From positions 40,686 through 104,685 of the IMG/VR virus record IMGVR_UViG_3300033121_000264: 64,000 bases of DNA; one strand, written 5' to 3'. The DNA comes from a virus. Its lineage: Duplodnaviria > Caudoviricetes. How positions within the stretch are numbered: position 1 is the stretch's first letter; every line of letters starts with the position of its first letter. A program made the translations under genes and the position numbers. Positions 1 to 64,000 of the stretch are shown here, piece after piece. The notes beneath the pieces were generated by a model, which was given only the letters and a program-made list of their open reading frames with translations, did not search any database and had not been told where the DNA came from.

Positions 1-1
1 C

Positions 2-460
2 TTAATTGAGGGTTTTGCAAGACAAGACTTATGTAAAGGTGTTTCTTTAAGACTAACTGGAGTTGTTGGTCCAGATATGACTCATGGATTACTTCCAGTA
101 TTGGTTAAGAAAGCAAAGGAAAAAGAAAATCCAATGCAATTGTTAAAAAATACTCGCAAAACATACATTCATATAGATGATGTTGTTAATAATCTAATTA
201 GATATATTGATGGATATAATTGGCAAAATCATCCTAAATATGAAAAATTTACTATGTCGAATAAAGATAGTTTAAGTACAACAGAGTTTGCAAATTTGGT
301 TTACGGTTTTTTCAATCATGGACAAATTCCTGAGCTAAAATATAGTGATGTCAGTTACAATGGGGATATTGATTATAGTAATCCCAAAAACACTATTAAA
401 ACTGATTTAGTTTATTCATCTTCTACGCAAGCAATTTATAAAGCATTGGAGTCTTATTAA
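2..460 (+). CDS. NAD-dependent epimerase/dehydratase (SDR), 5'-truncated by window edge
   Basis: Frame is open from base 2 (LIEGFARQ...SLRLTGVVGP...YIHIDDVV), typical of an extended-SDR C-terminal half; first gene of the sugar cluster. Confidence 0.65.
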   Translation, partial: LIEGFARQDLCKGVSLRLTGVVGPDMTHGLLPVLVKKAKEKENPMQLLKNTRKTYIHIDDVVNNLIRYIDGYNWQNHPKYEKFTMSNKDSLSTTEFANLVYGFFNHGQIPELKYSDVSYNGDIDYSNPKNTIKTDLVYSSSTQAIYKALESY

Positions 461-1431
461 TGAAAATATGTGTTTTAGGTGGACTAGGATATATTGGTAG
501 TGGATTTGGTTCATGGCTACATTTAAAGGGTTATGACGATATTACGATTGTAGATAATCTTTATTTTAAACAAGCCGAAATTATAGAACCAATTTTAAAG
601 GCTACTAAAACTAGATTAGACTACATGCCGGATTTGAAAGAACAAAAAATTACCATCTATAAAGAAGATGTCAGAGAACACCGTAGATGGAATGATTATG
701 ACGTTATTATTAATTTAGCAGCATATGTAGGTGCTCCATTATGCAATAAACTTCCAAAAGAAGAAGTTATCTCGCTAAATCAGACATTTGTTGAAAATCT
801 TACAAAACACTTGTCAAGAGAGCAATTATTAATTTATCCCAACACAAATTCATCATATGGATATTCAACAGAAGATATATGCACAGAAGATAGCCCAAGA
901 CAACCTTTATCGTTATATGCAGAAACTAAAGACAATGCTGAAAAAGCTGTGTTGGATTTTGGGGGCATAGCTTATAGATTAGCAACAGTATGCGGTCCTG
1001 CTCCAAGAATGAGATGGGATTTAATGGTAAATGATTTTTGTCTCAAGGCTTATCGTAATCATCAATTAGATATTTTTGAACCACATTATAAACGCAATTT
1101 CATCAATGTAATGGATATCCATACAGCTTTAGAATTTGCTATTGCGAATCGTGAAGAAATGCAAGGTCAAGTCTATAATCTAGGATTAGATAGTGGTAAT
1201 ACAACCAAAGGCGAATTAGCACAACAAATTTGCAAACATTTTGGAGCAGAATATATAGTATCAGAAGGTAATGACCCAGATAAGAGAAATTATAACGTAT
1301 CAAGTCAAAAACTATATAATTTAGGATATCAACCTATTCATACTCTAGCAGCTACTATTACGATGTTAGATATTATGTTTATTATTATGAAGGGTAAAGA
1401 AATTGATGGTCCTACCACAAGGAATGTTTAA
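460..1431 (+). CDS. NAD-dependent nucleotide-sugar epimerase/dehydratase (extended SDR)
   Basis: GGLGYIG Rossmann motif, NLAA, YAETK (YxxxK), RLATVCG, DKRNY. Confidence 0.9.
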   Translation: MKICVLGGLGYIGSGFGSWLHLKGYDDITIVDNLYFKQAEIIEPILKATKTRLDYMPDLKEQKITIYKEDVREHRRWNDYDVIINLAAYVGAPLCNKLPKEEVISLNQTFVENLTKHLSREQLLIYPNTNSSYGYSTEDICTEDSPRQPLSLYAETKDNAEKAVLDFGGIAYRLATVCGPAPRMRWDLMVNDFCLKAYRNHQLDIFEPHYKRNFINVMDIHTALEFAIANREEMQGQVYNLGLDSGNTTKGELAQQICKHFGAEYIVSEGNDPDKRNYNVSSQKLYNLGYQPIHTLAATITMLDIMFIIMKGKEIDGPTTRNV

Positions 1432-2411
1432 TGGATAAATGGCTAATTACAAAAACCCCAAATAGAATTAGTTTTTTTGGTGGTGGAACAGATTATCCAG
1501 AATTTTATAATGATAATCCATCATTTGTAGTTAGTTCTGCAATTGACAAGTTTTCATATTTAATGATACGTAAATTACCAAAATTTTTTGACTATAAAAG
1601 CCGTTTTGTTTATTCAGAGACAGAAGAAGTAAAATCACACGAAGAAATTAAGCATCGAATTATTAACAAGGTATTAGAGGTTTTAAAGATTAATCATGGA
1701 CTTGAAATCATTCACACATCGACTTTACCGGGAAACAGTGGTGTTGGTAGCAGCAGTAGCTTTACCGTTGGGCTTTTTAATGCAATTTCTAGCATTGAAG
1801 GTGTCCAAACTACTTCAAAAGGTTTGGCCGAAGCAGCAATCCTTTTAGAAAGAGATGTCCTTAAAGATGTTATTGGAATACAAGATGCGTATGCGGCAGC
1901 ATATGGTGGTTTCAATAAAATCTCATTTAGCCGACATGGAATACATGTAAATCCAATTATATGTAGTAATTCATTTATTACAGAACTTGAGGAATCATGT
2001 ATATTATTGTACACTGGAATGAAGCGTGTCTCATCTAATGTAGCCACAGATTGCTTCGTTTTAAGAAATCCAGTAGAAGAACGATTAGCAACTAGACAAA
2101 TAGCAGAAGAAGGATTACAAGCTATTCGTAATGAGAGTATTAGTCAGATAGGAAAACTAATAGATAAGTCTTGGGAAGTAAAAAGAAGTCTATCCAAAAC
2201 AGTATCAAACCCTTTAATAGATGATATTTATAAAAGGGCTAAATATATTGGATGCCACGGAAAGGTGATTGGAGCAGGGGGCGGCGGGTGTATGCTTTTA
2301 ATATTTGATAGGACGTTAAAAAATAAAGTCAAAAACGAGTTTAAAGAGTTCGTAACGATTGATTTCAAACTGCAATTTGAAGGAAGTAAGGTGATGTATG
2401 TTGAAAGGTAA
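1431..2411 (+). CDS. hddA: GHMP-family sugar kinase, D-glycero-D-manno-heptose-7-phosphate kinase-like
   Basis: TPNRISFFGGGTD, PGNSGVGSSSS, GIQD and GAGGGG motifs. Confidence 0.85.
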   Translation: MDKWLITKTPNRISFFGGGTDYPEFYNDNPSFVVSSAIDKFSYLMIRKLPKFFDYKSRFVYSETEEVKSHEEIKHRIINKVLEVLKINHGLEIIHTSTLPGNSGVGSSSSFTVGLFNAISSIEGVQTTSKGLAEAAILLERDVLKDVIGIQDAYAAAYGGFNKISFSRHGIHVNPIICSNSFITELEESCILLYTGMKRVSSNVATDCFVLRNPVEERLATRQIAEEGLQAIRNESISQIGKLIDKSWEVKRSLSKTVSNPLIDDIYKRAKYIGCHGKVIGAGGGGCMLLIFDRTLKNKVKNEFKEFVTIDFKLQFEGSKVMYVER

Positions 2412-3348
2412 GGTTTGGGTAACTGGTGGAAACGGATTCTTTGGGCGACACTTAACTAGAGAATTAGAAAATCAAGGGTATTTTGTTTTATCTGCCCATT
2501 CATCAAAATTGAATCTATTAAATTATGAAGATTGTATTCGTTTTGTATATGATTATAAACCAATTTATATCATTCATGCCGCTGGTTATAATGGTGGAAT
2601 TAAATTTAATTTAGAAAATCCATTTGATATATATGACCAAAATGTAAGAATGGGTAATAACGTAATAAGAATAGCTAATGAATATAAAGTTAAAAAAGTA
2701 GTATCTATTGTAACTAGTTGCGCTTATGGAGAATATACTTATTCGGGCGATGAAATGAATCCGTTTCAACCAAATGACCTATTAAGACCAGAAGACTTTC
2801 TATCTGATAAACCAAATCCAACGGTAGAATGTCATGGATATGCCAAACGTCACTTACAACTCCTAAGCAAGTACGCCCATCAGCAATATGGTTTAAACGC
2901 TGTCACAGCCTGTATAACTACAATGTATGGTCCAGGTGACTCTACGGACCTAAATAGAACTAAAGTAATGATGGCCCTCATTAAACGCTTTGTAGACGCC
3001 AAAAAAGAAAAAGCCGAAAGGGTAACCTGTTGGGGAACTGGAAAGCCACGCCGCCAATTTATTTATGTAAAAGATGCTGCAAAATGCGTTATAAAAGCTT
3101 TGGAAGACTATAATAATAGTAGTGTCCCAGTCAATATTAGCCCATTGGGAGACATAAGACTTTCACAGCTAGTAAGAGAAATTGCATGGGCTGTAGACTA
3201 TAAAGGTGAGATAGCTTGGGACCACACAAAACCTGATGGGCAAATGAAGAAAGAATTGGTTCCACATGAGATGTTTAAAGATTTTGAGTTTACTGGACTT
3301 ACCCAAGGTATTAAGGAAACGATAGAATGGTATCAAAGTTTGGGATAA
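2398..3348 (+). CDS. fcl: GDP-L-fucose synthase-like epimerase/reductase
   Basis: GGNGFFG, AAGYNGGI, TSCAY, YGPGD, WGTGKPRRQFIYV, WDHTKPDG. Confidence 0.8.
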   Translation: MLKGKVWVTGGNGFFGRHLTRELENQGYFVLSAHSSKLNLLNYEDCIRFVYDYKPIYIIHAAGYNGGIKFNLENPFDIYDQNVRMGNNVIRIANEYKVKKVVSIVTSCAYGEYTYSGDEMNPFQPNDLLRPEDFLSDKPNPTVECHGYAKRHLQLLSKYAHQQYGLNAVTACITTMYGPGDSTDLNRTKVMMALIKRFVDAKKEKAERVTCWGTGKPRRQFIYVKDAAKCVIKALEDYNNSSVPVNISPLGDIRLSQLVREIAWAVDYKGEIAWDHTKPDGQMKKELVPHEMFKDFEFTGLTQGIKETIEWYQSLG

Positions 3349-3803
3349 TTCTTAATAACTATGGACAAAACCAGTTAGCATTCGATACGCTACAAACCGC
3401 TAACGAATTCCTTAGAATGGGCAACAAAGTAGATTTGACCCTATTTTATGAAACCCCAGTACCTTTAAGACAATCTCCATTAACTGCCCTAATGAATCTA
3501 TATGAAGCATGGAATTATGATGGAACAGTTGTAGCTACATCAGTTTCCTCGGCTTTTAAGGTTTTAGGGATGCCAATTCCAAACCAAAGATATTTTTATG
3601 TCTATAATCCTGAATGGATTCATAATCATACTATCTATGAAGCATACTATAAACTAGCAAAATCCGACATTGAATTTATTGCTAGAACAAAAGAACACGC
3701 AGATTTGATTATTAACAATTTTAATAAAGTACCGAAATTTATACTAGAACAAATGAATGTGGAGGCATTATGGCAGGCGTTGAACTCCTTCCAACAATCG
3801 TAA
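3327..3803 (+). CDS. hypothetical protein in sugar cluster (possibly glycosyltransferase-related)
   Basis: 158-aa ORF overlapping both neighbours; function suggested by context only. Confidence 0.55.
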   Translation: MVSKFGIILNNYGQNQLAFDTLQTANEFLRMGNKVDLTLFYETPVPLRQSPLTALMNLYEAWNYDGTVVATSVSSAFKVLGMPIPNQRYFYVYNPEWIHNHTIYEAYYKLAKSDIEFIARTKEHADLIINNFNKVPKFILEQMNVEALWQALNSFQQS

Positions 3804-4555
3804 AAGGTTATTTTGAAGAATTTAAGTCTATTAGCACTATTGCAAAAGAATTAAATACTTATCCAAATGATGTGCGACGTATCCTATTAAAAAATGGATA
3901 TACATTACGAGATAAAAGTGAAGCACAATCTATCTCATTAAAAACAGGAACTCATCCACATCCCACAAAAGGTAAGAAAAGAACAGATGAAACTAAGCTA
4001 AAAATTAGCGAAGGACTATCAGCTAACTGGGAAGGTTTAAGTAAAGATAAGAAAGAGGCAAGAGCTAAGGTAAGTAGGGATAATTGGAATGCAATGAGCC
4101 AATCTGACAAAGAAACATTTAGAAAATCAGCATCTAAAGCTATTCTGAAAGCCGCAAAAGAGGGTTCTAAAATTGAACATCTTATTATGGCAAATTTGGT
4201 CGAACGTGGTTATCGTCCGTTATTCCATCATGAAATGATGTTACCAAACGAAAGATTACAAATCGACCTGTTTATTCCTGAGCTAGCAACAGCTATTGAA
4301 ATTGATGGGCCAACTCATTATAAGCCAATTTGGGGCGAAGAAAAACTTCAAAAACAAGTCGCCGCCGATAACGAAAAAAATGGATTACTTCTAAGTATGG
4401 GATTTAATATAATTAGAGTTAAATATACTGTGTCGAAAATTACATTGAAATATAAAAAAGAATTGGAGGAATCTCTTGCTAAAGTATTAAATACATTATC
4501 AGAACAACAGAAAAGCGGAAAAGTTACACCACAAATTGTTTTAATAGGAGCTTAA
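3770..4555 (+). CDS. Vsr/DUF559-like PD-(D/E)XK endonuclease with HTH and NUMOD3-like DNA-binding motifs (homing-endonuclease-like)
   Basis: KGKKRTDETKLKIS (NUMOD3-like); IDLFIPELATAIEIDGPTHY...DNEKNGLLLSMGFNIIRV. Confidence 0.8.
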   Translation: MAGVELLPTIVKGYFEEFKSISTIAKELNTYPNDVRRILLKNGYTLRDKSEAQSISLKTGTHPHPTKGKKRTDETKLKISEGLSANWEGLSKDKKEARAKVSRDNWNAMSQSDKETFRKSASKAILKAAKEGSKIEHLIMANLVERGYRPLFHHEMMLPNERLQIDLFIPELATAIEIDGPTHYKPIWGEEKLQKQVAADNEKNGLLLSMGFNIIRVKYTVSKITLKYKKELEESLAKVLNTLSEQQKSGKVTPQIVLIGA

Positions 4556-4557
4556 TT

Positions 4558-5379
4558 ATGCCAAGAGGCAGACCAAGAAAAGTTGTATCAATTGTGACTC
4601 AAGGAGATAATGTGGAATTATCAGATAATGGACAAACAGATGCAGTTACAGCATTATTAGAAGTAGCAAATTTAGAAGTAAATGATGACCAAGAAAATGA
4701 AGAAGCACAAGAAGAAGCTGTTAAGGCTCCAAATATGTTCTCTCCAGAATGGTCTGATTATGTATTGGCTCAATTACAAGCAGATGAAAAATCTGATGAC
4801 AAACCGACAGTAGAAGGTTTACGTAGAGTATCTCAAGTATTACTTGGGCCTATTGTTGATTCAAGACCAACCCACGTTGTAGGTAACGGCGGACAAACGA
4901 TTGTTGGATATGCTGTTACTTTCTTATGGAATCGTCCAGAAGACCCACGTTTTGGTAGTGAGATTACATTTGGTAGTTGTGCAGATACTACAGAAGATAA
5001 TGCTGGACATCCATTTAATAAATATGGAGCAGCCATGTCTGATACAAGAGCAGAGGGTAGAGCATTGAAAAAAGCATTAGGATTGCGTAGAGTTATGACG
5101 GCAGAAGAAGCTAATCTTGATTTACAGGTTCCATCGAAAGATGCTGCAACATCAGGTCAATTAGCCGCTATTAAGAATTTATGCCGTAAACAAGACATTA
5201 ACGTAAAGAAATTTATTGAAATGTATTGTACCGAAAACGGATTAGATGTGCCGGTAGCAATTGAGCAATTAACAAAAGACGTTGCCGTTCAATTGTGTGC
5301 AGCTCTAAATAATTATAATGTTGATGTTAAGAATAGTGAGTATAAAGTTGTTCCACAAGAAATTAAGGGGTTTGAATAA
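4558..5379 (+). CDS. putative ssDNA-annealing recombination protein with N-terminal AT-hook-like motif
   Basis: PTVEGLRR and AMSDTRAEGRALKKALG resemble RecT/Bet/Rad52-type annealing motifs; begins MPRGRPRK; adjacent to SSB-like gene. Confidence 0.5.
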   Translation: MPRGRPRKVVSIVTQGDNVELSDNGQTDAVTALLEVANLEVNDDQENEEAQEEAVKAPNMFSPEWSDYVLAQLQADEKSDDKPTVEGLRRVSQVLLGPIVDSRPTHVVGNGGQTIVGYAVTFLWNRPEDPRFGSEITFGSCADTTEDNAGHPFNKYGAAMSDTRAEGRALKKALGLRRVMTAEEANLDLQVPSKDAATSGQLAAIKNLCRKQDINVKKFIEMYCTENGLDVPVAIEQLTKDVAVQLCAALNNYNVDVKNSEYKVVPQEIKGFE

Positions 5380-5927
5380 TGTTGAAAGAATTTAGAATTT
5401 ATAAGCCGTTTAAAGACAAGACCACAGGCCAATTTAAAGGGGCCGCATCTAAAATTGAGCTTCGTCGTAAAGATGTTAAGAAAACAGACGCAGAAGGTAA
5501 AGAATATACCATTTATGAATGGATGATGTTCTGGACTGGAACTGTACAAACAGGAGAAGACGCAAAAGGAAATGCTTCTTTCGCGTGGCAAACCAAGGAA
5601 AATCCAGGTAAGCAGGTGTGCCTAAAGTTAGGTGACCCTGATGTGGGCGACCTATTAGCTGTTCTTAATGGTCAAAAACCACAAGTTGGTGGTATGACTG
5701 GTAAGGGTATCTATCACGAAAACGATAAGGGTAATAGCTCTTTAACGTTTAAGTATAGTGATGGTAAGGTTGATGGGGCACAAAAGTATGAACCATCATA
5801 TCGAGTAAGAGTCTCAAGTAAGGTTGGTTCTACTCTAATTGCGGCAGAACATAGTATTACTCTTGGTGAAGCAGAAATTCTTAAAGAGATTCTACTTGGT
5901 TATGTAAGGAAGAAATATCTACAATAG
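5379..5927 (+). CDS. Whirly-like ssDNA-binding protein
   Basis: IYKP..GAA, FAW..KQVCLKLGDPDVGDLL, IYH and ITLGEAEIL follow the order of Whirly-domain motifs. Confidence 0.55.
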   Translation: MLKEFRIYKPFKDKTTGQFKGAASKIELRRKDVKKTDAEGKEYTIYEWMMFWTGTVQTGEDAKGNASFAWQTKENPGKQVCLKLGDPDVGDLLAVLNGQKPQVGGMTGKGIYHENDKGNSSLTFKYSDGKVDGAQKYEPSYRVRVSSKVGSTLIAAEHSITLGEAEILKEILLGYVRKKYLQ

Positions 5928-5931
5928 TAGA

Positions 5932-6375
5932 TTAAGTATCTCCAGGCCATTTCTTAAGGGGACAGTGAAAAGCTGCCCCTTTTGCTTTTAATGCTAGATA
6001 ACAACCACAAAATGTACACCTATTTCCAATGTCATCATACTTATCACAAGAAGAACACACTTCTAGTCTTTTAGCATATTCTTCTTTAGTAACAGTGGTT
6101 GGATTAGCTATGAATGCTCCAAGCGCTTTTAGTGCATTTTTAGCCATAGTTCCATAAGATGGCATTTCTTGTAATTCGTTCTCAATTGGTGGTATGGTGC
6201 GTGGTTTATTTTTTACTTCACGTAACTCTACATTTTGTGGTACATACCCTTCTTGATTATGACAAACTAATACTATTTTATTAGCTGGTGCCTTATGCAT
6301 AAAAATACGTCCACACAACGTACATATATTTTTCTCATCATTATTAACATCTTTAACTAAAGTACAAGCTCTCAT
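5932..6375 (-). CDS. Cys-rich small protein, DUF6171-like C-terminus
   Basis: RLEVCSSC...RCTFCGC...HCPLKKW pattern; last gene of the tail module. Confidence 0.65.
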   Translation of the reverse strand: MRACTLVKDVNNDEKNICTLCGRIFMHKAPANKIVLVCHNQEGYVPQNVELREVKNKPRTIPPIENELQEMPSYGTMAKNALKALGAFIANPTTVTKEEYAKRLEVCSSCDKYDDIGNRCTFCGCYLALKAKGAAFHCPLKKWPGDT

Positions 6376-6387
6376 ATTGTTCCTTTA

Positions 6388-8721
6388 TTAATCTATTGTT
6401 ATACTAACTTCAAATTTTCCCAACCTTGGAGAACTTGGAGTATCAGCACATAAGGGGTGTGGAGTATTGGTATAAGGGGCACTATAACCAGTTGGGTATG
6501 AATAGCAAGATGGACCACAACTAGATATATAGAATTGTGGGTCTATTTCACAACTAGCATTCATCCAACCGCCATAACCCCAATAATACAAATAACTTCC
6601 ATTGCTACCACCAGGATAATGATTATTGTACTCTCCCCAATTATCCTTGTATGGGATACCACTAACTTCACTTACAGAACATTTTGTGCCTGTGGCAGTT
6701 ACACTACAGAAAGATACTCCAGGAGTGATATTAAAATTATAGTTATTTCCATACCAGCCATTGTAAATATTATTGGCCCAGTGGCAATTTGTAGACATAG
6801 CCACACCGGCCTTTATCACAACTTTATGATTTGCTTCAGGGTCAACGCAAGATATTGCACTATTCCAACCGTAATATCCAGAATTTAGGTCGGATGGATT
6901 CATTTCATGATAACCTACTAATGTGGCCTCCATTTCCTGATTAGCATAATATTGAATTGCCGTCTTTGCACGATTAGGAAAAGTACCAGCGTGATGAGTT
7001 GAAGTTACAACGCATGGTATAGTAGTTCCATATTCCTCATAACCTCCTTCTGTACCAATTTCATTACAAGCCCAAGGTACATCATTATTAACCTCAGTTT
7101 CTATTAATGCAGATAAATACCCACAATACCCGCCTACTGATTGGTAAGTAAGGTTACCGTTCATCCAATTATAATATGGCATAGTTTGGTTTTTCAAATT
7201 CACCAATTCAACAACCTGTGGATGCGCAGAACATATGCCTGTATATTCATATTCTTTAGTTTCATGACAACACTTTTCTGACCAGTCTGGAGGTAATTGA
7301 AACTCGCCAACCGCGACCCCGCTAGTAATTATATCTTGCCAACCAGCCATACCAGATTCTATTCTAGTATATGTATTATTAGATATGTCACAACACCACG
7401 GCGTACAATCTACTTCTGGGTTGTATAAGTCCTCCAAAGGAACATTAAGCAAATCAACTGTAGGCCAGCATCCCAATGAAACCCATCCCCACGCACACGG
7501 ACTAGAGCAAAAACACGTTCCATTGATTTCACCTACGAATGCTTGGTATTGTTCGTTAGTAATAAATGTACCGACTTTAGTGCCAATATAAGCTAATAAT
7601 GCTTGACGAGTATTTTGATTGTATTGATTACATTGTGCTACTTCACTTGCAATATTCTTGGCAACAAAGTAAGAAGTTGTTTTGTCTTCAAGTTCTGGAA
7701 AGTGTAGATATACGCTCGGAGCAAATGTTCCGGCGTTTAAACTTAAACAATTACACTCAGCGCATGGACAATGATATTTAATCCCGCTCACTTGACCAGT
7801 AAGACCATTATAATCAAAACATTGACCTTTAGCGTCTTTTTGGGTTGAACGAAAACCAAAATATACATCTTTAATAAAAATATTATCTTCTCCTTGTAAA
7901 ATTTGGAAAGAGAAGTCTTTTGTGGTAGACGGCATTTCCCACCCTAATAATTGAGCACCAAGATGCGTATACAGTTGTGAATTTGCTGTTAGACGATAAG
8001 TACCTCCTTGGATTATAGATGGTTTATCTGCTTGTGTATGACATTGTTTGAATTTCCATTTTTCATCATTATCTTCGCCAGCGTATGCTTCTGGTGGAGT
8101 GTATGGCGGTGAATATATGCCATTTTCATAAGACCAATATGGAGGAATATTTGAAATATCGTACAAAACACTATCACCCTGGGCCAAAAATAATTGACTA
8201 ATACTTAAACCGCTAGCCTCTCTTACATCGTCGTTAGCAAAACCAAGTAAAAATTCTGCTGCCCAATTACCATCCTGGGGTACACCATATGAATGTGGCA
8301 TTTCTATGATGGTTTCATATAGATTAATAGAGTTTGTAATCTGAATAGCTAGATAGTTATATGTACTAGGGTCTGGTGGTATTGCTCCTTCTATATATTC
8401 TGTATATTCAACAACGGTAGCAGTAATATAATCATTATGAAAGTGTAATCTAATAGCGTCCCCTTCTTGAACGCCAGAAAACATCACGTTGGCATATAGT
8501 TCTAAAGAGCGCCCCTTGCTACTGAGTGTAATTTTCTCATTTGGCACATGACAAGCAAGTAATGCTGGGTCTTCATCATCTGTGCCCTCAACAGGTTTAA
8601 GATACCACGTATTACTATTAAAATCATACGAGTCTAACGACGTATTCATTAAAAAGGATGTATTTTCGTGAATTTTGCAACCGCCGCAACAGCCGCAACC
8701 ACCGCCAAATTTAAAAGCCAT
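6388..8721 (-). CDS. Cys/Tyr/Gly-rich putative tail-tip or receptor-binding protein
   Basis: 777 aa, N-terminal GGGCGCCGGC, many Cys; distal position in tail module. Confidence 0.55.
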   Translation of the reverse strand: MAFKFGGGCGCCGGCKIHENTSFLMNTSLDSYDFNSNTWYLKPVEGTDDEDPALLACHVPNEKITLSSKGRSLELYANVMFSGVQEGDAIRLHFHNDYITATVVEYTEYIEGAIPPDPSTYNYLAIQITNSINLYETIIEMPHSYGVPQDGNWAAEFLLGFANDDVREASGLSISQLFLAQGDSVLYDISNIPPYWSYENGIYSPPYTPPEAYAGEDNDEKWKFKQCHTQADKPSIIQGGTYRLTANSQLYTHLGAQLLGWEMPSTTKDFSFQILQGEDNIFIKDVYFGFRSTQKDAKGQCFDYNGLTGQVSGIKYHCPCAECNCLSLNAGTFAPSVYLHFPELEDKTTSYFVAKNIASEVAQCNQYNQNTRQALLAYIGTKVGTFITNEQYQAFVGEINGTCFCSSPCAWGWVSLGCWPTVDLLNVPLEDLYNPEVDCTPWCCDISNNTYTRIESGMAGWQDIITSGVAVGEFQLPPDWSEKCCHETKEYEYTGICSAHPQVVELVNLKNQTMPYYNWMNGNLTYQSVGGYCGYLSALIETEVNNDVPWACNEIGTEGGYEEYGTTIPCVVTSTHHAGTFPNRAKTAIQYYANQEMEATLVGYHEMNPSDLNSGYYGWNSAISCVDPEANHKVVIKAGVAMSTNCHWANNIYNGWYGNNYNFNITPGVSFCSVTATGTKCSVSEVSGIPYKDNWGEYNNHYPGGSNGSYLYYWGYGGWMNASCEIDPQFYISSCGPSCYSYPTGYSAPYTNTPHPLCADTPSSPRLGKFEVSITID

Positions 8722-8722
8722 A

Positions 8723-11700
8723 TTAGCACTCCGCAGAAATTACAGTTAATTCATCATCCATAAATCCACAAACCATTTTAGTACCAACCGGTATATCATC
8801 TAAGTTATAAAAATCATGAAGTGGAAATTTAATATCTTGGTATTTAAACATATGTTTACCACCTTCTACACCATCATATGTTCCTTTCATTAGTATATAT
8901 GGGCTATCCCACATTTTTATTATAGGATTCCATCTTATATTTAATGGTCCAGTCTTCCATTTGTCTGGTTTTTGCAAAAAATCATCAGCAAAATCAGTAC
9001 GATTTGGTAATGTTGGCAACGTTGGAATACTAGACTCAGCATTTGGTACTGGACATCCATAAAAATCATAACCCCACCCAGTAATAGTAATTGGCCCTTT
9101 CAAACCAATAGCGCGTATATCTTGACTTAATGATGAAATTTGATTTTTAATAGTTTGTAGACCATCACTTGGGATTGTTGTACCATAGGCGTATAATTGA
9201 CCATCAGCATATGATGATTGTGAACCGCCATGAAGACTGTGTGAAAACGGGTCAAAATATTTAGAACTTTTACATTTGTCCTCACCAATACCTCCTTGAT
9301 AAAGCGGTGTTTCATAATGTGGTAATTGTGCGCTAGTATAATACGAAAAAGGAGAGAATAAAGAATCTAAACCACAAATCGCTTGTTTAGTATAATTAGT
9401 GCTATTTAAACTTGCCATTCCTTCTTCCATAGTACCAAAAGATACAGTCACAGCATTATGAGAAGAACCCTCAAAAGATGGATGAGAATAATGAGCGCCA
9501 TAAACAACTAAGTGTGGAGACTTTTGAACAGAGCCAGCCGTACCCTTTTTAGAAAATACATCTGCTCTAGCAGAGAAATATCCAGCAGGAACAGCATTAA
9601 CAGAGCGAGCATTTTGTAAATTATTTCTATAGCTTTCTCTAGCTACTTTAGATAATCTTTGATAACGGTCTGCTCTAGCTTTAGCAAAACCAGCTATTGA
9701 AGCTGTGTATGTTCTTAGTGTATATGATGTGCTAACTCCATTTGGACCAATACTAACGTCTAAACTGGTCACATTAGGTCCACCAGCCACTAACTCATCC
9801 CCAAGGTTGACTATTGGGGCACCAACCAATTCAACTCGACCCATTTCTGCTTCTTGTTGATTGGCAGTAACTCCAGCCATTTGAGCTAAACCGGCATAAT
9901 TCATCCAGGTGTACCCATTATAATTCCAAGGTACTAATTCTTGATTTTGTTCTACTCTAACCTTACCACCAGCGGCCGCTGCCGCCCCTGCTGTTCCATA
10001 CCAAGGTCCATAAGTTCTATTATTGTCTCTTAAAGGCACACACGCTTCTGCTGGTAGTACGGCGGCTGGAGCATAATCAATAGAAAAATAAGCTGTAGCA
10101 TTTGTACCGTTTTCATTAGCAATAGCTTTTGCTTTAGTTTTTTGACCACCTGTACCATTGTCGATTTGAGGATTACCACCAGCCGCTTTTATAATGGCTT
10201 TTAAAATGATTTGTGATGGTCCCCAAACTTCATTACTACCATCTACCCTCATATTAACAGATGATGGCAATGTTATTACAGCCCTAGGGTCATATTTATT
10301 CGAGGCTGTTACATATACTAATTTTTGGTCAATCTGAGCTTTAACATATAGTTTTAAATTACCACTTTCATTATATACTAAAAAATCATCTGGAGACAAA
10401 TTTTTACATTCTAATTGATTAGCGCTATTAAATTTAACAAAGGTAATCCATTTACCATCATCTGTAGTCATAAAATCTTCAAATGCTTCTGGGAAATTCA
10501 GAGGTTTTTGTCCTCCAGCCCACGCTCCAACATCTAAATATCCAGCATCTATTGGTTCATAATTAATTAATTCTCTATTAGTGTCTGGTTCTATAGCTGT
10601 AGCAAACGGTTCTAACAGCGGTAATAAATTTAATCTAACCATAAACTTACGACCATAATATTCTTTAGCTAGAATCTCTATAGCATTAAACAAATTAAAT
10701 ATTTGCTCTTGTTTGTCTGGGTCTTTTGCGAATTCACTAAGACCAACTTTAGTATTAGCTATTGTAGCCGCATTACCTTTACCACTGGTTAATGCTTCAC
10801 TAGTGGCTGAATCTAAATTAATTCTACCCTCTATACCTAATGTTGAAGCTTTAGATGGAAATACAATACCAATATATGTCATCCATGAATCAATACCAGC
10901 GGCCGCTGCTCTTAGTTCTCCAACGCTACATTGATATGTGGCCCCAACACCAGGACAATTAATATGTCTAGAATCAATAGTAAATGAATGAGCATCATTT
11001 ATACCGGTGCCAATAATCGCATTACCATTGGCGTCTACTCCCCAATATGGCCAGATTGTAGCGCTAGCCCCAGTACCATCTAATGTTGTGGTATATATGC
11101 GTTCTTGCTGACCGCCAATTAAAAAGCCGAAGACTTCCTCATTACGTAGTTCTCTACCGTGATTTTTAGCAGATGCTTCTGTTTGACTTTCAATCCAGGC
11201 TGATAAAACTGTTAGGTCTGGAACTACTTTTCTAGACACGCACTTAAATTTAATTATAGGTAAATAACTACTACTACCGCTAGAATGACCAATAGATAGA
11301 GATAAATATGGATAAAAGTCATAACCGGCATCTTGACATAATTGACCAATGGCTTCGCCAAGATTAATAGTATTTCCGCCCATTCGATATGATGGGTCTG
11401 CAACTGGTAATTCAGATACGTCAATTTGATAATATTGGTTTTTAAACTTCATTCTACAGCTAAAATTACCATCTCCACCAGCATTACATAATGTATTTAT
11501 GCCGGTCTTTATTCCAAGGCCAGTGCTTCCATACCAGGGCATTCCTGCTTCATTTATTCTTGAACCACCAAAACCATAGATATATTCATAATATCCATAA
11601 ATATTCATTAAATTAGGCGCACCATATACCCATCCACTATAACCCCCAATTATCAATTGAACATTATTTAATATTTCAGTTGGGCCTACAATATGGACTT

Positions 11701-12016
11701 CGTAGTATCTACCATTAATTTCATTCTTTTTTTCCCAACTTTGTAGAATACCGCTAAATTCAAAGTCTCCAAATTTAAAATAAACTGGGGCACCAATTTC
11801 TGGTGGTGAAAAAGAGTCTGCTGTAGTAGTATCACTAGCCGTAGCTAATGGCGTAATATTATTACCACTGTAACTAGCCCAAACCTTTTTAGTTGTTTCT
11901 GTAGAAGTATCCTCTACTAATGATACACTTAAAGATGTAGCATCACCATTCCAGCCTAACTGGGCACTAAAGTTAGCAATGCTTGCTCCTAGAAATCTTG
12001 TTTGTTCAAACGACAT
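8723..12016 (-). CDS. putative tail-tip/baseplate hub protein
   Basis: 1097 aa, beta-rich composition, second gene after tape measure. Confidence 0.6.
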   Translation of the reverse strand: MSFEQTRFLGASIANFSAQLGWNGDATSLSVSLVEDTSTETTKKVWASYSGNNITPLATASDTTTADSFSPPEIGAPVYFKFGDFEFSGILQSWEKKNEINGRYYEVHIVGPTEILNNVQLIIGGYSGWVYGAPNLMNIYGYYEYIYGFGGSRINEAGMPWYGSTGLGIKTGINTLCNAGGDGNFSCRMKFKNQYYQIDVSELPVADPSYRMGGNTINLGEAIGQLCQDAGYDFYPYLSLSIGHSSGSSSYLPIIKFKCVSRKVVPDLTVLSAWIESQTEASAKNHGRELRNEEVFGFLIGGQQERIYTTTLDGTGASATIWPYWGVDANGNAIIGTGINDAHSFTIDSRHINCPGVGATYQCSVGELRAAAAGIDSWMTYIGIVFPSKASTLGIEGRINLDSATSEALTSGKGNAATIANTKVGLSEFAKDPDKQEQIFNLFNAIEILAKEYYGRKFMVRLNLLPLLEPFATAIEPDTNRELINYEPIDAGYLDVGAWAGGQKPLNFPEAFEDFMTTDDGKWITFVKFNSANQLECKNLSPDDFLVYNESGNLKLYVKAQIDQKLVYVTASNKYDPRAVITLPSSVNMRVDGSNEVWGPSQIILKAIIKAAGGNPQIDNGTGGQKTKAKAIANENGTNATAYFSIDYAPAAVLPAEACVPLRDNNRTYGPWYGTAGAAAAAGGKVRVEQNQELVPWNYNGYTWMNYAGLAQMAGVTANQQEAEMGRVELVGAPIVNLGDELVAGGPNVTSLDVSIGPNGVSTSYTLRTYTASIAGFAKARADRYQRLSKVARESYRNNLQNARSVNAVPAGYFSARADVFSKKGTAGSVQKSPHLVVYGAHYSHPSFEGSSHNAVTVSFGTMEEGMASLNSTNYTKQAICGLDSLFSPFSYYTSAQLPHYETPLYQGGIGEDKCKSSKYFDPFSHSLHGGSQSSYADGQLYAYGTTIPSDGLQTIKNQISSLSQDIRAIGLKGPITITGWGYDFYGCPVPNAESSIPTLPTLPNRTDFADDFLQKPDKWKTGPLNIRWNPIIKMWDSPYILMKGTYDGVEGGKHMFKYQDIKFPLHDFYNLDDIPVGTKMVCGFMDDELTVISAEC

Positions 12017-12054
12017 ATAACTTTCCTTTGGTTATGTTATTATTATATTATAGC

Positions 12055-13470
12055 CTATTGATACGTCCAAGTGAGATTTGCGCTAAATCTACCATTTGAT
12101 GGACTCCAACTGTCATTATGTTCTGTCAAAAATACCTGTGATGTACTTGGTTTTACAGCATTAACTATAGCGGTAATATCTGGTTTATTACTAATATAAT
12201 TAGCATAAGAGCATCCAGTTGGTGGGGCGACAATTGCTTCAATAGATAAACTACGTGTGGTTTCTGAAACTGTACGAATATCCTGTAATACTGGTCCTGC
12301 CGTTCTACCTAATACTGGCATAATAGCAATTACATCTTTAGCATATTGTTCACTAATTGTAATAACTTCACTTAAAGCATTAGCAATACATGTACTTGGT
12401 CTAGTATCATATTCATAATTATAATTAATAGTTCCAATAACTGGATTACGAGTCACCGTTCTAATAGCTGGTATAATATTTAAAGAAGTATTACTATAAT
12501 TTTGTGCTCTAGTTAATAATTGATTTTGAATACTATTCCATGCTCCACTAGCCGCTTGCCACTTAGTTTGAGTTAAAAGAAAACCATTATCTCTAGTTGA
12601 TAGACCTTGAATACTACCATTAATACTAACGCGAGTAATACCATCATCTACACTAGTCTTTGTTTCAACACTAAAATCTTCTGTAGCCCCAGATGTAGCT
12701 AAAATCCAATTTTCACTAACACTAAATGAACCGGCTAGTTCATCAATATTCTGACTACGAATATGGTCAAAAGCCGCAAAACCTCCTAGTCCCATTGGTA
12801 AGTTAGTACCTGATACAGCTTGCCAATCTATTCCTAAACGCGTTAATACCCACCCAGATGCTTCTTGCCAGCCTTGTCTTAAAATTGTGCCACTACTAGT
12901 ATAGTGTAAACGTCCTACTGCACTTACGTTATGCGTTACTCTATAAGTAGCAGGAACAAGTTCATTTTGAGGTTCGGCCATTTCTACGACCCAATCCTCT
13001 TTTGCATCATTTAAGTAATAATCAAAAATGGCTTCTCCTGTTGGAGTCACCGCACAACTAATCTTATCGGCTTCTAAATTAATAGTATAGTCGGCAGTAT
13101 TAAACCATTGACCTTCTGGCACATCAATACTAACAACTCTAGGATTACAAGTCATTGGGGTTGAACCATCTAGAGGTTCAATTGATAATAGTTTACCTTG
13201 TTGACTAAATAATTGACGCAATGCTTGTTGTTTACTAATAAGTGATGCTAGTCTACCATCATGACCTATAATTTCATCATCTGGATAACCAGAACTAGTA
13301 TGCCATGTTCCATTACTAGTTGGACTACCTTTGTCAGCTACGAATTTACCGGTAAGCACAACATTATACGTATTACCTATAATCACATCGCCATTCTTAT
13401 AATATGACTGTGAAATATTAACTAATGGTGCTGGAATTAGATATTTGTTATTATATTTTACTACTCCCAT
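12055..13470 (-). CDS. putative distal tail protein
   Basis: 471 aa, S/T/V-rich, directly after tape measure gene. Confidence 0.55.
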   Translation of the reverse strand: MGVVKYNNKYLIPAPLVNISQSYYKNGDVIIGNTYNVVLTGKFVADKGSPTSNGTWHTSSGYPDDEIIGHDGRLASLISKQQALRQLFSQQGKLLSIEPLDGSTPMTCNPRVVSIDVPEGQWFNTADYTINLEADKISCAVTPTGEAIFDYYLNDAKEDWVVEMAEPQNELVPATYRVTHNVSAVGRLHYTSSGTILRQGWQEASGWVLTRLGIDWQAVSGTNLPMGLGGFAAFDHIRSQNIDELAGSFSVSENWILATSGATEDFSVETKTSVDDGITRVSINGSIQGLSTRDNGFLLTQTKWQAASGAWNSIQNQLLTRAQNYSNTSLNIIPAIRTVTRNPVIGTINYNYEYDTRPSTCIANALSEVITISEQYAKDVIAIMPVLGRTAGPVLQDIRTVSETTRSLSIEAIVAPPTGCSYANYISNKPDITAIVNAVKPSTSQVFLTEHNDSWSPSNGRFSANLTWTYQ

Positions 13471-16400
13471 TATTTATCCTTTTTTTGACCTTTGGTTGTT
13501 GATGGTGTTTGTGGTCCTGGTCCCATTGCCGGTTTTAGTCCTGGAATCACTTTACTTAACTGGTCTGTAATTTGCGCCATAATAGCAGGAGCTAATATAG
13601 CTTCTAATCCTTTAAGAGCTTCTGCTCCTGTAATATTAACTTGAATTGGGTCAAATTTTCCAGCCAAATCAATAGATGATGGAATATATTTTAAAATTTC
13701 TGCTAGAGAAGTTGTACTTTGTTGAAAATCTTTATTGAAAGTTAAGAAATTCTTATTTAATTCTTCTGGTAATTTATTTAATAATGGAGTCAAACCTTGT
13801 AAATAAGTATTATAAGCTGCTTTTCCTGCTCCAATAGATTTTGGCATTAATGAATTTATTGATACACCAGGACGTTCTGTATAATTAGGAGATTCTATAT
13901 TTGGTTTAATTTCTCTTGGTAATTCTGGTCTTCCTATTGGAGACAGTGAATCAATAGGCACAGAATTATAAGGTCTAGTATTTCTATAGATATCAACAGT
14001 TTCTGGATTTGGAATATTTGGCACCACTCTTTGTGATGGTGGGATTACATATTTAGGTAAAGATGGTTTACCAATAGGAGTTAATGGATTTTTAACTTGG
14101 TCTGATAAATCAGCATCTCTAGCAATTTTTTCTATTTCTTTTCTTTTTAAAATTTCTTGATAATTTTGTTCGGCAGCTTGTTGTTTAATCAATTCTGCGT
14201 TTCTATTAGCATTAGCTTCATCAATTTTAGCTTGTTGAGCGCGACTAATTGGTTTACCACTACGAGTAGTACCAACAATATCTGTTGATTTTTCTTCTGC
14301 CGGTAGTGTATTATCTGGCGTTTTTTCTTCTATTGCTTTTAATGGGTCTGTAAGTATTTTTTTCAATTCACCAATTATATCAGGAATTTGAAATTTTGGT
14401 AATGCAAATTTGAATGCAGCAGCTTTACCAGCAGCAACATTAACAATTGGCGCTTTTTGTTTTACATCTCTTTGTGTATTATTAGGAGATTCTAAATTGA
14501 TAACTGGTTCTTGATTTTCTGAAACCAATTTTAACTCTTTAATAGCACCATAAATATCAGTTAGAATTTTATTTGCAATACCAGTGAAACCAGCAATTAG
14601 GTCTGTGCTTGCGCTTTGTTTTTGTTGTTCCCTTTGAGTCTTGTTGTCAAGAGCAGTTTGTTCTGCTGATTTTACAGAAATATCAGCAGCTTTCTTTGTT
14701 TGGTCTGCTTTTTGTCTATCAATATCAGATTGGGCACTAGATTTTGCTGCCGCGTCTTGCGCTTGAGTATTTGTTTTTCTAGCTTCTGCTAAATCAACAT
14801 TTCCAACTTCTTTACTTAATTTAAATAATATTGCTTTAGATTGTGGGTCTAATTCAAGAATTTGAGTAATTTGTGTATCTGTAAAACCTTGTGAACGTAA
14901 ACCTTCTTTCAAAGTTTGTTCAGAAAATTTACTATTATTATCAATAGTGCGAGTAACAAGTTCTTGAACACGTTTATTAAAATACTCATTTCTATCTTGT
15001 GAGCCAATTTCAAAAGCTTTTGCGCTTACAGTATCACCAGTTTGTTTATGAACAAACTCTCCTCCTGGGCCACGTTGAAAATAATCTTCTTTATTGTAAA
15101 GACCTCTTTTTAATGTATCTTCTTTAATCTTATCAATTTCACCTTGTAGTGAAGTTTGGTCAATTAAACCACTAAACTTATTACTTAATGCTGATTGAAT
15201 TTGAGAACCTTGGTCACGTGTTGGGTCTAGCGTTACTCTTTCTTTTGTGGTTCTTAAATTGCGTAGTTTATCTCTAATTTCTTTTTGTTTATCTAATGTA
15301 GCAAATACATCAGCATTTTGAGCTACACGTTCGGCATTAACACCAGTAACAGAAGCGGGGTCAACACCAACACCTTTTAATCTTCTATTAAGGTCTTCTT
15401 TCTTTTGTACAACGCTTAATGACTTATCAGCAATTTCTTGTCTGCTCTTAGTTTCACTTTCAGAACGTCTAGCCTGCGCTTCCGCCATACTTGCTTCAAA
15501 AGTATTACGTAATGATTCAAAACCACCAGTCAAAGTAACATCAAGAGCATCTAATTTTTGAGCTTCTAAATTGGTTAATGCGTTTTGAGCCTTTACCATT
15601 TCTTTTTGTTGTTCAACAATAGCTCTTTGAAGCGTAATTTCTTCTTTATTAGAATTGATTAAAAGTTTTGCATCTTCTTTACCAACAAGAGCGCCAAGTC
15701 TATTTTGTTTAACTTCATTAGCAGATTTTCCACCTAATGTCGCAAGTTTCTTGTCGCCTGCCCCCATTTCAATTACTTGGTCTAAGAATTGTAGAGCTGA
15801 ACCTTCTTGTTCAGATGAGCCAATAGCGTTAGGATTATTAGCAATAACTCTAGCATTTTGAGCACTCTTAGCAAATTCTTTTCTGCCTTCTCTACCACCG
15901 AAAGCTAGATTAGTAGCAGCAGATAGCTGTGTCTTACGTTTGTTTTCGGCAGTAGCTAATTCGGTTTGTAATGCAGTTAAAACTTCTGTGCTAGTAGCTT
16001 GGTCATTTAAAGCCGATAGAAGGTGCTGTAACTCGTTTTCTGTGCCGGCAATACTTTTACTTAATGTTTCAAATTCTTTACTAGCCGGATTTGCTTTGTT
16101 TCTTTGATTTTGTAAATCTAGTATTCTAGCTCTTTTTGAAGAAATAGCATCGGCAATTGCGTCGGAAGACTCTCCACCGTTTAGTCCACCTTTGCGTAAT
16201 CTTCTATTTTGACTAATACTTACAGAACTTCTAGCATCTTTAGAAGAAAGGTCACTATTGAATTTATTTGTTCCAATTAGTCCAGCTTGACGGTTTGCCT
16301 TAAATCTACTGGTAGCAGCACTTATACTAAGGTCTGTTACCTTTTGCTCAATAGTATTACGTTGTTGTAGCATAGCAATTAATGCATTTGCATTATTTTT

Positions 16401-19400
16401 AGCAATTTCCGCCGCACCATTTAATGACTCAAGATATAGGGCAGTTCCTTCTGTTAGGTCTTTAGCAAATTTTTCAGTATTAGAACGAATTTCATCAATA
16501 AACTTGCTATCACCACTATCGTCTGCTAAAAATTCATCTAGCTTTAATTGAATGCTTGATTTTAATTCTTTTGGGAAATCAGCAATACCATCTTCAACTG
16601 CGGCAGCAAAACCAGCTAAAGGAGTTTTATCACCACCAGTATCAGATAGTGGACCAGCTTCTAACGCTTTACGTAATACATCCGGTAATGATTGTGCTGC
16701 ACCCGCTGACGCTCCTAGTCTTTCAGCTAAACCATTTCCACCACCACCAATTAGTTGTGTTAGAGCTTTAGTTAAATCGGCAGGATTAGCTTCTAAACCC
16801 TTACCAATAATTTCACTCATATTAGAATCAAATTGTAGATTCTGAAAATCATTAGCTATAATATTAGCTTTATTTGTGAATTTTTGTAACGCATTAGTAG
16901 AATCATTAAATGCTTTTACTACATTATTTACATATTGAGCGTCTTGATATGTAGCAGCAAGAGAAGCATTAATTTGATTTTGCAAATTAGCGGCTTTGTT
17001 TTGAGATTCAATTGTTTTCTTAAATTGTTCTTCAACTTCTACAATTGGAACATTAGCCAATAAAGAAATAGTTTCAATTAAACTTTTACCAAGACCGTTG
17101 CTAGCAGATTTAAACTCGCCAATACTCTTAACTGAGCTGGCAAGTTTATCAGCGAAGCCTTGAATTCCAGGTAGTTGTCCTTGGGCCTTCGTTAAAGTTT
17201 CTTGTTTTTGTTCTGGTGTTGCATTTAGTACATTACGTTGTAAAGTGTCTATTTGATTTCCGACTGTTACTTTATCAAAACCGCTAACAGTTGTACCTTT
17301 ATTGATTCTTTCTAAAGTTTTATCTAATCTTTCAAATTGCTGACTAATAGCAATACTTTTCATTTGTTCAGTAGCTTCTTTTGTGGCATTAGTAAATCCT
17401 GTAATACCACCAATAGCTCCACCGATAACTGCTCCACCTAATGTTCCTAACGGACCTAAGAATGAACCAACAGCAGCACCCATAGCAGCGCCAGAACCAG
17501 CGCCGCCTAATAATCCACCATAACCGGCATTTGTTACATCTTTTTGTGTGCCTTTACCAGCTTGGATATTTGCAAACGCTGGTTTAGAAAATTTACTCTC
17601 TCCAACAACGGATGCTACGATACCTAGTCCAGCACCAATACCGCCAGCACCCTCTGCTACCCTACCTAATTTTGCTTGACGCAATTGAGCCTGTCTTAAT
17701 GGGGCGCGTTTATTAGTATTTCGTTTTGTACGTTGTGCTTGACGGGTAAATGCACCCAAAGTATCTGGTGTTGGATTAGCCTTATAATCTTCATATCTGG
17801 TTTTTAATCTAGCAAAACTACGATTAGTCGAGCCAGATAATTTAGATTGAATTTTATTAACCTTTTCAGTGTTTTCTTTAAATCCACCTAGACTCTTACC
17901 TGCTGCACCAGCAATTCCAGCCATTACTGTAAACTGAGTAATAGCTGTTGACATTTCTTCACTTAATCCACCGAACATAGATGTAATTTGAGGAAGAACA
18001 AATAATAATGGAGTTAATTTACTTAGGTCTGCTCCACCGCCACCAGTAGCAACCTTGCCACCACCAGCAAATTTACGTACTACGCCACCCTTAGCATATT
18101 TTTGTACACGCATAGCGTCTAGATTATTATAACCTACACGTTGTGCAGTACCTTTATCTAATACATATTCACCTGGGGTAAGTAGGGCTGGAACTGTGTC
18201 TGTGCCAACACCTGTAATATCACCACCTTCTGCCTTCTTTTGCGGTGGTTTATATTGTGTTCTATTACGAGTAGCATGAAATGCTTGCGCCGGAGTGAAT
18301 TTTAGTTTAACTAAATCTTTATTATGTTGGGCACTAGTTTTAGAATCATTATCTGGATTAGTAAGATAATCTCGTCGTATAGCTGTTAAAACTGTGTTTT
18401 TCACCTTTTTCGCAACACTTTTTTCCTGACCAGTAACGGTGCGTTTAGCATCAGTTGGAACATTACCTAAGGATGCATCATCATAAACTTTTTCAGTAAA
18501 ATTGGCTCCAAGTCCACCAACAAAATCAAAAGCGTCCGTTGAAACATTTTTAGTGAATGGAGCGCCAGCAGTATTTAATGCCGCTTCAAACAAATTCCCA
18601 CTCATTTGTTCAAAATTAAATTTTCGTATATCTTTAGCTGACAATGGGTGTGATACTATACCCATAGTATCTAAAACGCGTTTACCTTCATTATTAGCAA
18701 TATCTTTTAATCTATGAGCTATATTATTCTCAAATCTTTTACCATGTGGAGCTTTAATTGTTCCAGTATATAAAGTATATTCTAATTGTCCTCTTGCATT
18801 TAGACCATAAGCATCTTTTTGTGCTTGACTTAAATTTGAAATTGGTAAAGATAGTTGTCCTTTTTTTGGTTTAACGTCCTTTTTATTTGGTAATAAACCA
18901 ACAAGAGCAAAACGTCTATCTATAGACGCGGCTTTAATTGCAGAATGAGATAGCTCATCACCAATTTTTTTATTAATACCTTTATTTAATGCTCTTTCTT
19001 CTTTTTCTTTTGCTGATAATTTACTAACACCTTTTTCGCTACCTTTACCATATTTACGTACAGTGCCACCTTTATGTAAAGCTGCAATATTTCCAGCCCC
19101 ATAAGCCTGTACAGCGCTAGTAGGTAATACATATTCTCCAGGAGTTAAAAGAGCAGGAACAGTATCTCTGTTACCAAATCCTGGTACTAAACCTCCTCTA
19201 GCGAACTTGCGTGGAACCTGTCTAGCAATACCACCAGGCCCAATTATAGTTTTAGTTGTTGCGGCTATACTAGCTTTTAATGCGCTAGATAAATTATTAA
19301 TTTGTGTAGCTAAATTATTAAGAGCTGTAGTATTAGCACTAATAGCCCCACTTTGATTAGCATTGGCCGTAGCAGCGCTAGCTTGTACAGTATTCAATTT

Positions 19401-20930
19401 ATTATTAGTTGAACTAGCGCTTTGAGTACCGCTATTAGCCTTTCCTAAAAAGCCGGTAGAGAATTGTTTAAGTCCTGCCCCAAGTTTAATAGCTCCAATT
19501 GCAGTAAACATTGGGATTAATGGAGTAAGTGATTGGCCTACTGTAATTAGGTTATCTGCAATTTTAAGAGTTAGACCTAAGAATCCTTGAATAGCAGTAT
19601 TATCACCTATTGTACGGAACAACTCAAAGAATCTTTCACGTAACTTAGTAAGTTGTACTAACAATGATTGTTGTGCAGTTACAGCGTCTCTTGTTAAGCT
19701 TCCACGACCACGTTGAGCAACAGCTAATGCCTTTTCAGCAGTAGCGAATTGTTGAATTAATGGAATAACTTTAGATACTTGACGGAAACCACCAAGTTCT
19801 TCAATAATCTGGGCGAATCTTGGGTCATTACCAGGAATTTCAGATAAAGCATCACTTAAACGTCTAACAGCTTCATATGGGCCTACGAATCTTCCTTGAA
19901 GGTCTAATAACTCAACTCCAAGGTCACGTAAGAAATTAAGAGTTTTAGGACGTTGAATACGAGTAAAGATTGTACGGAAACCAGTAGCAATAGTTTCGGC
20001 AGATTCTCTAGTTGTTTGACGTACTGATGTGAACAATGCAATGAATTCTTCTAATGAGCCTCCGGCAGCTTGGAATGCGGCACCAGAACGACGTACAGCG
20101 GTTACGATGTCTTGTGATTCTACAGCGAATGCAGCGGCCACACTATTGAATGAGCCAAGCGTTGATTCTAAATCTTCTACGCCAATTTTGAATTGACGCA
20201 TAGAAGCAATAACGCCTTCTACTGTGTCTTCAATTTTACCGAAAGTTGGAGCTAATTTAGTTTTAGCAAGAGCTTCTAATGCTACCTTAACTTCTCCGGC
20301 ACTCAAACCGGCCTGAGCTAAAGTATCAGATACGGCCAATAATTCTTGAGAAGATACGCCAAGAGTTGTAGCAAGTCTTGTAATTTCAGCGGTTAAACCA
20401 CCAAGATTTTTAACAGAAGTACCTGTAATTTGAGAAACTCTTACTAAACCATGTTGGAATAGAATAGCTTCTTGAATACCTGATTTCATAGCTGTAGTTA
20501 AAGCAATTACAGCAGAAGTAGCAACTGAGAATGCAGCAATACGTTTAATAGCAAAAGCAGATTGTTGACCAAGCCTTGTCATACCTGATGCAGTCTGATT
20601 AGCCGCCTTAGCTGTAGCAGCCATAGCTTTTTGATTAGCTTGAGCAGTTTTTGTAATTTGCCCAAGTTGCTTTAGATTGCCACCAAGAGTTTTATTTAAT
20701 TGACTAATTTGTTGATTTAAAACTACAGCGGCTCCAGCAGCACTCTTTAGACGTTGTTCAGTAATACCTAATGCTTTATTTATATTATCTAGTTTACCCT
20801 TGGTTGATGGGTCTAGTTTAAGTGTTACATTCGCCTTAACATTACTCAACTGTTTCTGTAGCTGACTAATGACTGGGCGAAGATTTTGATTCCGTACTGC
20901 TAATTCACAAGTTAAAACAAATTTAGCCAT
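13470..20930 (-). CDS. tail tape measure protein
   Basis: 2486 aa, Ala/Gln/Lys helical; TP901-like core (LAQAGLS...GFRTIFTRI); two DTVPALLTPGEYVL motifs; Gly-rich hydrophobic segments. Confidence 0.92.
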   Translation of the reverse strand: MAKFVLTCELAVRNQNLRPVISQLQKQLSNVKANVTLKLDPSTKGKLDNINKALGITEQRLKSAAGAAVVLNQQISQLNKTLGGNLKQLGQITKTAQANQKAMAATAKAANQTASGMTRLGQQSAFAIKRIAAFSVATSAVIALTTAMKSGIQEAILFQHGLVRVSQITGTSVKNLGGLTAEITRLATTLGVSSQELLAVSDTLAQAGLSAGEVKVALEALAKTKLAPTFGKIEDTVEGVIASMRQFKIGVEDLESTLGSFNSVAAAFAVESQDIVTAVRRSGAAFQAAGGSLEEFIALFTSVRQTTRESAETIATGFRTIFTRIQRPKTLNFLRDLGVELLDLQGRFVGPYEAVRRLSDALSEIPGNDPRFAQIIEELGGFRQVSKVIPLIQQFATAEKALAVAQRGRGSLTRDAVTAQQSLLVQLTKLRERFFELFRTIGDNTAIQGFLGLTLKIADNLITVGQSLTPLIPMFTAIGAIKLGAGLKQFSTGFLGKANSGTQSASSTNNKLNTVQASAATANANQSGAISANTTALNNLATQINNLSSALKASIAATTKTIIGPGGIARQVPRKFARGGLVPGFGNRDTVPALLTPGEYVLPTSAVQAYGAGNIAALHKGGTVRKYGKGSEKGVSKLSAKEKEERALNKGINKKIGDELSHSAIKAASIDRRFALVGLLPNKKDVKPKKGQLSLPISNLSQAQKDAYGLNARGQLEYTLYTGTIKAPHGKRFENNIAHRLKDIANNEGKRVLDTMGIVSHPLSAKDIRKFNFEQMSGNLFEAALNTAGAPFTKNVSTDAFDFVGGLGANFTEKVYDDASLGNVPTDAKRTVTGQEKSVAKKVKNTVLTAIRRDYLTNPDNDSKTSAQHNKDLVKLKFTPAQAFHATRNRTQYKPPQKKAEGGDITGVGTDTVPALLTPGEYVLDKGTAQRVGYNNLDAMRVQKYAKGGVVRKFAGGGKVATGGGGADLSKLTPLLFVLPQITSMFGGLSEEMSTAITQFTVMAGIAGAAGKSLGGFKENTEKVNKIQSKLSGSTNRSFARLKTRYEDYKANPTPDTLGAFTRQAQRTKRNTNKRAPLRQAQLRQAKLGRVAEGAGGIGAGLGIVASVVGESKFSKPAFANIQAGKGTQKDVTNAGYGGLLGGAGSGAAMGAAVGSFLGPLGTLGGAVIGGAIGGITGFTNATKEATEQMKSIAISQQFERLDKTLERINKGTTVSGFDKVTVGNQIDTLQRNVLNATPEQKQETLTKAQGQLPGIQGFADKLASSVKSIGEFKSASNGLGKSLIETISLLANVPIVEVEEQFKKTIESQNKAANLQNQINASLAATYQDAQYVNNVVKAFNDSTNALQKFTNKANIIANDFQNLQFDSNMSEIIGKGLEANPADLTKALTQLIGGGGNGLAERLGASAGAAQSLPDVLRKALEAGPLSDTGGDKTPLAGFAAAVEDGIADFPKELKSSIQLKLDEFLADDSGDSKFIDEIRSNTEKFAKDLTEGTALYLESLNGAAEIAKNNANALIAMLQQRNTIEQKVTDLSISAATSRFKANRQAGLIGTNKFNSDLSSKDARSSVSISQNRRLRKGGLNGGESSDAIADAISSKRARILDLQNQRNKANPASKEFETLSKSIAGTENELQHLLSALNDQATSTEVLTALQTELATAENKRKTQLSAATNLAFGGREGRKEFAKSAQNARVIANNPNAIGSSEQEGSALQFLDQVIEMGAGDKKLATLGGKSANEVKQNRLGALVGKEDAKLLINSNKEEITLQRAIVEQQKEMVKAQNALTNLEAQKLDALDVTLTGGFESLRNTFEASMAEAQARRSESETKSRQEIADKSLSVVQKKEDLNRRLKGVGVDPASVTGVNAERVAQNADVFATLDKQKEIRDKLRNLRTTKERVTLDPTRDQGSQIQSALSNKFSGLIDQTSLQGEIDKIKEDTLKRGLYNKEDYFQRGPGGEFVHKQTGDTVSAKAFEIGSQDRNEYFNKRVQELVTRTIDNNSKFSEQTLKEGLRSQGFTDTQITQILELDPQSKAILFKLSKEVGNVDLAEARKTNTQAQDAAAKSSAQSDIDRQKADQTKKAADISVKSAEQTALDNKTQREQQKQSASTDLIAGFTGIANKILTDIYGAIKELKLVSENQEPVINLESPNNTQRDVKQKAPIVNVAAGKAAAFKFALPKFQIPDIIGELKKILTDPLKAIEEKTPDNTLPAEEKSTDIVGTTRSGKPISRAQQAKIDEANANRNAELIKQQAAEQNYQEILKRKEIEKIARDADLSDQVKNPLTPIGKPSLPKYVIPPSQRVVPNIPNPETVDIYRNTRPYNSVPIDSLSPIGRPELPREIKPNIESPNYTERPGVSINSLMPKSIGAGKAAYNTYLQGLTPLLNKLPEELNKNFLTFNKDFQQSTTSLAEILKYIPSSIDLAGKFDPIQVNITGAEALKGLEAILAPAIMAQITDQLSKVIPGLKPAMGPGPQTPSTTKGQKKDK

Positions 20931-20944
20931 GCTTATTAACCCTT

Positions 20945-20987
20945 AAAAAGAAAGAGGTTAGCCCACTTTTAACGATGAACTAACCTC
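20945..20987 (-). terminator. intrinsic terminator immediately upstream of tape measure gene
   Basis: Minus strand GAGGTTAGTTCA-loop-TGGGCTAACCTC (12-bp stem) followed by TTTCTTTTT. Confidence 0.7.
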
Positions 20988-21034
20988 GAAACATTCTATC
21001 CACGACTATCCATTTCTCGGCTTTTCCCTAATAG

Positions 21035-21044
21035 ATTATACACC
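21035..21044 (-). promoter_or_regulatory. putative late promoter GGTGTATAAT
   Basis: Exact 10-mer found six times on the minus strand upstream of structural genes. Confidence 0.65.
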
Positions 21045-21836
21045 TTGGGCCACAGGAGCAGGACTTTCAGCGACTTCTAAAGGATTACCATCATCATCAA
21101 GGAATGGTACTGTTTCTACCTTTTCAGGCATAATTCTCTTACCTTCTGAATCTAGGTAATAACCTTCGGAATCTACTCTTTTTCCAGACCTATCCGTAAA
21201 ATTACCATCTTTATCAACAAAGCGTAACTTGTCATCTACGAATTTAAACTTCTTAAGGAATTGATTTTCTGGTAGACTTGATTCATAATCGGCATCTACA
21301 CCATAAATAATTTGCATTAGTTTACTTGCCGCTAGCGAAGTCGCAACTTCATTAGAACGTTCGTAATAATCATTTAAATCCTTAAAGTAACGTCTACCAT
21401 CACTATATAGAGTGCAAGCACTAACCAAGTAATCAAACTTAGCATTTTCAGCAACTCCTTCTGCCGTATTAGAATCTAGTGCAGTACGAGCAGTATATAG
21501 TTCTCGTAGTTGAGAACGAATATCATGTACTTCTAAAGCTAGTTGTTTAGCTAGACTTAGTTTAATTCCACCCTTTTCAATAGCGGCTAGTTTTTCATTA
21601 CGTTGATTAATCAAGTCCACTTCTTTAGCAATCTGTTCTGGACCCCATAATCCTTGACGTTCAAGTTCTTCTTCTAACTTATCACGTAATAGAACTCCAG
21701 CCTTCACAGCTTTAGCAAAAGCAGTACGGTATTGTAAGTTAGCATCTTGAGACACTTGAGCATTTGGTGATACTACTACAAGTTCAACTTCCTTATCATC
21801 CACAGTCACCTTAAACGTTTCTTTAGCCATTGTCAT
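21036..21836 (-). CDS. putative tail assembly chaperone
   Basis: 266 aa, immediately upstream of tape measure gene. Confidence 0.5.
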   Translation of the reverse strand: MTMAKETFKVTVDDKEVELVVVSPNAQVSQDANLQYRTAFAKAVKAGVLLRDKLEEELERQGLWGPEQIAKEVDLINQRNEKLAAIEKGGIKLSLAKQLALEVHDIRSQLRELYTARTALDSNTAEGVAENAKFDYLVSACTLYSDGRRYFKDLNDYYERSNEVATSLAASKLMQIIYGVDADYESSLPENQFLKKFKFVDDKLRFVDKDGNFTDRSGKRVDSEGYYLDSEGKRIMPEKVETVPFLDDDGNPLEVAESPAPVAQGV

Positions 21837-22284
21837 CCTCCCGTTTTCTATTAATATAGTCTTGTCTTGTCATTCCTTCTGGTAATACTTTTAAGTCCAT
21901 ACGATAACGATTCCAGTGTACGGTATACGTATCTAATTCATTTAATACAGCTTTAAGCTGATTATTTCCATTAGTTAAAATCCTATCTCTAGTTTCATTC
22001 CAGATTTCCCTAAAAATTTCCTCACTAAAACCATTAGCTTCTAAACATTCCTTTAATTGTTTAACTAGCATATTATTACTATTATAGTTGCTATCACCCC
22101 ATAAGAATCCAAATCTTCGTTCAAATTCGCTTAATGCTCCAACAAATGTGGTTTTTGACTTAGTTTCAATAGTTTTAGTTAAACGTTTCTTTGAATCTTC
22201 TAAATACTTTTTAGCTAATTCATCTTTGTTTGGTTTTTTATAACTATTACGAATTTCTTCTAAACTTCTATAATCTTTGTCCAT
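21823..22284 (-). CDS. hypothetical protein (tail module)
   Basis: 153-aa ORF coupled to neighbours. Confidence 0.6.
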   Translation of the reverse strand: MDKDYRSLEEIRNSYKKPNKDELAKKYLEDSKKRLTKTIETKSKTTFVGALSEFERRFGFLWGDSNYNSNNMLVKQLKECLEANGFSEEIFREIWNETRDRILTNGNNQLKAVLNELDTYTVHWNRYRMDLKVLPEGMTRQDYINRKREDDNG

Positions 22285-22285
22285 A

Positions 22286-23386
22286 TTATCCTCTAACCCT
22301 TTCTGAAAACATCTTATTCATTTCTGTCATTAATTCCATTCTTACGTCCGGCATATCAGTTTCTTTTACTTCACCCTTTTCCTTTAATGTATCTAATCTT
22401 AATTTCTTAGTCATTTGACCATATGCATCATTAAGAGAATCTACCCGTTTTGCCTTTTCTTCCGGCGCCCTAGTATCATTAGTTAGGTCATTTCCCCAAA
22501 TATCCTTTTCATTACGACAGAAGACATATACTTCCCTGGCATTTTGAATTTTGGAATTATTACCTACCAATTCATTACCTTCCTTTTGTATTTGGTCCTT
22601 TTCTCGTTTACGACGCTGACTTATCATCCAACCATCTAACATATCATCATCATCAATTATACTATCATGTGGACATTCTGATGATTCGTATATATTATCA
22701 TACATTTTTGACCAAGAACATAAGTTGCGTTGTTCATCACTATATTCGGATACTGAAAAGCCGAAAAGGTTCTGTGTTTTCCCTAAATTCCAATATGTGC
22801 GCCAAGGGTCAGTTCTAGCTAGTTCCCTATATTGTGTTTCGGTAATACGTTCTTTACTTATCATTCCTAGTAAACTGTCAAACGTTCCATCAGATTCAAA
22901 ATAAAATAATCCGCCATTTTTATATACTGTGCTGGCCAAAATAAACTTACTTTTAACATATGCGGCAAATCCACTACAAGTTAAATAATCAAAGGAGTGC
23001 CGTTCTAAAAATAGTTCTTCTGCCGCTTGTTTCTTTGCTTCTAATTCCTGTCTACATTTAATTCTTTGTTGGGCATTATTGATTGCTGTAAATAAATTGA
23101 CTTTAACATCTTCTATTTCTTTAGGTAAAGCGTCTAATCTATTTTGTTTTTCTGGAGTCCATAATTTATTACGAAGTAAATAAGTTTCTAATTTATCATC
23201 ATCCATTATCTCATAAAAAGATGCTCGATTTAATGATTCATTATAAATCTCTGATGCTTCATATTTAATTGCTGGATTAGGACTATTAATTATATATACA
23301 TCTTTATTTGTAGATTGATAATTAACACATCTAACATGCCCAGATAAAATACGATTAACCAGAAGTTCCTTGTGTTCCGGTGTCAT
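22286..23386 (-). CDS. hypothetical protein (possible tail assembly chaperone)
   Basis: 366 aa between tail tube and tape measure genes. Confidence 0.55.
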   Translation of the reverse strand: MTPEHKELLVNRILSGHVRCVNYQSTNKDVYIINSPNPAIKYEASEIYNESLNRASFYEIMDDDKLETYLLRNKLWTPEKQNRLDALPKEIEDVKVNLFTAINNAQQRIKCRQELEAKKQAAEELFLERHSFDYLTCSGFAAYVKSKFILASTVYKNGGLFYFESDGTFDSLLGMISKERITETQYRELARTDPWRTYWNLGKTQNLFGFSVSEYSDEQRNLCSWSKMYDNIYESSECPHDSIIDDDDMLDGWMISQRRKREKDQIQKEGNELVGNNSKIQNAREVYVFCRNEKDIWGNDLTNDTRAPEEKAKRVDSLNDAYGQMTKKLRLDTLKEKGEVKETDMPDVRMELMTEMNKMFSERVRG

Positions 23387-23558
23387 TAGCTTGTTCCTTT
23401 AAAGCTACTGCTTTTCTAAGTATTTGTACTTCTTCTTGTAGAGCATTATTCTGTTGTAATAAAGCTAATGCTTCTTTATCTTTTAATTGCAATTGCATCT
23501 GACTATTTAAATAGATATGTCCTACATGACGACATATATCATCATAATTGAATTCCAT
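23355..23558 (-). CDS. small coiled-coil hypothetical protein
   Basis: 67 aa, GAGGA RBS, downstream of late-promoter motif. Confidence 0.55.
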   Translation of the reverse strand: MEFNYDDICRHVGHIYLNSQMQLQLKDKEALALLQQNNALQEEVQILRKAVALKEQANDTGTQGTSG

Positions 23559-23595
23559 AATATCCTCTTTTTATGTCCTAATTGTTGTCCGATAG

Positions 23596-23605
23596 ATTAT
23601 ACACC
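23596..23605 (-). promoter_or_regulatory. putative late promoter GGTGTATAAT
   Basis: Exact motif; forms last codons of the HNH gene. Confidence 0.65.
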
Positions 23606-24163
23606 GTATTGATTTACGATACGTTTACACATCTCAATCATTTCTTTGTTATTAAAATCCTGTTTCATAAAATTAACATCAACATGTAACCATTGAATAT
23701 TGTCTAATTGATATCCAATTTTAGGATTTATTCTATCTAAAGATGCTGTTTGTGAAATTCCATTTTTCTTTGCTAATCTAGGATTTCTTACTAAACAAAT
23801 ATCTAATCCACTTAAAGCACATTTAAAATTTTGCTTAACTAATACATCATATGCGTCTTGCATTTCTAGTTTAAAACTGATATTGCGTTTTTTGGCCCCA
23901 TGTTTTAAAGATGACCAATATGTTCCTCTTAAATCTCCAATACCAGTGTATCTATCAGTATTTGCAAATAATAAACAACCACAAGATTTAGTTCCTTTAG
24001 TTGTAATGGCTATACTCGGAATTTCAGTTATTTTACCACAATCACATTGACATGTCCAATAAATTCGTTTTCTACCTTTACTATCAGCCCTACTTCCTAT
24101 TCTGTTAAGAACTGTCAACATTTCATATTTTTGACCGATATTAATATCTGCTTTAACACCCAT
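23597..24163 (-). CDS. HNH-family homing endonuclease
   Basis: WTCQCDCG...KSCGC N-terminus; CALSG...ASLDRINP..GY..DNIQW...VNFMK. Confidence 0.8.
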   Translation of the reverse strand: MGVKADINIGQKYEMLTVLNRIGSRADSKGRKRIYWTCQCDCGKITEIPSIAITTKGTKSCGCLLFANTDRYTGIGDLRGTYWSSLKHGAKKRNISFKLEMQDAYDVLVKQNFKCALSGLDICLVRNPRLAKKNGISQTASLDRINPKIGYQLDNIQWLHVDVNFMKQDFNNKEMIEMCKRIVNQYGV

Positions 24164-24249
24164 AAATAAAAACTCCTCACATATAAAATAGTTTGTATAC
24201 TAGATTATATGCAAGGAGTGATGTCAAATGCACAATTTTAAAAAATATA

Positions 24250-25347
24250 TTATGTCGCTAGGCCGCCTTGGGCGGGTGCTATACTTGTTGTACAATCATT
24301 CCAGTGACTTACACTACAATCATTGAATGTCGTGTATGAGAACGTCATTGTTTGATTACCACCACCAGCATCACCAGCACTCATACCAACGCTAGCTAAC
24401 TTGTTCTTCGTACCCATATTTAGGCGAGTACCTTCATATGTTGCGATACGAATACTTTGATTTTGTAGGTTTGAACCACCAGCGAATACACCGGCTTCCG
24501 TAGCACTAATCATATCACCACTGATTGATAATACTTCAATTTCCGTTGATACTTCAACTGGGAATGTTACGAAACGGTGATAAGGAGTCTTGTGACCAAG
24601 TTGTAGAATTTGTTCACGGCCAAGGTCAGTTGAAACACTAATGTTCTGTAACTTACAGCTATAGAATCCGTCTGAGCCTAGGTTATTTGTTCCGCTTGAG
24701 CTAATACCAGGTAGGTTACGTGGTAAAATCGTGCAATCTGGGTCTGCAATTTGGTTATTTGCATCAAGTGTTGCAACAGTTGGACGGAAGTGAATATGTT
24801 GTCTACGGTTTACGCCACCAGAACCAGCAGAAGCTACTGGGAAATCAGCATTATCTAGGAATTGACCTGAGAATGTGAAAGGGGCAGCAGAACGCCATAC
24901 CTTATTGTTACCTACTAAAGTAACTGATTCGGTAAAGTTTCCATCAACTGGGAATTGATATTGTAATGAGCTAACTACCATACCAGACATAGTTACTTGA
25001 GAAACTGGCGTTCCAGTAGCAGAATCTTGACTATCTGGGAAAATACTCATAGCCACTGATGACTTAGCATTTTGACGACCTGATAATGAAGTGCTAGTTG
25101 AACCGCGTGTAGCTAATAGATATAGTGGGCAATAACCATCAAGAACCTTTTCCATCGTTACTTCGATGTCTGGGATGTTTTCGATGTTATCGTAAATAGC
25201 TAGTTGACCTAGCTCGAATACTTGTTCAAGATTGAAAGTCGTTGTAATACCACAGCTTTGAACACCGTGAGCAGCAGTATAAGTGTTTGAACCATCTGGA
25301 GCAAAACCAACTTGCTCAATGGCGAAATATACACGTTTATTAGGCAT
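24250..25347 (-). CDS. major tail (tube) protein
   Basis: 365 aa, S/T/G-rich with internal duplication (EQVFELGQ / EQILQLGH); follows neck genes and has its own late promoter. Confidence 0.7.
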   Translation of the reverse strand: MPNKRVYFAIEQVGFAPDGSNTYTAAHGVQSCGITTTFNLEQVFELGQLAIYDNIENIPDIEVTMEKVLDGYCPLYLLATRGSTSTSLSGRQNAKSSVAMSIFPDSQDSATGTPVSQVTMSGMVVSSLQYQFPVDGNFTESVTLVGNNKVWRSAAPFTFSGQFLDNADFPVASAGSGGVNRRQHIHFRPTVATLDANNQIADPDCTILPRNLPGISSSGTNNLGSDGFYSCKLQNISVSTDLGREQILQLGHKTPYHRFVTFPVEVSTEIEVLSISGDMISATEAGVFAGGSNLQNQSIRIATYEGTRLNMGTKNKLASVGMSAGDAGGGNQTMTFSYTTFNDCSVSHWNDCTTSIAPAQGGLAT

Positions 25348-25384
25348 TGTAATTCTCCGTTAAAATTGTACGCTTTGACATAAG

Positions 25385-25394
25385 ATTATACACC
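25385..25394 (-). promoter_or_regulatory. putative late promoter GGTGTATAAT
   Basis: Exact motif about 40 bp upstream of tail tube gene. Confidence 0.7.
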
Positions 25395-25401
25395 ATTCCG
25401 A

Positions 25402-26340
25402 TTAAACATTAGGAATTCCTACTTCTATGACTACTTTAGCTATTCCACCAAATAGATTTGAAGACAGGATATTTTGCTCCTGGCTTTCTATATTTTTAAA
25501 TATTCCCTGACGGTATCCATATTGGCTACCCTCGCCAACTAGATTATTATAATTTCTGGTACTTTGATTAACAATATTACCATCTAGATTGATAGGGAAC
25601 ATATTATCTTCTGCTAACTTATTCATATCATATACAACAATATTACTATCATGTTGATTTACAATAATGTCCAAAATTTTATTACGTTCTTGTGGAGTTT
25701 CAGCAAAAACATGAAATAATAGACTTTGTTCTAAATAATGACCACCACCCAATTGTGTGCCCTTTGGGAATCGTTTACGTGGAACAGTCTCAATAGCTAC
25801 AACTGGTAATTGTAATTTATTTCTGTCAAATTCTACTTTTTCTCCAGAGCCAATCATAAATTGGTCATCTATAGTTAATGTTCTTTCATGCAGTTGACGA
25901 CCTTCAATGCTGTCTGAATTTGTAAATTTAATACGTTTATATGAATATTCGCACATAACAGTAGATGTGGCAGAAATAGCATTATCAAAAATAATTCTTC
26001 CATTTGGATAGTCAATGTCGAAAGCATAAGCGCCCACTCCTGTAACTGGTTGAAATGTGTTATTAATATAAATACCAGAGATTTCTATTGGTTGTGTTTG
26101 ATAAGTAATACCACTTTCCCAAACCCAATTATTACGAAATGCTTCCCAAACTTTAACATTTGTATAATTTGGATTTAATACCGGTCTAAGTCTTGACTCG
26201 GATGTAGATAATGAAACATTACTAAAAGCCCCAATATTTAAAAAGCCCCATTCAAAATATGTTTGTAGGCCGTATTGAATTTCATCAGTGATTGTAAAAT
26301 CACCATAATCATTCACGCCTTTAAAGTTTAAATATGACAT
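25402..26340 (-). CDS. putative tail terminator/neck protein
   Basis: QLPVVAIE...LLFHVFAET..ERNKILDI pattern; position before tail tube. Confidence 0.55.
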   Translation of the reverse strand: MSYLNFKGVNDYGDFTITDEIQYGLQTYFEWGFLNIGAFSNVSLSTSESRLRPVLNPNYTNVKVWEAFRNNWVWESGITYQTQPIEISGIYINNTFQPVTGVGAYAFDIDYPNGRIIFDNAISATSTVMCEYSYKRIKFTNSDSIEGRQLHERTLTIDDQFMIGSGEKVEFDRNKLQLPVVAIETVPRKRFPKGTQLGGGHYLEQSLLFHVFAETPQERNKILDIIVNQHDSNIVVYDMNKLAEDNMFPINLDGNIVNQSTRNYNNLVGEGSQYGYRQGIFKNIESQEQNILSSNLFGGIAKVVIEVGIPNV

Positions 26341-26981
26341 TATATTGCTCCATCTACTGCAATTAGTAGCATTTTTTGTAATTCAGTATCCACATCACCA
26401 AAGGTTCTAGTCACCCAGTTATCATCAATTGTACCAGCAAACTCAAGTGGTATCTTATATAGATTACCAGGACGCTTATACATTTGTGCTTCACCGCTTC
26501 TTGACCTAGGATAAGAACCATATCTAATATCATAATCTGCAATTAGATTTTTGTATCCATCTAATAATAACCATCTTAACCAAGGCACTTCTCCACCTTT
26601 AGAAAAAACAGTTGATTCAGCCATTTTTAATACATCAGCAAAACTTGCATCAATTGCACTAATACTTAAACCGCCAGTAATAGTTCGTACTTTAGGTTTA
26701 ATCTTTATTAATTTAAATTCAAAAGAATGTGCCCATTGATAGATAATAGCATTTACTCTTGTTAGAGCGTCATCTAAACCAAATTCTGCGGTAAGTTTAC
26801 CATTTACCAATTCATCATATTCATCTGTATCTTCAAGTTGATTTTTAACATAAAATACAAATTTAGCTTTCATAATTTCTGCTATAGTTGATAAACGTTT
26901 ATTCATCTCGTCAGATAATGCTTGAAGCATCATAGATTCGATTTCTTTAATAGGTGTAACTAATTTTAATGATACAAACAT
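26340..26981 (-). CDS. putative neck/tail-completion protein
   Basis: 213 aa in head-tail joining block. Confidence 0.5.
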   Translation of the reverse strand: MFVSLKLVTPIKEIESMMLQALSDEMNKRLSTIAEIMKAKFVFYVKNQLEDTDEYDELVNGKLTAEFGLDDALTRVNAIIYQWAHSFEFKLIKIKPKVRTITGGLSISAIDASFADVLKMAESTVFSKGGEVPWLRWLLLDGYKNLIADYDIRYGSYPRSRSGEAQMYKRPGNLYKIPLEFAGTIDDNWVTRTFGDVDTELQKMLLIAVDGAI

Positions 26982-26983
26982 AG

Positions 26984-27520
26984 TTATCCTATTCTAGTTA
27001 GTAAACAAGTAAAGAATGTATTATGTGCTAAACCGTATGGAATTGGTTCTCCTGCACGCTCATATCTCCAATAACCGTAATTTACAACCCCACCATGAAC
27101 TCGTATTTCTACGCATTCACGTAATGGATTCATGTAAGAAATGTCTGCTTGAATTTTTATTAAAGAGCCGGGGAACTGTATGTTGCTCTCAGTTTTATGC
27201 CCAAACGAGTCTGTACCATTAATAAGGTTTTTGTATTCTTTTGGTTCCCAATCTATTAGGGCTTTAAAGTTAATTGTGTTTTCAGTTTCGGTAAATCCCT
27301 TACCTTGACAGTATGGGCAAATTTGACCAGTAGTGAAAGTGTTTGGCCCACCGGACTTATATCTTCCGCTAGAACTCATAGTCAAAGGATTAACGATACA
27401 ATTGATACATTCAGTTCTTAATTGTGGATAGACTAATACACATGTTGGGGCCATATCACTATTTAACATAGCTGTAACGCCATCATTAAATATTGTAAAA
27501 ATTCCTGATGGAATGTCCAT
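26984..27520 (-). CDS. putative head-closure protein
   Basis: 178 aa, CxxC...CPYCxGxG; second gene of neck block. Confidence 0.5.
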   Translation of the reverse strand: MDIPSGIFTIFNDGVTAMLNSDMAPTCVLVYPQLRTECINCIVNPLTMSSSGRYKSGGPNTFTTGQICPYCQGKGFTETENTINFKALIDWEPKEYKNLINGTDSFGHKTESNIQFPGSLIKIQADISYMNPLRECVEIRVHGGVVNYGYWRYERAGEPIPYGLAHNTFFTCLLTRIG

Positions 27521-28032
27521 TAAAAGAACCTTTCTCTATTATTTTCACTTCTAGCAATAAGAGAAGTATCGTAGTTGATACCTTGGAATGGGCCAAGAAT
27601 AGCTCTGCCAGGAATTGCATTACCAGCAATATATTCTAATTTAGCTTGTTCATAAGCCTTACATGGCCCAACTTCTAATAGTTTATTGTAACCTTCTAAT
27701 TGACCCTTAGTATCAACTGAGTGTGAGCCGGTCTTAACAGATATACCAGCTTGTGCGGCTTTTGTTCTGAATAGACTTGTATCCATTAAGCAGGCAGTTT
27801 TTAAAGAAATCAAATTAATGAAAGCGTTATCAGGTAAACTAGTCGGGTCAGGACTAATTGTTGGAACTGTGATATCGACAGTATAAGTTTGTTGAAACGT
27901 TAATTCGTGTAGAACTAATTGTGCAGATACAGCAATAGCTGTTTGTAATCTAGCATCTGAAAATGTATATGGTGCTACTACATCATTTACTAAATAACGT
28001 ACTAGGGTTACCATCTCTGTTGTCCATGCCAT
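27520..28032 (-). CDS. putative head-tail adaptor
   Basis: VRYLVND...FSDARL N-terminus typical of adaptors; first structural gene after capsid. Confidence 0.6.
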   Translation of the reverse strand: MAWTTEMVTLVRYLVNDVVAPYTFSDARLQTAIAVSAQLVLHELTFQQTYTVDITVPTISPDPTSLPDNAFINLISLKTACLMDTSLFRTKAAQAGISVKTGSHSVDTKGQLEGYNKLLEVGPCKAYEQAKLEYIAGNAIPGRAILGPFQGINYDTSLIARSENNRERFF

Positions 28033-28064
28033 AGTATAATCTCCGGAATAGTGGTATCTACTTA

Positions 28065-28074
28065 ATTATACACC
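28065..28074 (-). promoter_or_regulatory. putative late promoter GGTGTATAAT
   Basis: Exact motif; forms last codons of the LAGLIDADG gene. Confidence 0.65.
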
Positions 28075-29193
28075 CTTTTTAGCTTTTAACTCTGGTATAG
28101 TTAAATACTTATCTTTTTTACGTTGGAGACAGAATTTATCGTTGTCGTATAAGAATCTAAGAAATTTTAAGACAGATTCTCGTCTATTAATACAAAATTG
28201 AGTAATATTATTCTGACGTTCAGGATGACGACAATAATAAGTAAAATCTATTTTAAAAGGTAGTCTTACAACCATACCTTCAAAGAACTCTTTAGTTGCT
28301 ACTATCATGACCGTTTTCTTTGGTAAGATGCTACCATCACCATCAAAGAATCCTCTCAAAAAATCTCCTAACAATTCATCGGGTACTTGTTCTTGAGTGG
28401 GGAATTTGAGAGTAAATGTTTTATTTGGCTCGCACCCCAAAGCTATCAAATCTTTAGCAACCTTTTGTCTATTAATGCATAACTCTAATTGTGGTTGTTT
28501 ATTTGGTTGTTTGACGGGTGTTGGCTTAAAATGTAATGGTCCAGTATATTGTATGTCTTCTTTGAACTGTTTAACTATTTCTGAATCTCTCTCCTGTAAG
28601 GACAAGCGTATTTTACCATCTTTTCCAACCGACCCATCAGAATACATCCAACCTAACCAATATGCCTTATCAATAGTATCAATTTTTTCAAAGTATGTCT
28701 CATCTAAAGTAAATGTTGCTCTGTCTCGACATTCAATACCATTTTTATTTAAAATCACCATAATTGAAGTAGAAGTGGAATTATATTCTTTAGCTATTGA
28801 ACATGTACTTTCGCCTTTATTATATTTTTCTAAAATCTCTTTAGTGTGATTTGTTAATTTATCTATTCTACTAGTAGATTTTATATTGGTATTAAAACCG
28901 TTTTTAATCAACCATTTACGTAAATCGCATTTGTTGATTTTTAAATCCTTAGAAATTCTATATATACTTTTGCCAGACTGAAACATTAATTTAATCGCTT
29001 CTTCTAAACCAGTAATTGGAACATAATTTTGAAATTTTTTATTTTTGATTAAAACTTTGCATTCGTCTCTTAAAAACAAATATACTAATGCTCCAGAACA
29101 ATGAAATTCTTTGGCAATATCTGTAGTTTTAATTCCTTCTTCATATTTTTTAATGATTAATTGTTTATTCTTGCGCAGCTCTAACATACTCAT
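28066..29193 (-). CDS. LAGLIDADG homing endonuclease with N-terminal HTH repeats
   Basis: AYWLGWMYSDG and FLRGFFDGDG motifs; three IAKE/ISKD-type HTH repeats. Confidence 0.88.
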   Translation of the reverse strand: MSMLELRKNKQLIIKKYEEGIKTTDIAKEFHCSGALVYLFLRDECKVLIKNKKFQNYVPITGLEEAIKLMFQSGKSIYRISKDLKINKCDLRKWLIKNGFNTNIKSTSRIDKLTNHTKEILEKYNKGESTCSIAKEYNSTSTSIMVILNKNGIECRDRATFTLDETYFEKIDTIDKAYWLGWMYSDGSVGKDGKIRLSLQERDSEIVKQFKEDIQYTGPLHFKPTPVKQPNKQPQLELCINRQKVAKDLIALGCEPNKTFTLKFPTQEQVPDELLGDFLRGFFDGDGSILPKKTVMIVATKEFFEGMVVRLPFKIDFTYYCRHPERQNNITQFCINRRESVLKFLRFLYDNDKFCLQRKKDKYLTIPELKAKKGV

Positions 29194-29217
29194 GGGAAAC
29201 TCCTAGCGACGTAATAT

Positions 29218-29252
29218 AAAAAAACTCGACTATAACCTATATTATAGCCGAG
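29218..29252 (-). terminator. intrinsic terminator after major capsid gene
   Basis: Minus strand CTCGGCTATAA-TATAGG-TTATAGTCGAG then TTTTTTT. Confidence 0.75.
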
Positions 29253-29276
29253 CTTTTCTAATTTGAACCTAAAATA

Positions 29277-30263
29277 TCAGTTCGACCCAATAATAACGCG
29301 CCTTCCGTCTAATACGCCGAAACCATGTTCCATTGTACACCACATACCACTACGACGCATACGTACTTGGTCATCTTCAAATACTTCTAGTTGTGAGGCA
29401 ACTGGACGTACGAAGCTGTCACGATTACGTAAGTCTAAACCAACTACTAATTCTACGTCGCCAGAGGCAAGTGAACCAGATAGAGTGTTGGTGAAGAAGT
29501 CTTGATATTCTTGACCTTCGCCAAGTTCATCAATGTCGTGAAGATTTACATTGAAGATACGATTTACTGCACCATCTGCTGATACGTAAATTTCTCTACG
29601 AGTAACTTCATCAACTTGGTCAATACCCCAGTTACGGATATCTTCCATGTTTTCTGGTGACATGTAAAGGTCCGTTAGGATACCACGGTTTTGTGATGTT
29701 GAGTTACCACCACCGTTACGACGCATAACAATCTTCATAAGAGAAACAAGTCTCTTTGTAAATTGTCCGGCTTGAGCATCACCGTCAAATACTAGAACGT
29801 TTCTATCAACACCAGCTGATAGTAATGTGTGCCAAGCGTCATCGTTAGTTTTCTTAACGATACCGGCTTCCATTACTTGCATAGCACGACGAACGATGTC
29901 CCAACGTGCTTGACGAGCATATTTCTTTAACCAGTCGATTGAATTACCAACTTCAAACACTGGAACTTGTACGTAGTCGCCTTCTACGTTACGATGTGGA
30001 ACAGCACCGGCTTTTGGAATCGTATAGGCAACATAGTCCTTTTCCGTTCCAGGTACAATTAGGTCAAGAGGAAACTCGGCTGTTACACCGTTAGTTACAT
30101 CTACAACCTCGAAAATACCACCAGCAATGTCACCGCTTAGTACAGCTTCACGAAGTGGAGACTGTAAGGCAACAGTAAGTTCTCGCACAGCGGCAAGAGA
30201 CTCAGCGTTGTTATTGCTGCCTGATTTCTTTAAAAGTTGAATCATTAATTCAGTAGGTTGCAT
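29277..30263 (-). CDS. major capsid protein (HK97-fold inferred)
   Basis: 328 aa after protease and decoration genes, strong RBS, followed by terminator; C-terminal EHGFGVLDGRRV. Confidence 0.8.
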   Translation of the reverse strand: MQPTELMIQLLKKSGSNNNAESLAAVRELTVALQSPLREAVLSGDIAGGIFEVVDVTNGVTAEFPLDLIVPGTEKDYVAYTIPKAGAVPHRNVEGDYVQVPVFEVGNSIDWLKKYARQARWDIVRRAMQVMEAGIVKKTNDDAWHTLLSAGVDRNVLVFDGDAQAGQFTKRLVSLMKIVMRRNGGGNSTSQNRGILTDLYMSPENMEDIRNWGIDQVDEVTRREIYVSADGAVNRIFNVNLHDIDELGEGQEYQDFFTNTLSGSLASGDVELVVGLDLRNRDSFVRPVASQLEVFEDDQVRMRRSGMWCTMEHGFGVLDGRRVIIGSN

Positions 30264-30313
30264 TTCGTAACTCCTTATAGTTTTTCTCTAGTTTTTACTT
30301 ATCTAAATTGTTA

Positions 30314-30784
30314 TTATGGAAGGTTAATTTCTACTTTTGCGTATCCATCTTCATCAGCACTTGATAGGAACTGACCGACAGGTGGAGAAGCAGCAGCACC
30401 AGTATTTACGTTCGTAATACGTCCGCCATTGGCTAAGTAAGCTGTATCACCAGCAACTAGCGTTAGACCTGATGCGATTTGGTCTGTTACAACCCAACCA
30501 CGACGTAGAATTTCTACCTTACCACCCTTTTGTACTTCATACTTGTGTTGGTTAAGGTGTTGACGAGTTAGGTCAAGGTTAACCATATCACATAATAGAA
30601 GACCAAGAGGTTTCTTTCCTGATGCGGTTGCAGCATACGTTGCAAGAGCAGCAGATTGGTCAAGTGCAGCACCAGAACCCATAGTTGAGAATGATACTAT
30701 ACCACCACGATTACCTACTTCGTTCATGAAGAACTCAACAGTAGTACCGTTTACACCGAAATTGTAGTCACCTTTAAGAGCCAT
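30314..30784 (-). CDS. putative head decoration/cement protein
   Basis: 156 aa, Gly/Ala-rich (AGDTAYL, VGQFLS); between protease and capsid genes. Confidence 0.65.
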   Translation of the reverse strand: MALKGDYNFGVNGTTVEFFMNEVGNRGGIVSFSTMGSGAALDQSAALATYAATASGKKPLGLLLCDMVNLDLTRQHLNQHKYEVQKGGKVEILRRGWVVTDQIASGLTLVAGDTAYLANGGRITNVNTGAAASPPVGQFLSSADEDGYAKVEINLP

Positions 30785-30803
30785 CGTATATCTCCTTGTT
30801 AAA

Positions 30804-32255
30804 TTACTTCTTCTTATTTTTCTTGTTTAGGGTAAGTTCATTCTTTACGAATTCCATTAATTCAGCTTTAGCCTTTTCTGCTGCTTCTGCCCCTGATGTA
30901 TCTTCTACAACAAGTGGAGCTACTTCATTTGGTTTAGCTGCGTCAATTACTTTTGCGGCTGCGGTTGCGGCTTCTTCTTCTGTCTTTACTGGTTCTTCAA
31001 CCTTTTCGGCAGGTTTTACGAAAGCTACAATCGTATCGAATTGTTCATCATTAAGATTTTCAAACTTAACCACAGTTGCTTCGGCTTCTTCTTTAGCTAA
31101 GCCCTTTTCTACAAGTTTAGCAACTCTATTAGCTTTTAGTTCAGCAGCCTTAATTTCTGCTAGCGTCTTTTCAGTAACTACAAGCTTATCACTTAATTCT
31201 TTTAGTTTTACATTACCTTCTTCGACAGCGGCAGCAACTTTGCCTTCTGTTTCGGTAACTTTTGCTGTTAAGCTAACAACTTCATCATTCTTAGCCTTTA
31301 GATTAGCTTCAAGAGTTCCTACTTTTTCAAGCAAGCCACCCTTATCTTTTTCTAAAGCTTCAATCTTTGATTTGTATTCAGCGATTAAAGCATTCTCAGC
31401 GTTATCATTCTTGTTTTCGTTTGCCATTGCTGTCTCCATTAATTCTTGGACTTGAGAGTTTTGTTCCTCTCTAAAAGATAATACACCATTAAAAATAATA
31501 CTTTGTGGATTTGCTGGTTGATTTACTAAACCTAAACCAGAAAATGACAAATTCTTAGGCACTCTACCAACCTTATAATTGTTGATAAGACCCGTTCCAC
31601 CATATACTCTTAAATGTTTTGTTAATACAGAAGTTGCTTCTGTGCGCTCTAAAATACTGACTTTTCCATCAGAATCTTGGATAGCATAATCGAAACCTCT
31701 GAATCTACATTCCATAGAAACATACCATTTCATATCTTCTTCCTTTTCGGAAGCCAAAGCAGTTTCAATATCCAAAATTAATCCGTCAATTCTTTTTTGT
31801 TGTTCTTCATTTTCCCAATCTTTATAGATTACTGATGAAGCAATAATATGAAATTGGTCAGGTAAATCTTCTTCTTTAGTATCATCTGCTAATACATTAC
31901 CTTGAGCATCAATTACATAACTTCCAACTATATGACCAAGAATATCTAACTCTTTATGCATAAAGTTAAAAGGTTTATCTTCTGGAGTTTTTCTAGCGGC
32001 CCAAACACGATTTCTTAGAAAAACATCGTCATTTAGGTTCCACCCAACACTGACCATTAAAGAATGAACATCATATAGTTCTTTATCGCCCAAAGAAGCA
32101 ATTGCCTTTTCTAAATTTAATTTAGCAAGCAATTTTTCTTTTTGGTAGCCACGACATAATGGAGCATGAGCCTTAATACACGCATTTGCGGGATTTAATA
32201 GAATTTCTTCTAATCCAGCGTCACGTTCGGCTTGAAATATTACGAAATTATCCAT
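30804..32255 (-). CDS. prohead protease fused to scaffold
   Basis: NLNDDVF, PFNFMH, VSMEC, FSGLGLVNQPA protease-type motifs; Ala/Glu/Lys coiled-coil C-terminus. Confidence 0.75.
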   Translation of the reverse strand: MDNFVIFQAERDAGLEEILLNPANACIKAHAPLCRGYQKEKLLAKLNLEKAIASLGDKELYDVHSLMVSVGWNLNDDVFLRNRVWAARKTPEDKPFNFMHKELDILGHIVGSYVIDAQGNVLADDTKEEDLPDQFHIIASSVIYKDWENEEQQKRIDGLILDIETALASEKEEDMKWYVSMECRFRGFDYAIQDSDGKVSILERTEATSVLTKHLRVYGGTGLINNYKVGRVPKNLSFSGLGLVNQPANPQSIIFNGVLSFREEQNSQVQELMETAMANENKNDNAENALIAEYKSKIEALEKDKGGLLEKVGTLEANLKAKNDEVVSLTAKVTETEGKVAAAVEEGNVKLKELSDKLVVTEKTLAEIKAAELKANRVAKLVEKGLAKEEAEATVVKFENLNDEQFDTIVAFVKPAEKVEEPVKTEEEAATAAAKVIDAAKPNEVAPLVVEDTSGAEAAEKAKAELMEFVKNELTLNKKNKKK

Positions 32256-32568
32256 TTCTTAACCATTTCTGAATTTGTTTGTGGATATCACTTTCAGTAG
32301 ATTTAGCAACGAAACCTTCAATCTTACTAGCTGTAATTTTACCAGCTTCGGCCATTTCTGATTCTTCACATTCGCATTCTAGGGCGTATTCTGTATAAGT
32401 ACGAATACCATTATCTTCTTTACATGTGCCTAAACGAACTGAGTATTCATCATCTTCATTCCAAGACTGATAAATTTCAACTCTACTAATATCCGTCAAC
32501 TTTGTTCCATTTAAAGATACATCAAATGTTTTTGCGTCTGTATCTACATTAATTGTCATCTTGGGCAT
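32248..32568 (-). CDS. hypothetical protein
   Basis: 106 aa between portal and protease. Confidence 0.6.
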   Translation of the reverse strand: MPKMTINVDTDAKTFDVSLNGTKLTDISRVEIYQSWNEDDEYSVRLGTCKEDNGIRTYTEYALECECEESEMAEAGKITASKIEGFVAKSTESDIHKQIQKWLRNG

Positions 32569-34696
32569 TGTTTAGTTCTCCATTAAAATACATTCCGTAA
32601 GAATAAGTACGAATTTCACGGCTTTCATCTATAGTTGGTTGCTTTTGATGACGATTGACGTAATCTGCAACTAATTGATTATACACCGCATTGATTGGAT
32701 TTTCTTTATTTGCAACTAACGTCTGGGTTAGAGTATCATCATCTAATTTAGAAAATGGTTCTAATCCAGCTAATACATCAAATTTAATTTTTTCGATTGA
32801 GTTTAATTGTGTGTCGCTTAATGAGCGTGCATTAGATTTTCCATACATGGCTAGCATTTTAGGTAATACAAAAGCCGAGATGGAATCCTGTGCTTGTTTT
32901 GCCCACATAACCGTTTCTACTAGTTCTGCTTTAGAACGTGGTTTAACTGTTTTAGTCTTACGTTTTCCAGCATCTTTTTTACCTACGGGTCTACCTTGTC
33001 CAGGTTTTCCTTTGGCTTTTTTAGCATCATTCGCGCCTTTTATATCCATAGGCGTTTTTTCGCCTGGTTTTCGGTCTTTAAGTGGAATACCTACTTCGCT
33101 TGGCGCTACAGAACCGTGTTGAACAAACATTTTAGTAAGTTCTTCTTTGTTTTGTGGATTATGATAAGGACCGGCCTTAGCAGGAATTTCTTCTTTACTA
33201 CGTTTATCTTCCTCTCTCTTAATTCTTGCTGATTCAATATCACTGATTTCTCCAAATCTATCGCGTACAGTTTGTTCGCTAATAATTTGTCTATCCACCA
33301 AACCAAGTAATAGATTTTTCTCAGCAGCTTCATCTGAAAGTGTCATTCTATCGAAGATAACTTGAGGAGGTTCTCTAAGCCCCAAAGCCTTTTGTAATAA
33401 TCTCATTTGAGTATTCCAAAATGTTACAAGTACGCTGCGACCATACTCTAACCGCTCAGTGAGAGTTTTTAGAGAAATATAGTTATTTGTAAATCCGGAT
33501 GCAGTAGCACTTCCTGTTAGGGTTGGAGGAATACCAAGACCGGCATAGATTCTATTAAGAGTAGGAGCATATTTTGCTTCTCCTAAGAATTTACTAATAT
33601 CAGATGATGATTCTTTAAAGTCTAGAGTGGCGTCCCAGATAAGGTCATAAGCACCACCACCAACATTATTTGAAATGATTTCGCTTAACTTAGCTACGGC
33701 AGCAGGAGTTGGCATAATTTTATTATCTAAATCTCCAAGTCTCCATAGTCTGACGCTAGAAATAGCTCCATCGCAAGCCGCTAAGTCAGTAAGTTTTAAC
33801 TTTTCCAACATCATTACGTCATCTAAAATGGCGTAAATCATAGGCTTTGGAAACTGTTCCCAGTCGTCTTTCTTATAGAAATATGCGGCGAAATTGTCAT
33901 CTAGAGGCATTGGTTTATTAGATTTTGCGGCCTTGATAACTTCGGGTGGTAATGAGGAAACTACCTTTGCTTCTTCTTGAGTAGAAGGATTAATAATTTT
34001 CTTTTTAATAGTATCAGGAATTACTAATCCATATTGCACTTTAGAACTACCAAATAGAGTCATTTCACCACCAATAACTTCAATTGTATTAGGATGAAGG
34101 AAGGTATAATTCCAAGGTATTTCGCTTACAGGTCTAGAACTATCAATTAGAATTTCTTTTGGGTCAATAAACGTTTGAAGATTTTTGATGTCAATATTAT
34201 TTACTGTTGCATAATTAGTCATAACTCCAACAGTACCAAGACGATATAGAATATTTAAAAAGCGTTCTGAACGTTCACGAAGACGTACTTTGTCAGCCCA
34301 CTTCTCAAATACTTTTTGAGCCTTATCATCTTTGTGTACAATCTTAATGCCCTGACAAGCAAAGTCGCCCATAAGGTCAATAACGTTCTTGATAAGCCCA
34401 ACTCTATAATAGGCCGAATCGCAAGTTGTAGTAATCTCACGACGTTTCTTAGGAGTAGCTTCTTCGGGACGGAAGTATTCATAACTATCGCGCGTAAATG
34501 TAGGACGAACATTAATATTCGTGTCTACGTTTTTATAGCCTGGAAATCCTCTGTCAGCTTTACTTCTTTGCCTTCCGGCACTCTCTGATACTTGATATAA
34601 AGCTAAATCCTGCATAGCTTTAACTCGTTCTGAGTCATTTGACCAAGTTACGAACATTGGGTCAGGCTTTGCTGCGTTGGTTACTTCTTTAGTCAT
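32549..34696 (-). CDS. portal protein
   Basis: 715 aa after TerL; IKNVIDLMGDF, IYAGLGIP, basic C-terminal GRP tail. Confidence 0.8.
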   Translation of the reverse strand: MTKEVTNAAKPDPMFVTWSNDSERVKAMQDLALYQVSESAGRQRSKADRGFPGYKNVDTNINVRPTFTRDSYEYFRPEEATPKKRREITTTCDSAYYRVGLIKNVIDLMGDFACQGIKIVHKDDKAQKVFEKWADKVRLRERSERFLNILYRLGTVGVMTNYATVNNIDIKNLQTFIDPKEILIDSSRPVSEIPWNYTFLHPNTIEVIGGEMTLFGSSKVQYGLVIPDTIKKKIINPSTQEEAKVVSSLPPEVIKAAKSNKPMPLDDNFAAYFYKKDDWEQFPKPMIYAILDDVMMLEKLKLTDLAACDGAISSVRLWRLGDLDNKIMPTPAAVAKLSEIISNNVGGGAYDLIWDATLDFKESSSDISKFLGEAKYAPTLNRIYAGLGIPPTLTGSATASGFTNNYISLKTLTERLEYGRSVLVTFWNTQMRLLQKALGLREPPQVIFDRMTLSDEAAEKNLLLGLVDRQIISEQTVRDRFGEISDIESARIKREEDKRSKEEIPAKAGPYHNPQNKEELTKMFVQHGSVAPSEVGIPLKDRKPGEKTPMDIKGANDAKKAKGKPGQGRPVGKKDAGKRKTKTVKPRSKAELVETVMWAKQAQDSISAFVLPKMLAMYGKSNARSLSDTQLNSIEKIKFDVLAGLEPFSKLDDDTLTQTLVANKENPINAVYNQLVADYVNRHQKQPTIDESREIRTYSYGMYFNGELNNAQDDN
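32678..32687 (-). promoter_or_regulatory. putative late promoter GGTGTATAAT (inside portal 3' end)
   Basis: Exact motif about 110 bp upstream of 32568 start. Confidence 0.55.
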
Positions 34697-34734
34697 GTTA
34701 TTTCCTAATTGGGAATATAATTTGAATTCATATT

Positions 34735-34744
34735 ATTATACACC
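34735..34744 (-). promoter_or_regulatory. putative late promoter GGTGTATAAT
   Basis: Exact motif; forms last codons of TerL, about 40 bp upstream of portal. Confidence 0.65.
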
Positions 34745-36724
34745 ACGCATAGGGTCTGTGTACCAAGCTGGACCAGTCATCAATGGACCTGAGATATTAT
34801 TATTGCTAAAACGTCCTGCAAAACCGCCTACAGCATTGTATTCTGGAGCAGATTTAACCATAGATAATAGACGAGCCACAGCGTTACCCATAAGTAAGGA
34901 TGAATAACGGTCTTTACGTTGACGCCCCTTTTTACCCCCTGCCAACTTAATTTCCGGTGTATCCCATTTATCACGACCATTTGGGGTTTGAGTATGCACT
35001 ATAGAGGCTAACTCGTCTTTTAGTTCTTCGATTTCTAATACGCAGTCTTCTAATGTATTAGTAGTACGCCCAGTTCGTTTATCTTCCTCAAAGGCTAACC
35101 CGATGGTAATAGTATCAAAAGCCGGGAACAATAATGTACGGTCTTGGAAATCTTTTTGCATACCGTAGTTAGATTGATTAGTCCATTCTGCATTTGCGAA
35201 TTGTATAGGGTGAAGAATATGTAAACCAGGCAGATTATCCGTATCCTTTTCCTTATCTTCTTCTATTACGGGATATAGTGGACGTTCAAATTCGTGTACT
35301 ACGTGTTTATTACTTTGGAGGGCTTCCATAATTGCGTAACCGCCACCCTGGGTATCAATAGCAATAGCTTCACATGGAAAGTCTATCATCAAGTCCCTAA
35401 TTTTTCGGGCGCAGAAACCATAATAGTCATCTTCCTTGGCTTGGCCCGTTTTAAATAGATTCTTATAATGTGTTTTATTGGTAGTCCATAAATAGACAAT
35501 ACGCCTATGGTCTGGATGCATTTCTAATATAACAATACTAAAATTGTCATCAGCGAAGGCAGGGTCAATACCAAATACATACTTCCTATCCTTTCGGCCT
35601 TTTAATTGGGCCGTGAAGTAAACATCGCCGGAATTTAATCTAATAGGTTCATCATCTTTGCATACGCACAATTCTATTACAGAACGTTTATAGAATCCAT
35701 TACTATCAGTTGCAAATACAGCCCCATATTCCATTCCATAAATACTACTATGAATAGTAGCTTTGGCTCTATCTACTTGCGTAGCATCCATAAAGCCTTC
35801 TGGAATTAATTCATATGGAATTCTAATTACACTAAACTGATTATGTTTGAATCCTTCTGGAACACCCTCTGGAAATATTTCTTCTAATTTTCTCTTATCA
35901 CCCCTACTTAAAATAATCTGCTTATATTGCATCCAGTATGTATAGAAATGATTAAATGCATAGTAAGCCGTACCGGAAATAATAAGTTGGTTTTGTTCTT
36001 TCTTTTGTGTTGGAATCATAATACCAACATGTTTCATAGCTTTTTCGTAAGCGATACGTTTGACATTTTCAATTGGATTTTGAGATACTACACCGAAACC
36101 AACGATAACGTTTTCAAAGATAAGTCTACTCAAAGATGCAAACTCGTCGCAAATCGTAACGTTAGCACGCAAACCTCTAATCTTTTGCCCATCGCCAATT
36201 GGAATAGCGGTAATACTACTATCACCCAAAACTAAAGTACATTTGTCCGGTTCTGTGTGTGGGCCTTGTCTACTGTCATTTCCACAGATGTCTCTAAGAA
36301 TTTCAGAGTCACGCCAAATCTTAGTCATATACTCGAATAGAAATTTAGATTGACGGAAAGCCGCACCAACAATTACTACTTTAGAGCCTGGTATTAATAA
36401 AGCCCGAAGAATGGCGTAAACGGCTAGTAAGAATGATTTACCCAAACCACGACTACCTATAAGCATAGGGAATGGATGAGTCCACATATCATATAGAATT
36501 GCAGATTGGAATGGTGCTAATTCTACGCCGAGAAAATATTTCGTAACGAACCCAAGATATTCTGGCGACAGGATTGTATCAAACAAACCAGTGGGAATAC
36601 CTGTGTCTCTATCAATAACACTATCTTTGAATGGGCCAGAAACATCGTATTTTGTAATGTCGCCCAGGTTAAGGTATGCATATTCTGCTAACTCCTGTCT
36701 ACTTCCCTTTAGAAATCTCGTCAT
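34736..36724 (-). CDS. terL: terminase large subunit
   Basis: Walker A GSRGLGKS, IRGLRA, Walker B ICDEF, RNase H-like GIDPA, KDRYSS. Confidence 0.92.
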   Translation of the reverse strand: MTRFLKGSRQELAEYAYLNLGDITKYDVSGPFKDSVIDRDTGIPTGLFDTILSPEYLGFVTKYFLGVELAPFQSAILYDMWTHPFPMLIGSRGLGKSFLLAVYAILRALLIPGSKVVIVGAAFRQSKFLFEYMTKIWRDSEILRDICGNDSRQGPHTEPDKCTLVLGDSSITAIPIGDGQKIRGLRANVTICDEFASLSRLIFENVIVGFGVVSQNPIENVKRIAYEKAMKHVGIMIPTQKKEQNQLIISGTAYYAFNHFYTYWMQYKQIILSRGDKRKLEEIFPEGVPEGFKHNQFSVIRIPYELIPEGFMDATQVDRAKATIHSSIYGMEYGAVFATDSNGFYKRSVIELCVCKDDEPIRLNSGDVYFTAQLKGRKDRKYVFGIDPAFADDNFSIVILEMHPDHRRIVYLWTTNKTHYKNLFKTGQAKEDDYYGFCARKIRDLMIDFPCEAIAIDTQGGGYAIMEALQSNKHVVHEFERPLYPVIEEDKEKDTDNLPGLHILHPIQFANAEWTNQSNYGMQKDFQDRTLLFPAFDTITIGLAFEEDKRTGRTTNTLEDCVLEIEELKDELASIVHTQTPNGRDKWDTPEIKLAGGKKGRQRKDRYSSLLMGNAVARLLSMVKSAPEYNAVGGFAGRFSNNNISGPLMTGPAWYTDPMRGV

Positions 36725-37211
36725 AAACCCTCTTAAAAATTGAATCTACCATTTCCCATGCGTTATGTTGATTGCCTGCCCATATTATATTCAAGTTATA
36801 CTTTAATTGGATTTCTGCTAATTTCTTACGTAATACTTTTCCTTTCATCTCAATCTTATACCACATGCTCTTTGGTATATTAGAATTGACCGGAAACATC
36901 ATTACATCTTCAAAAGAACACTCAGCAACCATAAAGGCGTGCTTAAATTCTTTAAAACGTTCCAAAAACTTAGGAAAACGTGATTCGCTAATGTTAGTTG
37001 CTATTTCTGCCACGCTGGCTTTACGCTCAATACGCAAAATTGATTCAGCCCCTTTAATAGTATAATCACCTGTTTTTAGGGCATCTTCTATGGTTCCATT
37101 ACATCTATCACTAGGCTCCCAGAACCAACCATGATTCTTTTGTTCTCTAGTATCACGAATTACTGTAAACCTTTTTGTATTCTCAACAATTTTATTATCA
37201 TCGGGCCACAT
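36699..37211 (-). CDS. ERCC4-domain (XPF/Mus81-like) nuclease
   Basis: DTREQ, TGDY and IERK motifs. Confidence 0.82.
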   Translation of the reverse strand: MWPDDNKIVENTKRFTVIRDTREQKNHGWFWEPSDRCNGTIEDALKTGDYTIKGAESILRIERKASVAEIATNISESRFPKFLERFKEFKHAFMVAECSFEDVMMFPVNSNIPKSMWYKIEMKGKVLRKKLAEIQLKYNLNIIWAGNQHNAWEMVDSIFKRVYDEISKGK

Positions 37212-37456
37212 AATATCTCAATGAACATCTGTTCAAACTGTTCTTCTTTACCGTAAATTTTACCATGACATCTTTTACACAGTGTGATGCCATTATCTAT
37301 AACTAACTCTAATTCCGGGCTACTTGCAAATTTTTTAATATGATGCACTTGTAACTTCTTTTTATTTCTACAACCTGGGTACTTACATTTATTACCATCG
37401 CGTTTTAAAACAGCATCTCGAAACTTTTTATAAAGGTCGTTATACTGACGTTCCAT
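37160..37456 (-). CDS. HNH endonuclease (packaging-associated position)
   Basis: VLKRDGNKC...QVHHI...NGITLCKRCH. Confidence 0.88.
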   Translation of the reverse strand: MERQYNDLYKKFRDAVLKRDGNKCKYPGCRNKKKLQVHHIKKFASSPELELVIDNGITLCKRCHGKIYGKEEQFEQMFIEILCGPMIIKLLRIQKGLQ

Positions 37457-38511
37457 TACAGTCTTTCGTAAGCAGAAGTTATCATCATTCTAATTAATGT
37501 ATCTAAATTAACTGTGCGATGCCAACCTAATACTAGATTAGCCTTAGAAGCATCACCCTTAAGATAATCTACTTCACTTGGACGTTTTAATGAATCGTCA
37601 ATGTCAACCCACTTCATATAGTCTTCTCCAATATACTCAAATGCTTTTCGCACAAAGTCTTCAATTTTAGTTGTCTCACCCGTTGCAATAACATAATCAT
37701 CCGGTTTATCTTGTTGTAGCATAAGCCACATGGCTTGTACATAATCGCCGGCAAAACCAAAATCTCTATAACTATCTAGATTACCTAATTTTAATTTTCC
37801 AATCTTATTCTTTCCACCATTATGTAATTTAGCGACATACTTACAAACCTTTTGTGTAAGAAACTCGTCGCCTCTACGTGGCCCCTCATGATTAAACAAA
37901 ATTCCGCATGAAGCGTGAATACCATATGCTTTTCTATAATTGTTTACTAAGTAGTGTGCTGCTGTTTTAGCTACTGCGTATGGAGACATTGGTGAAAAAG
38001 AAGTTCGTTCATCCTGATATTTATTAATAACTGGTTCTAAGTGGTCTGTATATAGTGTTGTATAGTTGTCCCCAAACATCTCACTTGTACTAGCCTGATA
38101 GATTCTAACAATATTAGGAAAAAGCCGTGAGGCTTCTAGTATGTTTAGTACGCCCTTGTAGTTTACGTCAAATGTATAGCCCGGTTGTTCAAAGCTAGTA
38201 TGTACGTGTGATTGGGCTGCCAGGTTATATATTTCTAATACTGGAGCATTATCATGATGATAAGAACCTCCACCTAAAAGCGAGTAGGCTTTATATATAG
38301 TTTTGTCTACTGAGAAGTAGTCCGTTACATCTCCCTCAACTAACTGAAAGTCCGGATTATTAATTACACCTTTTAATCGCCATAGATTATCGCTACTAGT
38401 ACGGCGTTTCATTCCTAATACTTTATAACCCTTAAGTAAAAGTAATTCTGCTAAATAACTTCCGTCCTGTCCATTTACACCTGTAATTAAAGCTACTTTA
38501 GGTTTATCCAT
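37456..38511 (-). CDS. gmd: GDP-mannose 4,6-dehydratase
   Basis: ALITGVNGQDGSYLAELLL, NLAAQSHV, QASTSEMFG, SPYAVAK, GILFNHE. Confidence 0.95.
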   Translation of the reverse strand: MDKPKVALITGVNGQDGSYLAELLLLKGYKVLGMKRRTSSDNLWRLKGVINNPDFQLVEGDVTDYFSVDKTIYKAYSLLGGGSYHHDNAPVLEIYNLAAQSHVHTSFEQPGYTFDVNYKGVLNILEASRLFPNIVRIYQASTSEMFGDNYTTLYTDHLEPVINKYQDERTSFSPMSPYAVAKTAAHYLVNNYRKAYGIHASCGILFNHEGPRRGDEFLTQKVCKYVAKLHNGGKNKIGKLKLGNLDSYRDFGFAGDYVQAMWLMLQQDKPDDYVIATGETTKIEDFVRKAFEYIGEDYMKWVDIDDSLKRPSEVDYLKGDASKANLVLGWHRTVNLDTLIRMMITSAYERL

Positions 38512-39442
38512 TATTGTCCTCTTTTAATGTTTCACTATTTAGTATTGGTTGGTCCACAGTCCCATCTATATATGTATGATATTCGCCCAAGTCATTTAGC
38601 GCTTTCTTAGAAGATAAAGATATTAGTTCCGCCTCGGTTGACATACGTTGTTTTTCCTTGGCGTTTTCAAATTGTTTTAATAGTCCAATAAAAGTCTTTT
38701 TTCTATCTTCAATATCCTTATATCGCTGGTCTCTTGTTACTTTTAAGTCCCGGTTCATCTTCTGATGTTTGTCAAGCAACTCATTATATTCTTTTGTCCG
38801 GGTCATCTGACTACTACGAATGCCCTGAATTTGGGCCATAATAGCTGCCGTATAAGTTCTATGTTGACTAAGTAAAAAGCCCTTATCTTTTTCGCCCAAC
38901 TCAGATTCTTCGATTTCCTTATCCTTATCTAACGCCTTATTAAGTTCCTTATCTAGTCGGGCCAACTCACCATCAATTTTAAACTTTTCCTTTAGGTTAC
39001 GATGCATCATAATTTCAAGGTCAATAGTCTTACATATCTGGCTTTCTTCTGAGTGAGTCACATCCCAATTAAACTGCTCTAAGAATTTGGCCCAGTGATA
39101 TAAGTACAACTCTAATTCGCGTTCTGAGTATTGTTGTTTAAGTTCGGCCCAGAAGGGTTTTGTTTTTAAGTCCTTAAACGCCTCTTTATTTTCTAGGCGA
39201 TTGAGTGTTTCGTGCTTATCATCTATTAATGAGTCGAGATGCTTCTGAACTACTTCTACAGTTCTATTAAGTTGTTGGGCAATTTCATCTGCACTTAGAC
39301 TATGCATGTTAGTATTCATGAAGTTAATTTCTTCAATACTAAACTTACCTCGCTTACGACCGCTCTGTTGTACAACTATGTCCGATGTGTCTGGTTTAGG
39401 TGTTTCGCCCTTAGGTGTTTCATTCACTAGATTGTCTGCCAT
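38504..39442 (-). CDS. HTH + coiled-coil protein (terminase small subunit candidate)
   Basis: KRGKFSIEE...EIAQQLNRT HTH; upstream of TerL. Confidence 0.4.
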   Translation of the reverse strand: MADNLVNETPKGETPKPDTSDIVVQQSGRKRGKFSIEEINFMNTNMHSLSADEIAQQLNRTVEVVQKHLDSLIDDKHETLNRLENKEAFKDLKTKPFWAELKQQYSERELELYLYHWAKFLEQFNWDVTHSEESQICKTIDLEIMMHRNLKEKFKIDGELARLDKELNKALDKDKEIEESELGEKDKGFLLSQHRTYTAAIMAQIQGIRSSQMTRTKEYNELLDKHQKMNRDLKVTRDQRYKDIEDRKKTFIGLLKQFENAKEKQRMSTEAELISLSSKKALNDLGEYHTYIDGTVDQPILNSETLKEDNNG

Positions 39443-40082
39443 AGAATTCCTTTATTAACTCTTGTACTGTATGTCTAATTAACTCTTGACGTTGTTTGGT
39501 TAGTTTGGCCTGATGTGATGGTTTGGCTCCAAAATTAGTAATCATCTTAAGATAGTCTGCTCTCATTTCGGCAGGCAAGTGTTCGTCAATGTAGTCCTTT
39601 AATTGTTCCGTCTCAAATTTTTCCTCAACCTCAAAATTTTCCTTCATTCCTCTTTCATTCTCATCATCTATGTCGCCTATATTTACGCAATCAACCAAAT
39701 TCTTCTTGGTATGATTTAAAGTGAACCAGGTATTATACTTATCACATTCCATCTTATCGGTAAAGCCCATACACTGATTCGTCGTTTTTTTACATAACTC
39801 ATCATATAAAGGGCAGGCGTGACAAGGCATTGCGGTCCTAAAATACTTATTACGCTTTAGATTGATAAATCGACTTTTAATATACACTCTTAAAAAGTTC
39901 TCAAGCGGCCTATCCTCGTCATATCTTCCATCATTAATCACATCTAATGCTAAAATGGTTCCCTCTTGCTTTAAGTCATCAACATCATAATACCCAAATT
40001 TAAATTGTTTGCTTAATTGTCCTACTACTTTATCTATTATTGCTAGTGCCTGTTCCTCTGAGTAATTCTTCAATTTTTTCAC
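39420..40082 (-). CDS. sigma70-family-like factor (region 2) with Cys cluster
   Basis: DVDDLKQEG...YDEDRPLENFLRVYIKSRFINLKR resembles sigma region 2. Confidence 0.65.
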   Translation of the reverse strand: MKKLKNYSEEQALAIIDKVVGQLSKQFKFGYYDVDDLKQEGTILALDVINDGRYDEDRPLENFLRVYIKSRFINLKRNKYFRTAMPCHACPLYDELCKKTTNQCMGFTDKMECDKYNTWFTLNHTKKNLVDCVNIGDIDDENERGMKENFEVEEKFETEQLKDYIDEHLPAEMRADYLKMITNFGAKPSHQAKLTKQRQELIRHTVQELIKEFYGRQSSE

Positions 40083-40302
40083 GTTCTTCCTCCTCTGTCA
40101 TTTTCTGATTTAGTTCAGCGGTAGTTTTTTCCAAACTGTCTTTATCTTCCTTCATAACCACTTCGCTAGCAGTTAGTTTTCCTTTTCCGCATTTTTTACC
40201 ACCACAACATTTTTCTTTGATTGTATCTTTTTTCATTTCATTTACCTTTGCTATTAAGTTATCTTGCACTGTAGTATTATATTCTTTGTATTCGTAGTTC
40301 AT
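40030..40302 (-). CDS. hypothetical protein
   Basis: 90 aa, Lys/Glu-rich. Confidence 0.45.
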   Translation of the reverse strand: MNYEYKEYNTTVQDNLIAKVNEMKKDTIKEKCCGGKKCGKGKLTASEVVMKEDKDSLEKTTAELNQKMTEEEEREKIEELLRGTGTSNNR

Positions 40303-40357
40303 TCTTCATGAGAGAGTATAAAGAATTATATTAAGGGTAATGAGGAGAGATTAGGTG

Positions 40358-40948
40358 TTACAAACGTAATTCATATCCGTTATGTTTTTTGGAATGACAA
40401 TTAGCACAAATTACTTCACATTTTTTAATTTCTTCTAGTATATCTATTAATGTATATTTACTACTATTTTTCATTGTTGATAGGTCTGCAACTTTAGTTT
40501 TAGGATTTATATGATGAAAATCTAATGAAGCATAAAAACTTTCTCCACACTTACAAGAGTTTTGTTTTTTTACTTCTCTAATTAGTTTATCTTTTTTAGT
40601 ATTCCCTAAATATAGAGGGTTAGAATGTTGTTTTCTATGACAATTGTGACATAATACTTCACATTTCTTTATCTCTGCTTCAATTCTTTTTTTATTCATA
40701 GTAATTTTGAGAATTTTAGAAATTGTAAATTTTTTATTTTCTAAATGATGGAAACATAAACATATTGGATTATTCTCTTTGCATTGTTTACATTCTATTT
40801 TGAAGGTATCAATCCACGCTTTTAAAATTTGTCTTTGTTTTTTTCTATTTAATTTATTATACAAACGAACTTTAGGTAGAATAATATCTTTATTTGCATA
40901 ATATCTTTTTAAACTTCTTTCTCTATCTTTATCTGAACTTTTATACAT
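40358..40948 (-). CDS. tandem double-HNH endonuclease
   Basis: Two repeats: FHHL...KCEVLCHNCH and FHHINP...KCEVICANCH. Confidence 0.85.
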   Translation of the reverse strand: MYKSSDKDRERSLKRYYANKDIILPKVRLYNKLNRKKQRQILKAWIDTFKIECKQCKENNPICLCFHHLENKKFTISKILKITMNKKRIEAEIKKCEVLCHNCHRKQHSNPLYLGNTKKDKLIREVKKQNSCKCGESFYASLDFHHINPKTKVADLSTMKNSSKYTLIDILEEIKKCEVICANCHSKKHNGYELRL

Positions 40949-41161
40949 AAATATCTCCTATACGGAAAAACCCCTCCTAGGTATAATACACCACCAACAA
41001 ATGAGAATTAAAAAGATTAAATATAGATAGATTAGCTGAGACAAATTCAATTTTTGTCAGTTGATTTCGTTTGAATGCCCCCAACATTCACGACCCACCC
41101 ACAGGTAGTATATTTTGAATGAATAAACGGGCACCCCTATGCCTCATGATGATACATATTG

Positions 41162-41237
41162 TAAGGTGTTGCTATCAATAGACTTATGTATGTGTGATAC
41201 GCCGGCCCTCCCTAAGTCCTTACGCTGTAAGGGTTTA
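41162..41237. repeat. 76-bp paired-box element copy 1 (degenerate centre)
   Basis: TAAGGTGTT-N7-ATAGACTTA and TAAGTCCTT-N7-AAGGGTTTA, starts 51 bp apart. Confidence 0.75.
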
Positions 41238-41241
41238 CGAC

Positions 41242-41256
41242 TGGCACGATAGTTGC
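41242..41256 (+). promoter_or_regulatory. sigma54-like -24/-12 motif
   Basis: TGGCACGATAGTTGC matches TGGCACG-N4-TTGC. Confidence 0.55.
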
Positions 41257-41325
41257 CTTGGCCTCATAGCAAATACAATGCCATACCAAACAGAATAATT
41301 CTACAAGAATAATAGTAGATAGTTG

Positions 41326-41350
41326 TAAGTCCTTACGCACAACCAGGTTA
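41326..41350. repeat. solo 25-bp box
   Basis: TAAGTCCTT-ACGCACA-ACCAGGTTA. Confidence 0.65.
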
Positions 41351-41525
41351 TAGCTAAGTAGCAAATATCATACCGTAACACTCTCATAATAAAATGTTTA
41401 TTTTCTTGGAAATATTTCTTTTAGATATTTTGTTTTCTTTTGTGGAATTGTTCTGGACACGATAGGGATAGGTCGATAGAATACATAGAGACAAGAAAAG
41501 AACACTAAAGAGAAGGAAACGAACA

Positions 41526-41708
41526 ATGCCTAAGCTATTCTCCAAGAAGTCGATGCGTGAAGCGGTTGTCAAGATGCATCCCGTTATTGAGAACGGCCAG
41601 CACGTTTGGGTTGTGAGCAAGGGGTGGAAGTCCAAATATGCTTGGCCGGCCAATGGTATGTCAAGCCTAGAAATTGCCAAAAAAATGATGGAAAACTGGC
41701 AAGATTAA
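41526..41708 (+). CDS. early hypothetical protein
   Basis: AAGGA RBS, 60 aa. Confidence 0.6.
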   Translation: MPKLFSKKSMREAVVKMHPVIENGQHVWVVSKGWKSKYAWPANGMSSLEIAKKMMENWQD

Positions 41709-41780
41709 GGGTTGACAAAACCGATACTAAGTGTAGAATTGAAGCATACAAAGAAACGATAACACGAAGGAGATTGAAAG

Positions 41781-42026
41781 ATGGCTAAGCATGTTAAGAC
41801 GGTTTCGAGCTGGGATTTGTTTTCCGCTACTGTGTTGGGTGTCGATGTGGCACCTAGCAAGGGTGTGCAATTGAGCTACGGCGGTAAGATTCGTCGTGGT
41901 ACGGTTGAACGTATCGGACAACGTGAAGATGGTTCGATTGTGTTGAACGTGGAAACGCAAGACGGTTTCCGCAACTTCGATGCAGACTTGATTGAATCTT
42001 TCGAGATTCTGGAATTAGTTCTCTAA
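41781..42026 (+). CDS. early hypothetical protein (small SH3/WYL-like beta barrel possible)
   Basis: Own promoter, AGGAG RBS; LSYGGKIRRG...GFRNF pattern. Confidence 0.65.
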   Translation: MAKHVKTVSSWDLFSATVLGVDVAPSKGVQLSYGGKIRRGTVERIGQREDGSIVLNVETQDGFRNFDADLIESFEILELVL

Positions 42027-42109
42027 GTCTAGTTGACAAAGAGAGAGGCATCGGCTACAATTGGGTAGTCGATAGGATAACAGGAAAAGAAAAAGCCAGA
42101 GGTATTAGA

Positions 42110-42328
42110 ATGAGCATTGTAAACAGTACCGAATTGACGATTGCCGCAGTACGTGGTATGAGTGTTCGTCTGTTTGGTGAATCGTATGGTACGATTGATT
42201 ACCATGATGGTTTGTGGTTTCTTACCATTGGCGGTATACTGTATCACTTCGACGGTGAGGTACTAGATGAGATTAACTATGCTATGGCATATGCTTATCG
42301 TGAGTTGATACGCGAGGGGAAGGTGTGA
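42110..42328 (+). CDS. early hypothetical protein
   Basis: Own promoter, GAGG RBS. Confidence 0.6.
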   Translation: MSIVNSTELTIAAVRGMSVRLFGESYGTIDYHDGLWFLTIGGILYHFDGEVLDEINYAMAYAYRELIREGKV

Positions 42329-42377
42329 GCGTCACACCTAATGCAGACGCATAGGGCCGCCAGTAGAGGGGTACACA

Positions 42378-42593
42378 ATGGGAATGATGACTATAACGGA
42401 GATGCGAGACATGGTAAGTAGTCTAGAAGTTTCGATTATGCGAAATGAGCAACATCGTGAAGAAGCTCCCCATAACGACAAACGTGAATATTTCCAGTCG
42501 ATTATTGACGCCCAAAAATCGGCCAAACGATACTATGAAAAACGTATCGAAGAAGTTGGATTTGATAATATTGAGGAATTTTCTCAAAAATAA
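42378..42593 (+). CDS. early hypothetical protein
   Basis: GAGGGG RBS; ends just before element copy 2. Confidence 0.55.
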   Translation: MGMMTITEMRDMVSSLEVSIMRNEQHREEAPHNDKREYFQSIIDAQKSAKRYYEKRIEEVGFDNIEEFSQK

Positions 42594-42624
42594 CTCCGGC
42601 ACAGTAAATGCCTCTTGACAACCC

Positions 42625-42700
42625 TAAGTCCTTATAGGATAAGGGGTTAGGTCGCCGGGGCGCGTCCCCTCGCTCTAAGTCCTTACATATCAAGGGTTTA
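42625..42700. repeat. 76-bp paired-box element copy 2
   Basis: TAAGTCCTT-N7-AAGGGGTTA, N7, GGGGCGCGTCCC, N7, TAAGTCCTT-N7-AAGGGTTTA. Confidence 0.9.
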
Positions 42701-42872
42701 CGTTCCGGCATGAAAAATGCCTAGTCAAGAAAAAAGATTTTGCGTGCCTGGCATAAGAATTATTTTCTCGGCTTTTTTGAAAATATTTTCGATTTTGCTA
42801 TTGTGTTTTGTTGGAACGGACGATATAGTATGTAGAGTAATTGATTAAGTGATTGGTTTGAAAGGTTTGAAG

Positions 42873-43082
42873 ATGAAGATTGAAATTGGTGGTCGTGAAG
42901 TTTCCCGTAAGTCTTGCGAAGTTTGCAACGTGCTGTCGTTTGATTATCCGGATTTTTGTGATGCGTATATTGAATATGCCGAATTTGTCGATGGTGGTGA
43001 ATTGAACGATGAGCAGCTAGAAATTCTGAATGAAGAAAATTCTATGCTAGTTCACGAATTAGCTCACGAATCGCAATTTTAA
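42873..43082 (+). CDS. early acidic hypothetical protein
   Basis: ATG after AAAGG; DYPDFCDAYI motif. Confidence 0.6.
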   Translation: MKIEIGGREVSRKSCEVCNVLSFDYPDFCDAYIEYAEFVDGGELNDEQLEILNEENSMLVHELAHESQF

Positions 43083-43152
43083 GTATTGACGCAAGGTTAA
43101 ACAGCCGATAAAATCAGTAGAGTGATACAGTAAAGGTTTTAAGGGTAGAACG

Positions 43153-43347
43153 ATGAGCATTGAAAAGAAATTGATTGAAGCAACGAACGCTGGCGACTAT
43201 GCTGGTTTCGGCAAACATCGCCGGATTGTTAAGGAAACGGAAATTTCGGTGCCGGAAAAGTTTTGCGGTACTGAGATGGAATATGAGCGGTACGTTTCCG
43301 CTTACAAACGGTCGAATCGTGACGCATACGAAGAATACGCGGAGTAA
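43153..43347 (+). CDS. early hypothetical protein
   Basis: Own promoter and RBS. Confidence 0.6.
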   Translation: MSIEKKLIEATNAGDYAGFGKHRRIVKETEISVPEKFCGTEMEYERYVSAYKRSNRDAYEEYAE

Positions 43348-43533
43348 ATAAAATGGGTACTTTGCCGCCAGACGGTATGGTTATCGTAACTTTGTCAATC
43401 GTCGCCTTTGTTTTTATGGTGATTATTATTTGGGATGATATTCGTAAAAATTAGAAATTAGGGTTGACAAATTCGGCCCGGTTGCTAAAATCAGTAGAGT
43501 AACGAAAAACGACTTTTCTTAAGGAATACAAAA

Positions 43534-43752
43534 ATGTCAGAAGCTGAACTAGTTGTCAAGGCTTTAGCTGCTCATTTGCGAGATTTAGCAGATATTTGTT
43601 TAAGAGAAGATAATGACGGCCGTGGCGAATTATATTTAATCGCAGCGAAAGAATGCGAATCTGCTCTTGACGGCAAATATGGTTGGTCGTTAGAATTGTG
43701 GAAAGAATTAAAAGAATTACGCGAAGCAAACGAAGATGCACGTTCTTTGTAG
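43534..43752 (+). CDS. early hypothetical protein
   Basis: Own promoter, AAGGA RBS. Confidence 0.6.
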   Translation: MSEAELVVKALAAHLRDLADICLREDNDGRGELYLIAAKECESALDGKYGWSLELWKELKELREANEDARSL

Positions 43753-43827
43753 ATTCTGAAAATAGGTATTGACAAGCCTAGAAACAGTCGATACAATACA
43801 TAGAACAAAGGAAACAAAGGAAATAAG

Positions 43828-44004
43828 ATGAACGAACAAATTCAAAAAATGCTGGCCGAGCTACTTGATAGCAACGAACAAATTCTGAAATTGAGTGGGT
43901 CGAAAGTATCCCCCTCTGAAGAGGGGTTGGGAAACATTAACAACCATGCTTGCGATATTTATTTATTCGCAAAAAATCTGGAAAGACTATTGACGCAACA
44001 ATAA
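43828..44004 (+). CDS. early hypothetical protein (58 aa, below ORF-track cutoff)
   Basis: Own promoter at 43769, AAGGA RBS, MNEQIQKML... Confidence 0.55.
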   Translation: MNEQIQKMLAELLDSNEQILKLSGSKVSPSEEGLGNINNHACDIYLFAKNLERLLTQQ

Positions 44005-44053
44005 GCGGCCGATATAATTAGTAGAGTAACGAACAACGTAAAGGAATAGAAAA

Positions 44054-44269
44054 ATGCTGTACGACAACGAAGAACAATACAACGACGCCCGCGAATACTA
44101 CGAAGGTAACGATTACGACAATTGGGAAAACGAGCAAGTTTTCCAAGATAACGAGGGCGAGGAAGACTGGGGGGGCGAGGAAGATTCGTATGACCCCGGG
44201 GAATACGAGGCCAGCGACGAGGACGATGTTTACGGATGGGACGAGGACGATGGAAGGTGGGACGAATAG
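44054..44269 (+). CDS. extremely acidic small protein
   Basis: 31 of 71 residues D/E; own promoter and AAGGA RBS. Confidence 0.65.
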   Translation: MLYDNEEQYNDAREYYEGNDYDNWENEQVFQDNEGEEDWGGEEDSYDPGEYEASDEDDVYGWDEDDGRWDE

Positions 44270-44278
44270 GTAAAATAC

Positions 44279-44412
44279 GAGGATGGGACGGTCTGGCACC
44301 GTGCTAGTTTAGGGGAAATGTGCAAGCTACACAAAGTACCCAAAACTTACTAGCTGGATACTAGTTAAGCTAGGAAAATAGGATAAAGTGGGTTCGACCC
44401 CCACCATTCTCA
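44279..44412 (+). ncRNA. tRNA-like RNA with expanded anticodon domain
   Basis: Acceptor GAGGATG/CATTCTC, D-arm ACGG/CCGT, stem CTAGTTTA/TAAGCTAG enclosing about 55 nt, T-arm GTGGG-TTCGACC-CCCAC. Confidence 0.55.
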
Positions 44413-44501
44413 GCAAATAAGTAGAATAGGTAGTCTGGGAAAACCTGGGTTGCCCATTTTATTTATATTAACAGTGAGAATGAGTCTCAATCTCGTCGTC
44501 C

Positions 44502-44577
44502 TAAGTCCTTTACTGGTAAGGGTTTACGTCTGGGGGCCGCGCACCGCCCACCTAAGTCTATATACAGTAAGGGTTTA
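44502..44577. repeat. 76-bp paired-box element copy 3
   Basis: TAAGTCCTT-N7-AAGGGTTTA, centre GGGCCGCGCACC, TAAGTCTAT-N7-AAGGGTTTA. Confidence 0.9.
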
Positions 44578-44718
44578 CAGTTTGGTATGGTATTTGCCTA
44601 TCGTTTTAAAAAATAATTGTGTGCCGGGCATGAGAATTCTTTTCTGACCTATTTTGGAAAATTGTAGCGAGTGGCGTTGACAGGCGGCCGATAATTATGG
44701 TAGACTCAGTGAGTCAAG

Positions 44719-44937
44719 ATGATTCATTATATGAGGTTTATTATGGTTATTCGTACTGATTTTCAATTGTTGATTCACGACTTAGCCTGCTGCCAACTAA
44801 TGAAGAAAAAAGATTTAGATAGGTGCTTAACAGAACGTGGTTCAAACTCTATCATCGTGCTTGGCACCGTTCGCACAATTAAGTGGAAAAGCGAGGGGGC
44901 TGGATACTACAAGGTTTTTACGGTTCCGTTTGAATAG
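44719..44937 (+). CDS. early hypothetical protein
   Basis: Promoter at 44677; start may be a downstream ATG. Confidence 0.55.
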   Translation: MIHYMRFIMVIRTDFQLLIHDLACCQLMKKKDLDRCLTERGSNSIIVLGTVRTIKWKSEGAGYYKVFTVPFE

Positions 44938-45095
44938 GTGAAACTATAACCATTGATTTTACGTTTGCACGGTATCGAATGCCGCACCGCAGAAACCGTG
45001 ATTGCAGAAAATATTTTGCGAGACTAGTTGACAAGGTTTCGGCCAGTCGCTACAATTCACTAATCGAACGAAGAACACTTTAAGGAGATAGAAAA

Positions 45096-45515
45096 ATGAC
45101 GAATTTGATTCAACCGGGAATTACGCTGAACAATGGGGAAGTGATTGGTTCGATGAGCGACCTAGATTGTTTCCGCCAGTTCAGTTTTGACGCATCGACC
45201 TATATTGATGCAATCAATGCTGACAACGGAATCCAGTTGAGCAAGCCGAAAAATGGGAACGGACACAATAAGCCGATTTACCGGATTGCGAAGATTGGGA
45301 AAACCCAACGGGCTGCGACGGTTAAGAAAGAACGGAAAGCTACGAAGGCTGAGAATCTTGCGAAGTATATGAAAGAGGCGGAAGCTGGATTACCTTTGAG
45401 TGTTTGCAGCGACGACGAACTCTGCGACCGTATGGTCGCCGTGTTAAGCAAGCAAGGTAAGGACGGTTTGAAGTTTGGGGCGGTCGATGGCAAATGGGAT
45501 GGCGATGAAAACTAA
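45096..45515 (+). CDS. early hypothetical protein
   Basis: Own promoter, AAGGAG RBS, 139 aa. Confidence 0.7.
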   Translation: MTNLIQPGITLNNGEVIGSMSDLDCFRQFSFDASTYIDAINADNGIQLSKPKNGNGHNKPIYRIAKIGKTQRAATVKKERKATKAENLAKYMKEAEAGLPLSVCSDDELCDRMVAVLSKQGKDGLKFGAVDGKWDGDEN

Positions 45516-45695
45516 GGGGAATAGATGATTAAGGTAATTTGGGTGGTGCTGCTGGAATGGGCCAGCAGCGTTGATTGCATGGGAGCCTTCTCTAATGAGA
45601 CTGAGGCTCAAGAACACTTGAACACTTTGTATGATTCGCTAGATTACCCAAAGTCTGCATTTAGCCTACAATCCACACGCTATAAGGAATAGACC

Positions 45696-45771
45696 TAAAG
45701 CCTTATGGTGTAAGGACTTAGGTGGCCGGGGCGCACCCCGTCGATGTAACCATATATACAGTAACACTTTA
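45696..45771. repeat. 76-bp paired-box element copy 4
   Basis: TAAAGCCTT-N7-AAGGACTTA, centre GGGGCGCACCCC, TAACCATAT-N7-AACACTTTA. Confidence 0.85.
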
Positions 45772-45855
45772 CATCTTTAAATTTTGCCTATTGACATATT
45801 GGATAAAATGACGATAATATTGGTATAGCTCACAACATTGGAAGGATAGATAAGA

Positions 45856-46101
45856 ATGAAAATCTACGTGCTTTGCGATACTTACGTTGATTACGGGCAA
45901 TATGACCGAGATACGGAAATTGAGCAATTTAAGGATGTTGCGTCAATTGAGAAGGTCGTGGTAATTTGGGCACAACAGGAAGTTAAGGCAAATAAGATAA
46001 GACCGGCAACTTGCAAAGTATACGACGATGTGGGGCTTTGCGTAGGTAGGGTAGATTTGAAGAAAACTGCGGCGGCTGGTAGGGTCGTGATGGCCCAATA
46101 A
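45856..46101 (+). CDS. early hypothetical protein
   Basis: Promoter at 45791, AAGGA RBS. Confidence 0.6.
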   Translation: MKIYVLCDTYVDYGQYDRDTEIEQFKDVASIEKVVVIWAQQEVKANKIRPATCKVYDDVGLCVGRVDLKKTAAAGRVVMAQ

Positions 46102-46220
46102 TTGTATCGGCTAATATATGCCGATTATGATAGAGCCCGCCATTGCAAGCGAAAAAGTGGCACTCGCAAGCTAATATTGTACTTGACAAAGCTATAACGA
46201 TTAGTATAATAGAGACATAT

Positions 46221-46323
46221 CAGGGGACATGGTGACATAATAGTTGTGCTGGTGAGCGGTGGTAACACAGCGGAAGCCAGAGAACATAAGTATTATGGGT
46301 GGGTTCGATTCCTGCTCCCTAGC
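46221..46323 (+). ncRNA. possible tRNA-like small RNA
   Basis: Starts just after promoter 46183-46210; T-arm GTGGG-TTCGATT-CCTGC; imperfect acceptor CAGGGGA/TCCCTAG. Confidence 0.35.
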
Positions 46324-46356
46324 CTTAGTTAGTTCAGAAAAAGCCGAAGGTGAAGT

Positions 46357-46557
46357 ATGTTGAAAGATAAAGCCCTAGCATTACAGTTTGCCCAAGAGTT
46401 GAAAGCCCTATTTGATAAATATGAGGCAGAACGTATTACGCGAAATGAAAATGACTTGACAATTGTGGGGTCATTTGGTACAATTGATGATATTGACATT
46501 ACGACTGGTACTATCTGGTCAGAACAACCTTGTGGTTGGGCATTAATTAAGGAATAA
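46357..46557 (+). CDS. early hypothetical protein
   Basis: AAGGTG RBS. Confidence 0.55.
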   Translation: MLKDKALALQFAQELKALFDKYEAERITRNENDLTIVGSFGTIDDIDITTGTIWSEQPCGWALIKE

Positions 46558-46565
46558 CAATACAA

Positions 46566-46769
46566 ATGATAGAAAGAATGTGGATTAATCAACCATCAAC
46601 CTTGCAACCTGACCATTTTTGGCATGGTACAAATGTATTGGTTGATATGAGTTCTGTTAGATTTCATGAAAGAACCAAACAGAATCATGTTGACATTTAC
46701 TTTTTAAGCGGTAATATTATTAGCTGTAGATGCTCAATGTTATCATTATCTAAAGGATGGAAGCAATGA
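46566..46769 (+). CDS. early hypothetical protein
   Basis: AAGGA RBS; MWINQPSTLQP motif. Confidence 0.55.
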   Translation: MIERMWINQPSTLQPDHFWHGTNVLVDMSSVRFHERTKQNHVDIYFLSGNIISCRCSMLSLSKGWKQ

Positions 46770-47075
46770 AAACCTTTCGGCTTTTTCTTCTCCTAATCAC
46801 AGTTAAAATCAATATTGATGCGAATACGTATCAAATAAAAGATTGGCAACCTTTCGAGATTGTTAATCCTGCCCCAATTATCCCATTGTTACAACCTCTT
46901 AAGAAAAATTGGTGGATTCCATGACCGAAATGTTATCTGATTGGGCATTCTATTATGGTATGCTAGTTTTCATTTTAGTCGATGAATGGTGTAAAGTACA
47001 TCAAAGACCATGGTATGTAAAATTTATATTACTTACAACAATTTTAACATTTGGCATTTTTATGTTGAAGTTGTA

Positions 47076-47151
47076 TAAGTCCTGACTCCATAAGGAGTTA
47101 GGTGTTGGGGGCGTGCCCCGCGAACGTAAGTGCTTATGTAGTAACGACTTA
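47076..47151. repeat. 76-bp paired-box element copy 5
   Basis: TAAGTCCTG-N7-AAGGAGTTA, centre GGGGCGTGCCCC, TAAGTGCTT-N7-AACGACTTA. Confidence 0.9.
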
Positions 47152-47326
47152 AAACTACTAAAGAATTATCCCCAGGTTACCGATACTATCTATATCAAAG
47201 GAGTATTGGTATGAAAATTATTTTGACAATTCTTGCGATTGGCGTATTGACAATGACGGGCTGCGTTGCTACAATCAAGAGCGTAACAGTTGCTTATAAC
47301 GATGTGGAAGTAAGGACGGAATTCCG

Positions 47327-47515
47327 ATGAAAATTACTATTGATATTCAGCACCGTTACACGGATAATGATAACGAGGAAAATGAATACATTGTCAAAAT
47401 CTCTGATGATACCAAATTAGAGACCAGTGAATACAAGTGTGACGATATTCAAAAAGTAAAGAATTTTATTAGTTTAACAGTTCGTGAAACTTTGTTTGAC
47501 TTAGGAATGTATTAA
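47327..47515 (+). CDS. early hypothetical protein
   Basis: 62 aa, coupled to neighbours. Confidence 0.5.
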   Translation: MKITIDIQHRYTDNDNEENEYIVKISDDTKLETSEYKCDDIQKVKNFISLTVRETLFDLGMY

Positions 47516-47719
47516 TGAAAATCACTGGCCGCGAATTGGCACAGATGGGTCGTAATGGTCACACCACCCATTTTAGTGGTACTGGCTTGCATCGCAATTG
47601 GAAGAAACAACCAAAAGGTGGAAAGAAAGCCCAGGCTCGTAAAGCTATTCGAGAATTTGCTTGACAAGTCTGAAAAGTCTGATACACTAAGCTAGTCACC
47701 AACAATAAGGATTAGTAAA

Positions 47720-47974
47720 ATGACTGACCTATCCCATCCTGAGTTTAGACTGACTAGGAACCGGCCATACGTTCTTTGTAACTGTCCTGGACGTAAGGAC
47801 GTTCGTGCCCGTCAAGGTTATTACATTCGTGCTAAAGATTCTCAAGCTGCACTTGAGCGAATGGCTGAACACTTTCCGGATGATATGCAATTCGGATTTA
47901 CTTGCGATTTGTGGAAGTTGCCCGAAGGTATGAGTTTTGAACACTATAACGAAATGTTGGAGATTATGTCGTGA
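47720..47974 (+). CDS. early hypothetical protein
   Basis: Own promoter, AAGGA RBS. Confidence 0.6.
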   Translation: MTDLSHPEFRLTRNRPYVLCNCPGRKDVRARQGYYIRAKDSQAALERMAEHFPDDMQFGFTCDLWKLPEGMSFEHYNEMLEIMS

Positions 47975-48201
47975 AGATTACAGAAGCAATCAACCAACTT
48001 ACAGAATGTTTAAAAACTGGCGAAACCGACATTATCTTTGCATATTGGGAAAGAAATATGTTTGATATAGACGGTAAACTAATTGACAAAGAAACCTTTG
48101 CAGGTTATGCTGAAGATATTGAAGACAATATGGATTGGTCGTATGCTTGGGAAGATATGATGGAAATTATTGCTAGAAATGTAGCAGAAGATTCAGAATA
48201 A
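47971..48201 (+). CDS. early acidic hypothetical protein
   Basis: GGAG RBS; stop 2 bp before element copy 6. Confidence 0.6.
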   Translation: MKITEAINQLTECLKTGETDIIFAYWERNMFDIDGKLIDKETFAGYAEDIEDNMDWSYAWEDMMEIIARNVAEDSE

Positions 48202-48203
48202 CG

Positions 48204-48279
48204 TAAAGCCTTTACTCGTAAGAGTTTAGGCGTTGGGGGCGTGGCCCGCCGCCATAAGTCCTTATATACCAAGGGATTA
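48204..48279. repeat. 76-bp paired-box element copy 6
   Basis: TAAAGCCTT-N7-AAGAGTTTA, centre GGGGCGTGGCCC, TAAGTCCTT-N7-AAGGGATTA. Confidence 0.9.
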
Positions 48280-48406
48280 CGCTCACTAGAATTATTCGTA
48301 GAATTATTTTTCCAGGCCGCTTGACAATGCCGATAAAGACTGTATAATGATGGAGTAAGGCAAACGAATCACTTCGATTCGGAACCAATTATCTAAGGAG
48401 TCTGAT

Positions 48407-48598
48407 ATGTCGCAAGTTCAAACCATTCGTGCCCTTCGTATGGCGTCTGCTCTCGTTAAGAAGAACCGTTTCGATACGGCTCGGATTCAGCGTGCTATCA
48501 AGTCTAAGGTGGGTGTGACGGTCGATGGTCGTACGATTGCCGGCATCCGAATGTCGCATCGTTATCAGGTGGGGAAAGCGTTGAGTTTGGTTATGTAA
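48407..48598 (+). CDS. small basic early protein
   Basis: Own promoter, AAGGAG RBS, Arg/Lys-rich. Confidence 0.65.
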   Translation: MSQVQTIRALRMASALVKKNRFDTARIQRAIKSKVGVTVDGRTIAGIRMSHRYQVGKALSLVM

Positions 48599-48962
48599 AT
48601 AAAAGATTGGGGACTGGGGGAAATAGCAAAGGTGGGTACAATATGATAGAGACTCACGCCTCCAGTTTTCAATTTTCTAATTTCGTTTTTAGTCAAGCAA
48701 ACCATTTTTTTGGGAGACAATGACAATGCAACAATATATTGAGTACCGGTTGAGTGAAAAGGGAAGCGAACACCAAGGCCAATGGATTGAGTTTGGCCGA
48801 GTCGAGGCTAAGAGTCGTCGGCAGGCAATGAAGCAACTAAGTAAGGATGACCCGAAAGAGGGGCCACAAGTTCAGCGGAAAGTTCGTCAGGCCGAATAGG
48901 GCTTGACAGATTGAAAATCCGTTGTAAAATTGTGGTATACTAATCGCTTCTCTTGGTGTAAC

Positions 48963-49355
48963 ATGACGATTGAAAAGCAAGCAACGTTTGATTTTGTTGT
49001 TGGAAAAATTCGCGAACAGGGTTGTGCTTCTGTTAAACCCGATTCAAATAGCTGTTTGTATCGTGGACCGAATGGTACTAAATGTGCGGCTGGTCATGTC
49101 ATTCCAGATGAAAAATATGACCCTTGTTTTGAGGGTTGTACTGTCCCCGTATCTCTTGCAGACTGGGACTCTGGTAATACTAAAAAACTTTATGAAGTTT
49201 TGAAAGAAACTGGACACGATTTAAATTTGTTGCGTTCTTTGCAACGTGCTCACGACAGCATATCTATGGAATATAATTTCCTAGCAGGTTTTGAGAAAAA
49301 TGTCCAGCATGTAGCAGAATTTCATGAGTTAGTTTACACTCCGCCGAAGGAGTAG
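48963..49355 (+). CDS. hypothetical protein, paralogue A (CLYRGPNGTKCAAG family)
   Basis: Colinear similarity to 50037-50423; ATG at 48963 matches the paralogue start. Confidence 0.8.
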   Translation: MTIEKQATFDFVVGKIREQGCASVKPDSNSCLYRGPNGTKCAAGHVIPDEKYDPCFEGCTVPVSLADWDSGNTKKLYEVLKETGHDLNLLRSLQRAHDSISMEYNFLAGFEKNVQHVAEFHELVYTPPKE

Positions 49356-49358
49356 TCC

Positions 49359-49434
49359 TAAGTCCTTTAGCCGCAAGGCTTTAGGCATAGGGGGCGTGCC
49401 CCATAGCTCTAACTCCTTATGCTACAACGACTTA
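49359..49434. repeat. 76-bp paired-box element copy 7
   Basis: TAAGTCCTT-N7-AAGGCTTTA, centre GGGGCGTGCCCC, TAACTCCTT-N7-AACGACTTA. Confidence 0.9.
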
Positions 49435-49478
49435 GAAATATACTTGACAGATGAGAATTCTATTGTATAATAATTGAA

Positions 49479-49620
49479 CTTAGGGAGATGCCGCTATGGT
49501 GGCGGATACGCCTATAAGGTAGGATAGAACGGTCCTACTACCTAGGAGCCAAATACTTGTATCTGCTAAAATAGGCAGATTGCCCCGAGCCACATGATGC
49601 CTGCGAAATCAGTCGCAAGC
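49479..49620 (+). ncRNA. putative structured small RNA
   Basis: No ORF-track call between promoters at 49444 and 49633; four hairpins and a closing stem. Confidence 0.4.
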
Positions 49621-49666
49621 GAATATTTAGGGTTGACAAACGAAAAGCCGAGAGTATAATAGTCGT

Positions 49667-49873
49667 ATGAGCAAACAATTCTTCCATGTTAGTGAGCGGG
49701 TTAAAAGTTTAATGATGGGCCATATTGAGGGCACTGTTGTTATAACCCATAATAGGGGTGAGTTGGGTTGGGAATACTTTATCTGTTGGGATAATGGGAT
49801 GAGTGGGTCATTTACAGAAGAACAAATTGTAGCAAACGGAATTAAGAAATGTCATCGCTTAAATCAATCCTAA
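49667..49873 (+). CDS. early hypothetical protein (probably leaderless)
   Basis: ATG 6 bp after -10 box. Confidence 0.55.
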   Translation: MSKQFFHVSERVKSLMMGHIEGTVVITHNRGELGWEYFICWDNGMSGSFTEEQIVANGIKKCHRLNQS

Positions 49874-50040
49874 ACCAGAAATCCTACGGCATTTTTATTC
49901 AAGGGGTTGACGAAAACGGAATTCCTTGTATGATTAGGGTCGCAGGTGAGTGGACGAACAAACGAGTGGCTCAACGTGAAACTCGCCGCTTAATGAATTT
50001 GGATAGTCGAAAACTTAAAGGGGAATTGGTACAATTATGA
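49849..50040 (+). CDS. early hypothetical protein
   Basis: Overlaps both neighbours. Confidence 0.5.
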   Translation: MSSLKSILNQKSYGIFIQGVDENGIPCMIRVAGEWTNKRVAQRETRRLMNLDSRKLKGELVQL

Positions 50041-50423
50041 TTACTATGCAAGAAACGTTTGATTTCGTTGTCGGTAAGATTCGTGAGCAGGGTTGTGCTT
50101 CTATTGTGGAAGGTGGTAGTAGTTGCCTTTATCGTGGGTCGAATGGTACGAAGTGTGCCGCTGGTCACGTTATCCCAGATGACAAGTATGACCTTATTTT
50201 TGAGGGTTGTACCGTTGTCACGAAACCTTGGGATGGAATGCGTGAAGGTGTTAAAAAGTTGTACGAAGTGTTAAAAGAAACTGGCCACGATTTAGATTTG
50301 CTTCGTAACTTACAACGATGTCACGACGATGCATCTTCATTTAAAAACTTTATGGAGAAGTTTGAAATTAACGTGAAAGAGATTGCTACCTTAAAAGAAT
50401 TAACCTACACCCCGAAAGCATAA
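50037..50423 (+). CDS. hypothetical protein, paralogue B (CLYRGSNGTKCAAG family)
   Basis: Similarity to 48963-49355. Confidence 0.8.
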   Translation: MITMQETFDFVVGKIREQGCASIVEGGSSCLYRGSNGTKCAAGHVIPDDKYDLIFEGCTVVTKPWDGMREGVKKLYEVLKETGHDLDLLRNLQRCHDDASSFKNFMEKFEINVKEIATLKELTYTPKA

Positions 50424-50438
50424 AACAACCCAACGTCA

Positions 50439-50514
50439 TAAGTCCTTACTATGTAGGGATTTATGGCTAAGGGGCACGCCCGCCATACCTAAGTCGTTAT
50501 GCCACAAGGGTTTA
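50439..50514. repeat. 76-bp paired-box element copy 8
   Basis: TAAGTCCTT-N7-AGGGATTTA, centre GGGGCACGCCCG, TAAGTCGTT-N7-AAGGGTTTA. Confidence 0.9.
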
Positions 50515-50675
50515 CGTCCGGCACGATATTTGCCCAGAAAATCTTTTCAGAATTATGATGCCAGGCACACCATTTTATTTTATTCTAGGCTCTGTATTAG
50601 TGGGGATTAACGATTGACGCCAGGCCGATTCTATGGTACAATCCAGACTTCGCAGCCAGTTAAAACCGGAGTCAA

Positions 50676-51437
50676 GTGATGGAAATTTTAAAGTTTGGAA
50701 AAGCAAACGGAAAATTGAAGCAATTGCAAGCAAAATTGGGCCGGAAAGTAGCAATTTTTGATATGCTCGCCGGCCATACTTGCCCATTCGCTAAAGATTG
50801 CCTATCTAAAGCAATTAACCTAGATGGGAAGCGAACAATTGAAGATGGGAAAGATACAAAGTTTCGGTGCTATGCGGCGAGTTTGGAAGTTATCTATCCG
50901 GCCGTATATTTCGCACACGAACACAATACTAAGCTGATTCGCACAGCTCTATTGGGGGGTGTGAATAATGTAGTCGATTTGATTACACAATCAATCCCAA
51001 AGTGGGCCGAAGTTATCCGGATTCACTCATCGGGCGATTTTTTCCATCTTAGCTATTTTGACGCTTGGCGGAAAGTTGCGGAATCTTATCCAGACCGCCT
51101 ATTCTACGCATATACTAAGGCTACCCCGTTCTGGGTGAAACGCCTAGATGCTATCCCCCCGAATATGCTACTTACCGCTAGTTTTGGGGGTAAGCGTGAT
51201 GATTTGATTTTGTCGCATAATCTCCGGTCAAGTTTGGTAGTTAAGACCGTAGCAGAAGCGAAAAAATTGAAATTGCCTATTGACAAAGCTGATATTTGTG
51301 CAGCTACGCCTGGCCCTAACTTTGCTTTGCTGATTCATGGAGTTCAGCCGAAGGGAAGCGAATACGGAAAAGCGGTACGGAAACTAAAGGGGAAGGGAAG
51401 TTATGGTCGAAAGTCTACTCGAAAGGTGGCTGTTTAA
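50676..51437 (+). CDS. GP88-family (radical-SAM-like) protein
   Basis: AGHTCPFA..C...CYA, RIHSSGDFF, FYAYTK. Confidence 0.75.
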   Translation: MMEILKFGKANGKLKQLQAKLGRKVAIFDMLAGHTCPFAKDCLSKAINLDGKRTIEDGKDTKFRCYAASLEVIYPAVYFAHEHNTKLIRTALLGGVNNVVDLITQSIPKWAEVIRIHSSGDFFHLSYFDAWRKVAESYPDRLFYAYTKATPFWVKRLDAIPPNMLLTASFGGKRDDLILSHNLRSSLVVKTVAEAKKLKLPIDKADICAATPGPNFALLIHGVQPKGSEYGKAVRKLKGKGSYGRKSTRKVAV

Positions 51438-51702
51438 TGAAACCGCAAATATGGGCCATTCTATTGGGGGGTTTGATGATTCTCGGATGGTACATGGAAG
51501 CAAGTAAAAATTCTGGCCGCTAGTTGACAAGTCGTGAAAAGATGGTAAAATTTGGGAGTCGTGAGGGGATGACTGAAACGAGAAAAGCCAACAACGAAAA
51601 AAACGCGAGTCGCTTGACAAGCTATAAAATGTTGGTATAATCAAAGAGTCGCCCACAGTTAAACGGTTTTGTAGTTTTTATTTTTTGAAAGGTTGGTGTA
51701 CG

Positions 51703-52146
51703 ATGGCTGAGCAAGTGACGAACGGTGTTGAAACGGAAACGACGATTGTTGTCCCGGGTATGAAGGTGGGCAAGTCGGCCCCGAAGATGCGAAAGGATGG
51801 TACGCCTCGTAAGGAGCGTACCGTGGTCGAGGACGAAAAGTTTCTGGCTGCGTATTTCGCGGCGGTTAAGGCCGGTCATCCGGTTAGCAAGTTGGCGGAA
51901 ACTTTGGGAATGGCGGTCGGTTCGGTGATTCAACGCATCGAATCGACTAACACGAACCTCTTGGAGGTTGGTGCGAAGCCGCTGCCGAAGTTGGCACGTA
52001 AGACCGGTCCCCGAAAAGACCGTTCCGCCCTGGCTGCCCTAGTTGCCCAGATTGGCAAGGGTACGCTGGAAAGCCTGCCGGTTGAAGCCCCTATTTCGGG
52101 GGAAGCTCCGGAAATGTCGGACGAGGAAGCTAACAGCGACGCCTAA
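51703..52146 (+). CDS. putative DNA-binding (HTH) early protein
   Basis: VSKLAETLGMAVGSVIQR HTH-like; tandem upstream promoters; followed by terminator; visibly GC-rich codons. Confidence 0.65.
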   Translation: MAEQVTNGVETETTIVVPGMKVGKSAPKMRKDGTPRKERTVVEDEKFLAAYFAAVKAGHPVSKLAETLGMAVGSVIQRIESTNTNLLEVGAKPLPKLARKTGPRKDRSALAALVAQIGKGTLESLPVEAPISGEAPEMSDEEANSDA

Positions 52147-52172
52147 GCACTAGGCCGAGTTGAGTAGAAACT

Positions 52173-52220
52173 AAGCAAGCCACCTATCAGGGGTAACTCT
52201 GGTGGGTGGTTTGTTTTATT
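52173..52220 (+). terminator. intrinsic terminator
   Basis: AGCAAGCCACCTATCAGGG-GTAA-CTCTGGTGGGTGGTTTGTT then TTATT. Confidence 0.75.
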
Positions 52221-52239
52221 GTATAAAATGCAATCGTCG

Positions 52240-52315
52240 TAAGTCCTTACCTGGTAAGGGTTTAGGGCTGGGGGGCGTGCCCCGCCGCTGTAAGTCTATA
52301 TGCTGTAATGGTTTG
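52240..52315. repeat. 76-bp paired-box element copy 9
   Basis: TAAGTCCTT-N7-AAGGGTTTA, centre GGGGCGTGCCCC, TAAGTCTAT-N7-AATGGTTTG. Confidence 0.9.
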
Positions 52316-52402
52316 CATTGTTTTATTTTTGTCTATTGACACTTCGATAATTCGGTGTAAAATCACTACATCAAAGCAACTAACTTCACAAAGGAAAATG
52401 TC

Positions 52403-52660
52403 ATGCGTATCTGGGTTCGTAAAGCCGATTGTGTCAAGGCTCGTCAGGCTATGGAAGCCGGTTTGTCTATTAAGGATGGTGCTTGCCCCGTTATCCAAGC
52501 GTTGCGTTCGCTTGATATTCCGGCCCAAGATTGCGGATATGAGACAATCTACGTCGATGGGAAAGCGTACAATATGAATGGGCACAATACCATTCGCCGT
52601 TGGTTGCATACGAATTGCGACAACGGATTTTATATCAAGATTAAGGACTTGACATACTAG
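52403..52660 (+). CDS. early hypothetical protein
   Basis: Own promoter, AAGGA RBS. Confidence 0.6.
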   Translation: MRIWVRKADCVKARQAMEAGLSIKDGACPVIQALRSLDIPAQDCGYETIYVDGKAYNMNGHNTIRRWLHTNCDNGFYIKIKDLTY

Positions 52661-52715
52661 AAACTTGTGCTACAATTCAATAGTCAACGGTCAACAGTAA
52701 ACAAGGAATCAAAAA

Positions 52716-52961
52716 ATGAAAACGAACGATTTGAAAAAGGGTACACGAATCAAGTTGGCTAATGGTTGGGAAGCTATTATTGAGGATAATATGAAAGGCA
52801 ACACTCGCCTTGCCAAAGTGTTCGGATTCTTTACCGAAATTGGTTCGGTCTACAGTCACGATATTAAGTATTTCCGAAATGATGCTGGTATTTGGGAAAG
52901 TGTGGAACATACGCCAGCCCAAATTAAGATGCGAAAACAAGTCTCAAGTTTTGGAATGTAA
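52716..52961 (+). CDS. early hypothetical protein
   Basis: Own promoter, AAGGA RBS. Confidence 0.65.
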   Translation: MKTNDLKKGTRIKLANGWEAIIEDNMKGNTRLAKVFGFFTEIGSVYSHDIKYFRNDAGIWESVEHTPAQIKMRKQVSSFGM

Positions 52962-53121
52962 CTAAAGGACGAATAAAATGAAAAATTGTGCCTTGACTTT
53001 CTCGTTCTTTGTGGTACAATGGGCGTAGTTGCAGCAGTAATAATCTGTGGGCTACGCTAGTGACAAATAAACAGTGGGAAGCTATAATACTTATCCTACT
53101 GTTGATTGGGTGGTATCGTGA

Positions 53122-53194
53122 GGAACTGTAGTATAATGGTTATTACAGCGGACTTTTAATCCGCAAAATCTGGATTCGACTTCCAGCGGTTCCA
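53122..53194 (+). tRNA. tRNA-Lys(UUU)
   Basis: GGAACTG/CGGTTCC acceptor; GCGGA-CTTTTAA-TCCGC; CTGGA-TTCGACT-TCCAG. Confidence 0.88.
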
Positions 53195-53218
53195 CTTAAT
53201 GAATACAATCTAAGATAC

Positions 53219-53289
53219 GCCCCATTATGTTAATGGTAGACACGCCGGTTTTCAGCCGGAAAATAACAGTTCGATTCTGTTATGGGGTA
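53219..53289 (+). tRNA. tRNA-Glu(UUC)
   Basis: GCCCCAT/ATGGGGT; CCGG-TTTTCAG-CCGG; AACAG-TTCGATT-CTGTT. Confidence 0.82.
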
Positions 53290-53295
53290 CTTTAT

Positions 53296-53372
53296 GCTGG
53301 CATGGCTCGACTGAGAAAGGCACCGCACTTGTAATGCGGATTATGTGGGCGCGAATCCTACTGTCAGCCCCA
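53296..53372 (+). tRNA. tRNA-Thr(UGU), encoded CCA, atypical T-loop
   Basis: GCTGGCA/TGTCAGC; CCGCA-CTTGTAA-TGCGG; T-loop CGCGAAT. Confidence 0.8.
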
Positions 53373-53386
53373 TACTAGAGGATAAT

Positions 53387-53551
53387 ATGAAAAGTGAAAT
53401 TGTTAAAATTGAATTAACCAAAGAACAATATGAACAGTTAATTAGCGAATTGTATTCATTATATGGTTATCACTGGAATAGCGATAAAGTTCATGCTGAT
53501 GATTGTGGAAGTAAGGTGATTGATATCATCCAATCACAAGTCCAATCATAG
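53387..53551 (+). CDS. hypothetical protein
   Basis: GAGGA RBS before ATG 53387; stop lies inside element copy 10. Confidence 0.55.
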   Translation: MKSEIVKIELTKEQYEQLISELYSLYGYHWNSDKVHADDCGSKVIDIIQSQVQS

Positions 53552-53612
53552 TAAGGACTTAAGTGTAAGGGGCACGCCCCCCAGACGTAACTCCTTATGC
53601 CACACCAGGTTA
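53537..53612. repeat. 76-bp paired-box element copy 10
   Basis: CAAGTCCAA-N7-AAGGACTTA, centre GGGGCACGCCCC, TAACTCCTT-N7-ACCAGGTTA. Confidence 0.85.
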
Positions 53613-53825
53613 CAAATACAAGCCCCCATTGATGTGATTATTCCCCAGAATATGTATAGACTATAAACAAATACATGATATAATTGTATCATCTAATCTA
53701 TTCTCATCCCCACAGGCCAGCCACAGCAAGCCAATTTATATGATTGCCGATGATATTGGTCGTCAGCCAATTTGCCCCAAAAGAGGTATAGACAGACCGT
53801 AAAAAGATAGTATAATGAGATATAT

Positions 53826-53895
53826 GGGTTCACCAATGGATTTTGGCTGCGGTTCTTCTAAAACTGCTTGTGGGGTTCGATTCCCTATGGACCTA
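53826..53895 (+). tRNA. tRNA-Arg(UCU), atypical D-arm
   Basis: GGGTTCA/TGGACCT; CGGTT-CTTCTAA-AACTG; TGGGG-TTCGATT-CCCTA. Confidence 0.65.
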
Positions 53896-53900
53896 CTTTA

Positions 53901-53988
53901 CGAAGGTAGTGTACCAGGAACTCTTATAAGGTTCCCGAGATTAAATGATGGTAATGGTTCTCATCAGGTTCGATTCCTGTACCTTCGA
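53901..53988 (+). tRNA. tRNA-Ile(UAU)-like, lacking D-arm, long variable arm
   Basis: Perfect CGAAGGT/ACCTTCG; GGAACT-CTTATAA-GGTTCC; CAGG-TTCGATT-CCTG. Confidence 0.6.
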
Positions 53989-54424
53989 CTTAGTGTAGTC
54001 AATTTGATGACAGATTAGATTACAAAACTGTAAGGTTGTAGTCACTTTGATGACGTTGGTAGTGTCGCGAGACTATAATTTAATTATGAGAGTAATTAAG
54101 ATTCTAAGTTAAATTAGGAAAAAGCCGAGGGAAGAAAACTATGGTAAATTGGAAACAAGACCTACCTATTCTTATTGGTGGTTTGATTGGTCTAGTGTTG
54201 GGTTGTTTGATTAATTACCTTTTACATGGGCATATCTAATGGTTGAAGTGATTAAACGTTCATTCTTGGTTATCTGTGTGGTCTTTACTATTCTTGATAT
54301 TGGTTACAGGTTGTGGTACGGTCTACCTATTATGTAACTCTCGGCCTTTAAAAGTATTTGGTTTGTAGGGTTGGAATTATACTTGACATGGGCCGAAAGG
54401 TGAGTATAATACTATAGAAGATTT

Positions 54425-54498
54425 TACGGTGGGGAGCCGCTGGTGGCTCGGAATAGCTGTTAACTATTTTGCCATTGGTTCGATTCCAATTGCCGTAG
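54425..54498 (+). tRNA. tRNA-Asn(GUU)
   Basis: TACGGTG/TGCCGTA, G discriminator; AATAG-CTGTTAA-CTATT; ATTGG-TTCGATT-CCAAT; own promoter. Confidence 0.85.
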
Positions 54499-54519
54499 CT
54501 AGTTTAGATAGGACAACGT

Positions 54520-54705
54520 ATGAAAGAGTTTTGGCAAGGACTAACAATTCAGGAACGTATGTATTTGGCCCTCAATGTTTATTATGCCCAGATTGTAAAA
54601 ATTAGTGGCTTTAAATATTTGCCCACACCTAATAAGATTGCTTATTGTGATTGGGATAATATAGGACCGATTTATCAGGACGCACTTATGGGTTGTCATA
54701 GCTAA
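54520..54705 (+). CDS. hypothetical protein
   Basis: AGGA RBS. Confidence 0.5.
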   Translation: MKEFWQGLTIQERMYLALNVYYAQIVKISGFKYLPTPNKIAYCDWDNIGPIYQDALMGCHS

Positions 54706-54752
54706 CCTAATCAGATTCGACCAGGGCTAACCACAGTCAGTCAAGTATTAAT

Positions 54753-54974
54753 ATGAATCTACAACTTAAAAGGGCCGAATCATTTGTTGACCATAAAGAA
54801 TATTTAATTGTGTTTTGTCTGGATAATAATGTACTAGTATGTAGAACAGCAACATATGGTTATGGCGCTTTCAATTGTGGCAAAACGGTCAAAGATATTA
54901 TTGATGCTTATGAATTACCAATAACCCCAGACGAATACTGTAATTTGATTATTGAACCGGACAACTTTGTATAA
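54753..54974 (+). CDS. hypothetical protein
   Basis: 73-aa ORF on the coding strand. Confidence 0.45.
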   Translation: MNLQLKRAESFVDHKEYLIVFCLDNNVLVCRTATYGYGAFNCGKTVKDIIDAYELPITPDEYCNLIIEPDNFV

Positions 54975-55567
54975 TGCGCAAGATATAGTGGTGTGCGAAA
55001 ACGCACATACAAGATGTAGTAGTATAACTTTTTTCACCGTTTTTTGAATATAATAAGGTTGTACGCATATTCGGTCAAAGGGGTTATTTTAATAAACGTC
55101 ACACCGAATACATTATTAAGAGTTGGTATTATCTTATTACTACAAGCCTTAATGCCCAACTCAGAAATAAAAAGCCGAAGGAATAAGTGGTCTGTATTAA
55201 GGGCCACAAAGAATTATGGGATTCATTATATTAATAGTAGTGGGTGGTATATTGGCTCTATGGATATTAGAACAATTTACTGATTTTACAACACGATAAG
55301 ATATACAAAAGCCAGGAGTGAGGATTCGTGTCTAGACACTTGCTCCTCGGCTTTTACTAAGTGGAAGGTATCATACCTATACCGGTCAGGTCGATACTGC
55401 AAGATATTAACCTCTGTACGACAAGTTAATTGAGCCAAAAACCACTGTTGGTTTAGCTGTGACAGGAAATATAGAACTTATTTATATTATATAATTGGTT
55501 CTGGACGTACTTGGAGTCATCTTTTTTGTCTGTGAAACGTATTTATTTTTTATTTTAAAGGCCCAAC

Positions 55568-55834
55568 ATGACTCCATACGAATATGAAGCACGTATTAAA
55601 GAACTAGAAGCTACACTAGCTGATGTTAGAAAGATTGCTGTAGAGATTGAAGAATCCATTTTAGCGCGAGAATCAATTACTAAGATGTGGGTACACGCAT
55701 ATAGAGAAGCATTTCTAGAATTGTATGGTAAGGCCCAACTAGAAGATGCAATACCAGCTATAGAAAAATTAAACAAAGCACTAAAGTACGTGACGATGCA
55801 ATGTAAGGAACATTCGGTTGGGATGGAGAATTAA
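55568..55834 (+). CDS. coiled-coil hypothetical protein
   Basis: 88 aa, AAGG RBS. Confidence 0.55.
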   Translation: MTPYEYEARIKELEATLADVRKIAVEIEESILARESITKMWVHAYREAFLELYGKAQLEDAIPAIEKLNKALKYVTMQCKEHSVGMEN

Positions 55835-56367
55835 ATACTAGGAAATCCTCGGCTTTTTATTTTGGTGTTTTGCTAGGGGTAAAAAGTTAATATTTCCCGT
55901 GTTCTAGAGCATTTTTCAAGATTGACTTTTCTGAAAAAGCTGCTAAAATGACGTTCTAATCAGAATGGTTTAGAATGGTAAAATTCGGGATTTAATTGAT
56001 TTAATTGACTAAAAATTGATTTATTTATGATTTAAAGGGTTATTTTATGACTGAAAACATGGTAGAAAACATCTGTGGGACCATTTTAATCCTTGGTATG
56101 TTCTATTTTATGTGTCGCACAAGTGAATAAAACCCCGTAAATATGGGCATTTTATGCTTTGTGTATCATTCTTAGGGCCGTCCTCCAATTAAATAATCCA
56201 AAACCCATCCTATTAGTCCTTGTTGTAGTTGTGTAGGTATATTAATGCTGTTTTTAACCATCCAATCCGAAGCCAGTTTTGCAATAGTTCTATTAGTTCT
56301 TCTATTTGCCTACGTTGCTGTTGCTATACATGATGCTATTACGCATGAACATCCTGAGCGATAGTCG

Positions 56368-56392
56368 TAAACCCTTACGTAGTATAGACTTA
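56368..56392. repeat. solo 25-bp box
   Basis: TAAACCCTT-ACGTAGT-ATAGACTTA, 3 bp after stop of 39-aa ORF 56245-56364. Confidence 0.7.
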
Positions 56393-56679
56393 TGACGAGT
56401 TATGATATAACGTTTTGGGAAGCATTAGGTCGTACTCATCTATCATTGTGGGAGATTATAGGAGCATTTTGTGTAGTCGTTTTGATTCAGATTGCAGGTC
56501 TGTTTCTACTCGAATATATATGTAGTTTCTTCGATTAAATTAACGACCAAAGGAATAATGGCTCCACAGTCCAATTCTACTTGACAATCAAATTAAATAT
56601 GGTACAATCAATTAAATAAGGGGCCAGAACCTAATTGGGGCCGAATTAAAAGTCTAATTGTTAAAAGGAATCTGTTTGT

Positions 56680-56934
56680 ATGAAAACTTCTATTAATGCT
56701 GTTGAGAATGAAGAAGTCAAGCCAACCCTTGCCTCTAATGAGTTGAAGTGTAATAACCTGTATGAAATTTACTTCAATAGTGGTAGACCATCTGGAGAAT
56801 ATTTATATGTGGATTTTATTGGTAAGCGTATTCTGATTACTAAAACTGGAGAATTGGTTGGCGGTGAGAATATCACTGTTCAATATTCATATAAGCGTTC
56901 TACTAAAGTATTAACTCTTACTATTCAGAACTAA
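56680..56934 (+). CDS. hypothetical protein
   Basis: Promoter at 56581, AAGGA RBS. Confidence 0.6.
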   Translation: MKTSINAVENEEVKPTLASNELKCNNLYEIYFNSGRPSGEYLYVDFIGKRILITKTGELVGGENITVQYSYKRSTKVLTLTIQN

Positions 56935-57098
56935 TATGACACAAACTCGTATTATCACTTCTCTGCCTAGATTACTTGAGACAGTCCAAGTCGTACAACT
57001 AACTAAAGCAAAGAAAGTTAAAAAGCCGAAGAAGGAACATCTTCCAAGGTCGTCAGGTTATCGCGTGATTCGTAAATATATTTTGGATTGGGAATAAA

Positions 57099-57377
57099 AT
57101 GAAAAGACCTAAATTAGAAGATTATGAAGATTATGAAGATTTCTTAGCTGCCGCTTATGAATGGTCAGAGGATAATATTCCGTACTCAGATAAGACCACA
57201 TATGAAATTTTAGGAAGTTTGGTATATCTATTTGGTCCTCAAGCCGGAGAAATTAGAGCAGCAGAACATGATATTATTTACTTTGAAGTACCTGATGGTC
57301 TAACTGAAGTACAAACATATTATTTGCTTGAGTTGGGACTTATGGTAGAAGATGGCAATTGGGCTAAGTTTGTTTAA
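57099..57377 (+). CDS. acidic hypothetical protein
   Basis: 92 aa, AAEHDIIY motif. Confidence 0.6.
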   Translation: MKRPKLEDYEDYEDFLAAAYEWSEDNIPYSDKTTYEILGSLVYLFGPQAGEIRAAEHDIIYFEVPDGLTEVQTYYLLELGLMVEDGNWAKFV

Positions 57378-57593
57378 AGGATGATTATATGCAGACAGTT
57401 ATTTGTGGTACTAGTGCGTCGATTAAGAAAGAACTACAGACTTATTTAAATCAGGGTTATAAAGTAGTTCATTTAGCTGGAGCCAGTCAAGCAACCAAAA
57501 TCAGTGAGTATTTTGCTATGGACGCTATGTTCGTAGTTATTTTAGAATGTCCAATCAGCAATGATTAAGTAATCCACACTTAGGAGATAATAT

Positions 57594-57803
57594 ATGAATA
57601 CTATGCGTCGTGGGGTTGTTCGTGTAGATAGCGATTATGTTAAGGCTATCTATCCAGAAGTTATGTTTGTCTCTCATAGCAAAATTATGATGGCTGCTAG
57701 TGATTTGATTGCTAATGAACAACTCGAAGAAACAGTTGATAATATCTGGGATGCTATGGACTTACTTGAAGATTTTGGTATCTATACATTTGTGAGGCAC
57801 TAA
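57594..57803 (+). CDS. hypothetical protein
   Basis: AGGAG RBS. Confidence 0.55.
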   Translation: MNTMRRGVVRVDSDYVKAIYPEVMFVSHSKIMMAASDLIANEQLEETVDNIWDAMDLLEDFGIYTFVRH

Positions 57804-57970
57804 TCAATGAGTAATTTCTTCTCGGCTTTATTGTTTCTATTAGCTGGAATTACATTTAATCTACATATGTATCATAACCAAGATGCTAATGGATTAGATT
57901 TTACAGTTATGTTATTGATGCTTTCATATGCGTGTCATGCAGGCAATAATCATGCGGAGTCAAAATAATT

Positions 57971-58327
57971 ATGATTATCGAATCAGTTCTTAAAGAGATT
58001 AATGTTAAGGCTTTTAATGACCTTATTGAAGGTAGTACATTACGTCTTAATCAAGACCAGGCAGACCAAATTGCAGAACTTATTCAAAGCGGCAAGTTTG
58101 AAGTAATTAAATACTTGGAGAATAACTCTGTACCATATGTTAAGATGTGGTGTAAATCATCTAAATTATGGGACAAAGATAATTATGGTAAAGTATTAGT
58201 TGCTGCTGAGTTTGGTGACTTTCTATTGTATTCAACGTATGATACTGGAATTGGTAGTATTATTCTATTACATGGGCCAGATGAGGTTCAAACTAAAGTA
58301 TTGGAACTAATAAGTGAATCACTTTAA
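57971..58327 (+). CDS. hypothetical protein
   Basis: 118 aa, GGAG RBS. Confidence 0.6.
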   Translation: MIIESVLKEINVKAFNDLIEGSTLRLNQDQADQIAELIQSGKFEVIKYLENNSVPYVKMWCKSSKLWDKDNYGKVLVAAEFGDFLLYSTYDTGIGSIILLHGPDEVQTKVLELISESL

Positions 58328-58565
58328 AAATGCTTTACGAAAATCTACTCACTTGGAAGGTAGGCGTTGGAGTGGTTCCTATCTTCCTGTTGAAGTATTA
58401 GCATTGGTTAAAGAAGGGGCTGTAATTAGTGAATATAGCAAGTATTGGGTTTCACACGCTGAACTACAAGTTAAGGCTGGTGACGCTAGAGCTATTCATT
58501 TAAGTTTTGAAGCTCCTAGAAGTTGGAATTTACATAACGAAACACTAGACGATACATATTGTTAG
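58314..58565 (+). CDS. hypothetical protein
   Basis: Overlap-coupled. Confidence 0.5.
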   Translation: MNHFKNALRKSTHLEGRRWSGSYLPVEVLALVKEGAVISEYSKYWVSHAELQVKAGDARAIHLSFEAPRSWNLHNETLDDTYC

Positions 58566-59080
58566 GAGATTATATGCGTAAGTTTGATTGTTATAAGCCA
58601 GACGTTTCTAATTTTGATGTGGCTTACTATTGTCGTCAAAATCAAAATCAATGGTATGGTTTTAATAAATATGGAGAAATAGTTCGTACTATAAATTTAT
58701 ATACAAATAATCATATTAGTGATGCAGACATTCTAGGTTGGATGCGTACACAAGGTGGAACTATTGTAGATAAACCAGTCTATGAAGAAAAGTTTGAACC
58801 AAAACTATATTTGAACGTATGGAATGATAATATTTGGTATATTCTATTCACAAGCGAGAATGATATATACACTCTATATCTACTTGGTAAACGAGAAATG
58901 AGCCAACCACACCACAGAAATCACAAAGAATATCTTGAATATAGTCAAATAATTAAACCTGTTTTGGGTGATACTTGGACTTGGGAAGAAATTAAAGATT
59001 GGACTAAAGACATTATATCTAAATTAGTTCGTGAAAAGGGTACACATAAAACGTTTTCGGAGTTAAGCTGTGACTATTAA
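58559..59080 (+). CDS. hypothetical protein
   Basis: 173 aa; true start probably the ATG after AGGAG. Confidence 0.6.
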   Translation: MLGDYMRKFDCYKPDVSNFDVAYYCRQNQNQWYGFNKYGEIVRTINLYTNNHISDADILGWMRTQGGTIVDKPVYEEKFEPKLYLNVWNDNIWYILFTSENDIYTLYLLGKREMSQPHHRNHKEYLEYSQIIKPVLGDTWTWEEIKDWTKDIISKLVREKGTHKTFSELSCDY

Positions 59081-59465
59081 TGAAGAATCGAAGAAGATGG
59101 CCCTTGAATATCTTCAAAAACTACTTAACGGTCTTGAGCAAGGTGTTGACTTTGCTAAAGAACAGGTTCCTATGGTGGCATGGGAAATCATAGCTTATGG
59201 TAGAGCATTACATACTTTTACATTAATTGCTTCTATCATTTGGATTATTGTAATTGCTGTACTATACAATAAGTTTTGGAAGTATACCGAAGAATTTAAG
59301 TTTGAAGCAGATGCAGTATTTAGTAAAGTAATGGGAGGACTAGTCGCTGTTGTTCTTTGTATTCCTGGATTTTTTAATTTTGCTTCTGCTGTTGGACCTT
59401 GTTTGAAAAGTTGGGTAGCCCCTCGTCTATATCTCATCGAATATCTTCACACTTTGGCTAAATAA
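59070..59465 (+). CDS. membrane protein (two TM helices)
   Basis: Two hydrophobic segments; APRLYLIEY C-terminus. Confidence 0.65.
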   Translation: MTINEESKKMALEYLQKLLNGLEQGVDFAKEQVPMVAWEIIAYGRALHTFTLIASIIWIIVIAVLYNKFWKYTEEFKFEADAVFSKVMGGLVAVVLCIPGFFNFASAVGPCLKSWVAPRLYLIEYLHTLAK

Positions 59466-59478
59466 ATAGGAGTTTACT

Positions 59479-59856
59479 GTGACGAGCGAAGTATTAGTAT
59501 CGAAGGACCAGCTAATCATCGCTGATTGGCGGCAACAGGCACTACAGAACGAAGTATACCTATATGAAGGTGTAATGGCTGATTGGTATAAGGAAGAACC
59601 TATTGCTGTAATGGCAGTAGCTAAAGTTGATGGACAGATTGTTGGTGCTGCATGTCAACTTAGCAAGCTAAAGTCTTATTGGTGGACAAATGACCTTAAC
59701 TTTGGCGTATGTGTCAAACGTGAGCATCGTAGACAAGGTTTAGGTAAGGTTCTTTATATTAAAGTATTAGAAAATGCCGATGAGCCTGTTGTAGTAGATG
59801 GTAATTCACAACAACTTAAAAAATGGGGCTTGACACCGCTTAATTTGGTGGTATAA
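59479..59856 (+). CDS. GNAT-family acetyltransferase
   Basis: VKREHRRQGLGKVL acetyl-CoA-binding motif A. Confidence 0.7.
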   Translation: MTSEVLVSKDQLIIADWRQQALQNEVYLYEGVMADWYKEEPIAVMAVAKVDGQIVGAACQLSKLKSYWWTNDLNFGVCVKREHRRQGLGKVLYIKVLENADEPVVVDGNSQQLKKWGLTPLNLVV

Positions 59857-59888
59857 TACATACTGTCGCTGATAACTCTAACTAAGGT

Positions 59889-60188
59889 ATGGTTATGCAC
59901 TTTAAAGTTCAGAAGATGAATGGTGATTACTACTTTAAATCAGTAGACGATAATGGGCCAACCGATAGGGTGATGGGATACTGTAGGTTTTTCGATGGCG
60001 GTAGTATTATTGATGTGTATGTGAAACATTCATTATCAGGACAATATTTTCATTATACAGATGAACCCGAATATGACCCAGAGAAAATAAGCGACCCAAA
60101 ATACCTATTAGGTATGCTTACTATTGTGGGCAAACATATTGCTAAGTATTTTTTGAAAGTCACAGTGGAGTTAGACAATGACAATTGA
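59889..60188 (+). CDS. hypothetical protein
   Basis: Promoter at 59830. Confidence 0.55.
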   Translation: MVMHFKVQKMNGDYYFKSVDDNGPTDRVMGYCRFFDGGSIIDVYVKHSLSGQYFHYTDEPEYDPEKISDPKYLLGMLTIVGKHIAKYFLKVTVELDNDN

Positions 60189-60378
60189 AGCAATGCGTCG
60201 TAGTTGTGCAATTTTTAAAAAACTAGGTGGCAGCGATTTTGAAATTACCAGTCCAGAAGTAGAGTCTTTGTGGACAGTTTATATTGATAAGACTCCAATT
60301 GAAAAACAAATTAATGAGCTTGGTGGTCTTGGTTGGTTCTATGACGAAGAAGTAAAAAGTTTTTCACAATACTTTTAG
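60178..60378 (+). CDS. hypothetical protein
   Basis: GGAG RBS. Confidence 0.55.
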   Translation: MTIEAMRRSCAIFKKLGGSDFEITSPEVESLWTVYIDKTPIEKQINELGGLGWFYDEEVKSFSQYF

Positions 60379-60386
60379 GAATTAAT

Positions 60387-60773
60387 ATGTCTGACATTAA
60401 TATCATCGAATCTAAGAAGCAAGATGCTAAACTACTTGGTCAACTTTACCAAATTAATAAGCAACTTGAAGCACTTAGGGCTGAAAAGACTAAAGTAGAA
60501 CTACTTCTACATGAAGGTAAGATTCCACTTGACCTTTTTAATACAGTAAAGGGCTGGACAGATGTTGTTTATGCTTTTCCTAATAATGGTTGGGGTGGTA
60601 GTAAATCCAAAGTTGCTGATACTTTAACTCTTGGTAAACGTTATCGAGTCTTGAATATTGAGATTGGTGGCTCTAGTAGTGAAATTGAAGTTTATAGCGA
60701 TAAGCTCAATAAGATGGTTTGGGTTAATAGTGTAATGTTTTGTCAATACCATAAAGAGGGCTATCACAATTAA
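60387..60773 (+). CDS. hypothetical protein
   Basis: AGGA RBS, 128 aa. Confidence 0.6.
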   Translation: MSDINIIESKKQDAKLLGQLYQINKQLEALRAEKTKVELLLHEGKIPLDLFNTVKGWTDVVYAFPNNGWGGSKSKVADTLTLGKRYRVLNIEIGGSSSEIEVYSDKLNKMVWVNSVMFCQYHKEGYHN

Positions 60774-60815
60774 ATTTATAGTTGACACGCTCAAAATAAG
60801 TGGTAAAATACTAAT

Positions 60816-61259
60816 ATGAAAAATACAAACAAAAAGACTAAGATTCGTTTCAAAGTTGGTGATAAGCTCGTTGGTAAGCCTAATAAGCGAGATAATACAT
60901 GGTTGCGAGTTGGTAAGAATAAATGGAAAGCATCAGAACGAAATAGTGATGGCACATATGATGAGGCTGATGATGAATATTGTAATGATTTAGCGATAGT
61001 TGCTAGTATTTATGACTTTGTTCCTGCTCTAGTTAAACCGCGTAAGAAGAAATCAGTAGTAAAACAACCTATTGTTAAATTCTTTTATAGTAAAGTTAAT
61101 AAATTTCGTTATATCTTTATTGGAGATAAAGGAATTTGTATAGGAGATAATAATGTATTTTTGGCAGTATGTTCTGTTGACCATCCATCATTAGTAGAAC
61201 TTAAACAAACTCATAGTGAGTTTCCAGAAGTTATGAATTTGTTGCGGAGTATTAAGTGA
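60816..61259 (+). CDS. hypothetical protein (probably leaderless)
   Basis: ATG 6 bp after -10 box of promoter at 60782. Confidence 0.55.
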   Translation: MKNTNKKTKIRFKVGDKLVGKPNKRDNTWLRVGKNKWKASERNSDGTYDEADDEYCNDLAIVASIYDFVPALVKPRKKKSVVKQPIVKFFYSKVNKFRYIFIGDKGICIGDNNVFLAVCSVDHPSLVELKQTHSEFPEVMNLLRSIK

Positions 61260-62101
61260 ACGTGCTTTCGTTGTTCGATGGAATTTCGTGTGGTAAGGTA
61301 GCACTTGACCGAGCAGAAATCAAGGTCGATAACTACTTTGCTAGTGAGATTAAATCAGACGCTCTCAAAGTAAGTGCAGCTAATCATCCAACTATTAAAC
61401 AGTTGGGCGATGTGACTATATTAGATGGTACAACGCTACCTAAGATTGACCTGTTGATTGGTGGAAGTCCATGTCAAAATTTAAGTAGGGCAAATAAAAG
61501 CCGAGAGGGTTTAAGTGGTGATAAGTCCAAATTATTTTATGAATATTTACGTATTCTTAACAAGATAAACCCCACATACTTTCTTCTTGAGAATGTTATT
61601 ATGGAGAGGGTTCAACAAGATATTATTAGTTATCGTTTGGGTTATGAGCCAATTCGTATTAACTCATCACTTGTTTCCTCGGCTTTACGTGACAGGTTAT
61701 ACTGGACTAATATTCCAAACGTAACAGTTCCGGCCGATAGAGGAATTACACTAACTAGTATTTTAACTTCTGGATATACTAATAGAGTGAAAGCAAGAGC
61801 ATTACTTGAGAGTGATAGTAGACCGCTTAGCGATAAATATAAAATGTGGCGACGTTTTATGAAAGGCTTCACAACTATAATTTTTGAGAATCCAGCTGAT
61901 ATGAAATTAGTAGCGAATCCAAAAAGTGGTGTTGTAGCTTTTGCTAATCTTAATTGTCGTTATATGAATCAAATTGAACTTGAACGATGTATGACCTTAC
62001 CTGACGGTTATACAAAAGTATTAGACCGTAATCATGCGGCCGGAGTATTAGGTGACAGTTGGACGGTTGATGTAATTTCACATATTTTTAAGGGGTTATA
62101 A
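61256..62101 (+). CDS. C5-cytosine DNA methyltransferase
   Basis: LSLFDG (I), GGSPCQ (IV), LLENV (VI), RDRLYW (VIII), motifs IX-X. Confidence 0.92.
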   Translation: MNVLSLFDGISCGKVALDRAEIKVDNYFASEIKSDALKVSAANHPTIKQLGDVTILDGTTLPKIDLLIGGSPCQNLSRANKSREGLSGDKSKLFYEYLRILNKINPTYFLLENVIMERVQQDIISYRLGYEPIRINSSLVSSALRDRLYWTNIPNVTVPADRGITLTSILTSGYTNRVKARALLESDSRPLSDKYKMWRRFMKGFTTIIFENPADMKLVANPKSGVVAFANLNCRYMNQIELERCMTLPDGYTKVLDRNHAAGVLGDSWTVDVISHIFKGL

Positions 62102-62102
62102 G

Positions 62103-62348
62103 ATGAAGATTATTAATAAGGGTAACTTTAAAAAACATTTTTCTGATTTATGTACTCAAGACCTTTTTCATATAGTAGATTGTGAGGAAAATGGTTGGAC
62201 TTGGGCAACTCGTAATGAAGAAATTTGGATGAAAACTAATAATCTAACTTATGTTAATGCTGTTTGTTTGTCTACTGGTCTGTGTAGTTTATTTAAGGGT
62301 AATGAAGAAGTTATAGGTCCAATTACAGCAGAACTTCACATTCTATAA
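62103..62348 (+). CDS. hypothetical protein
   Basis: Coupled to MTase gene. Confidence 0.55.
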   Translation: MKIINKGNFKKHFSDLCTQDLFHIVDCEENGWTWATRNEEIWMKTNNLTYVNAVCLSTGLCSLFKGNEEVIGPITAELHIL

Positions 62349-62423
62349 TTATAGTTGACATAGCGAAAATCTCTAGTATAATTTGGTCTGTGGCGATAAT
62401 TCATCCTCTATTAACGAATTAGT

Positions 62424-62897
62424 ATGAAACGTTATTGGTATCATATTCGACAACGTAACCCATTTGTACGTGATTGTGGAGAATGGGGCGAGACTATTCG
62501 TATATATCCTAGACAATATGGATATTTTAGAGGCGAACAAGAACCTGATTGTTCTAGATTTTGTGTAGCTCCAACTATTGCTCAATGTATTTCTGCATTG
62601 GGTGGTGGATGTTTGATTAGTAATCCAATTTATGTATATCGTACTGCGATTCAACATGAAGTTGGTGACAAATTAATTAAAGCACATGGAGTAATGGATT
62701 CGTATATTACAGATGAACATTGGTTTATTAAACCGGTTACAATGAAACTATATAGAGTAATAGAGAATCATCCGTACACTAAGTCTGTAACGGCAGGAGC
62801 ATCACCTATATTTGGTGATGATTGGGCTGATTTACTAATTAAGCAGGCCAAATGGTTATACCATATTCAAAATGACGAGGTTTTGCAATGCAACTAA
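62424..62897 (+). CDS. hypothetical protein
   Basis: Promoter at 62355; WYH...RFCVAPTI...ITDEHW motifs. Confidence 0.6.
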   Translation: MKRYWYHIRQRNPFVRDCGEWGETIRIYPRQYGYFRGEQEPDCSRFCVAPTIAQCISALGGGCLISNPIYVYRTAIQHEVGDKLIKAHGVMDSYITDEHWFIKPVTMKLYRVIENHPYTKSVTAGASPIFGDDWADLLIKQAKWLYHIQNDEVLQCN

Positions 62898-63109
62898 AAC
62901 AATTCACACAACCTAATAGCTCATGTATCTATTTTTATATTGGTGGTGATAAGTACGCTGAATTTGTGGATTACTCAATAAGTCATTTTAAATTTTTAGT
63001 GCCAAATCATCATATGGCTCCACTTTTTATTTGGATGAGTCGGCAAGTTAATCCTTTGTGTAAAGATGTAATTCAAGAACTCGAAAGAACAGGCTGGACT
63101 AAACGATGA
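62888..63109 (+). CDS. hypothetical protein
   Basis: GAGG RBS, coupled. Confidence 0.5.
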   Translation: MQLKQFTQPNSSCIYFYIGGDKYAEFVDYSISHFKFLVPNHHMAPLFIWMSRQVNPLCKDVIQELERTGWTKR

Positions 63110-63678
63110 CCCCTAAAGAAATGGTTGAATTACTAGGCAAACAAACAGTAGGATATAGTCTCCTATGGGAAGATTATGACTATATTTTGTTAAATACTCC
63201 GTTTAAGTCAACAGGAGATAAGAAGAAAGATAAGGAAATTATCGCATATTGGTGGTTGTCAGTATATGTGCCTAATGGTCAAGGACCGGATAAGGTTGAC
63301 CAAGATATATACAGGACATGGAGCAACGCACAATATACCTTTGATTGTGTTGGACCAGAAGGTTCTTATAATCCTAAAACAAATCAATCTGCTGTTCAAT
63401 TTTGCATTGAGAAGGATAGTGATTTACAAATTGGACTAGAAGAACTTAATCTTCTTCTTCCTTTGATTAAATCGGTAGAGGATGATGGACAACGATATAA
63501 GTATTTTAGTGTATTTGAACACACATTAAGTGCGGGCGGAGTATATCACATTAAGTATTATGATGATTTAAATATCACATTAAACATTACGAGTTGGGGT
63601 TCAGAGAGAGAATTAAGAAAGTTTCAAGACACAATGGAACTGTTAAAATACATACAAAAAAATCACTATTATGAATAA
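63106..63678 (+). CDS. hypothetical protein
   Basis: 190 aa, coupled. Confidence 0.6.
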   Translation: MTPKEMVELLGKQTVGYSLLWEDYDYILLNTPFKSTGDKKKDKEIIAYWWLSVYVPNGQGPDKVDQDIYRTWSNAQYTFDCVGPEGSYNPKTNQSAVQFCIEKDSDLQIGLEELNLLLPLIKSVEDDGQRYKYFSVFEHTLSAGGVYHIKYYDDLNITLNITSWGSERELRKFQDTMELLKYIQKNHYYE

Positions 63679-64000
63679 TGTAGAACCAATTTTTGCATTT
63701 GTTTTTTGCTTTATCATTATGTTTTGGTTACTCAGTAATGGGAATGGAGATAATGTTGATAGGGAGTAGATTTACATTTGACACGGCGAAAATTTCTAGT
63801 AAAATTAGTCTATCAAACCAATTAACCCTTTGAAAGAAAACGTGAAAAGTTTACTCTTACTTGTCATTGTGGACCGATTCATCAAGTGACAAGCGTTATT
63901 ATGAAGAAGATTAATAATGGTGCTAAGTATACGTGTCGTAAGTGTCGTTCAGTAATTAAAACTAATTTGGAGACTGCAAATGGAAACTAAGATTAATATC

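Follow-up and report, generated by a model that had tools for sequence, protein, structure and literature searches.

The ten repeats that divide the early region of this phage genome are real. We give a little better than an even chance to the reading that, taken as a whole, they are protein sites on duplex DNA set in phase with promoters. To judge from their sequence, they are most likely paired candidate docking sites for a DNA-bending protein on double-stranded DNA, and most likely not recombinase sites or RNA hairpins.

Anatomy of the elements in the window

The window is the whole 64,000-nucleotide stretch analysed, part of a 104.7-kb contig. The earlier note had claimed ten 76-base copies, each with two 25-bp boxes starting 51 bp apart and without indels. 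All of this is borne out in the window, where every copy lies at the place given for it and the pitch is kept with 0 indels in 10/10 copies. With up to three mismatches allowed, the box pattern matched 31 times compared to 0.31 expected from shuffles, all 31 matches being confined to 41.2-56.4 kb. The remaining 40.7 kb of the contig gave a single 2-mismatch match, i.e. chance level. An independent repeat finder recovered the same family (D1, nine copies; D2, which adds the copy at 45696). The elements are multicopy, intergenic and GC-richer than their surroundings.

All ten copies lie on the plus strand. E1 (41162..41237), with a degenerate first box and core and a perfect second box, sits at the divergence point between minus-strand structural/HNH genes and plus-strand early genes. 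E2 (42625..42700) starts 32 bp past the stop of the ORF 42378-42593 and is followed by a GGCA-N7-TGCC leader module, which is also found downstream of E3 (44502..44577); a terminator-like hairpin (44429-44454) precedes E3. Four copies closely follow a stop codon: E4 (45696..45771) by 4 bp (stop at 45692), E6 (48204..48279) by 3 bp (stop at 48201), E7 (49359..49434) by 4 bp and E8 (50439..50514) by 16 bp, the last two behind the paralog genes 48930-49355 and 50037-50423. The stop codon of the ORF 46909-47085 lies inside the first box of E5 (47076..47151), E9 (52240..52315) has a terminator-like hairpin upstream (52173-52216), and E10 (53537..53612), with both boxes weakened, overlaps the end of the ORF 53345-53551. 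The second box is degenerate in copies 4, 9 and 10.

The GC palindrome said to occupy the dyad axis is an exact GGGGC-RY-GCCCC in 4/10 copies (5, 7, 9 and 10), while five further copies depart from it by one to three bases. The 7-bp spacers differ among all copies, and also between both boxes of one copy; they do not pair, as had been stated. Two solo boxes had also been listed. The one at 56368..56392, on the minus strand, holds with two mismatches and no partner, while that at 41326..41350 (plus strand) is half-degenerate, its left arm being perfect but its right arm poor.

The leader module is a palindrome resembling a −24/−12 motif (GG-N10-GC). It occurs on the plus strand at 41243..41257, 5-6 bp past the second box of E1, and again after E2 (42707), E3 (44584) and E8 (50520), the four copies forming two duplicated pairs. 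In the relatives this motif has no linkage to the boxes. Sigma-54 gave no match in two MAGs, both incomplete.

Each box is a 37-bp palindrome with an IHF-like core

When the boxes were oriented by the promoter alone, each widened to a symmetric 37-bp palindrome, in which flank positions outside the detection pattern carry 1.0-1.8 bits each. The invariant columns TAA, TT, AA and TTA amount to AA-N4-TTR on both halves; invariance in the AA, TT and TTA columns is 94-100%, and 9 bp separate the TT/AA steps (positions 8-9 and 17-18). The canonical IHF site is WATCAA-N4-TTR; its two AA steps are spaced by 9 bp and it spans ~34 bp (PMC1874591). By this rule the boxes possess an IHF-type core with correctly spaced AA/TT steps. 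The full 13-base IHF consensus, WATCAA included, was present in only 21/194 boxes. The C of CAA is found in 67% of the promoter-side boxes and 40% of the distal ones, and arm positions 4-7 (GTCC) and the flanks are kept far beyond what the E. coli IHF consensus needs. Given this conservation and the rarity of the full consensus, the binder could be another dimeric protein, including one of the phage.

The elements thus resemble IHF sites in the AA-N4-TTA core, in the 9-bp step spacing and in an extent of ~37 bp. They resemble IHF-assisted promoters in their upstream position on a fixed helical face and, at four window copies, in the −24/−12-like motif beside the site. They differ from IHF sites in their doubled, mirror-symmetric consensus, in the conservation of N4 and flanks, in the usual lack of WATC and in the rigid pairing of sites around a GC core; the likeness is one of sequence geometry alone. 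No match to PF00216 (HU/IHF) was found in the five genomes G000-G004. As the phage has no DNABII gene, the simplest binder would be a host IHF-type nucleoid protein; the chance that the binder is specifically such a protein we put somewhat short of even. One MAG that bins a family contig encodes IHF-alpha, binning being a weak link to a host.

The arms are kept as sequence and not as pairs

Arm pairing reached 70.9% in the ten window copies compared to 72.1% in shuffles, and 83.6% compared to 84.7% in 51 copies from relatives. In the same 51 copies, a single-strand fold of outer and inner arms left 78.0% of cells paired compared to 79.1% in shuffles. Compensatory double changes were fewer than in shuffles and the RNAalifold covariation term was unfavourable. 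A quarter to a third of the boxes have mismatches, which are never compensated, and position 7 in the promoter-side box fails to pair in 42/51 copies. The arms are therefore kept as sequence and not as pairs, and since they show no compensatory changes, RNA, ssDNA and attC-like folds are unsupported.

These data bear on the reading, very improbable in our view, that the elements are 3' untranslated hairpins which terminate, stabilise or process each early mRNA. An element starts 0-30 bp past a co-oriented stop codon in 42/64 family cases and in 6/9 window cases, as such hairpins might; terminator-like sites are scarce in the island (11 compared to 12.1 expected, just two near elements), and the R/Y degeneracy of the right arm fits G-U pairs on the sense strand. 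Besides the missing covariation, however, conserved stems with free loops are the reverse of what protein-bound RNA hairpins present, no hairpin plus T-run lies within the elements and no U-tract follows them, and a helical register with a DNA promoter, as described below, would be senseless for RNA.

Distribution and pitch in related phages

The contig and relatives were scanned, as the earlier note had proposed, and the element proved to be family-wide. It was found in at least 36 IMG/VR stretches, and in each genome the copies always sit in one GC-elevated island of 7-17 kb. The TerL of the element-bearing relatives is only 52-54% identical to that of the window, and their early regions have no DNA similarity to it besides the elements. 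A complete relative with 43% identical TerL has no boxes at all. The GP88 family is the sole early protein common to the window and the relatives' arrays. On the earlier suggestion that the elements could help first-injected DNA to enter or be protected, the only 'terminal repeat' of a relative turned out to be a 123-bp assembly overlap.

The 51-bp spacing, fixed in the ten window copies, is not universal: 53 is the commonest pitch in the relatives, the others being 50-54 or 41-42. None of 121 family elements has a pitch of 43-49 bp; all fall at 41-42 or 50-54 bp, which gives two classes about one helical turn apart. These two classes may stem from just two evolutionary events. Across the family, the central core is kept only as G/C runs, in either orientation, which speaks against the sequence-specific central factor proposed earlier. 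Lineage-specific arm variants exist, and the promoter-side arm has a separate consensus. In two relatives (G001 and G004) the direction of the element flips along with that of the genes; the polarity of the element follows transcription.

Helical register with early promoters

In the family, the distances from the promoter-side box to the −35 hexamer cluster at 9, 20, 30-32, 40-43, 49-53, 60-62 and 70-74 bp, with a best period of 10.5 bp (R 0.77). With orthologues collapsed, R is 0.74 (p ~4e-13), and the p-values for the 10.5-bp quantisation, ~1e-13 to ~4e-13 overall, are optimistic, as neither the element copies nor the locus pairs are phylogenetically independent.

A promoter with at most two mismatches lies within 120 bp of 68/121 family elements and, in the window, of E3, E4 and E6-E9. 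An in-register promoter accompanies only four or five of the ten window copies, namely at 9 bp from E7 (49444-49471, 12/12), 19 bp from E4 (45791-45818), 20 bp from E9 (52336-52363) and 41 bp from E6 (48321-48348, 12/12 consensus). The promoters of E3 (44677-44706, sigma-70-like, beyond the leader module) and E8 (50614-50642, after the −24/−12-like motif) are out of register, both at 99 bp. E1, E2 and E5 have no promoter within 120 bp, no near-consensus promoter stands ahead of the next gene after E5, and E10 is followed by weak promoter-like sites only (53657-53684 and 53789-53816). About 15 near-consensus promoters of the window lack any element, so the element is not needed for promoter activity.

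The earlier proposal of a fixed-geometry double-stranded site, with two dimers on one helical face, agrees with the arms kept as sequence, the 37-bp palindromes, the pitch classes one turn apart and the 10.5-bp promoter period. Of the three functions it had offered, operator or insulator comes closest.

An operator array is a possible, though rather unlikely, alternative. A phage-encoded dimer would bind the twin palindromes and switch the whole early island off or on together, as in phi29 p4 with p6 or the SPbeta repeated element with its repressor. The 37-bp palindromes hold more information than a host nucleoid-protein site requires, the sites are restricted to one island per genome and arm variants are lineage-specific; the complete relative without boxes is expected if site and phage gene come and go together. 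However, the sites lie 9-74 bp upstream of promoters and not over them, many early promoters of the island have no site, and the same positions are invariant across phages with dissimilar early genes. In addition, no candidate gene was found, and the GP88-family protein gave no DNA-binding signal.

Recombinases and cassette seams

PF00589 (tyrosine recombinase) gave no match in G000 and four relatives (94-100% complete), in a search where the control genomes all gave matches; likewise, neither PF00239 (serine recombinase) nor PF01797 (Y1/HUH transposase) matched in these five genomes. No target-site duplications or direct repeats are visible at the flanks of the ten copies, and the flank bases that the copies share are the palindromic extension of the boxes. 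The candidates that depend on such signatures were rejected: an integron attC or tyrosine-recombinase core (no PF00589, no fold covariation, spacers not identical), a resolvase res site (no PF00239), REP/BIME with RAYT (no PF01797, no hairpin covariation) and a MITE (no target-site duplications). The earlier reading of the boxes as recombinase cores or res sites is thus unsupported, with no recombinase found in the contig and four relatives and with differing spacers; recombination sites, moreover, need no helical register with promoters, yet a register is seen.

A selfish miniature element of MITE or REP/BIME type, spread via intergenic gaps, would, like these elements, be short, have inverted repeats at its ends, occur in several intergenic copies and exceed its surroundings in GC. 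We hold it to be barely credible, as neither target-site duplications nor a Y1 or other transposase were found and the copies, which keep to a single island, all point in the direction of transcription and stand in helical register with promoters.

Relatives were compared, as had been suggested, and homology breakpoints are enriched at the elements. Homology between relatives is one-sided at 52% of elements compared to 20% of element-less promoter controls, i.e. it breaks 2.6 times more often at elements, and the conserved side of the seam is the promoter side in 129 cases compared to 19. One gene-plus-element unit of the window is duplicated and recurs at a ~1075-bp register. The island is made of ORFans, 18/20 without any PHROG family. 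In the one pair compared by hand (G001 and G004), most indels are away from the elements.

That the repeats primarily serve to shuffle accessory cassettes, through a site-specific recombinase or as portable homology of the PeSL (promoter-early stem-loop) kind, is unlikely. The enriched breakpoints, the cassette duplication in register with the elements, the ORFan island and a 9-7-9 geometry resembling tyrosine-recombinase cores all favour it. Against it stand the three recombinase classes without match in five genomes, the differing spacers, the lack of folded-strand covariation, the indels of the hand-compared pair and the 10.5-bp promoter register and constant pitch, which recombination does not require. 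As a recombinase-driven, integron-like system the earlier shuffling proposal is not sustained; it survives in a weaker, homology-driven PeSL-like form because breakpoints are enriched at the elements, and a homology-driven recombination role of the elements is likely real but secondary.

A possible bending module at the edge of early cassettes

In the duplex-site reading, the element would be a protein-binding module with two 37-bp palindromic sites for a dimeric protein that wraps and bends DNA; a stiff G/C-rich core would hold the sites at a spacing of whole helical turns. Both halves of each site would mirror the core of the IHF/HU family (DNABII), and a host nucleoid protein would already be present as the phage DNA enters the cell. 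The module would stand directly behind the last gene of one early unit, and the early promoter that comes next, of host type (sigma-70), would face it at a constant helical angle. Two in-phase sharp bends might then fold upstream DNA back onto the polymerase, and/or keep adjacent units, whose transcription is very strong, apart from each other. As ~80 bp recurring every 1-2 kb, the elements would also be the 5' edges of exchangeable cassettes, at which relatives could gain, lose, duplicate and swap promoter-plus-gene cassettes by ordinary homologous recombination.

We only tentatively propose the corresponding 'double U-turn' module, i.e. two mirror-doubled nucleoid-protein sites at whole-turn spacing around a stiff GC core. 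That in the whole phage clade it recruits a host bending protein to the immediate-early island, and serves as a portable 5' cassette boundary, is an equally tentative proposal. If true, it would differ from PeSLs, integrons and REP elements and be a new class of cassette that combines regulation with recombination. Should the binder be a bending protein of the host, the element could serve as a small natural part with which to insulate promoters and control them face-dependently, it could mark early/accessory islands in metagenomic phages, and it could help to trace the host, from which the binder must come.

The early ORFan-rich islands of large phages accumulate host-takeover and anti-defence genes. 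To our knowledge, their simultaneous expression and fast reshuffling are understood only for T4-type phages, through PeSLs. An unrelated, uncultured clade of large phages would present a different solution, with unusually clean and quantitative signatures: the rigid pitch, the 10.5-bp promoter register and the seam enrichment. In the literature searched, no account of the motif came to light.

Comparison with known systems

In the phi29 p4/p6 early-late switch, paired inverted-repeat sites upstream of promoters bend DNA and act on the host RNA polymerase in a face-dependent manner. The p4 sites are few, bound by a phage protein and unlike the elements in sequence and spacing, and no gene resembling p4 was found here.

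Integron attC sites, like the elements, occur once per cassette and consist of two inverted-repeat 'simple sites' with a variable centre between them. Here, in contrast, no integrase or folded-strand covariation was found, the cassettes have their own promoters and the consensus differs.

REP/BIME elements, some of which bind IHF (PMC3333891), likewise lie between genes as pairs of palindromes joined by a linker, and are connected with the binding of nucleoid proteins. In BIMEs, GC-rich palindromic hairpins flank the linker and are associated with Y1 transposases, whereas here, without hairpin constraint or Y1 transposase, the palindromes themselves look like protein sites.

The PeSL cassettes of T4-type phages combine a promoter with a terminator stem-loop (Arbiol et al. 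2010, PMC2839356). Like the elements, they are short regulatory cassettes that recur between small, non-essential early genes in a hyperplastic region and lie where relatives gain, lose or replace genes, as the seams show here. PeSLs are coupled to strong sigma-70-type promoters, as many of the elements seem to be. Unlike PeSLs, the elements belong to an unrelated phage lineage and have neither a terminator hairpin nor a pairing constraint; they present two 37-bp palindromes of protein-site type, set at a fixed pitch on either side of a GC core, at a promoter distance that is variable but helically quantised.

Elements in the window and in related phages

All ten 76-bp elements of the earlier note (E1 to E10, plus strand, starts 41162 to 53537) were found where it had placed them, and the same repeat family was picked up by an independent repeat finder. 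Each element carries two 25-bp palindromes of 9-7-9 form (boxes 1 and 2) around a GC core. The confinement of the boxes also holds, as the 31 pattern matches, against 0.31 expected, all lie within 41.2-56.4 kb, and a scan of the full 104.7-kb contig, whose completeness is estimated at 68%, gave a single match outside the window, which is the chance level. In 10 of 10 window copies the starts of the two boxes are separated by 51 bp, with no indel. Degeneracy is seen in copy 1 and, for the second box, in copies 4, 9 and 10, and the 7-bp spacers are not alike among the copies.

At least 36 stretches were returned by an exact pattern scan of IMG/VR, the longest of their contigs being 166 kb, and approximately 100-120 distinct paired elements were taken from them. 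The box-to-box distance (pitch) of 51 bp is not universal: it varies by lineage, 53 bp being the commonest (74 elements), the others being 52, 51, 50, 54 and 41-42 bp, with one element at 59 bp and none within 43-49 bp, and it is constant within any one genome. Four relatives with 94-100% completeness each have every box gathered in a single island of 7-17 kb close to the terminase gene. The element is a family trait. The large terminase (TerL) of these relatives is 52-54% identical to that of the window, and, at the nucleotide level, nothing but the elements themselves is similar between their early regions and that of the window. Some relatives present three-box elements, with an extra box 50 bp past the pair (locus L011, 3481-3608; locus L015, 4913-5040; and orthologues). 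A complete 163.6-kb relative (G006, the genome of locus L197), whose TerL has 43% identity to that of the window, lacks the box altogether.

The window's own layout, 51 bp with GGGGC-RY-GCCCC, has no second match in IMG/VR. The nearest TerL relatives, 50-55% identical, are on short contigs without boxes, and a search for contigs encoding the window protein gave none. Cultured phages are very remote (TerL identity below 31%) and megablast of the window against them gave no match; a full-text literature search with the arm sequence returned unrelated primers only. The apparent direct terminal repeat of one element-bearing relative, G001, is really a 123-bp assembly overlap.

The only early-island protein that the window shares with the relatives' arrays is a GP88-family protein (PF17338, function unknown; window 50676-51437), 44-47% identical to its relatives at six loci. 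It was set aside as a candidate binder of the boxes, as it has no solved relative and its single-sequence model is poor (pLDDT 42).

The early island

Up to about 41 kb the window carries structural genes on the minus strand, and the genes there include those of the large terminase, a tape measure protein of 2486 aa and HNH endonucleases. From 41.5 kb onwards, small genes follow by the dozen on the plus strand, and 18 of 20 such genes tested had no PHROG family match. The GC content is 42% in the element island, compared to 33-36% elsewhere, in the window (41162-53612) and in the relatives G001 (142-159 kb, locus L045) and G004 (17-32 kb, locus L048), and the difference holds with the elements removed. 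The early accessory genes are distinct in composition across three diverged phages. A third tRNA (53296-53369) is called by Rfam and not by ARAGORN, and a tRNA-like T-arm with acceptor end is seen near 44390-44415 (region about 44279-44415), where no tRNA is called.

Folding of the elements and anatomy of the boxes

The consensus is G-U compatible on the sense strand, which led to the idea of a hairpin. In the ten window copies, box pairing reached 70.9% of cells compared to 72.1% in shuffles, and the RNAalifold energy was −4 kcal/mol, its covariation term being unfavourable. In 51 promoter-oriented copies from relatives, pairing within the box hairpins was 83.6% (shuffles, 84.7%) and compensatory cells numbered 6 where 14.3 were expected. 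The common arm variants only make mismatches: in 42 of the 51, the promoter-side box is unpaired at its position 7. RNA or single-stranded DNA hairpins inside the boxes, and a mini-hairpin of four pairs within the distal box, were rejected as no better than shuffles, as was a long attC-like fold of box 1 with box 2 (78.0% paired versus 79.1%). A role as RNA or as a folded single strand is not supported. The stems are kept as sequence and their centres are free, which is the pattern typical of half-sites recognised in double-stranded DNA.

When the elements are oriented by the side bearing a near-consensus promoter, an orientation that is independent of box asymmetry, each box widens to a mirror-symmetric site of 37 bp, whose flank positions, unused in detection, hold 1.0-1.8 bits. 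The invariant columns are TAA, TT, AA and TTA. The right half of the box reads AA-N4-TTR and the left half is its mirror image, and 9 bp separate the TT step from the AA step. Between the boxes, the core is kept only as G and C runs, in both orientations relative to the boxes; it therefore looks more like a stiff spacer than like a third specific site, and a sequence-specific form of the central factor formerly proposed is not supported.

A canonical IHF site, of about 34 bp in all, has WATCAA and, four bases on, TTR, and its two AA steps, where prolines intercalate, are nine base pairs apart (PMC1874591). The boxes appear to resemble an IHF core that is doubled and symmetric. The fit is partial, as the full 13-base consensus occurs in just 21 of 194 boxes and the C of CAA in 40-67% of them, and as conservation at the flanks and at positions 4-7 of the box arms exceeds any IHF requirement.

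Promoters and helical register

In 16 kb of the window (41000-57000) the plus strand, and only that strand, carries 22 promoters of host type that agree with the sigma-70 consensus at 11-12 of 12 positions, roughly one per small gene, and terminator-like sites in the island are not more frequent than in shuffles. Several of the promoters share an extended context at the −10 (repeat families D3, D8 and D9).

Across the family, the spacing between the promoter-side box, counted from its end, and the −35 clusters at 9, 20, 30-32, 40-43, 49-53, 60-62 and 70-74 bp. A period scan from 7 to 15 bp over 66 elements peaks at 10.5 bp (R 0.77), and after orthologues were collapsed to 53 clusters R is 0.74 (Rayleigh p ~4e-13). 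Polarity tracks transcription, since in G001 and G004 the elements flip when gene direction does, and a separate consensus marks the promoter-side arm. Such helical phasing relative to a DNA promoter points to a protein complex on duplex DNA with a set face toward the polymerase or the upstream DNA, and would be hard to explain otherwise.

In the window, promoters stand in register at E7 (9 bp), E4 (19 bp), E9 (20 bp) and E6 (41 bp). Those of E3 and E8 are out of register, at 99 bp, beyond a conserved 95-bp leader; E10 has weak promoter-like sites only, and E1, E2 and E5 have no promoter nearby. As about 15 strong window promoters have no element, this mixed picture makes the element a promoter accessory and not a requirement.

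The best-supported reading of these sequence data is a twin architectural protein site on duplex DNA. Two dimers of a DNA-wrapping protein would sit 4 or 5 helical turns apart, giving in-phase DNA bends upstream of immediate-early promoters. The simplest candidate for the binder would be a host IHF-type protein, because nothing else is available when the DNA enters and a gene of this kind is missing from the phage; no HU/IHF-family protein is encoded in the contig or in the four near-complete relatives. A regulator encoded by the phage itself is a serious rival for this role. The complex would have an effect on transcription, which could be activation through DNA wrapped around the polymerase, insulation between very strong units, or the countering of silencing of AT-rich DNA.

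Some window elements are accompanied by a motif that fits the sigma-54 −24/−12 consensus GG-N10-GC, nearly perfectly at E1 and E8, and that doubles as a GGCA-N7-TGCC palindrome. It starts 5-6 bp past box 2 in E1 (41243-41257), E2 (42707-42721), E3 (44584-44598) and E8 (50520-50534), and it also occurs 27-32 bp before E1 (41130-41143) and E2 (42598-42612). An inverted GCC-N-GGCA lies about 25 bp past the motif in E2, E3 and E8, and E1/E8 and E2/E3 form longer duplicated units. The motif is not linked to boxes in the relatives.

Gene ends, homology seams and cassettes

The window elements begin 0-32 bp past a co-oriented stop codon, the stop lying inside the box twice, and in 42 of 64 family cases a stop is within 30 bp of the element. 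The gap between them usually lacks the space for a terminator.

Homology seams were scored among the relatives' loci (186 related locus pairs, the window itself not among them). Homology was one-sided at 52% of the elements, and in another 13% the element was a lone island of homology. Dummy sites of equal size upstream of element-less strong promoters gave 20% and 3%, and random positions 23% and 2%; as locus pairs and element copies are non-independent, these ratios are indicative. Where homology was one-sided, the promoter side was the conserved one in 129 cases versus 19, so that element, promoter and downstream genes move as a unit with the junction at the distal edge. Most indels between G001 and G004, compared by hand as one pair, are away from elements, and the seam effect is therefore statistical and not absolute.

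Tyrosine recombinases, serine recombinases and Y1 transposases were undetected in the contig and the four near-complete relatives, the control genomes giving matches; for the first two enzymes this agrees with what had been noticed by eye in the window. No target-site duplications flank the ten copies. With these enzymes undetected in five genomes, unequal spacers and absent duplications, the element was rejected as a recombinase or transposon site, including the tyrosine-recombinase core and res site suggested at the outset. Of the cassette-shuffling idea, the enrichment of homology breaks at elements among relatives stands, and the recombinase does not. In T4-type phages, PeSLs make promoter-plus-gene units exchangeable (PMC2839356). 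The present repeats probably have a similar second role as homology patches, by which each promoter-plus-gene unit becomes exchangeable.

Two paralogous genes of the window (48930-49355 and 50037-50423; phrog_17693, unknown function) share 66% amino acid and about 80% nucleotide identity. Each is the final gene ahead of an element, E7 and E8 respectively, with a register of 1071-1080 bp, and the two units are a tandem duplicated cassette.

Boxes in bacterial genomes

In 596 Gb of bacterial genomes, about 280 chance matches to the 16-base box pattern are expected. Paired elements were found there only on phage-like contigs binned into metagenome-assembled genomes (Gammaproteobacteria, Flavobacteriales and unclassified). 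Genomes of Spirochaetia and Planctomycetota (loci L052-L131) contain lone perfect 9-7-9 palindromes that have the arm of the elements, in excess of the approximately 9 that chance would give for the perfect form. Several lone bacterial boxes, with the partner box absent, lie about 40-46 bp from a tRNA-like T-arm sequence, and some are mere long terminator-like hairpins.

Follow-up and report, generated by a model that had tools for sequence, protein, structure and literature searches.

Candidate sigma-54-type boxes next to conserved dyad elements in the early region of an uncultured phage

Boxes and elements of the early region

We analysed a window of 64,000 nucleotides from the 104,685-bp (~105 kb) genome of an uncultured phage. 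Between its early gene cassettes lie repeat elements, and beside these there are seven GG-N10-GC motifs, whose positions and strands had been given correctly by an earlier sequence-only reading (Table 1). All seven are intergenic. In every copy both dinucleotides are intact and exactly 10 nt apart, the arrangement that defines sigma-54 promoters.

Table 1. Boxes, dyad elements and early promoters (window coordinates; matrix scores in bits)
Feature	Position	Strand	Remarks
Tripartite element 1	41162..41237	.	Degenerate dyad 41162-41186, GC-rich spacer, dyad 41213-41237; pitch 51 bp
Sigma-54-type box TGGCACGATAGTTGC	41242..41256	+	Perfect consensus; outward, 4 nt past dyad; 20.2 bits
Sigma-54-type box TGGCATTGTATTTGC	41269..41283	-	Faces 41242 box, 12-nt gap; toward element 1 and leftward operon; 18.4 bits
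Degenerate solo dyad, starts TAAGTCCTTAC	41326..41350	.	
Sigma-54-type box CGGTATGATATTTGC	41361..41375	-	Into degenerate dyad, 10-nt gap, family-typical geometry; 15.6 bits
Sigma-70-type early promoter TGGACA-N17-TAGAAT	41454..41482	+	First rightward cassette
Weak box CGGCACAGTAAATGC	42597..42611	+	Into dyad 42625, 13-nt gap, family-typical geometry; 12.2 bits
Tripartite element	42625..42700	.	Two dyads and GC-rich spacer
Weak box CGGCATGAAAAATGC	42706..42720	+	Outward, 5 nt past dyad; 9.8 bits
Decayed second box TGGCATAAGAATTAT	42749..42763	+	-12 GC lost (sequence, alignment)
Tripartite element	44502..44577	.	
Sigma-54-type box TGGTATGGTATTTGC	44583..44597	+	Outward, 5 nt past dyad; 19.7 bits
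Decayed second box GGGCATGAGAATTCT	44626..44640	+	GC lost
Sigma-70-type early promoter	44677..44706	+	-35 is 79 nt past box GC
Tripartite element	50439..50514	.	
Sigma-54-type box CGGCACGATATTTGC	50519..50533	+	Outward, 4 nt past dyad; genome's top score, 22.0 bits
Decayed second box AGGCACACCATTTTA	50563..50577	+	Like relatives' common TGGCACACCATTTGC but GC lost
Sigma-70-type early promoter TTGACG-N17-TACAAT	50614..50642	+	-35 is 80 nt past box GC

Four boxes face outward, 56-197 nt upstream of sigma-70-type early promoters. The sequence-only reading had them begin 5-6 bp after the second dyad ("box 2"), and this agrees with the coordinates: box 2 ends at 41237, 42700, 44577 and 50514, leaving 4-5 nt before the motif. 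The five plus-strand boxes are co-directional with the early genes, and the two minus-strand boxes, situated in the divergent region, with the leftward operon. The latter point into dyads, which is the norm in the family described below. Three companion boxes have lost their GC. In each cassette a strong sigma-70 promoter already sits between the box and the gene.

The published sigma-54 consensus is TGGCAC-N5-TTGCT (PMC12316311), and boxes of related phages agree with it. Compared with TGGCAC-N5-TTGCW, the box at 41242 matches at 11 of 11 positions and that at 50519 at 10 of 11; the remaining copies have two or three mismatches. The W after GC is present in both minus-strand copies, whereas all five plus-strand copies carry C, a letter seen there in 4% of the relatives' boxes. 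The plus-strand copies read GGCA-N7-TGCC, a partial palindrome. Each deviation observed here (CGGCAC, TGGTA, ATGC and C after GC) also occurs among catalogued sigma-54 promoters.

A weight matrix was built from 166 boxes of relatives, all from other phages, and both strands of the whole 104,685-bp genome were scanned. The five best matches are, in descending order, the boxes at 50519, 41242, 44583, 41283 (minus) and 41375 (minus). They are the genome's only sites with at least 14 bits; in 30 Markov simulations the mean was 0.83 and the maximum 3. The scan singles out five of the seven motifs; 42597 and 42706, judged by score alone, fall in the background range. Both are favoured by their position, and the box at 42597 in addition lies 13 nt before dyad 42625, as is typical of the family. 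Scores in this phage occupy the lower half of the family range, the family median being 23.4 bits. When up to two mismatches are allowed, the a-priori consensus TGGCACG-N4-TTGC shows no enrichment across the window (9 seen, 7.85 expected). The degenerate pattern of the sequence-only reading gives 7 against 0.75 expected, a pattern itself derived from these data.

Box-dyad pairing in related viral contigs

The dyad element is present in more than 120 IMG/VR contigs, and its sequence is conserved across phages of 33-67% GC. The related contigs (1.11 Mb) contain 40 perfect TGGCACG-N4-TTGC boxes, with about 0.5 expected, and 121 boxes with one mismatch; for 35 of the 40 perfect ones a dyad is no more than 300 bp away. 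Relatives with complete genomes have their boxes clustered within 3-6 kb, and the reversed control pattern has no matches. The spacing is strict: TGGCAY-N5-TTGC occurs 154 times, any other spacing from N1 to N10 only 2-12 times. Positions left free by the search also agree with sigma-54, with TT ahead of TGGCAC and A or T after GC in 84% of boxes, and variation is concentrated at TGGCA[C/T][G/A]. The independent matrix and the strict family spacing mark the motifs as sigma-54-type boxes, and not chance matches. Their functional association with the paired-box elements, also proposed from the sequence alone, is supported, the pairing being seen again with strict spacing and geometry in more than 100 viral contigs.

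Most boxes in relatives aim into a dyad, the GC lying 14-15 nt from it. Convergent boxes flank elements, face-to-face pairs are 4-5 nt apart (12 nt in this phage), and back-to-back pairs also occur. In pattern scans of IMG/VR and JGI metagenomes, the outward layout with a box right after a dyad was found in a single other contig, L206; everything else that matched did so by chance, within coding sequence.

In relatives, some 28 boxes are directly gene-proximal, with a ribosome-binding site and ATG following 26-40 nt later. A leader ATAAGAAR starts 13 nt past the box GC in 17 of 18 cases and 6 nt past sigma-70 -10 hexamers in 44 of 55, so that either promoter type would yield nearly the same 5' end. 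The 13-nt distance is close to the usual sigma-54 start distance and points to productive promoters. The occurrence of both orientations had been taken to favour binding over transcription. This is not supported, as plus-strand copies follow the early genes, minus-strand copies follow the leftward operon, and boxes of relatives precede start codons. Gene-proximal box promoters and the upstream palindrome of relatives are absent from this phage.

The dyads seem to behave as DNA sites for a protein and not as RNA hairpins; the earlier suggestion that they are activator sites is plausible. Fold z-scores of the elements are -1.6 and -2.25. We considered whether the dyad is a gene for a hairpin RNA, with the box as its promoter, and rejected this, since in relatives G-U pairs occur as often as A-C pairs and the two arms frequently fail to match. 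An Rfam search returned tRNAs only.

Candidate promoters and alternative readings

No phage RNA polymerase gene was detected, so the host polymerase must be used. Our preferred reading, to which we assign a probability of about 0.5, is that the boxes are binding sites of sigma-54 holoenzyme and serve, under relaxed constraint, as auxiliary promoters that depend on an activator. This would apply most likely to the stronger copies (41242, 44583, 50519 and the leftward 41283 and 41375). The box would be recognised by host RNA polymerase with sigma-54 (RpoN), presumably encoded by the host, and would represent a promoter class common to a large group of uncultured phages that rely solely on the host polymerase. 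Throughout this group, boxes are physically linked to dyad elements at the borders of early cassettes, and some would drive genes directly. In the phage considered here they would be read together with the neighbouring cassette, upstream of its strong sigma-70 promoter, while a controlling protein probably docks at the dyad element alongside. The data show the fit of the sequences, the family-wide coupling, the geometry and the leader position in relatives; binding of sigma-54, promoter activity, the nature of the activator and the presence of rpoN in the host are inferred. Since the set is atypically placed, weaker than that of relatives and partly decayed, its contribution in this phage is probably minor.

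The agreement of box orientation with the flanking transcription units counts for the promoter reading. Counting against it are the face-to-face boxes, which cannot both hold polymerase simultaneously, the near-unique outward layout, the low scores, the C after GC, the three losses of GC, the presence of sigma-70 promoters and the results of the activator search. Indeed, the genome has no match to the AAA+ enhancer-binding domain (PF00158), and among 34 relatives, 10 of them at least 90% complete, just weak P-loop-type matches were observed in three. An AAA+ enhancer-binding protein of the kind on which sigma-54 promoters depend, acting from a nearby site, is thus not seen in the phage gene content. 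The dyad element may be such a site, and the host may supply the activator. Neither an RpoN gene nor an RpoN DNA-binding domain was detected in this phage or its relatives.

We know of no case of sigma-54 initiation without an ATP-driven AAA+ activator. A bolder form of the promoter reading, which we regard as doubtful, is that this group of phages uses host sigma-54 holoenzyme for part of its immediate-early programme and has no AAA+ activator of its own. The double dyad and its predicted binding protein, 14-15 nt from the box, would replace or control the enhancer step, which would amount to a new mode of activating or exploiting sigma-54, and this phage would carry a rearranged, weakened module.

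Another possibility, rather unlikely, is that the boxes are evolutionary relics, brought in with mobile regulatory modules that recombine at conserved dyads and now inactive, all early transcription being sigma-70-dependent. Strong sigma-70 promoters are plentiful, with 68 promoter-like sites in 41000-53000 against 27.5 expected, many of them matching at 11-12 of 12 positions. The decayed companions, scores below the family median with two at background level, the almost unique layout and the missing gene-proximal promoters and palindrome fit the same scenario. However, GG and GC are intact in seven of seven boxes, the five best genome-wide matches all fall on these sites, and four separate modules have retained the position 4-5 nt past the dyad although their flanks have diverged (mean column identity 57% in the alignment).

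The box could also be the site of another DNA-binding protein, of phage or host, that partners the dyad-binding protein, its likeness to sigma-54 promoters being coincidental. Face-to-face and back-to-back pairs do resemble composite operators, the distance to a dyad that itself behaves as a protein site is fixed, the plus-strand copies here are partially palindromic, and no activator gene was found. We nevertheless consider this improbable, about as much so as the bolder form above: the motif itself is asymmetric, it fits sigma-54 at 11 constrained positions as well as at free ones, its N5 spacing is strict, and the phages have no RpoN-like DNA-binding domain. Moreover, in relatives some 28 genes have the box as their sole promoter-like signal, and the leader starts near the usual sigma-54 distance.

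The sequence-only reading preferred docking without transcription, with stable sigma-54 closed complexes serving as insulators or roadblocks between cassettes, or titrating RpoN. Sigma-54 holoenzyme does bind DNA while transcriptionally inactive, and in E. coli it occupies many sites within genes (PMC4591121). The convergent boxes around elements of relatives and the missing activator gene are consistent with such a role. It is made quite unlikely by the gene-proximal boxes of relatives, whose correct leader geometry indicates real initiation, by the small number of sites, since a handful per genome cannot titrate a sigma factor, and by the direction of the boxes here, which point with the genes and not against incoming transcription.

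Finally, the unenriched a-priori consensus and the 4-5-bp stems possible in plus-strand copies would suit a reading of the motifs as accidental, or as plain RNA hairpins or terminators (GGCA...TGCC), but this is very improbable, as the association by position and across the family greatly exceeds chance, folds are no more stable than those of shuffled sequence (z-scores -1.4 to +0.5), terminator-like sites are at chance level (10 against 9.8 expected, none reported at elements), and the T or A, not C, after GC in relatives makes the hairpin impossible there. Recognition of the box by a phage factor of the sigma-70 family was ruled out, since the box halves are just 5 nt apart.

Known systems, significance and hosts

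The boxes resemble bacterial sigma-54 -24/-12 promoters in the invariant GG and GC, to a varying degree in the extended consensus, in the tolerated variants, in their intergenic location and in the start of the mRNA leader in relatives. Unlike these promoters, they occur in lytic-type phages, within the early region, where they keep a fixed distance to a conserved double dyad and often form convergent, divergent or tandem arrays, and in this phage they lie upstream of a sigma-70 promoter; no AAA+ activator gene was identified, nor any upstream activator site of the classical kind between -100 and -150. Literature searches found no paper describing sigma-54 promoters in early regions of lytic phages, or the box-dyad pairing.

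The PeSL (promoter-early stem-loop) cassettes of T4-type phages combine a promoter with a terminator stem-loop (Arbiol et al. 2010, PMC2839356). Similar to them, the modules considered here are short and repeated, carry strong sigma-70-type early promoters that recur between small early genes, keep small, non-essential early genes apart and probably mediate modular shuffling. In contrast, PeSL cassettes have no sigma-54-type box, and the repeat here is a double dyad, which seems to act as a DNA site for a protein and is conserved in sequence despite the wide range of GC content. A third parallel is with silent sigma-54 holoenzyme sites of E. coli, good sites with no obvious activator or target gene; those are mostly inside host genes (PMC4591121), whereas the phage sites are intergenic and positioned relative to a conserved element.

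The pairing of box and dyad in more than 100 viral contigs without an activator gene suggests that early expression may be tied to the signalling state of the host or, alternatively, that these phages may carry a new way of handling sigma-54 polymerase. Either, if true, would give phage annotation a further promoter class and provide a testable handle on sigma-54 activation. The window, as a weaker and rearranged example, shows that the module can decay or be re-wired.

Megablast and distant blastn searches with the region and with a relative's module found no match among GenBank phages, and a neighbouring 312-aa protein used as a query led to one distant locus only. A Planctomycetota host was considered and dropped, as most genome-bin matches were single dyads and contigs with multiple dyads fell in bins of many phyla; metagenome bins with related contigs were likewise of mixed phyla. 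P0001 resembles a small terminase with a helix-turn-helix, judging by where it lies, by its sequence and by a weak HTH match, and P0002 (220 aa) resembles a late sigma factor, by a weak region-2 match and its sequence.

Sigma-54-type boxes in the early region

The source, a single IMG/VR virus record of 104,685 bp with 35% GC and a CheckV completeness of 68%, has a rightward early region of many small ORFs starting at about 41,200. The window covers positions 40686-104685 of this record. Nearly every ORF there has a strong TTGACA-N16-18-TAnAAT promoter of its own, and 68 sigma-70-type promoter-like sites were found vs 27.5 expected. Approximately ten tripartite elements of 76 bp each are interspersed through the region. 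In each of them a GC-rich spacer separates two dyads, the first of the form TAAGTCSTTA-N6-AAGGGTTTA, at a 51-bp pitch.

All seven GG-N10-GC motifs (boxes) that the sequence-only reading had described as sigma-54-type -24/-12 sites were found in place, and the four next to the element begin 4-5 nt past the second dyad. The textbook consensus with at most two mismatches is not enriched in the window (9 sites vs 7.85 expected), and the degenerate pattern of the earlier reading (7 vs 0.75) provides a circular test. Therefore we used an independent weight matrix of 22 columns, trained on 166 distinct boxes from other phages only, and scanned both strands of the whole genome, with 30 simulations as the null. 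The five top genome-wide matches, at 15.6-22.0 bits, are the boxes at 50519, 41242, 44583, 41283 (-) and 41375 (-); five matches reach at least 14 bits, vs 0.83 on average and at most 3 in any simulation. Thus five of the seven claimed copies are strong, and two, 42597 (12.2 bits) and 42706 (9.8 bits), are marginal: they score within the background range and are backed by position only.

In bit score, the boxes of this phage belong to the lower half of the family, whose median is 23.4 bits. The base following GC is C in 5/5 plus-strand copies and in 4% of boxes among relatives. Constraint on the boxes of this phage looks relaxed. The catalogued sigma-54 promoters include CGGCAC, TGGTA, ATGC and TTGCC entries (table S2, PMC12316311). 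Since every deviation seen in this phage is also present among them, binding of sigma-54 to these sequences is still plausible. In the best reading, to which we assign a probability of about one half, the boxes would be auxiliary activator-dependent promoters or docking sites of the holoenzyme under relaxed constraint; what they do in this phage is uncertain. Functionless relics, the explanation ranked next, are unlikely. Stable RNA structures and terminators were rejected by folding and terminator scans.

Boxes in related phages

The exact dyad pattern occurs in at least 120 IMG/VR contigs, and the GC content of the dyad-bearing relatives ranges from 33 to 67%. Many relatives share a gene block adjoining the early region, with genes for the large terminase, an ERCC4 nuclease, an epimerase, a 312-aa protein and a 220-aa sigma-like protein. 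By this shared gene content, the dyad-bearing contigs are a real phage group.

The fetched DNA of relatives (1.11 Mb) contains 40 perfect TGGCACG-N4-TTGC boxes vs about 0.5 expected, 35 of the 40 having a dyad within 300 bp, and 121 boxes with one mismatch. The sigma-54 promoter consensus is TGGCAC-N5-7-TTGCT (PMC12316311). Positions left unconstrained by the search match sigma-54 (TT before TGGCAC, AT before TTGC), A/T follows GC in 84% of boxes, and variation is observed chiefly at TGGCA[C/T][G/A]. The N5 spacing accounts for 154 boxes, any other spacing for 2-12. In four complete or near-complete relatives (161-223 kb) the boxes are clustered within 3-6 kb, and a reversed control pattern has zero matches; such a cluster suggests a specialised immediate-early segment. 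At the level of sequence and family, the sigma-54 identity of the motifs is well supported.

Around 211 paired-dyad elements of relatives the main layout is a box aimed into the element, whose GC is separated from the first dyad by 14-15 nt. Outward boxes are mostly 37 nt from the element, back-to-back with the inward box. In this phage, three copies are aimed at a dyad (see the table). The four copies emphasised by the sequence-only reading point outward, 4-5 nt past the element; in scans of IMG/VR and JGI metagenomes this layout was found in only one other contig, from a moderately related phage (L206) whose early-region plan is alike overall. In a second conserved layout of the relatives the outward box lies 27-39 nt (mostly 36-39) upstream of a sigma-70 -35 hexamer. 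This phage has a stretched version: the distance is 197 nt at 41242 and 56-80 nt at three other copies.

In relatives, about 28 distinct boxes are followed at 26-40 nt by a purine-rich ribosome-binding site and ATG, and no sigma-70 promoter intervenes. Many of these gene-proximal boxes are preceded by a conserved palindrome, a candidate activator site unusually near the core promoter. Palindromes of the type GTTTTCC-N3-GGAAAAC end 23-24 nt upstream of the box, and 3' of GC there is an AT-rich stretch (TCTATATATAG). Both the gene-proximal box promoters and the palindrome are absent from this phage. The mRNA leader of the group, ATAAGAAR, starts 13 nt past the box GC in 17/18 cases and 6 nt past the sigma-70 -10 hexamer in 44/55. 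Thus both signals are expected to yield a near-identical 5' end, placing the start point of the box close to the usual sigma-54 distance. The argument that the occurrence of both orientations favours binding over transcription fails.

Candidate readers of the boxes

Searches for a phage RNA polymerase (this genome and four large relatives), an RpoN DNA-binding domain (this genome and 15 relatives) and an enhancer-binding AAA+ protein (this genome) were all negative. The search for AAA+ activators in 34 relatives (10/34 at least 90% complete) yielded weak P-loop-type matches only, in 3/34. The phage does encode sigma-70-family proteins. To our knowledge, factors of this family cannot read two elements just 5 nt apart, which excludes them as readers of the boxes. 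Therefore the likely reader is the host sigma-54 holoenzyme together with an activator.

In 94 box-to-dyad units the dyad arms are frequently mismatched, and G-U pairs are as frequent as A-C pairs, which argues against RNA hairpins. The dyads rather behave like DNA sites for a protein, and a protein binding them would be the natural candidate regulator of the boxes.

In full-text literature searches no paper was found that describes promoters of the sigma-54 type in the early region of a lytic phage. The closest published cassette system, PeSL of T4-type phages (PMC2839356), lacks a sigma-54-type box, unlike the elements considered here.

Flanking genes and other motifs

The genes of the 220-aa protein, probably a late sigma factor judging by a weak domain match and its sequence, and of the 312-aa protein, probably the small terminase, adjoin the early region; by tblastn both proteins are present in at least 50 dyad-bearing loci. 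The epimerase gene is kept in 38 related loci, with HNH and ERCC4 nuclease genes on its flanks.

Coordinates of features in the window and in related or dyad-bearing loci
Feature	Position	Strand	Remarks
Structural and packaging genes	up to ~41,000	-	tape measure, large terminase
Putative portal	structural block	-	assigned by position
GDP-mannose 4,6-dehydratase-type epimerase	37456-38511	-	between packaging genes
312-aa protein	38504-39442	-	N-terminal helix-turn-helix, then lysine/glutamate-rich stretch
220-aa protein	39420-40082	-	weak sigma-70 region-2 match, Cys-rich cluster
Box aimed at dyad	41283	-	faces element 1, 31 nt away
Box aimed at dyad	41375	-	10 nt before degenerate dyad, inside family range
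Box aimed at dyad	42597	+	13 nt before dyad 42625, gap typical of family
Second boxes	42749, 44626, 50563		-24 half kept, GC lost
Promoters with (G/C)CGATA in spacer	41712-41739, 43990-44018, 48321-48348, 50614-50642, others
Box clusters, relatives	G004 8.1-11.8 kb; G028 142.2-145.1 kb; G031 118.3-124.4 kb		nearly all boxes of the genome
Gene-proximal boxes with palindrome and AT-rich stretch, relatives	L100 4269 and 5668, L103, L106, L117, L004, L042, L206 11937
Single dyad beside tRNA, genome bins	L131, L132, L152, L155, L174, L175, L176, L178

Many sigma-70-type early promoters contain (G/C)CGATA inside the -35/-10 spacer, e.g. TTGACAATGCCGATAAAG. In two relatives (L103, L206) this motif is located after the -10 hexamer (TATAATGTCGATATAAGAAG). 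The motif could represent an additional regulatory site common to the phage group.

A third tRNA (53296-53369, +) was identified by Rfam (40.3 bits) and is absent from the ARAGORN output; tRNA-Asn (54425-54499) was found by ARAGORN and is absent from the Rfam list at the gathering score. The dyad pattern also occurs in 58 contigs of genome bins. Most contain a single dyad, which could be a chance match or something else; multi-dyad phage-like contigs are spread over bins from many phyla. Single dyads TAAGTCNTTA-N6-AAGGGTTTA immediately adjoin tRNA genes in bacterial metagenome bins from several phyla. These could be borders of prophages or att sites, terminator-like hairpins or chance matches.
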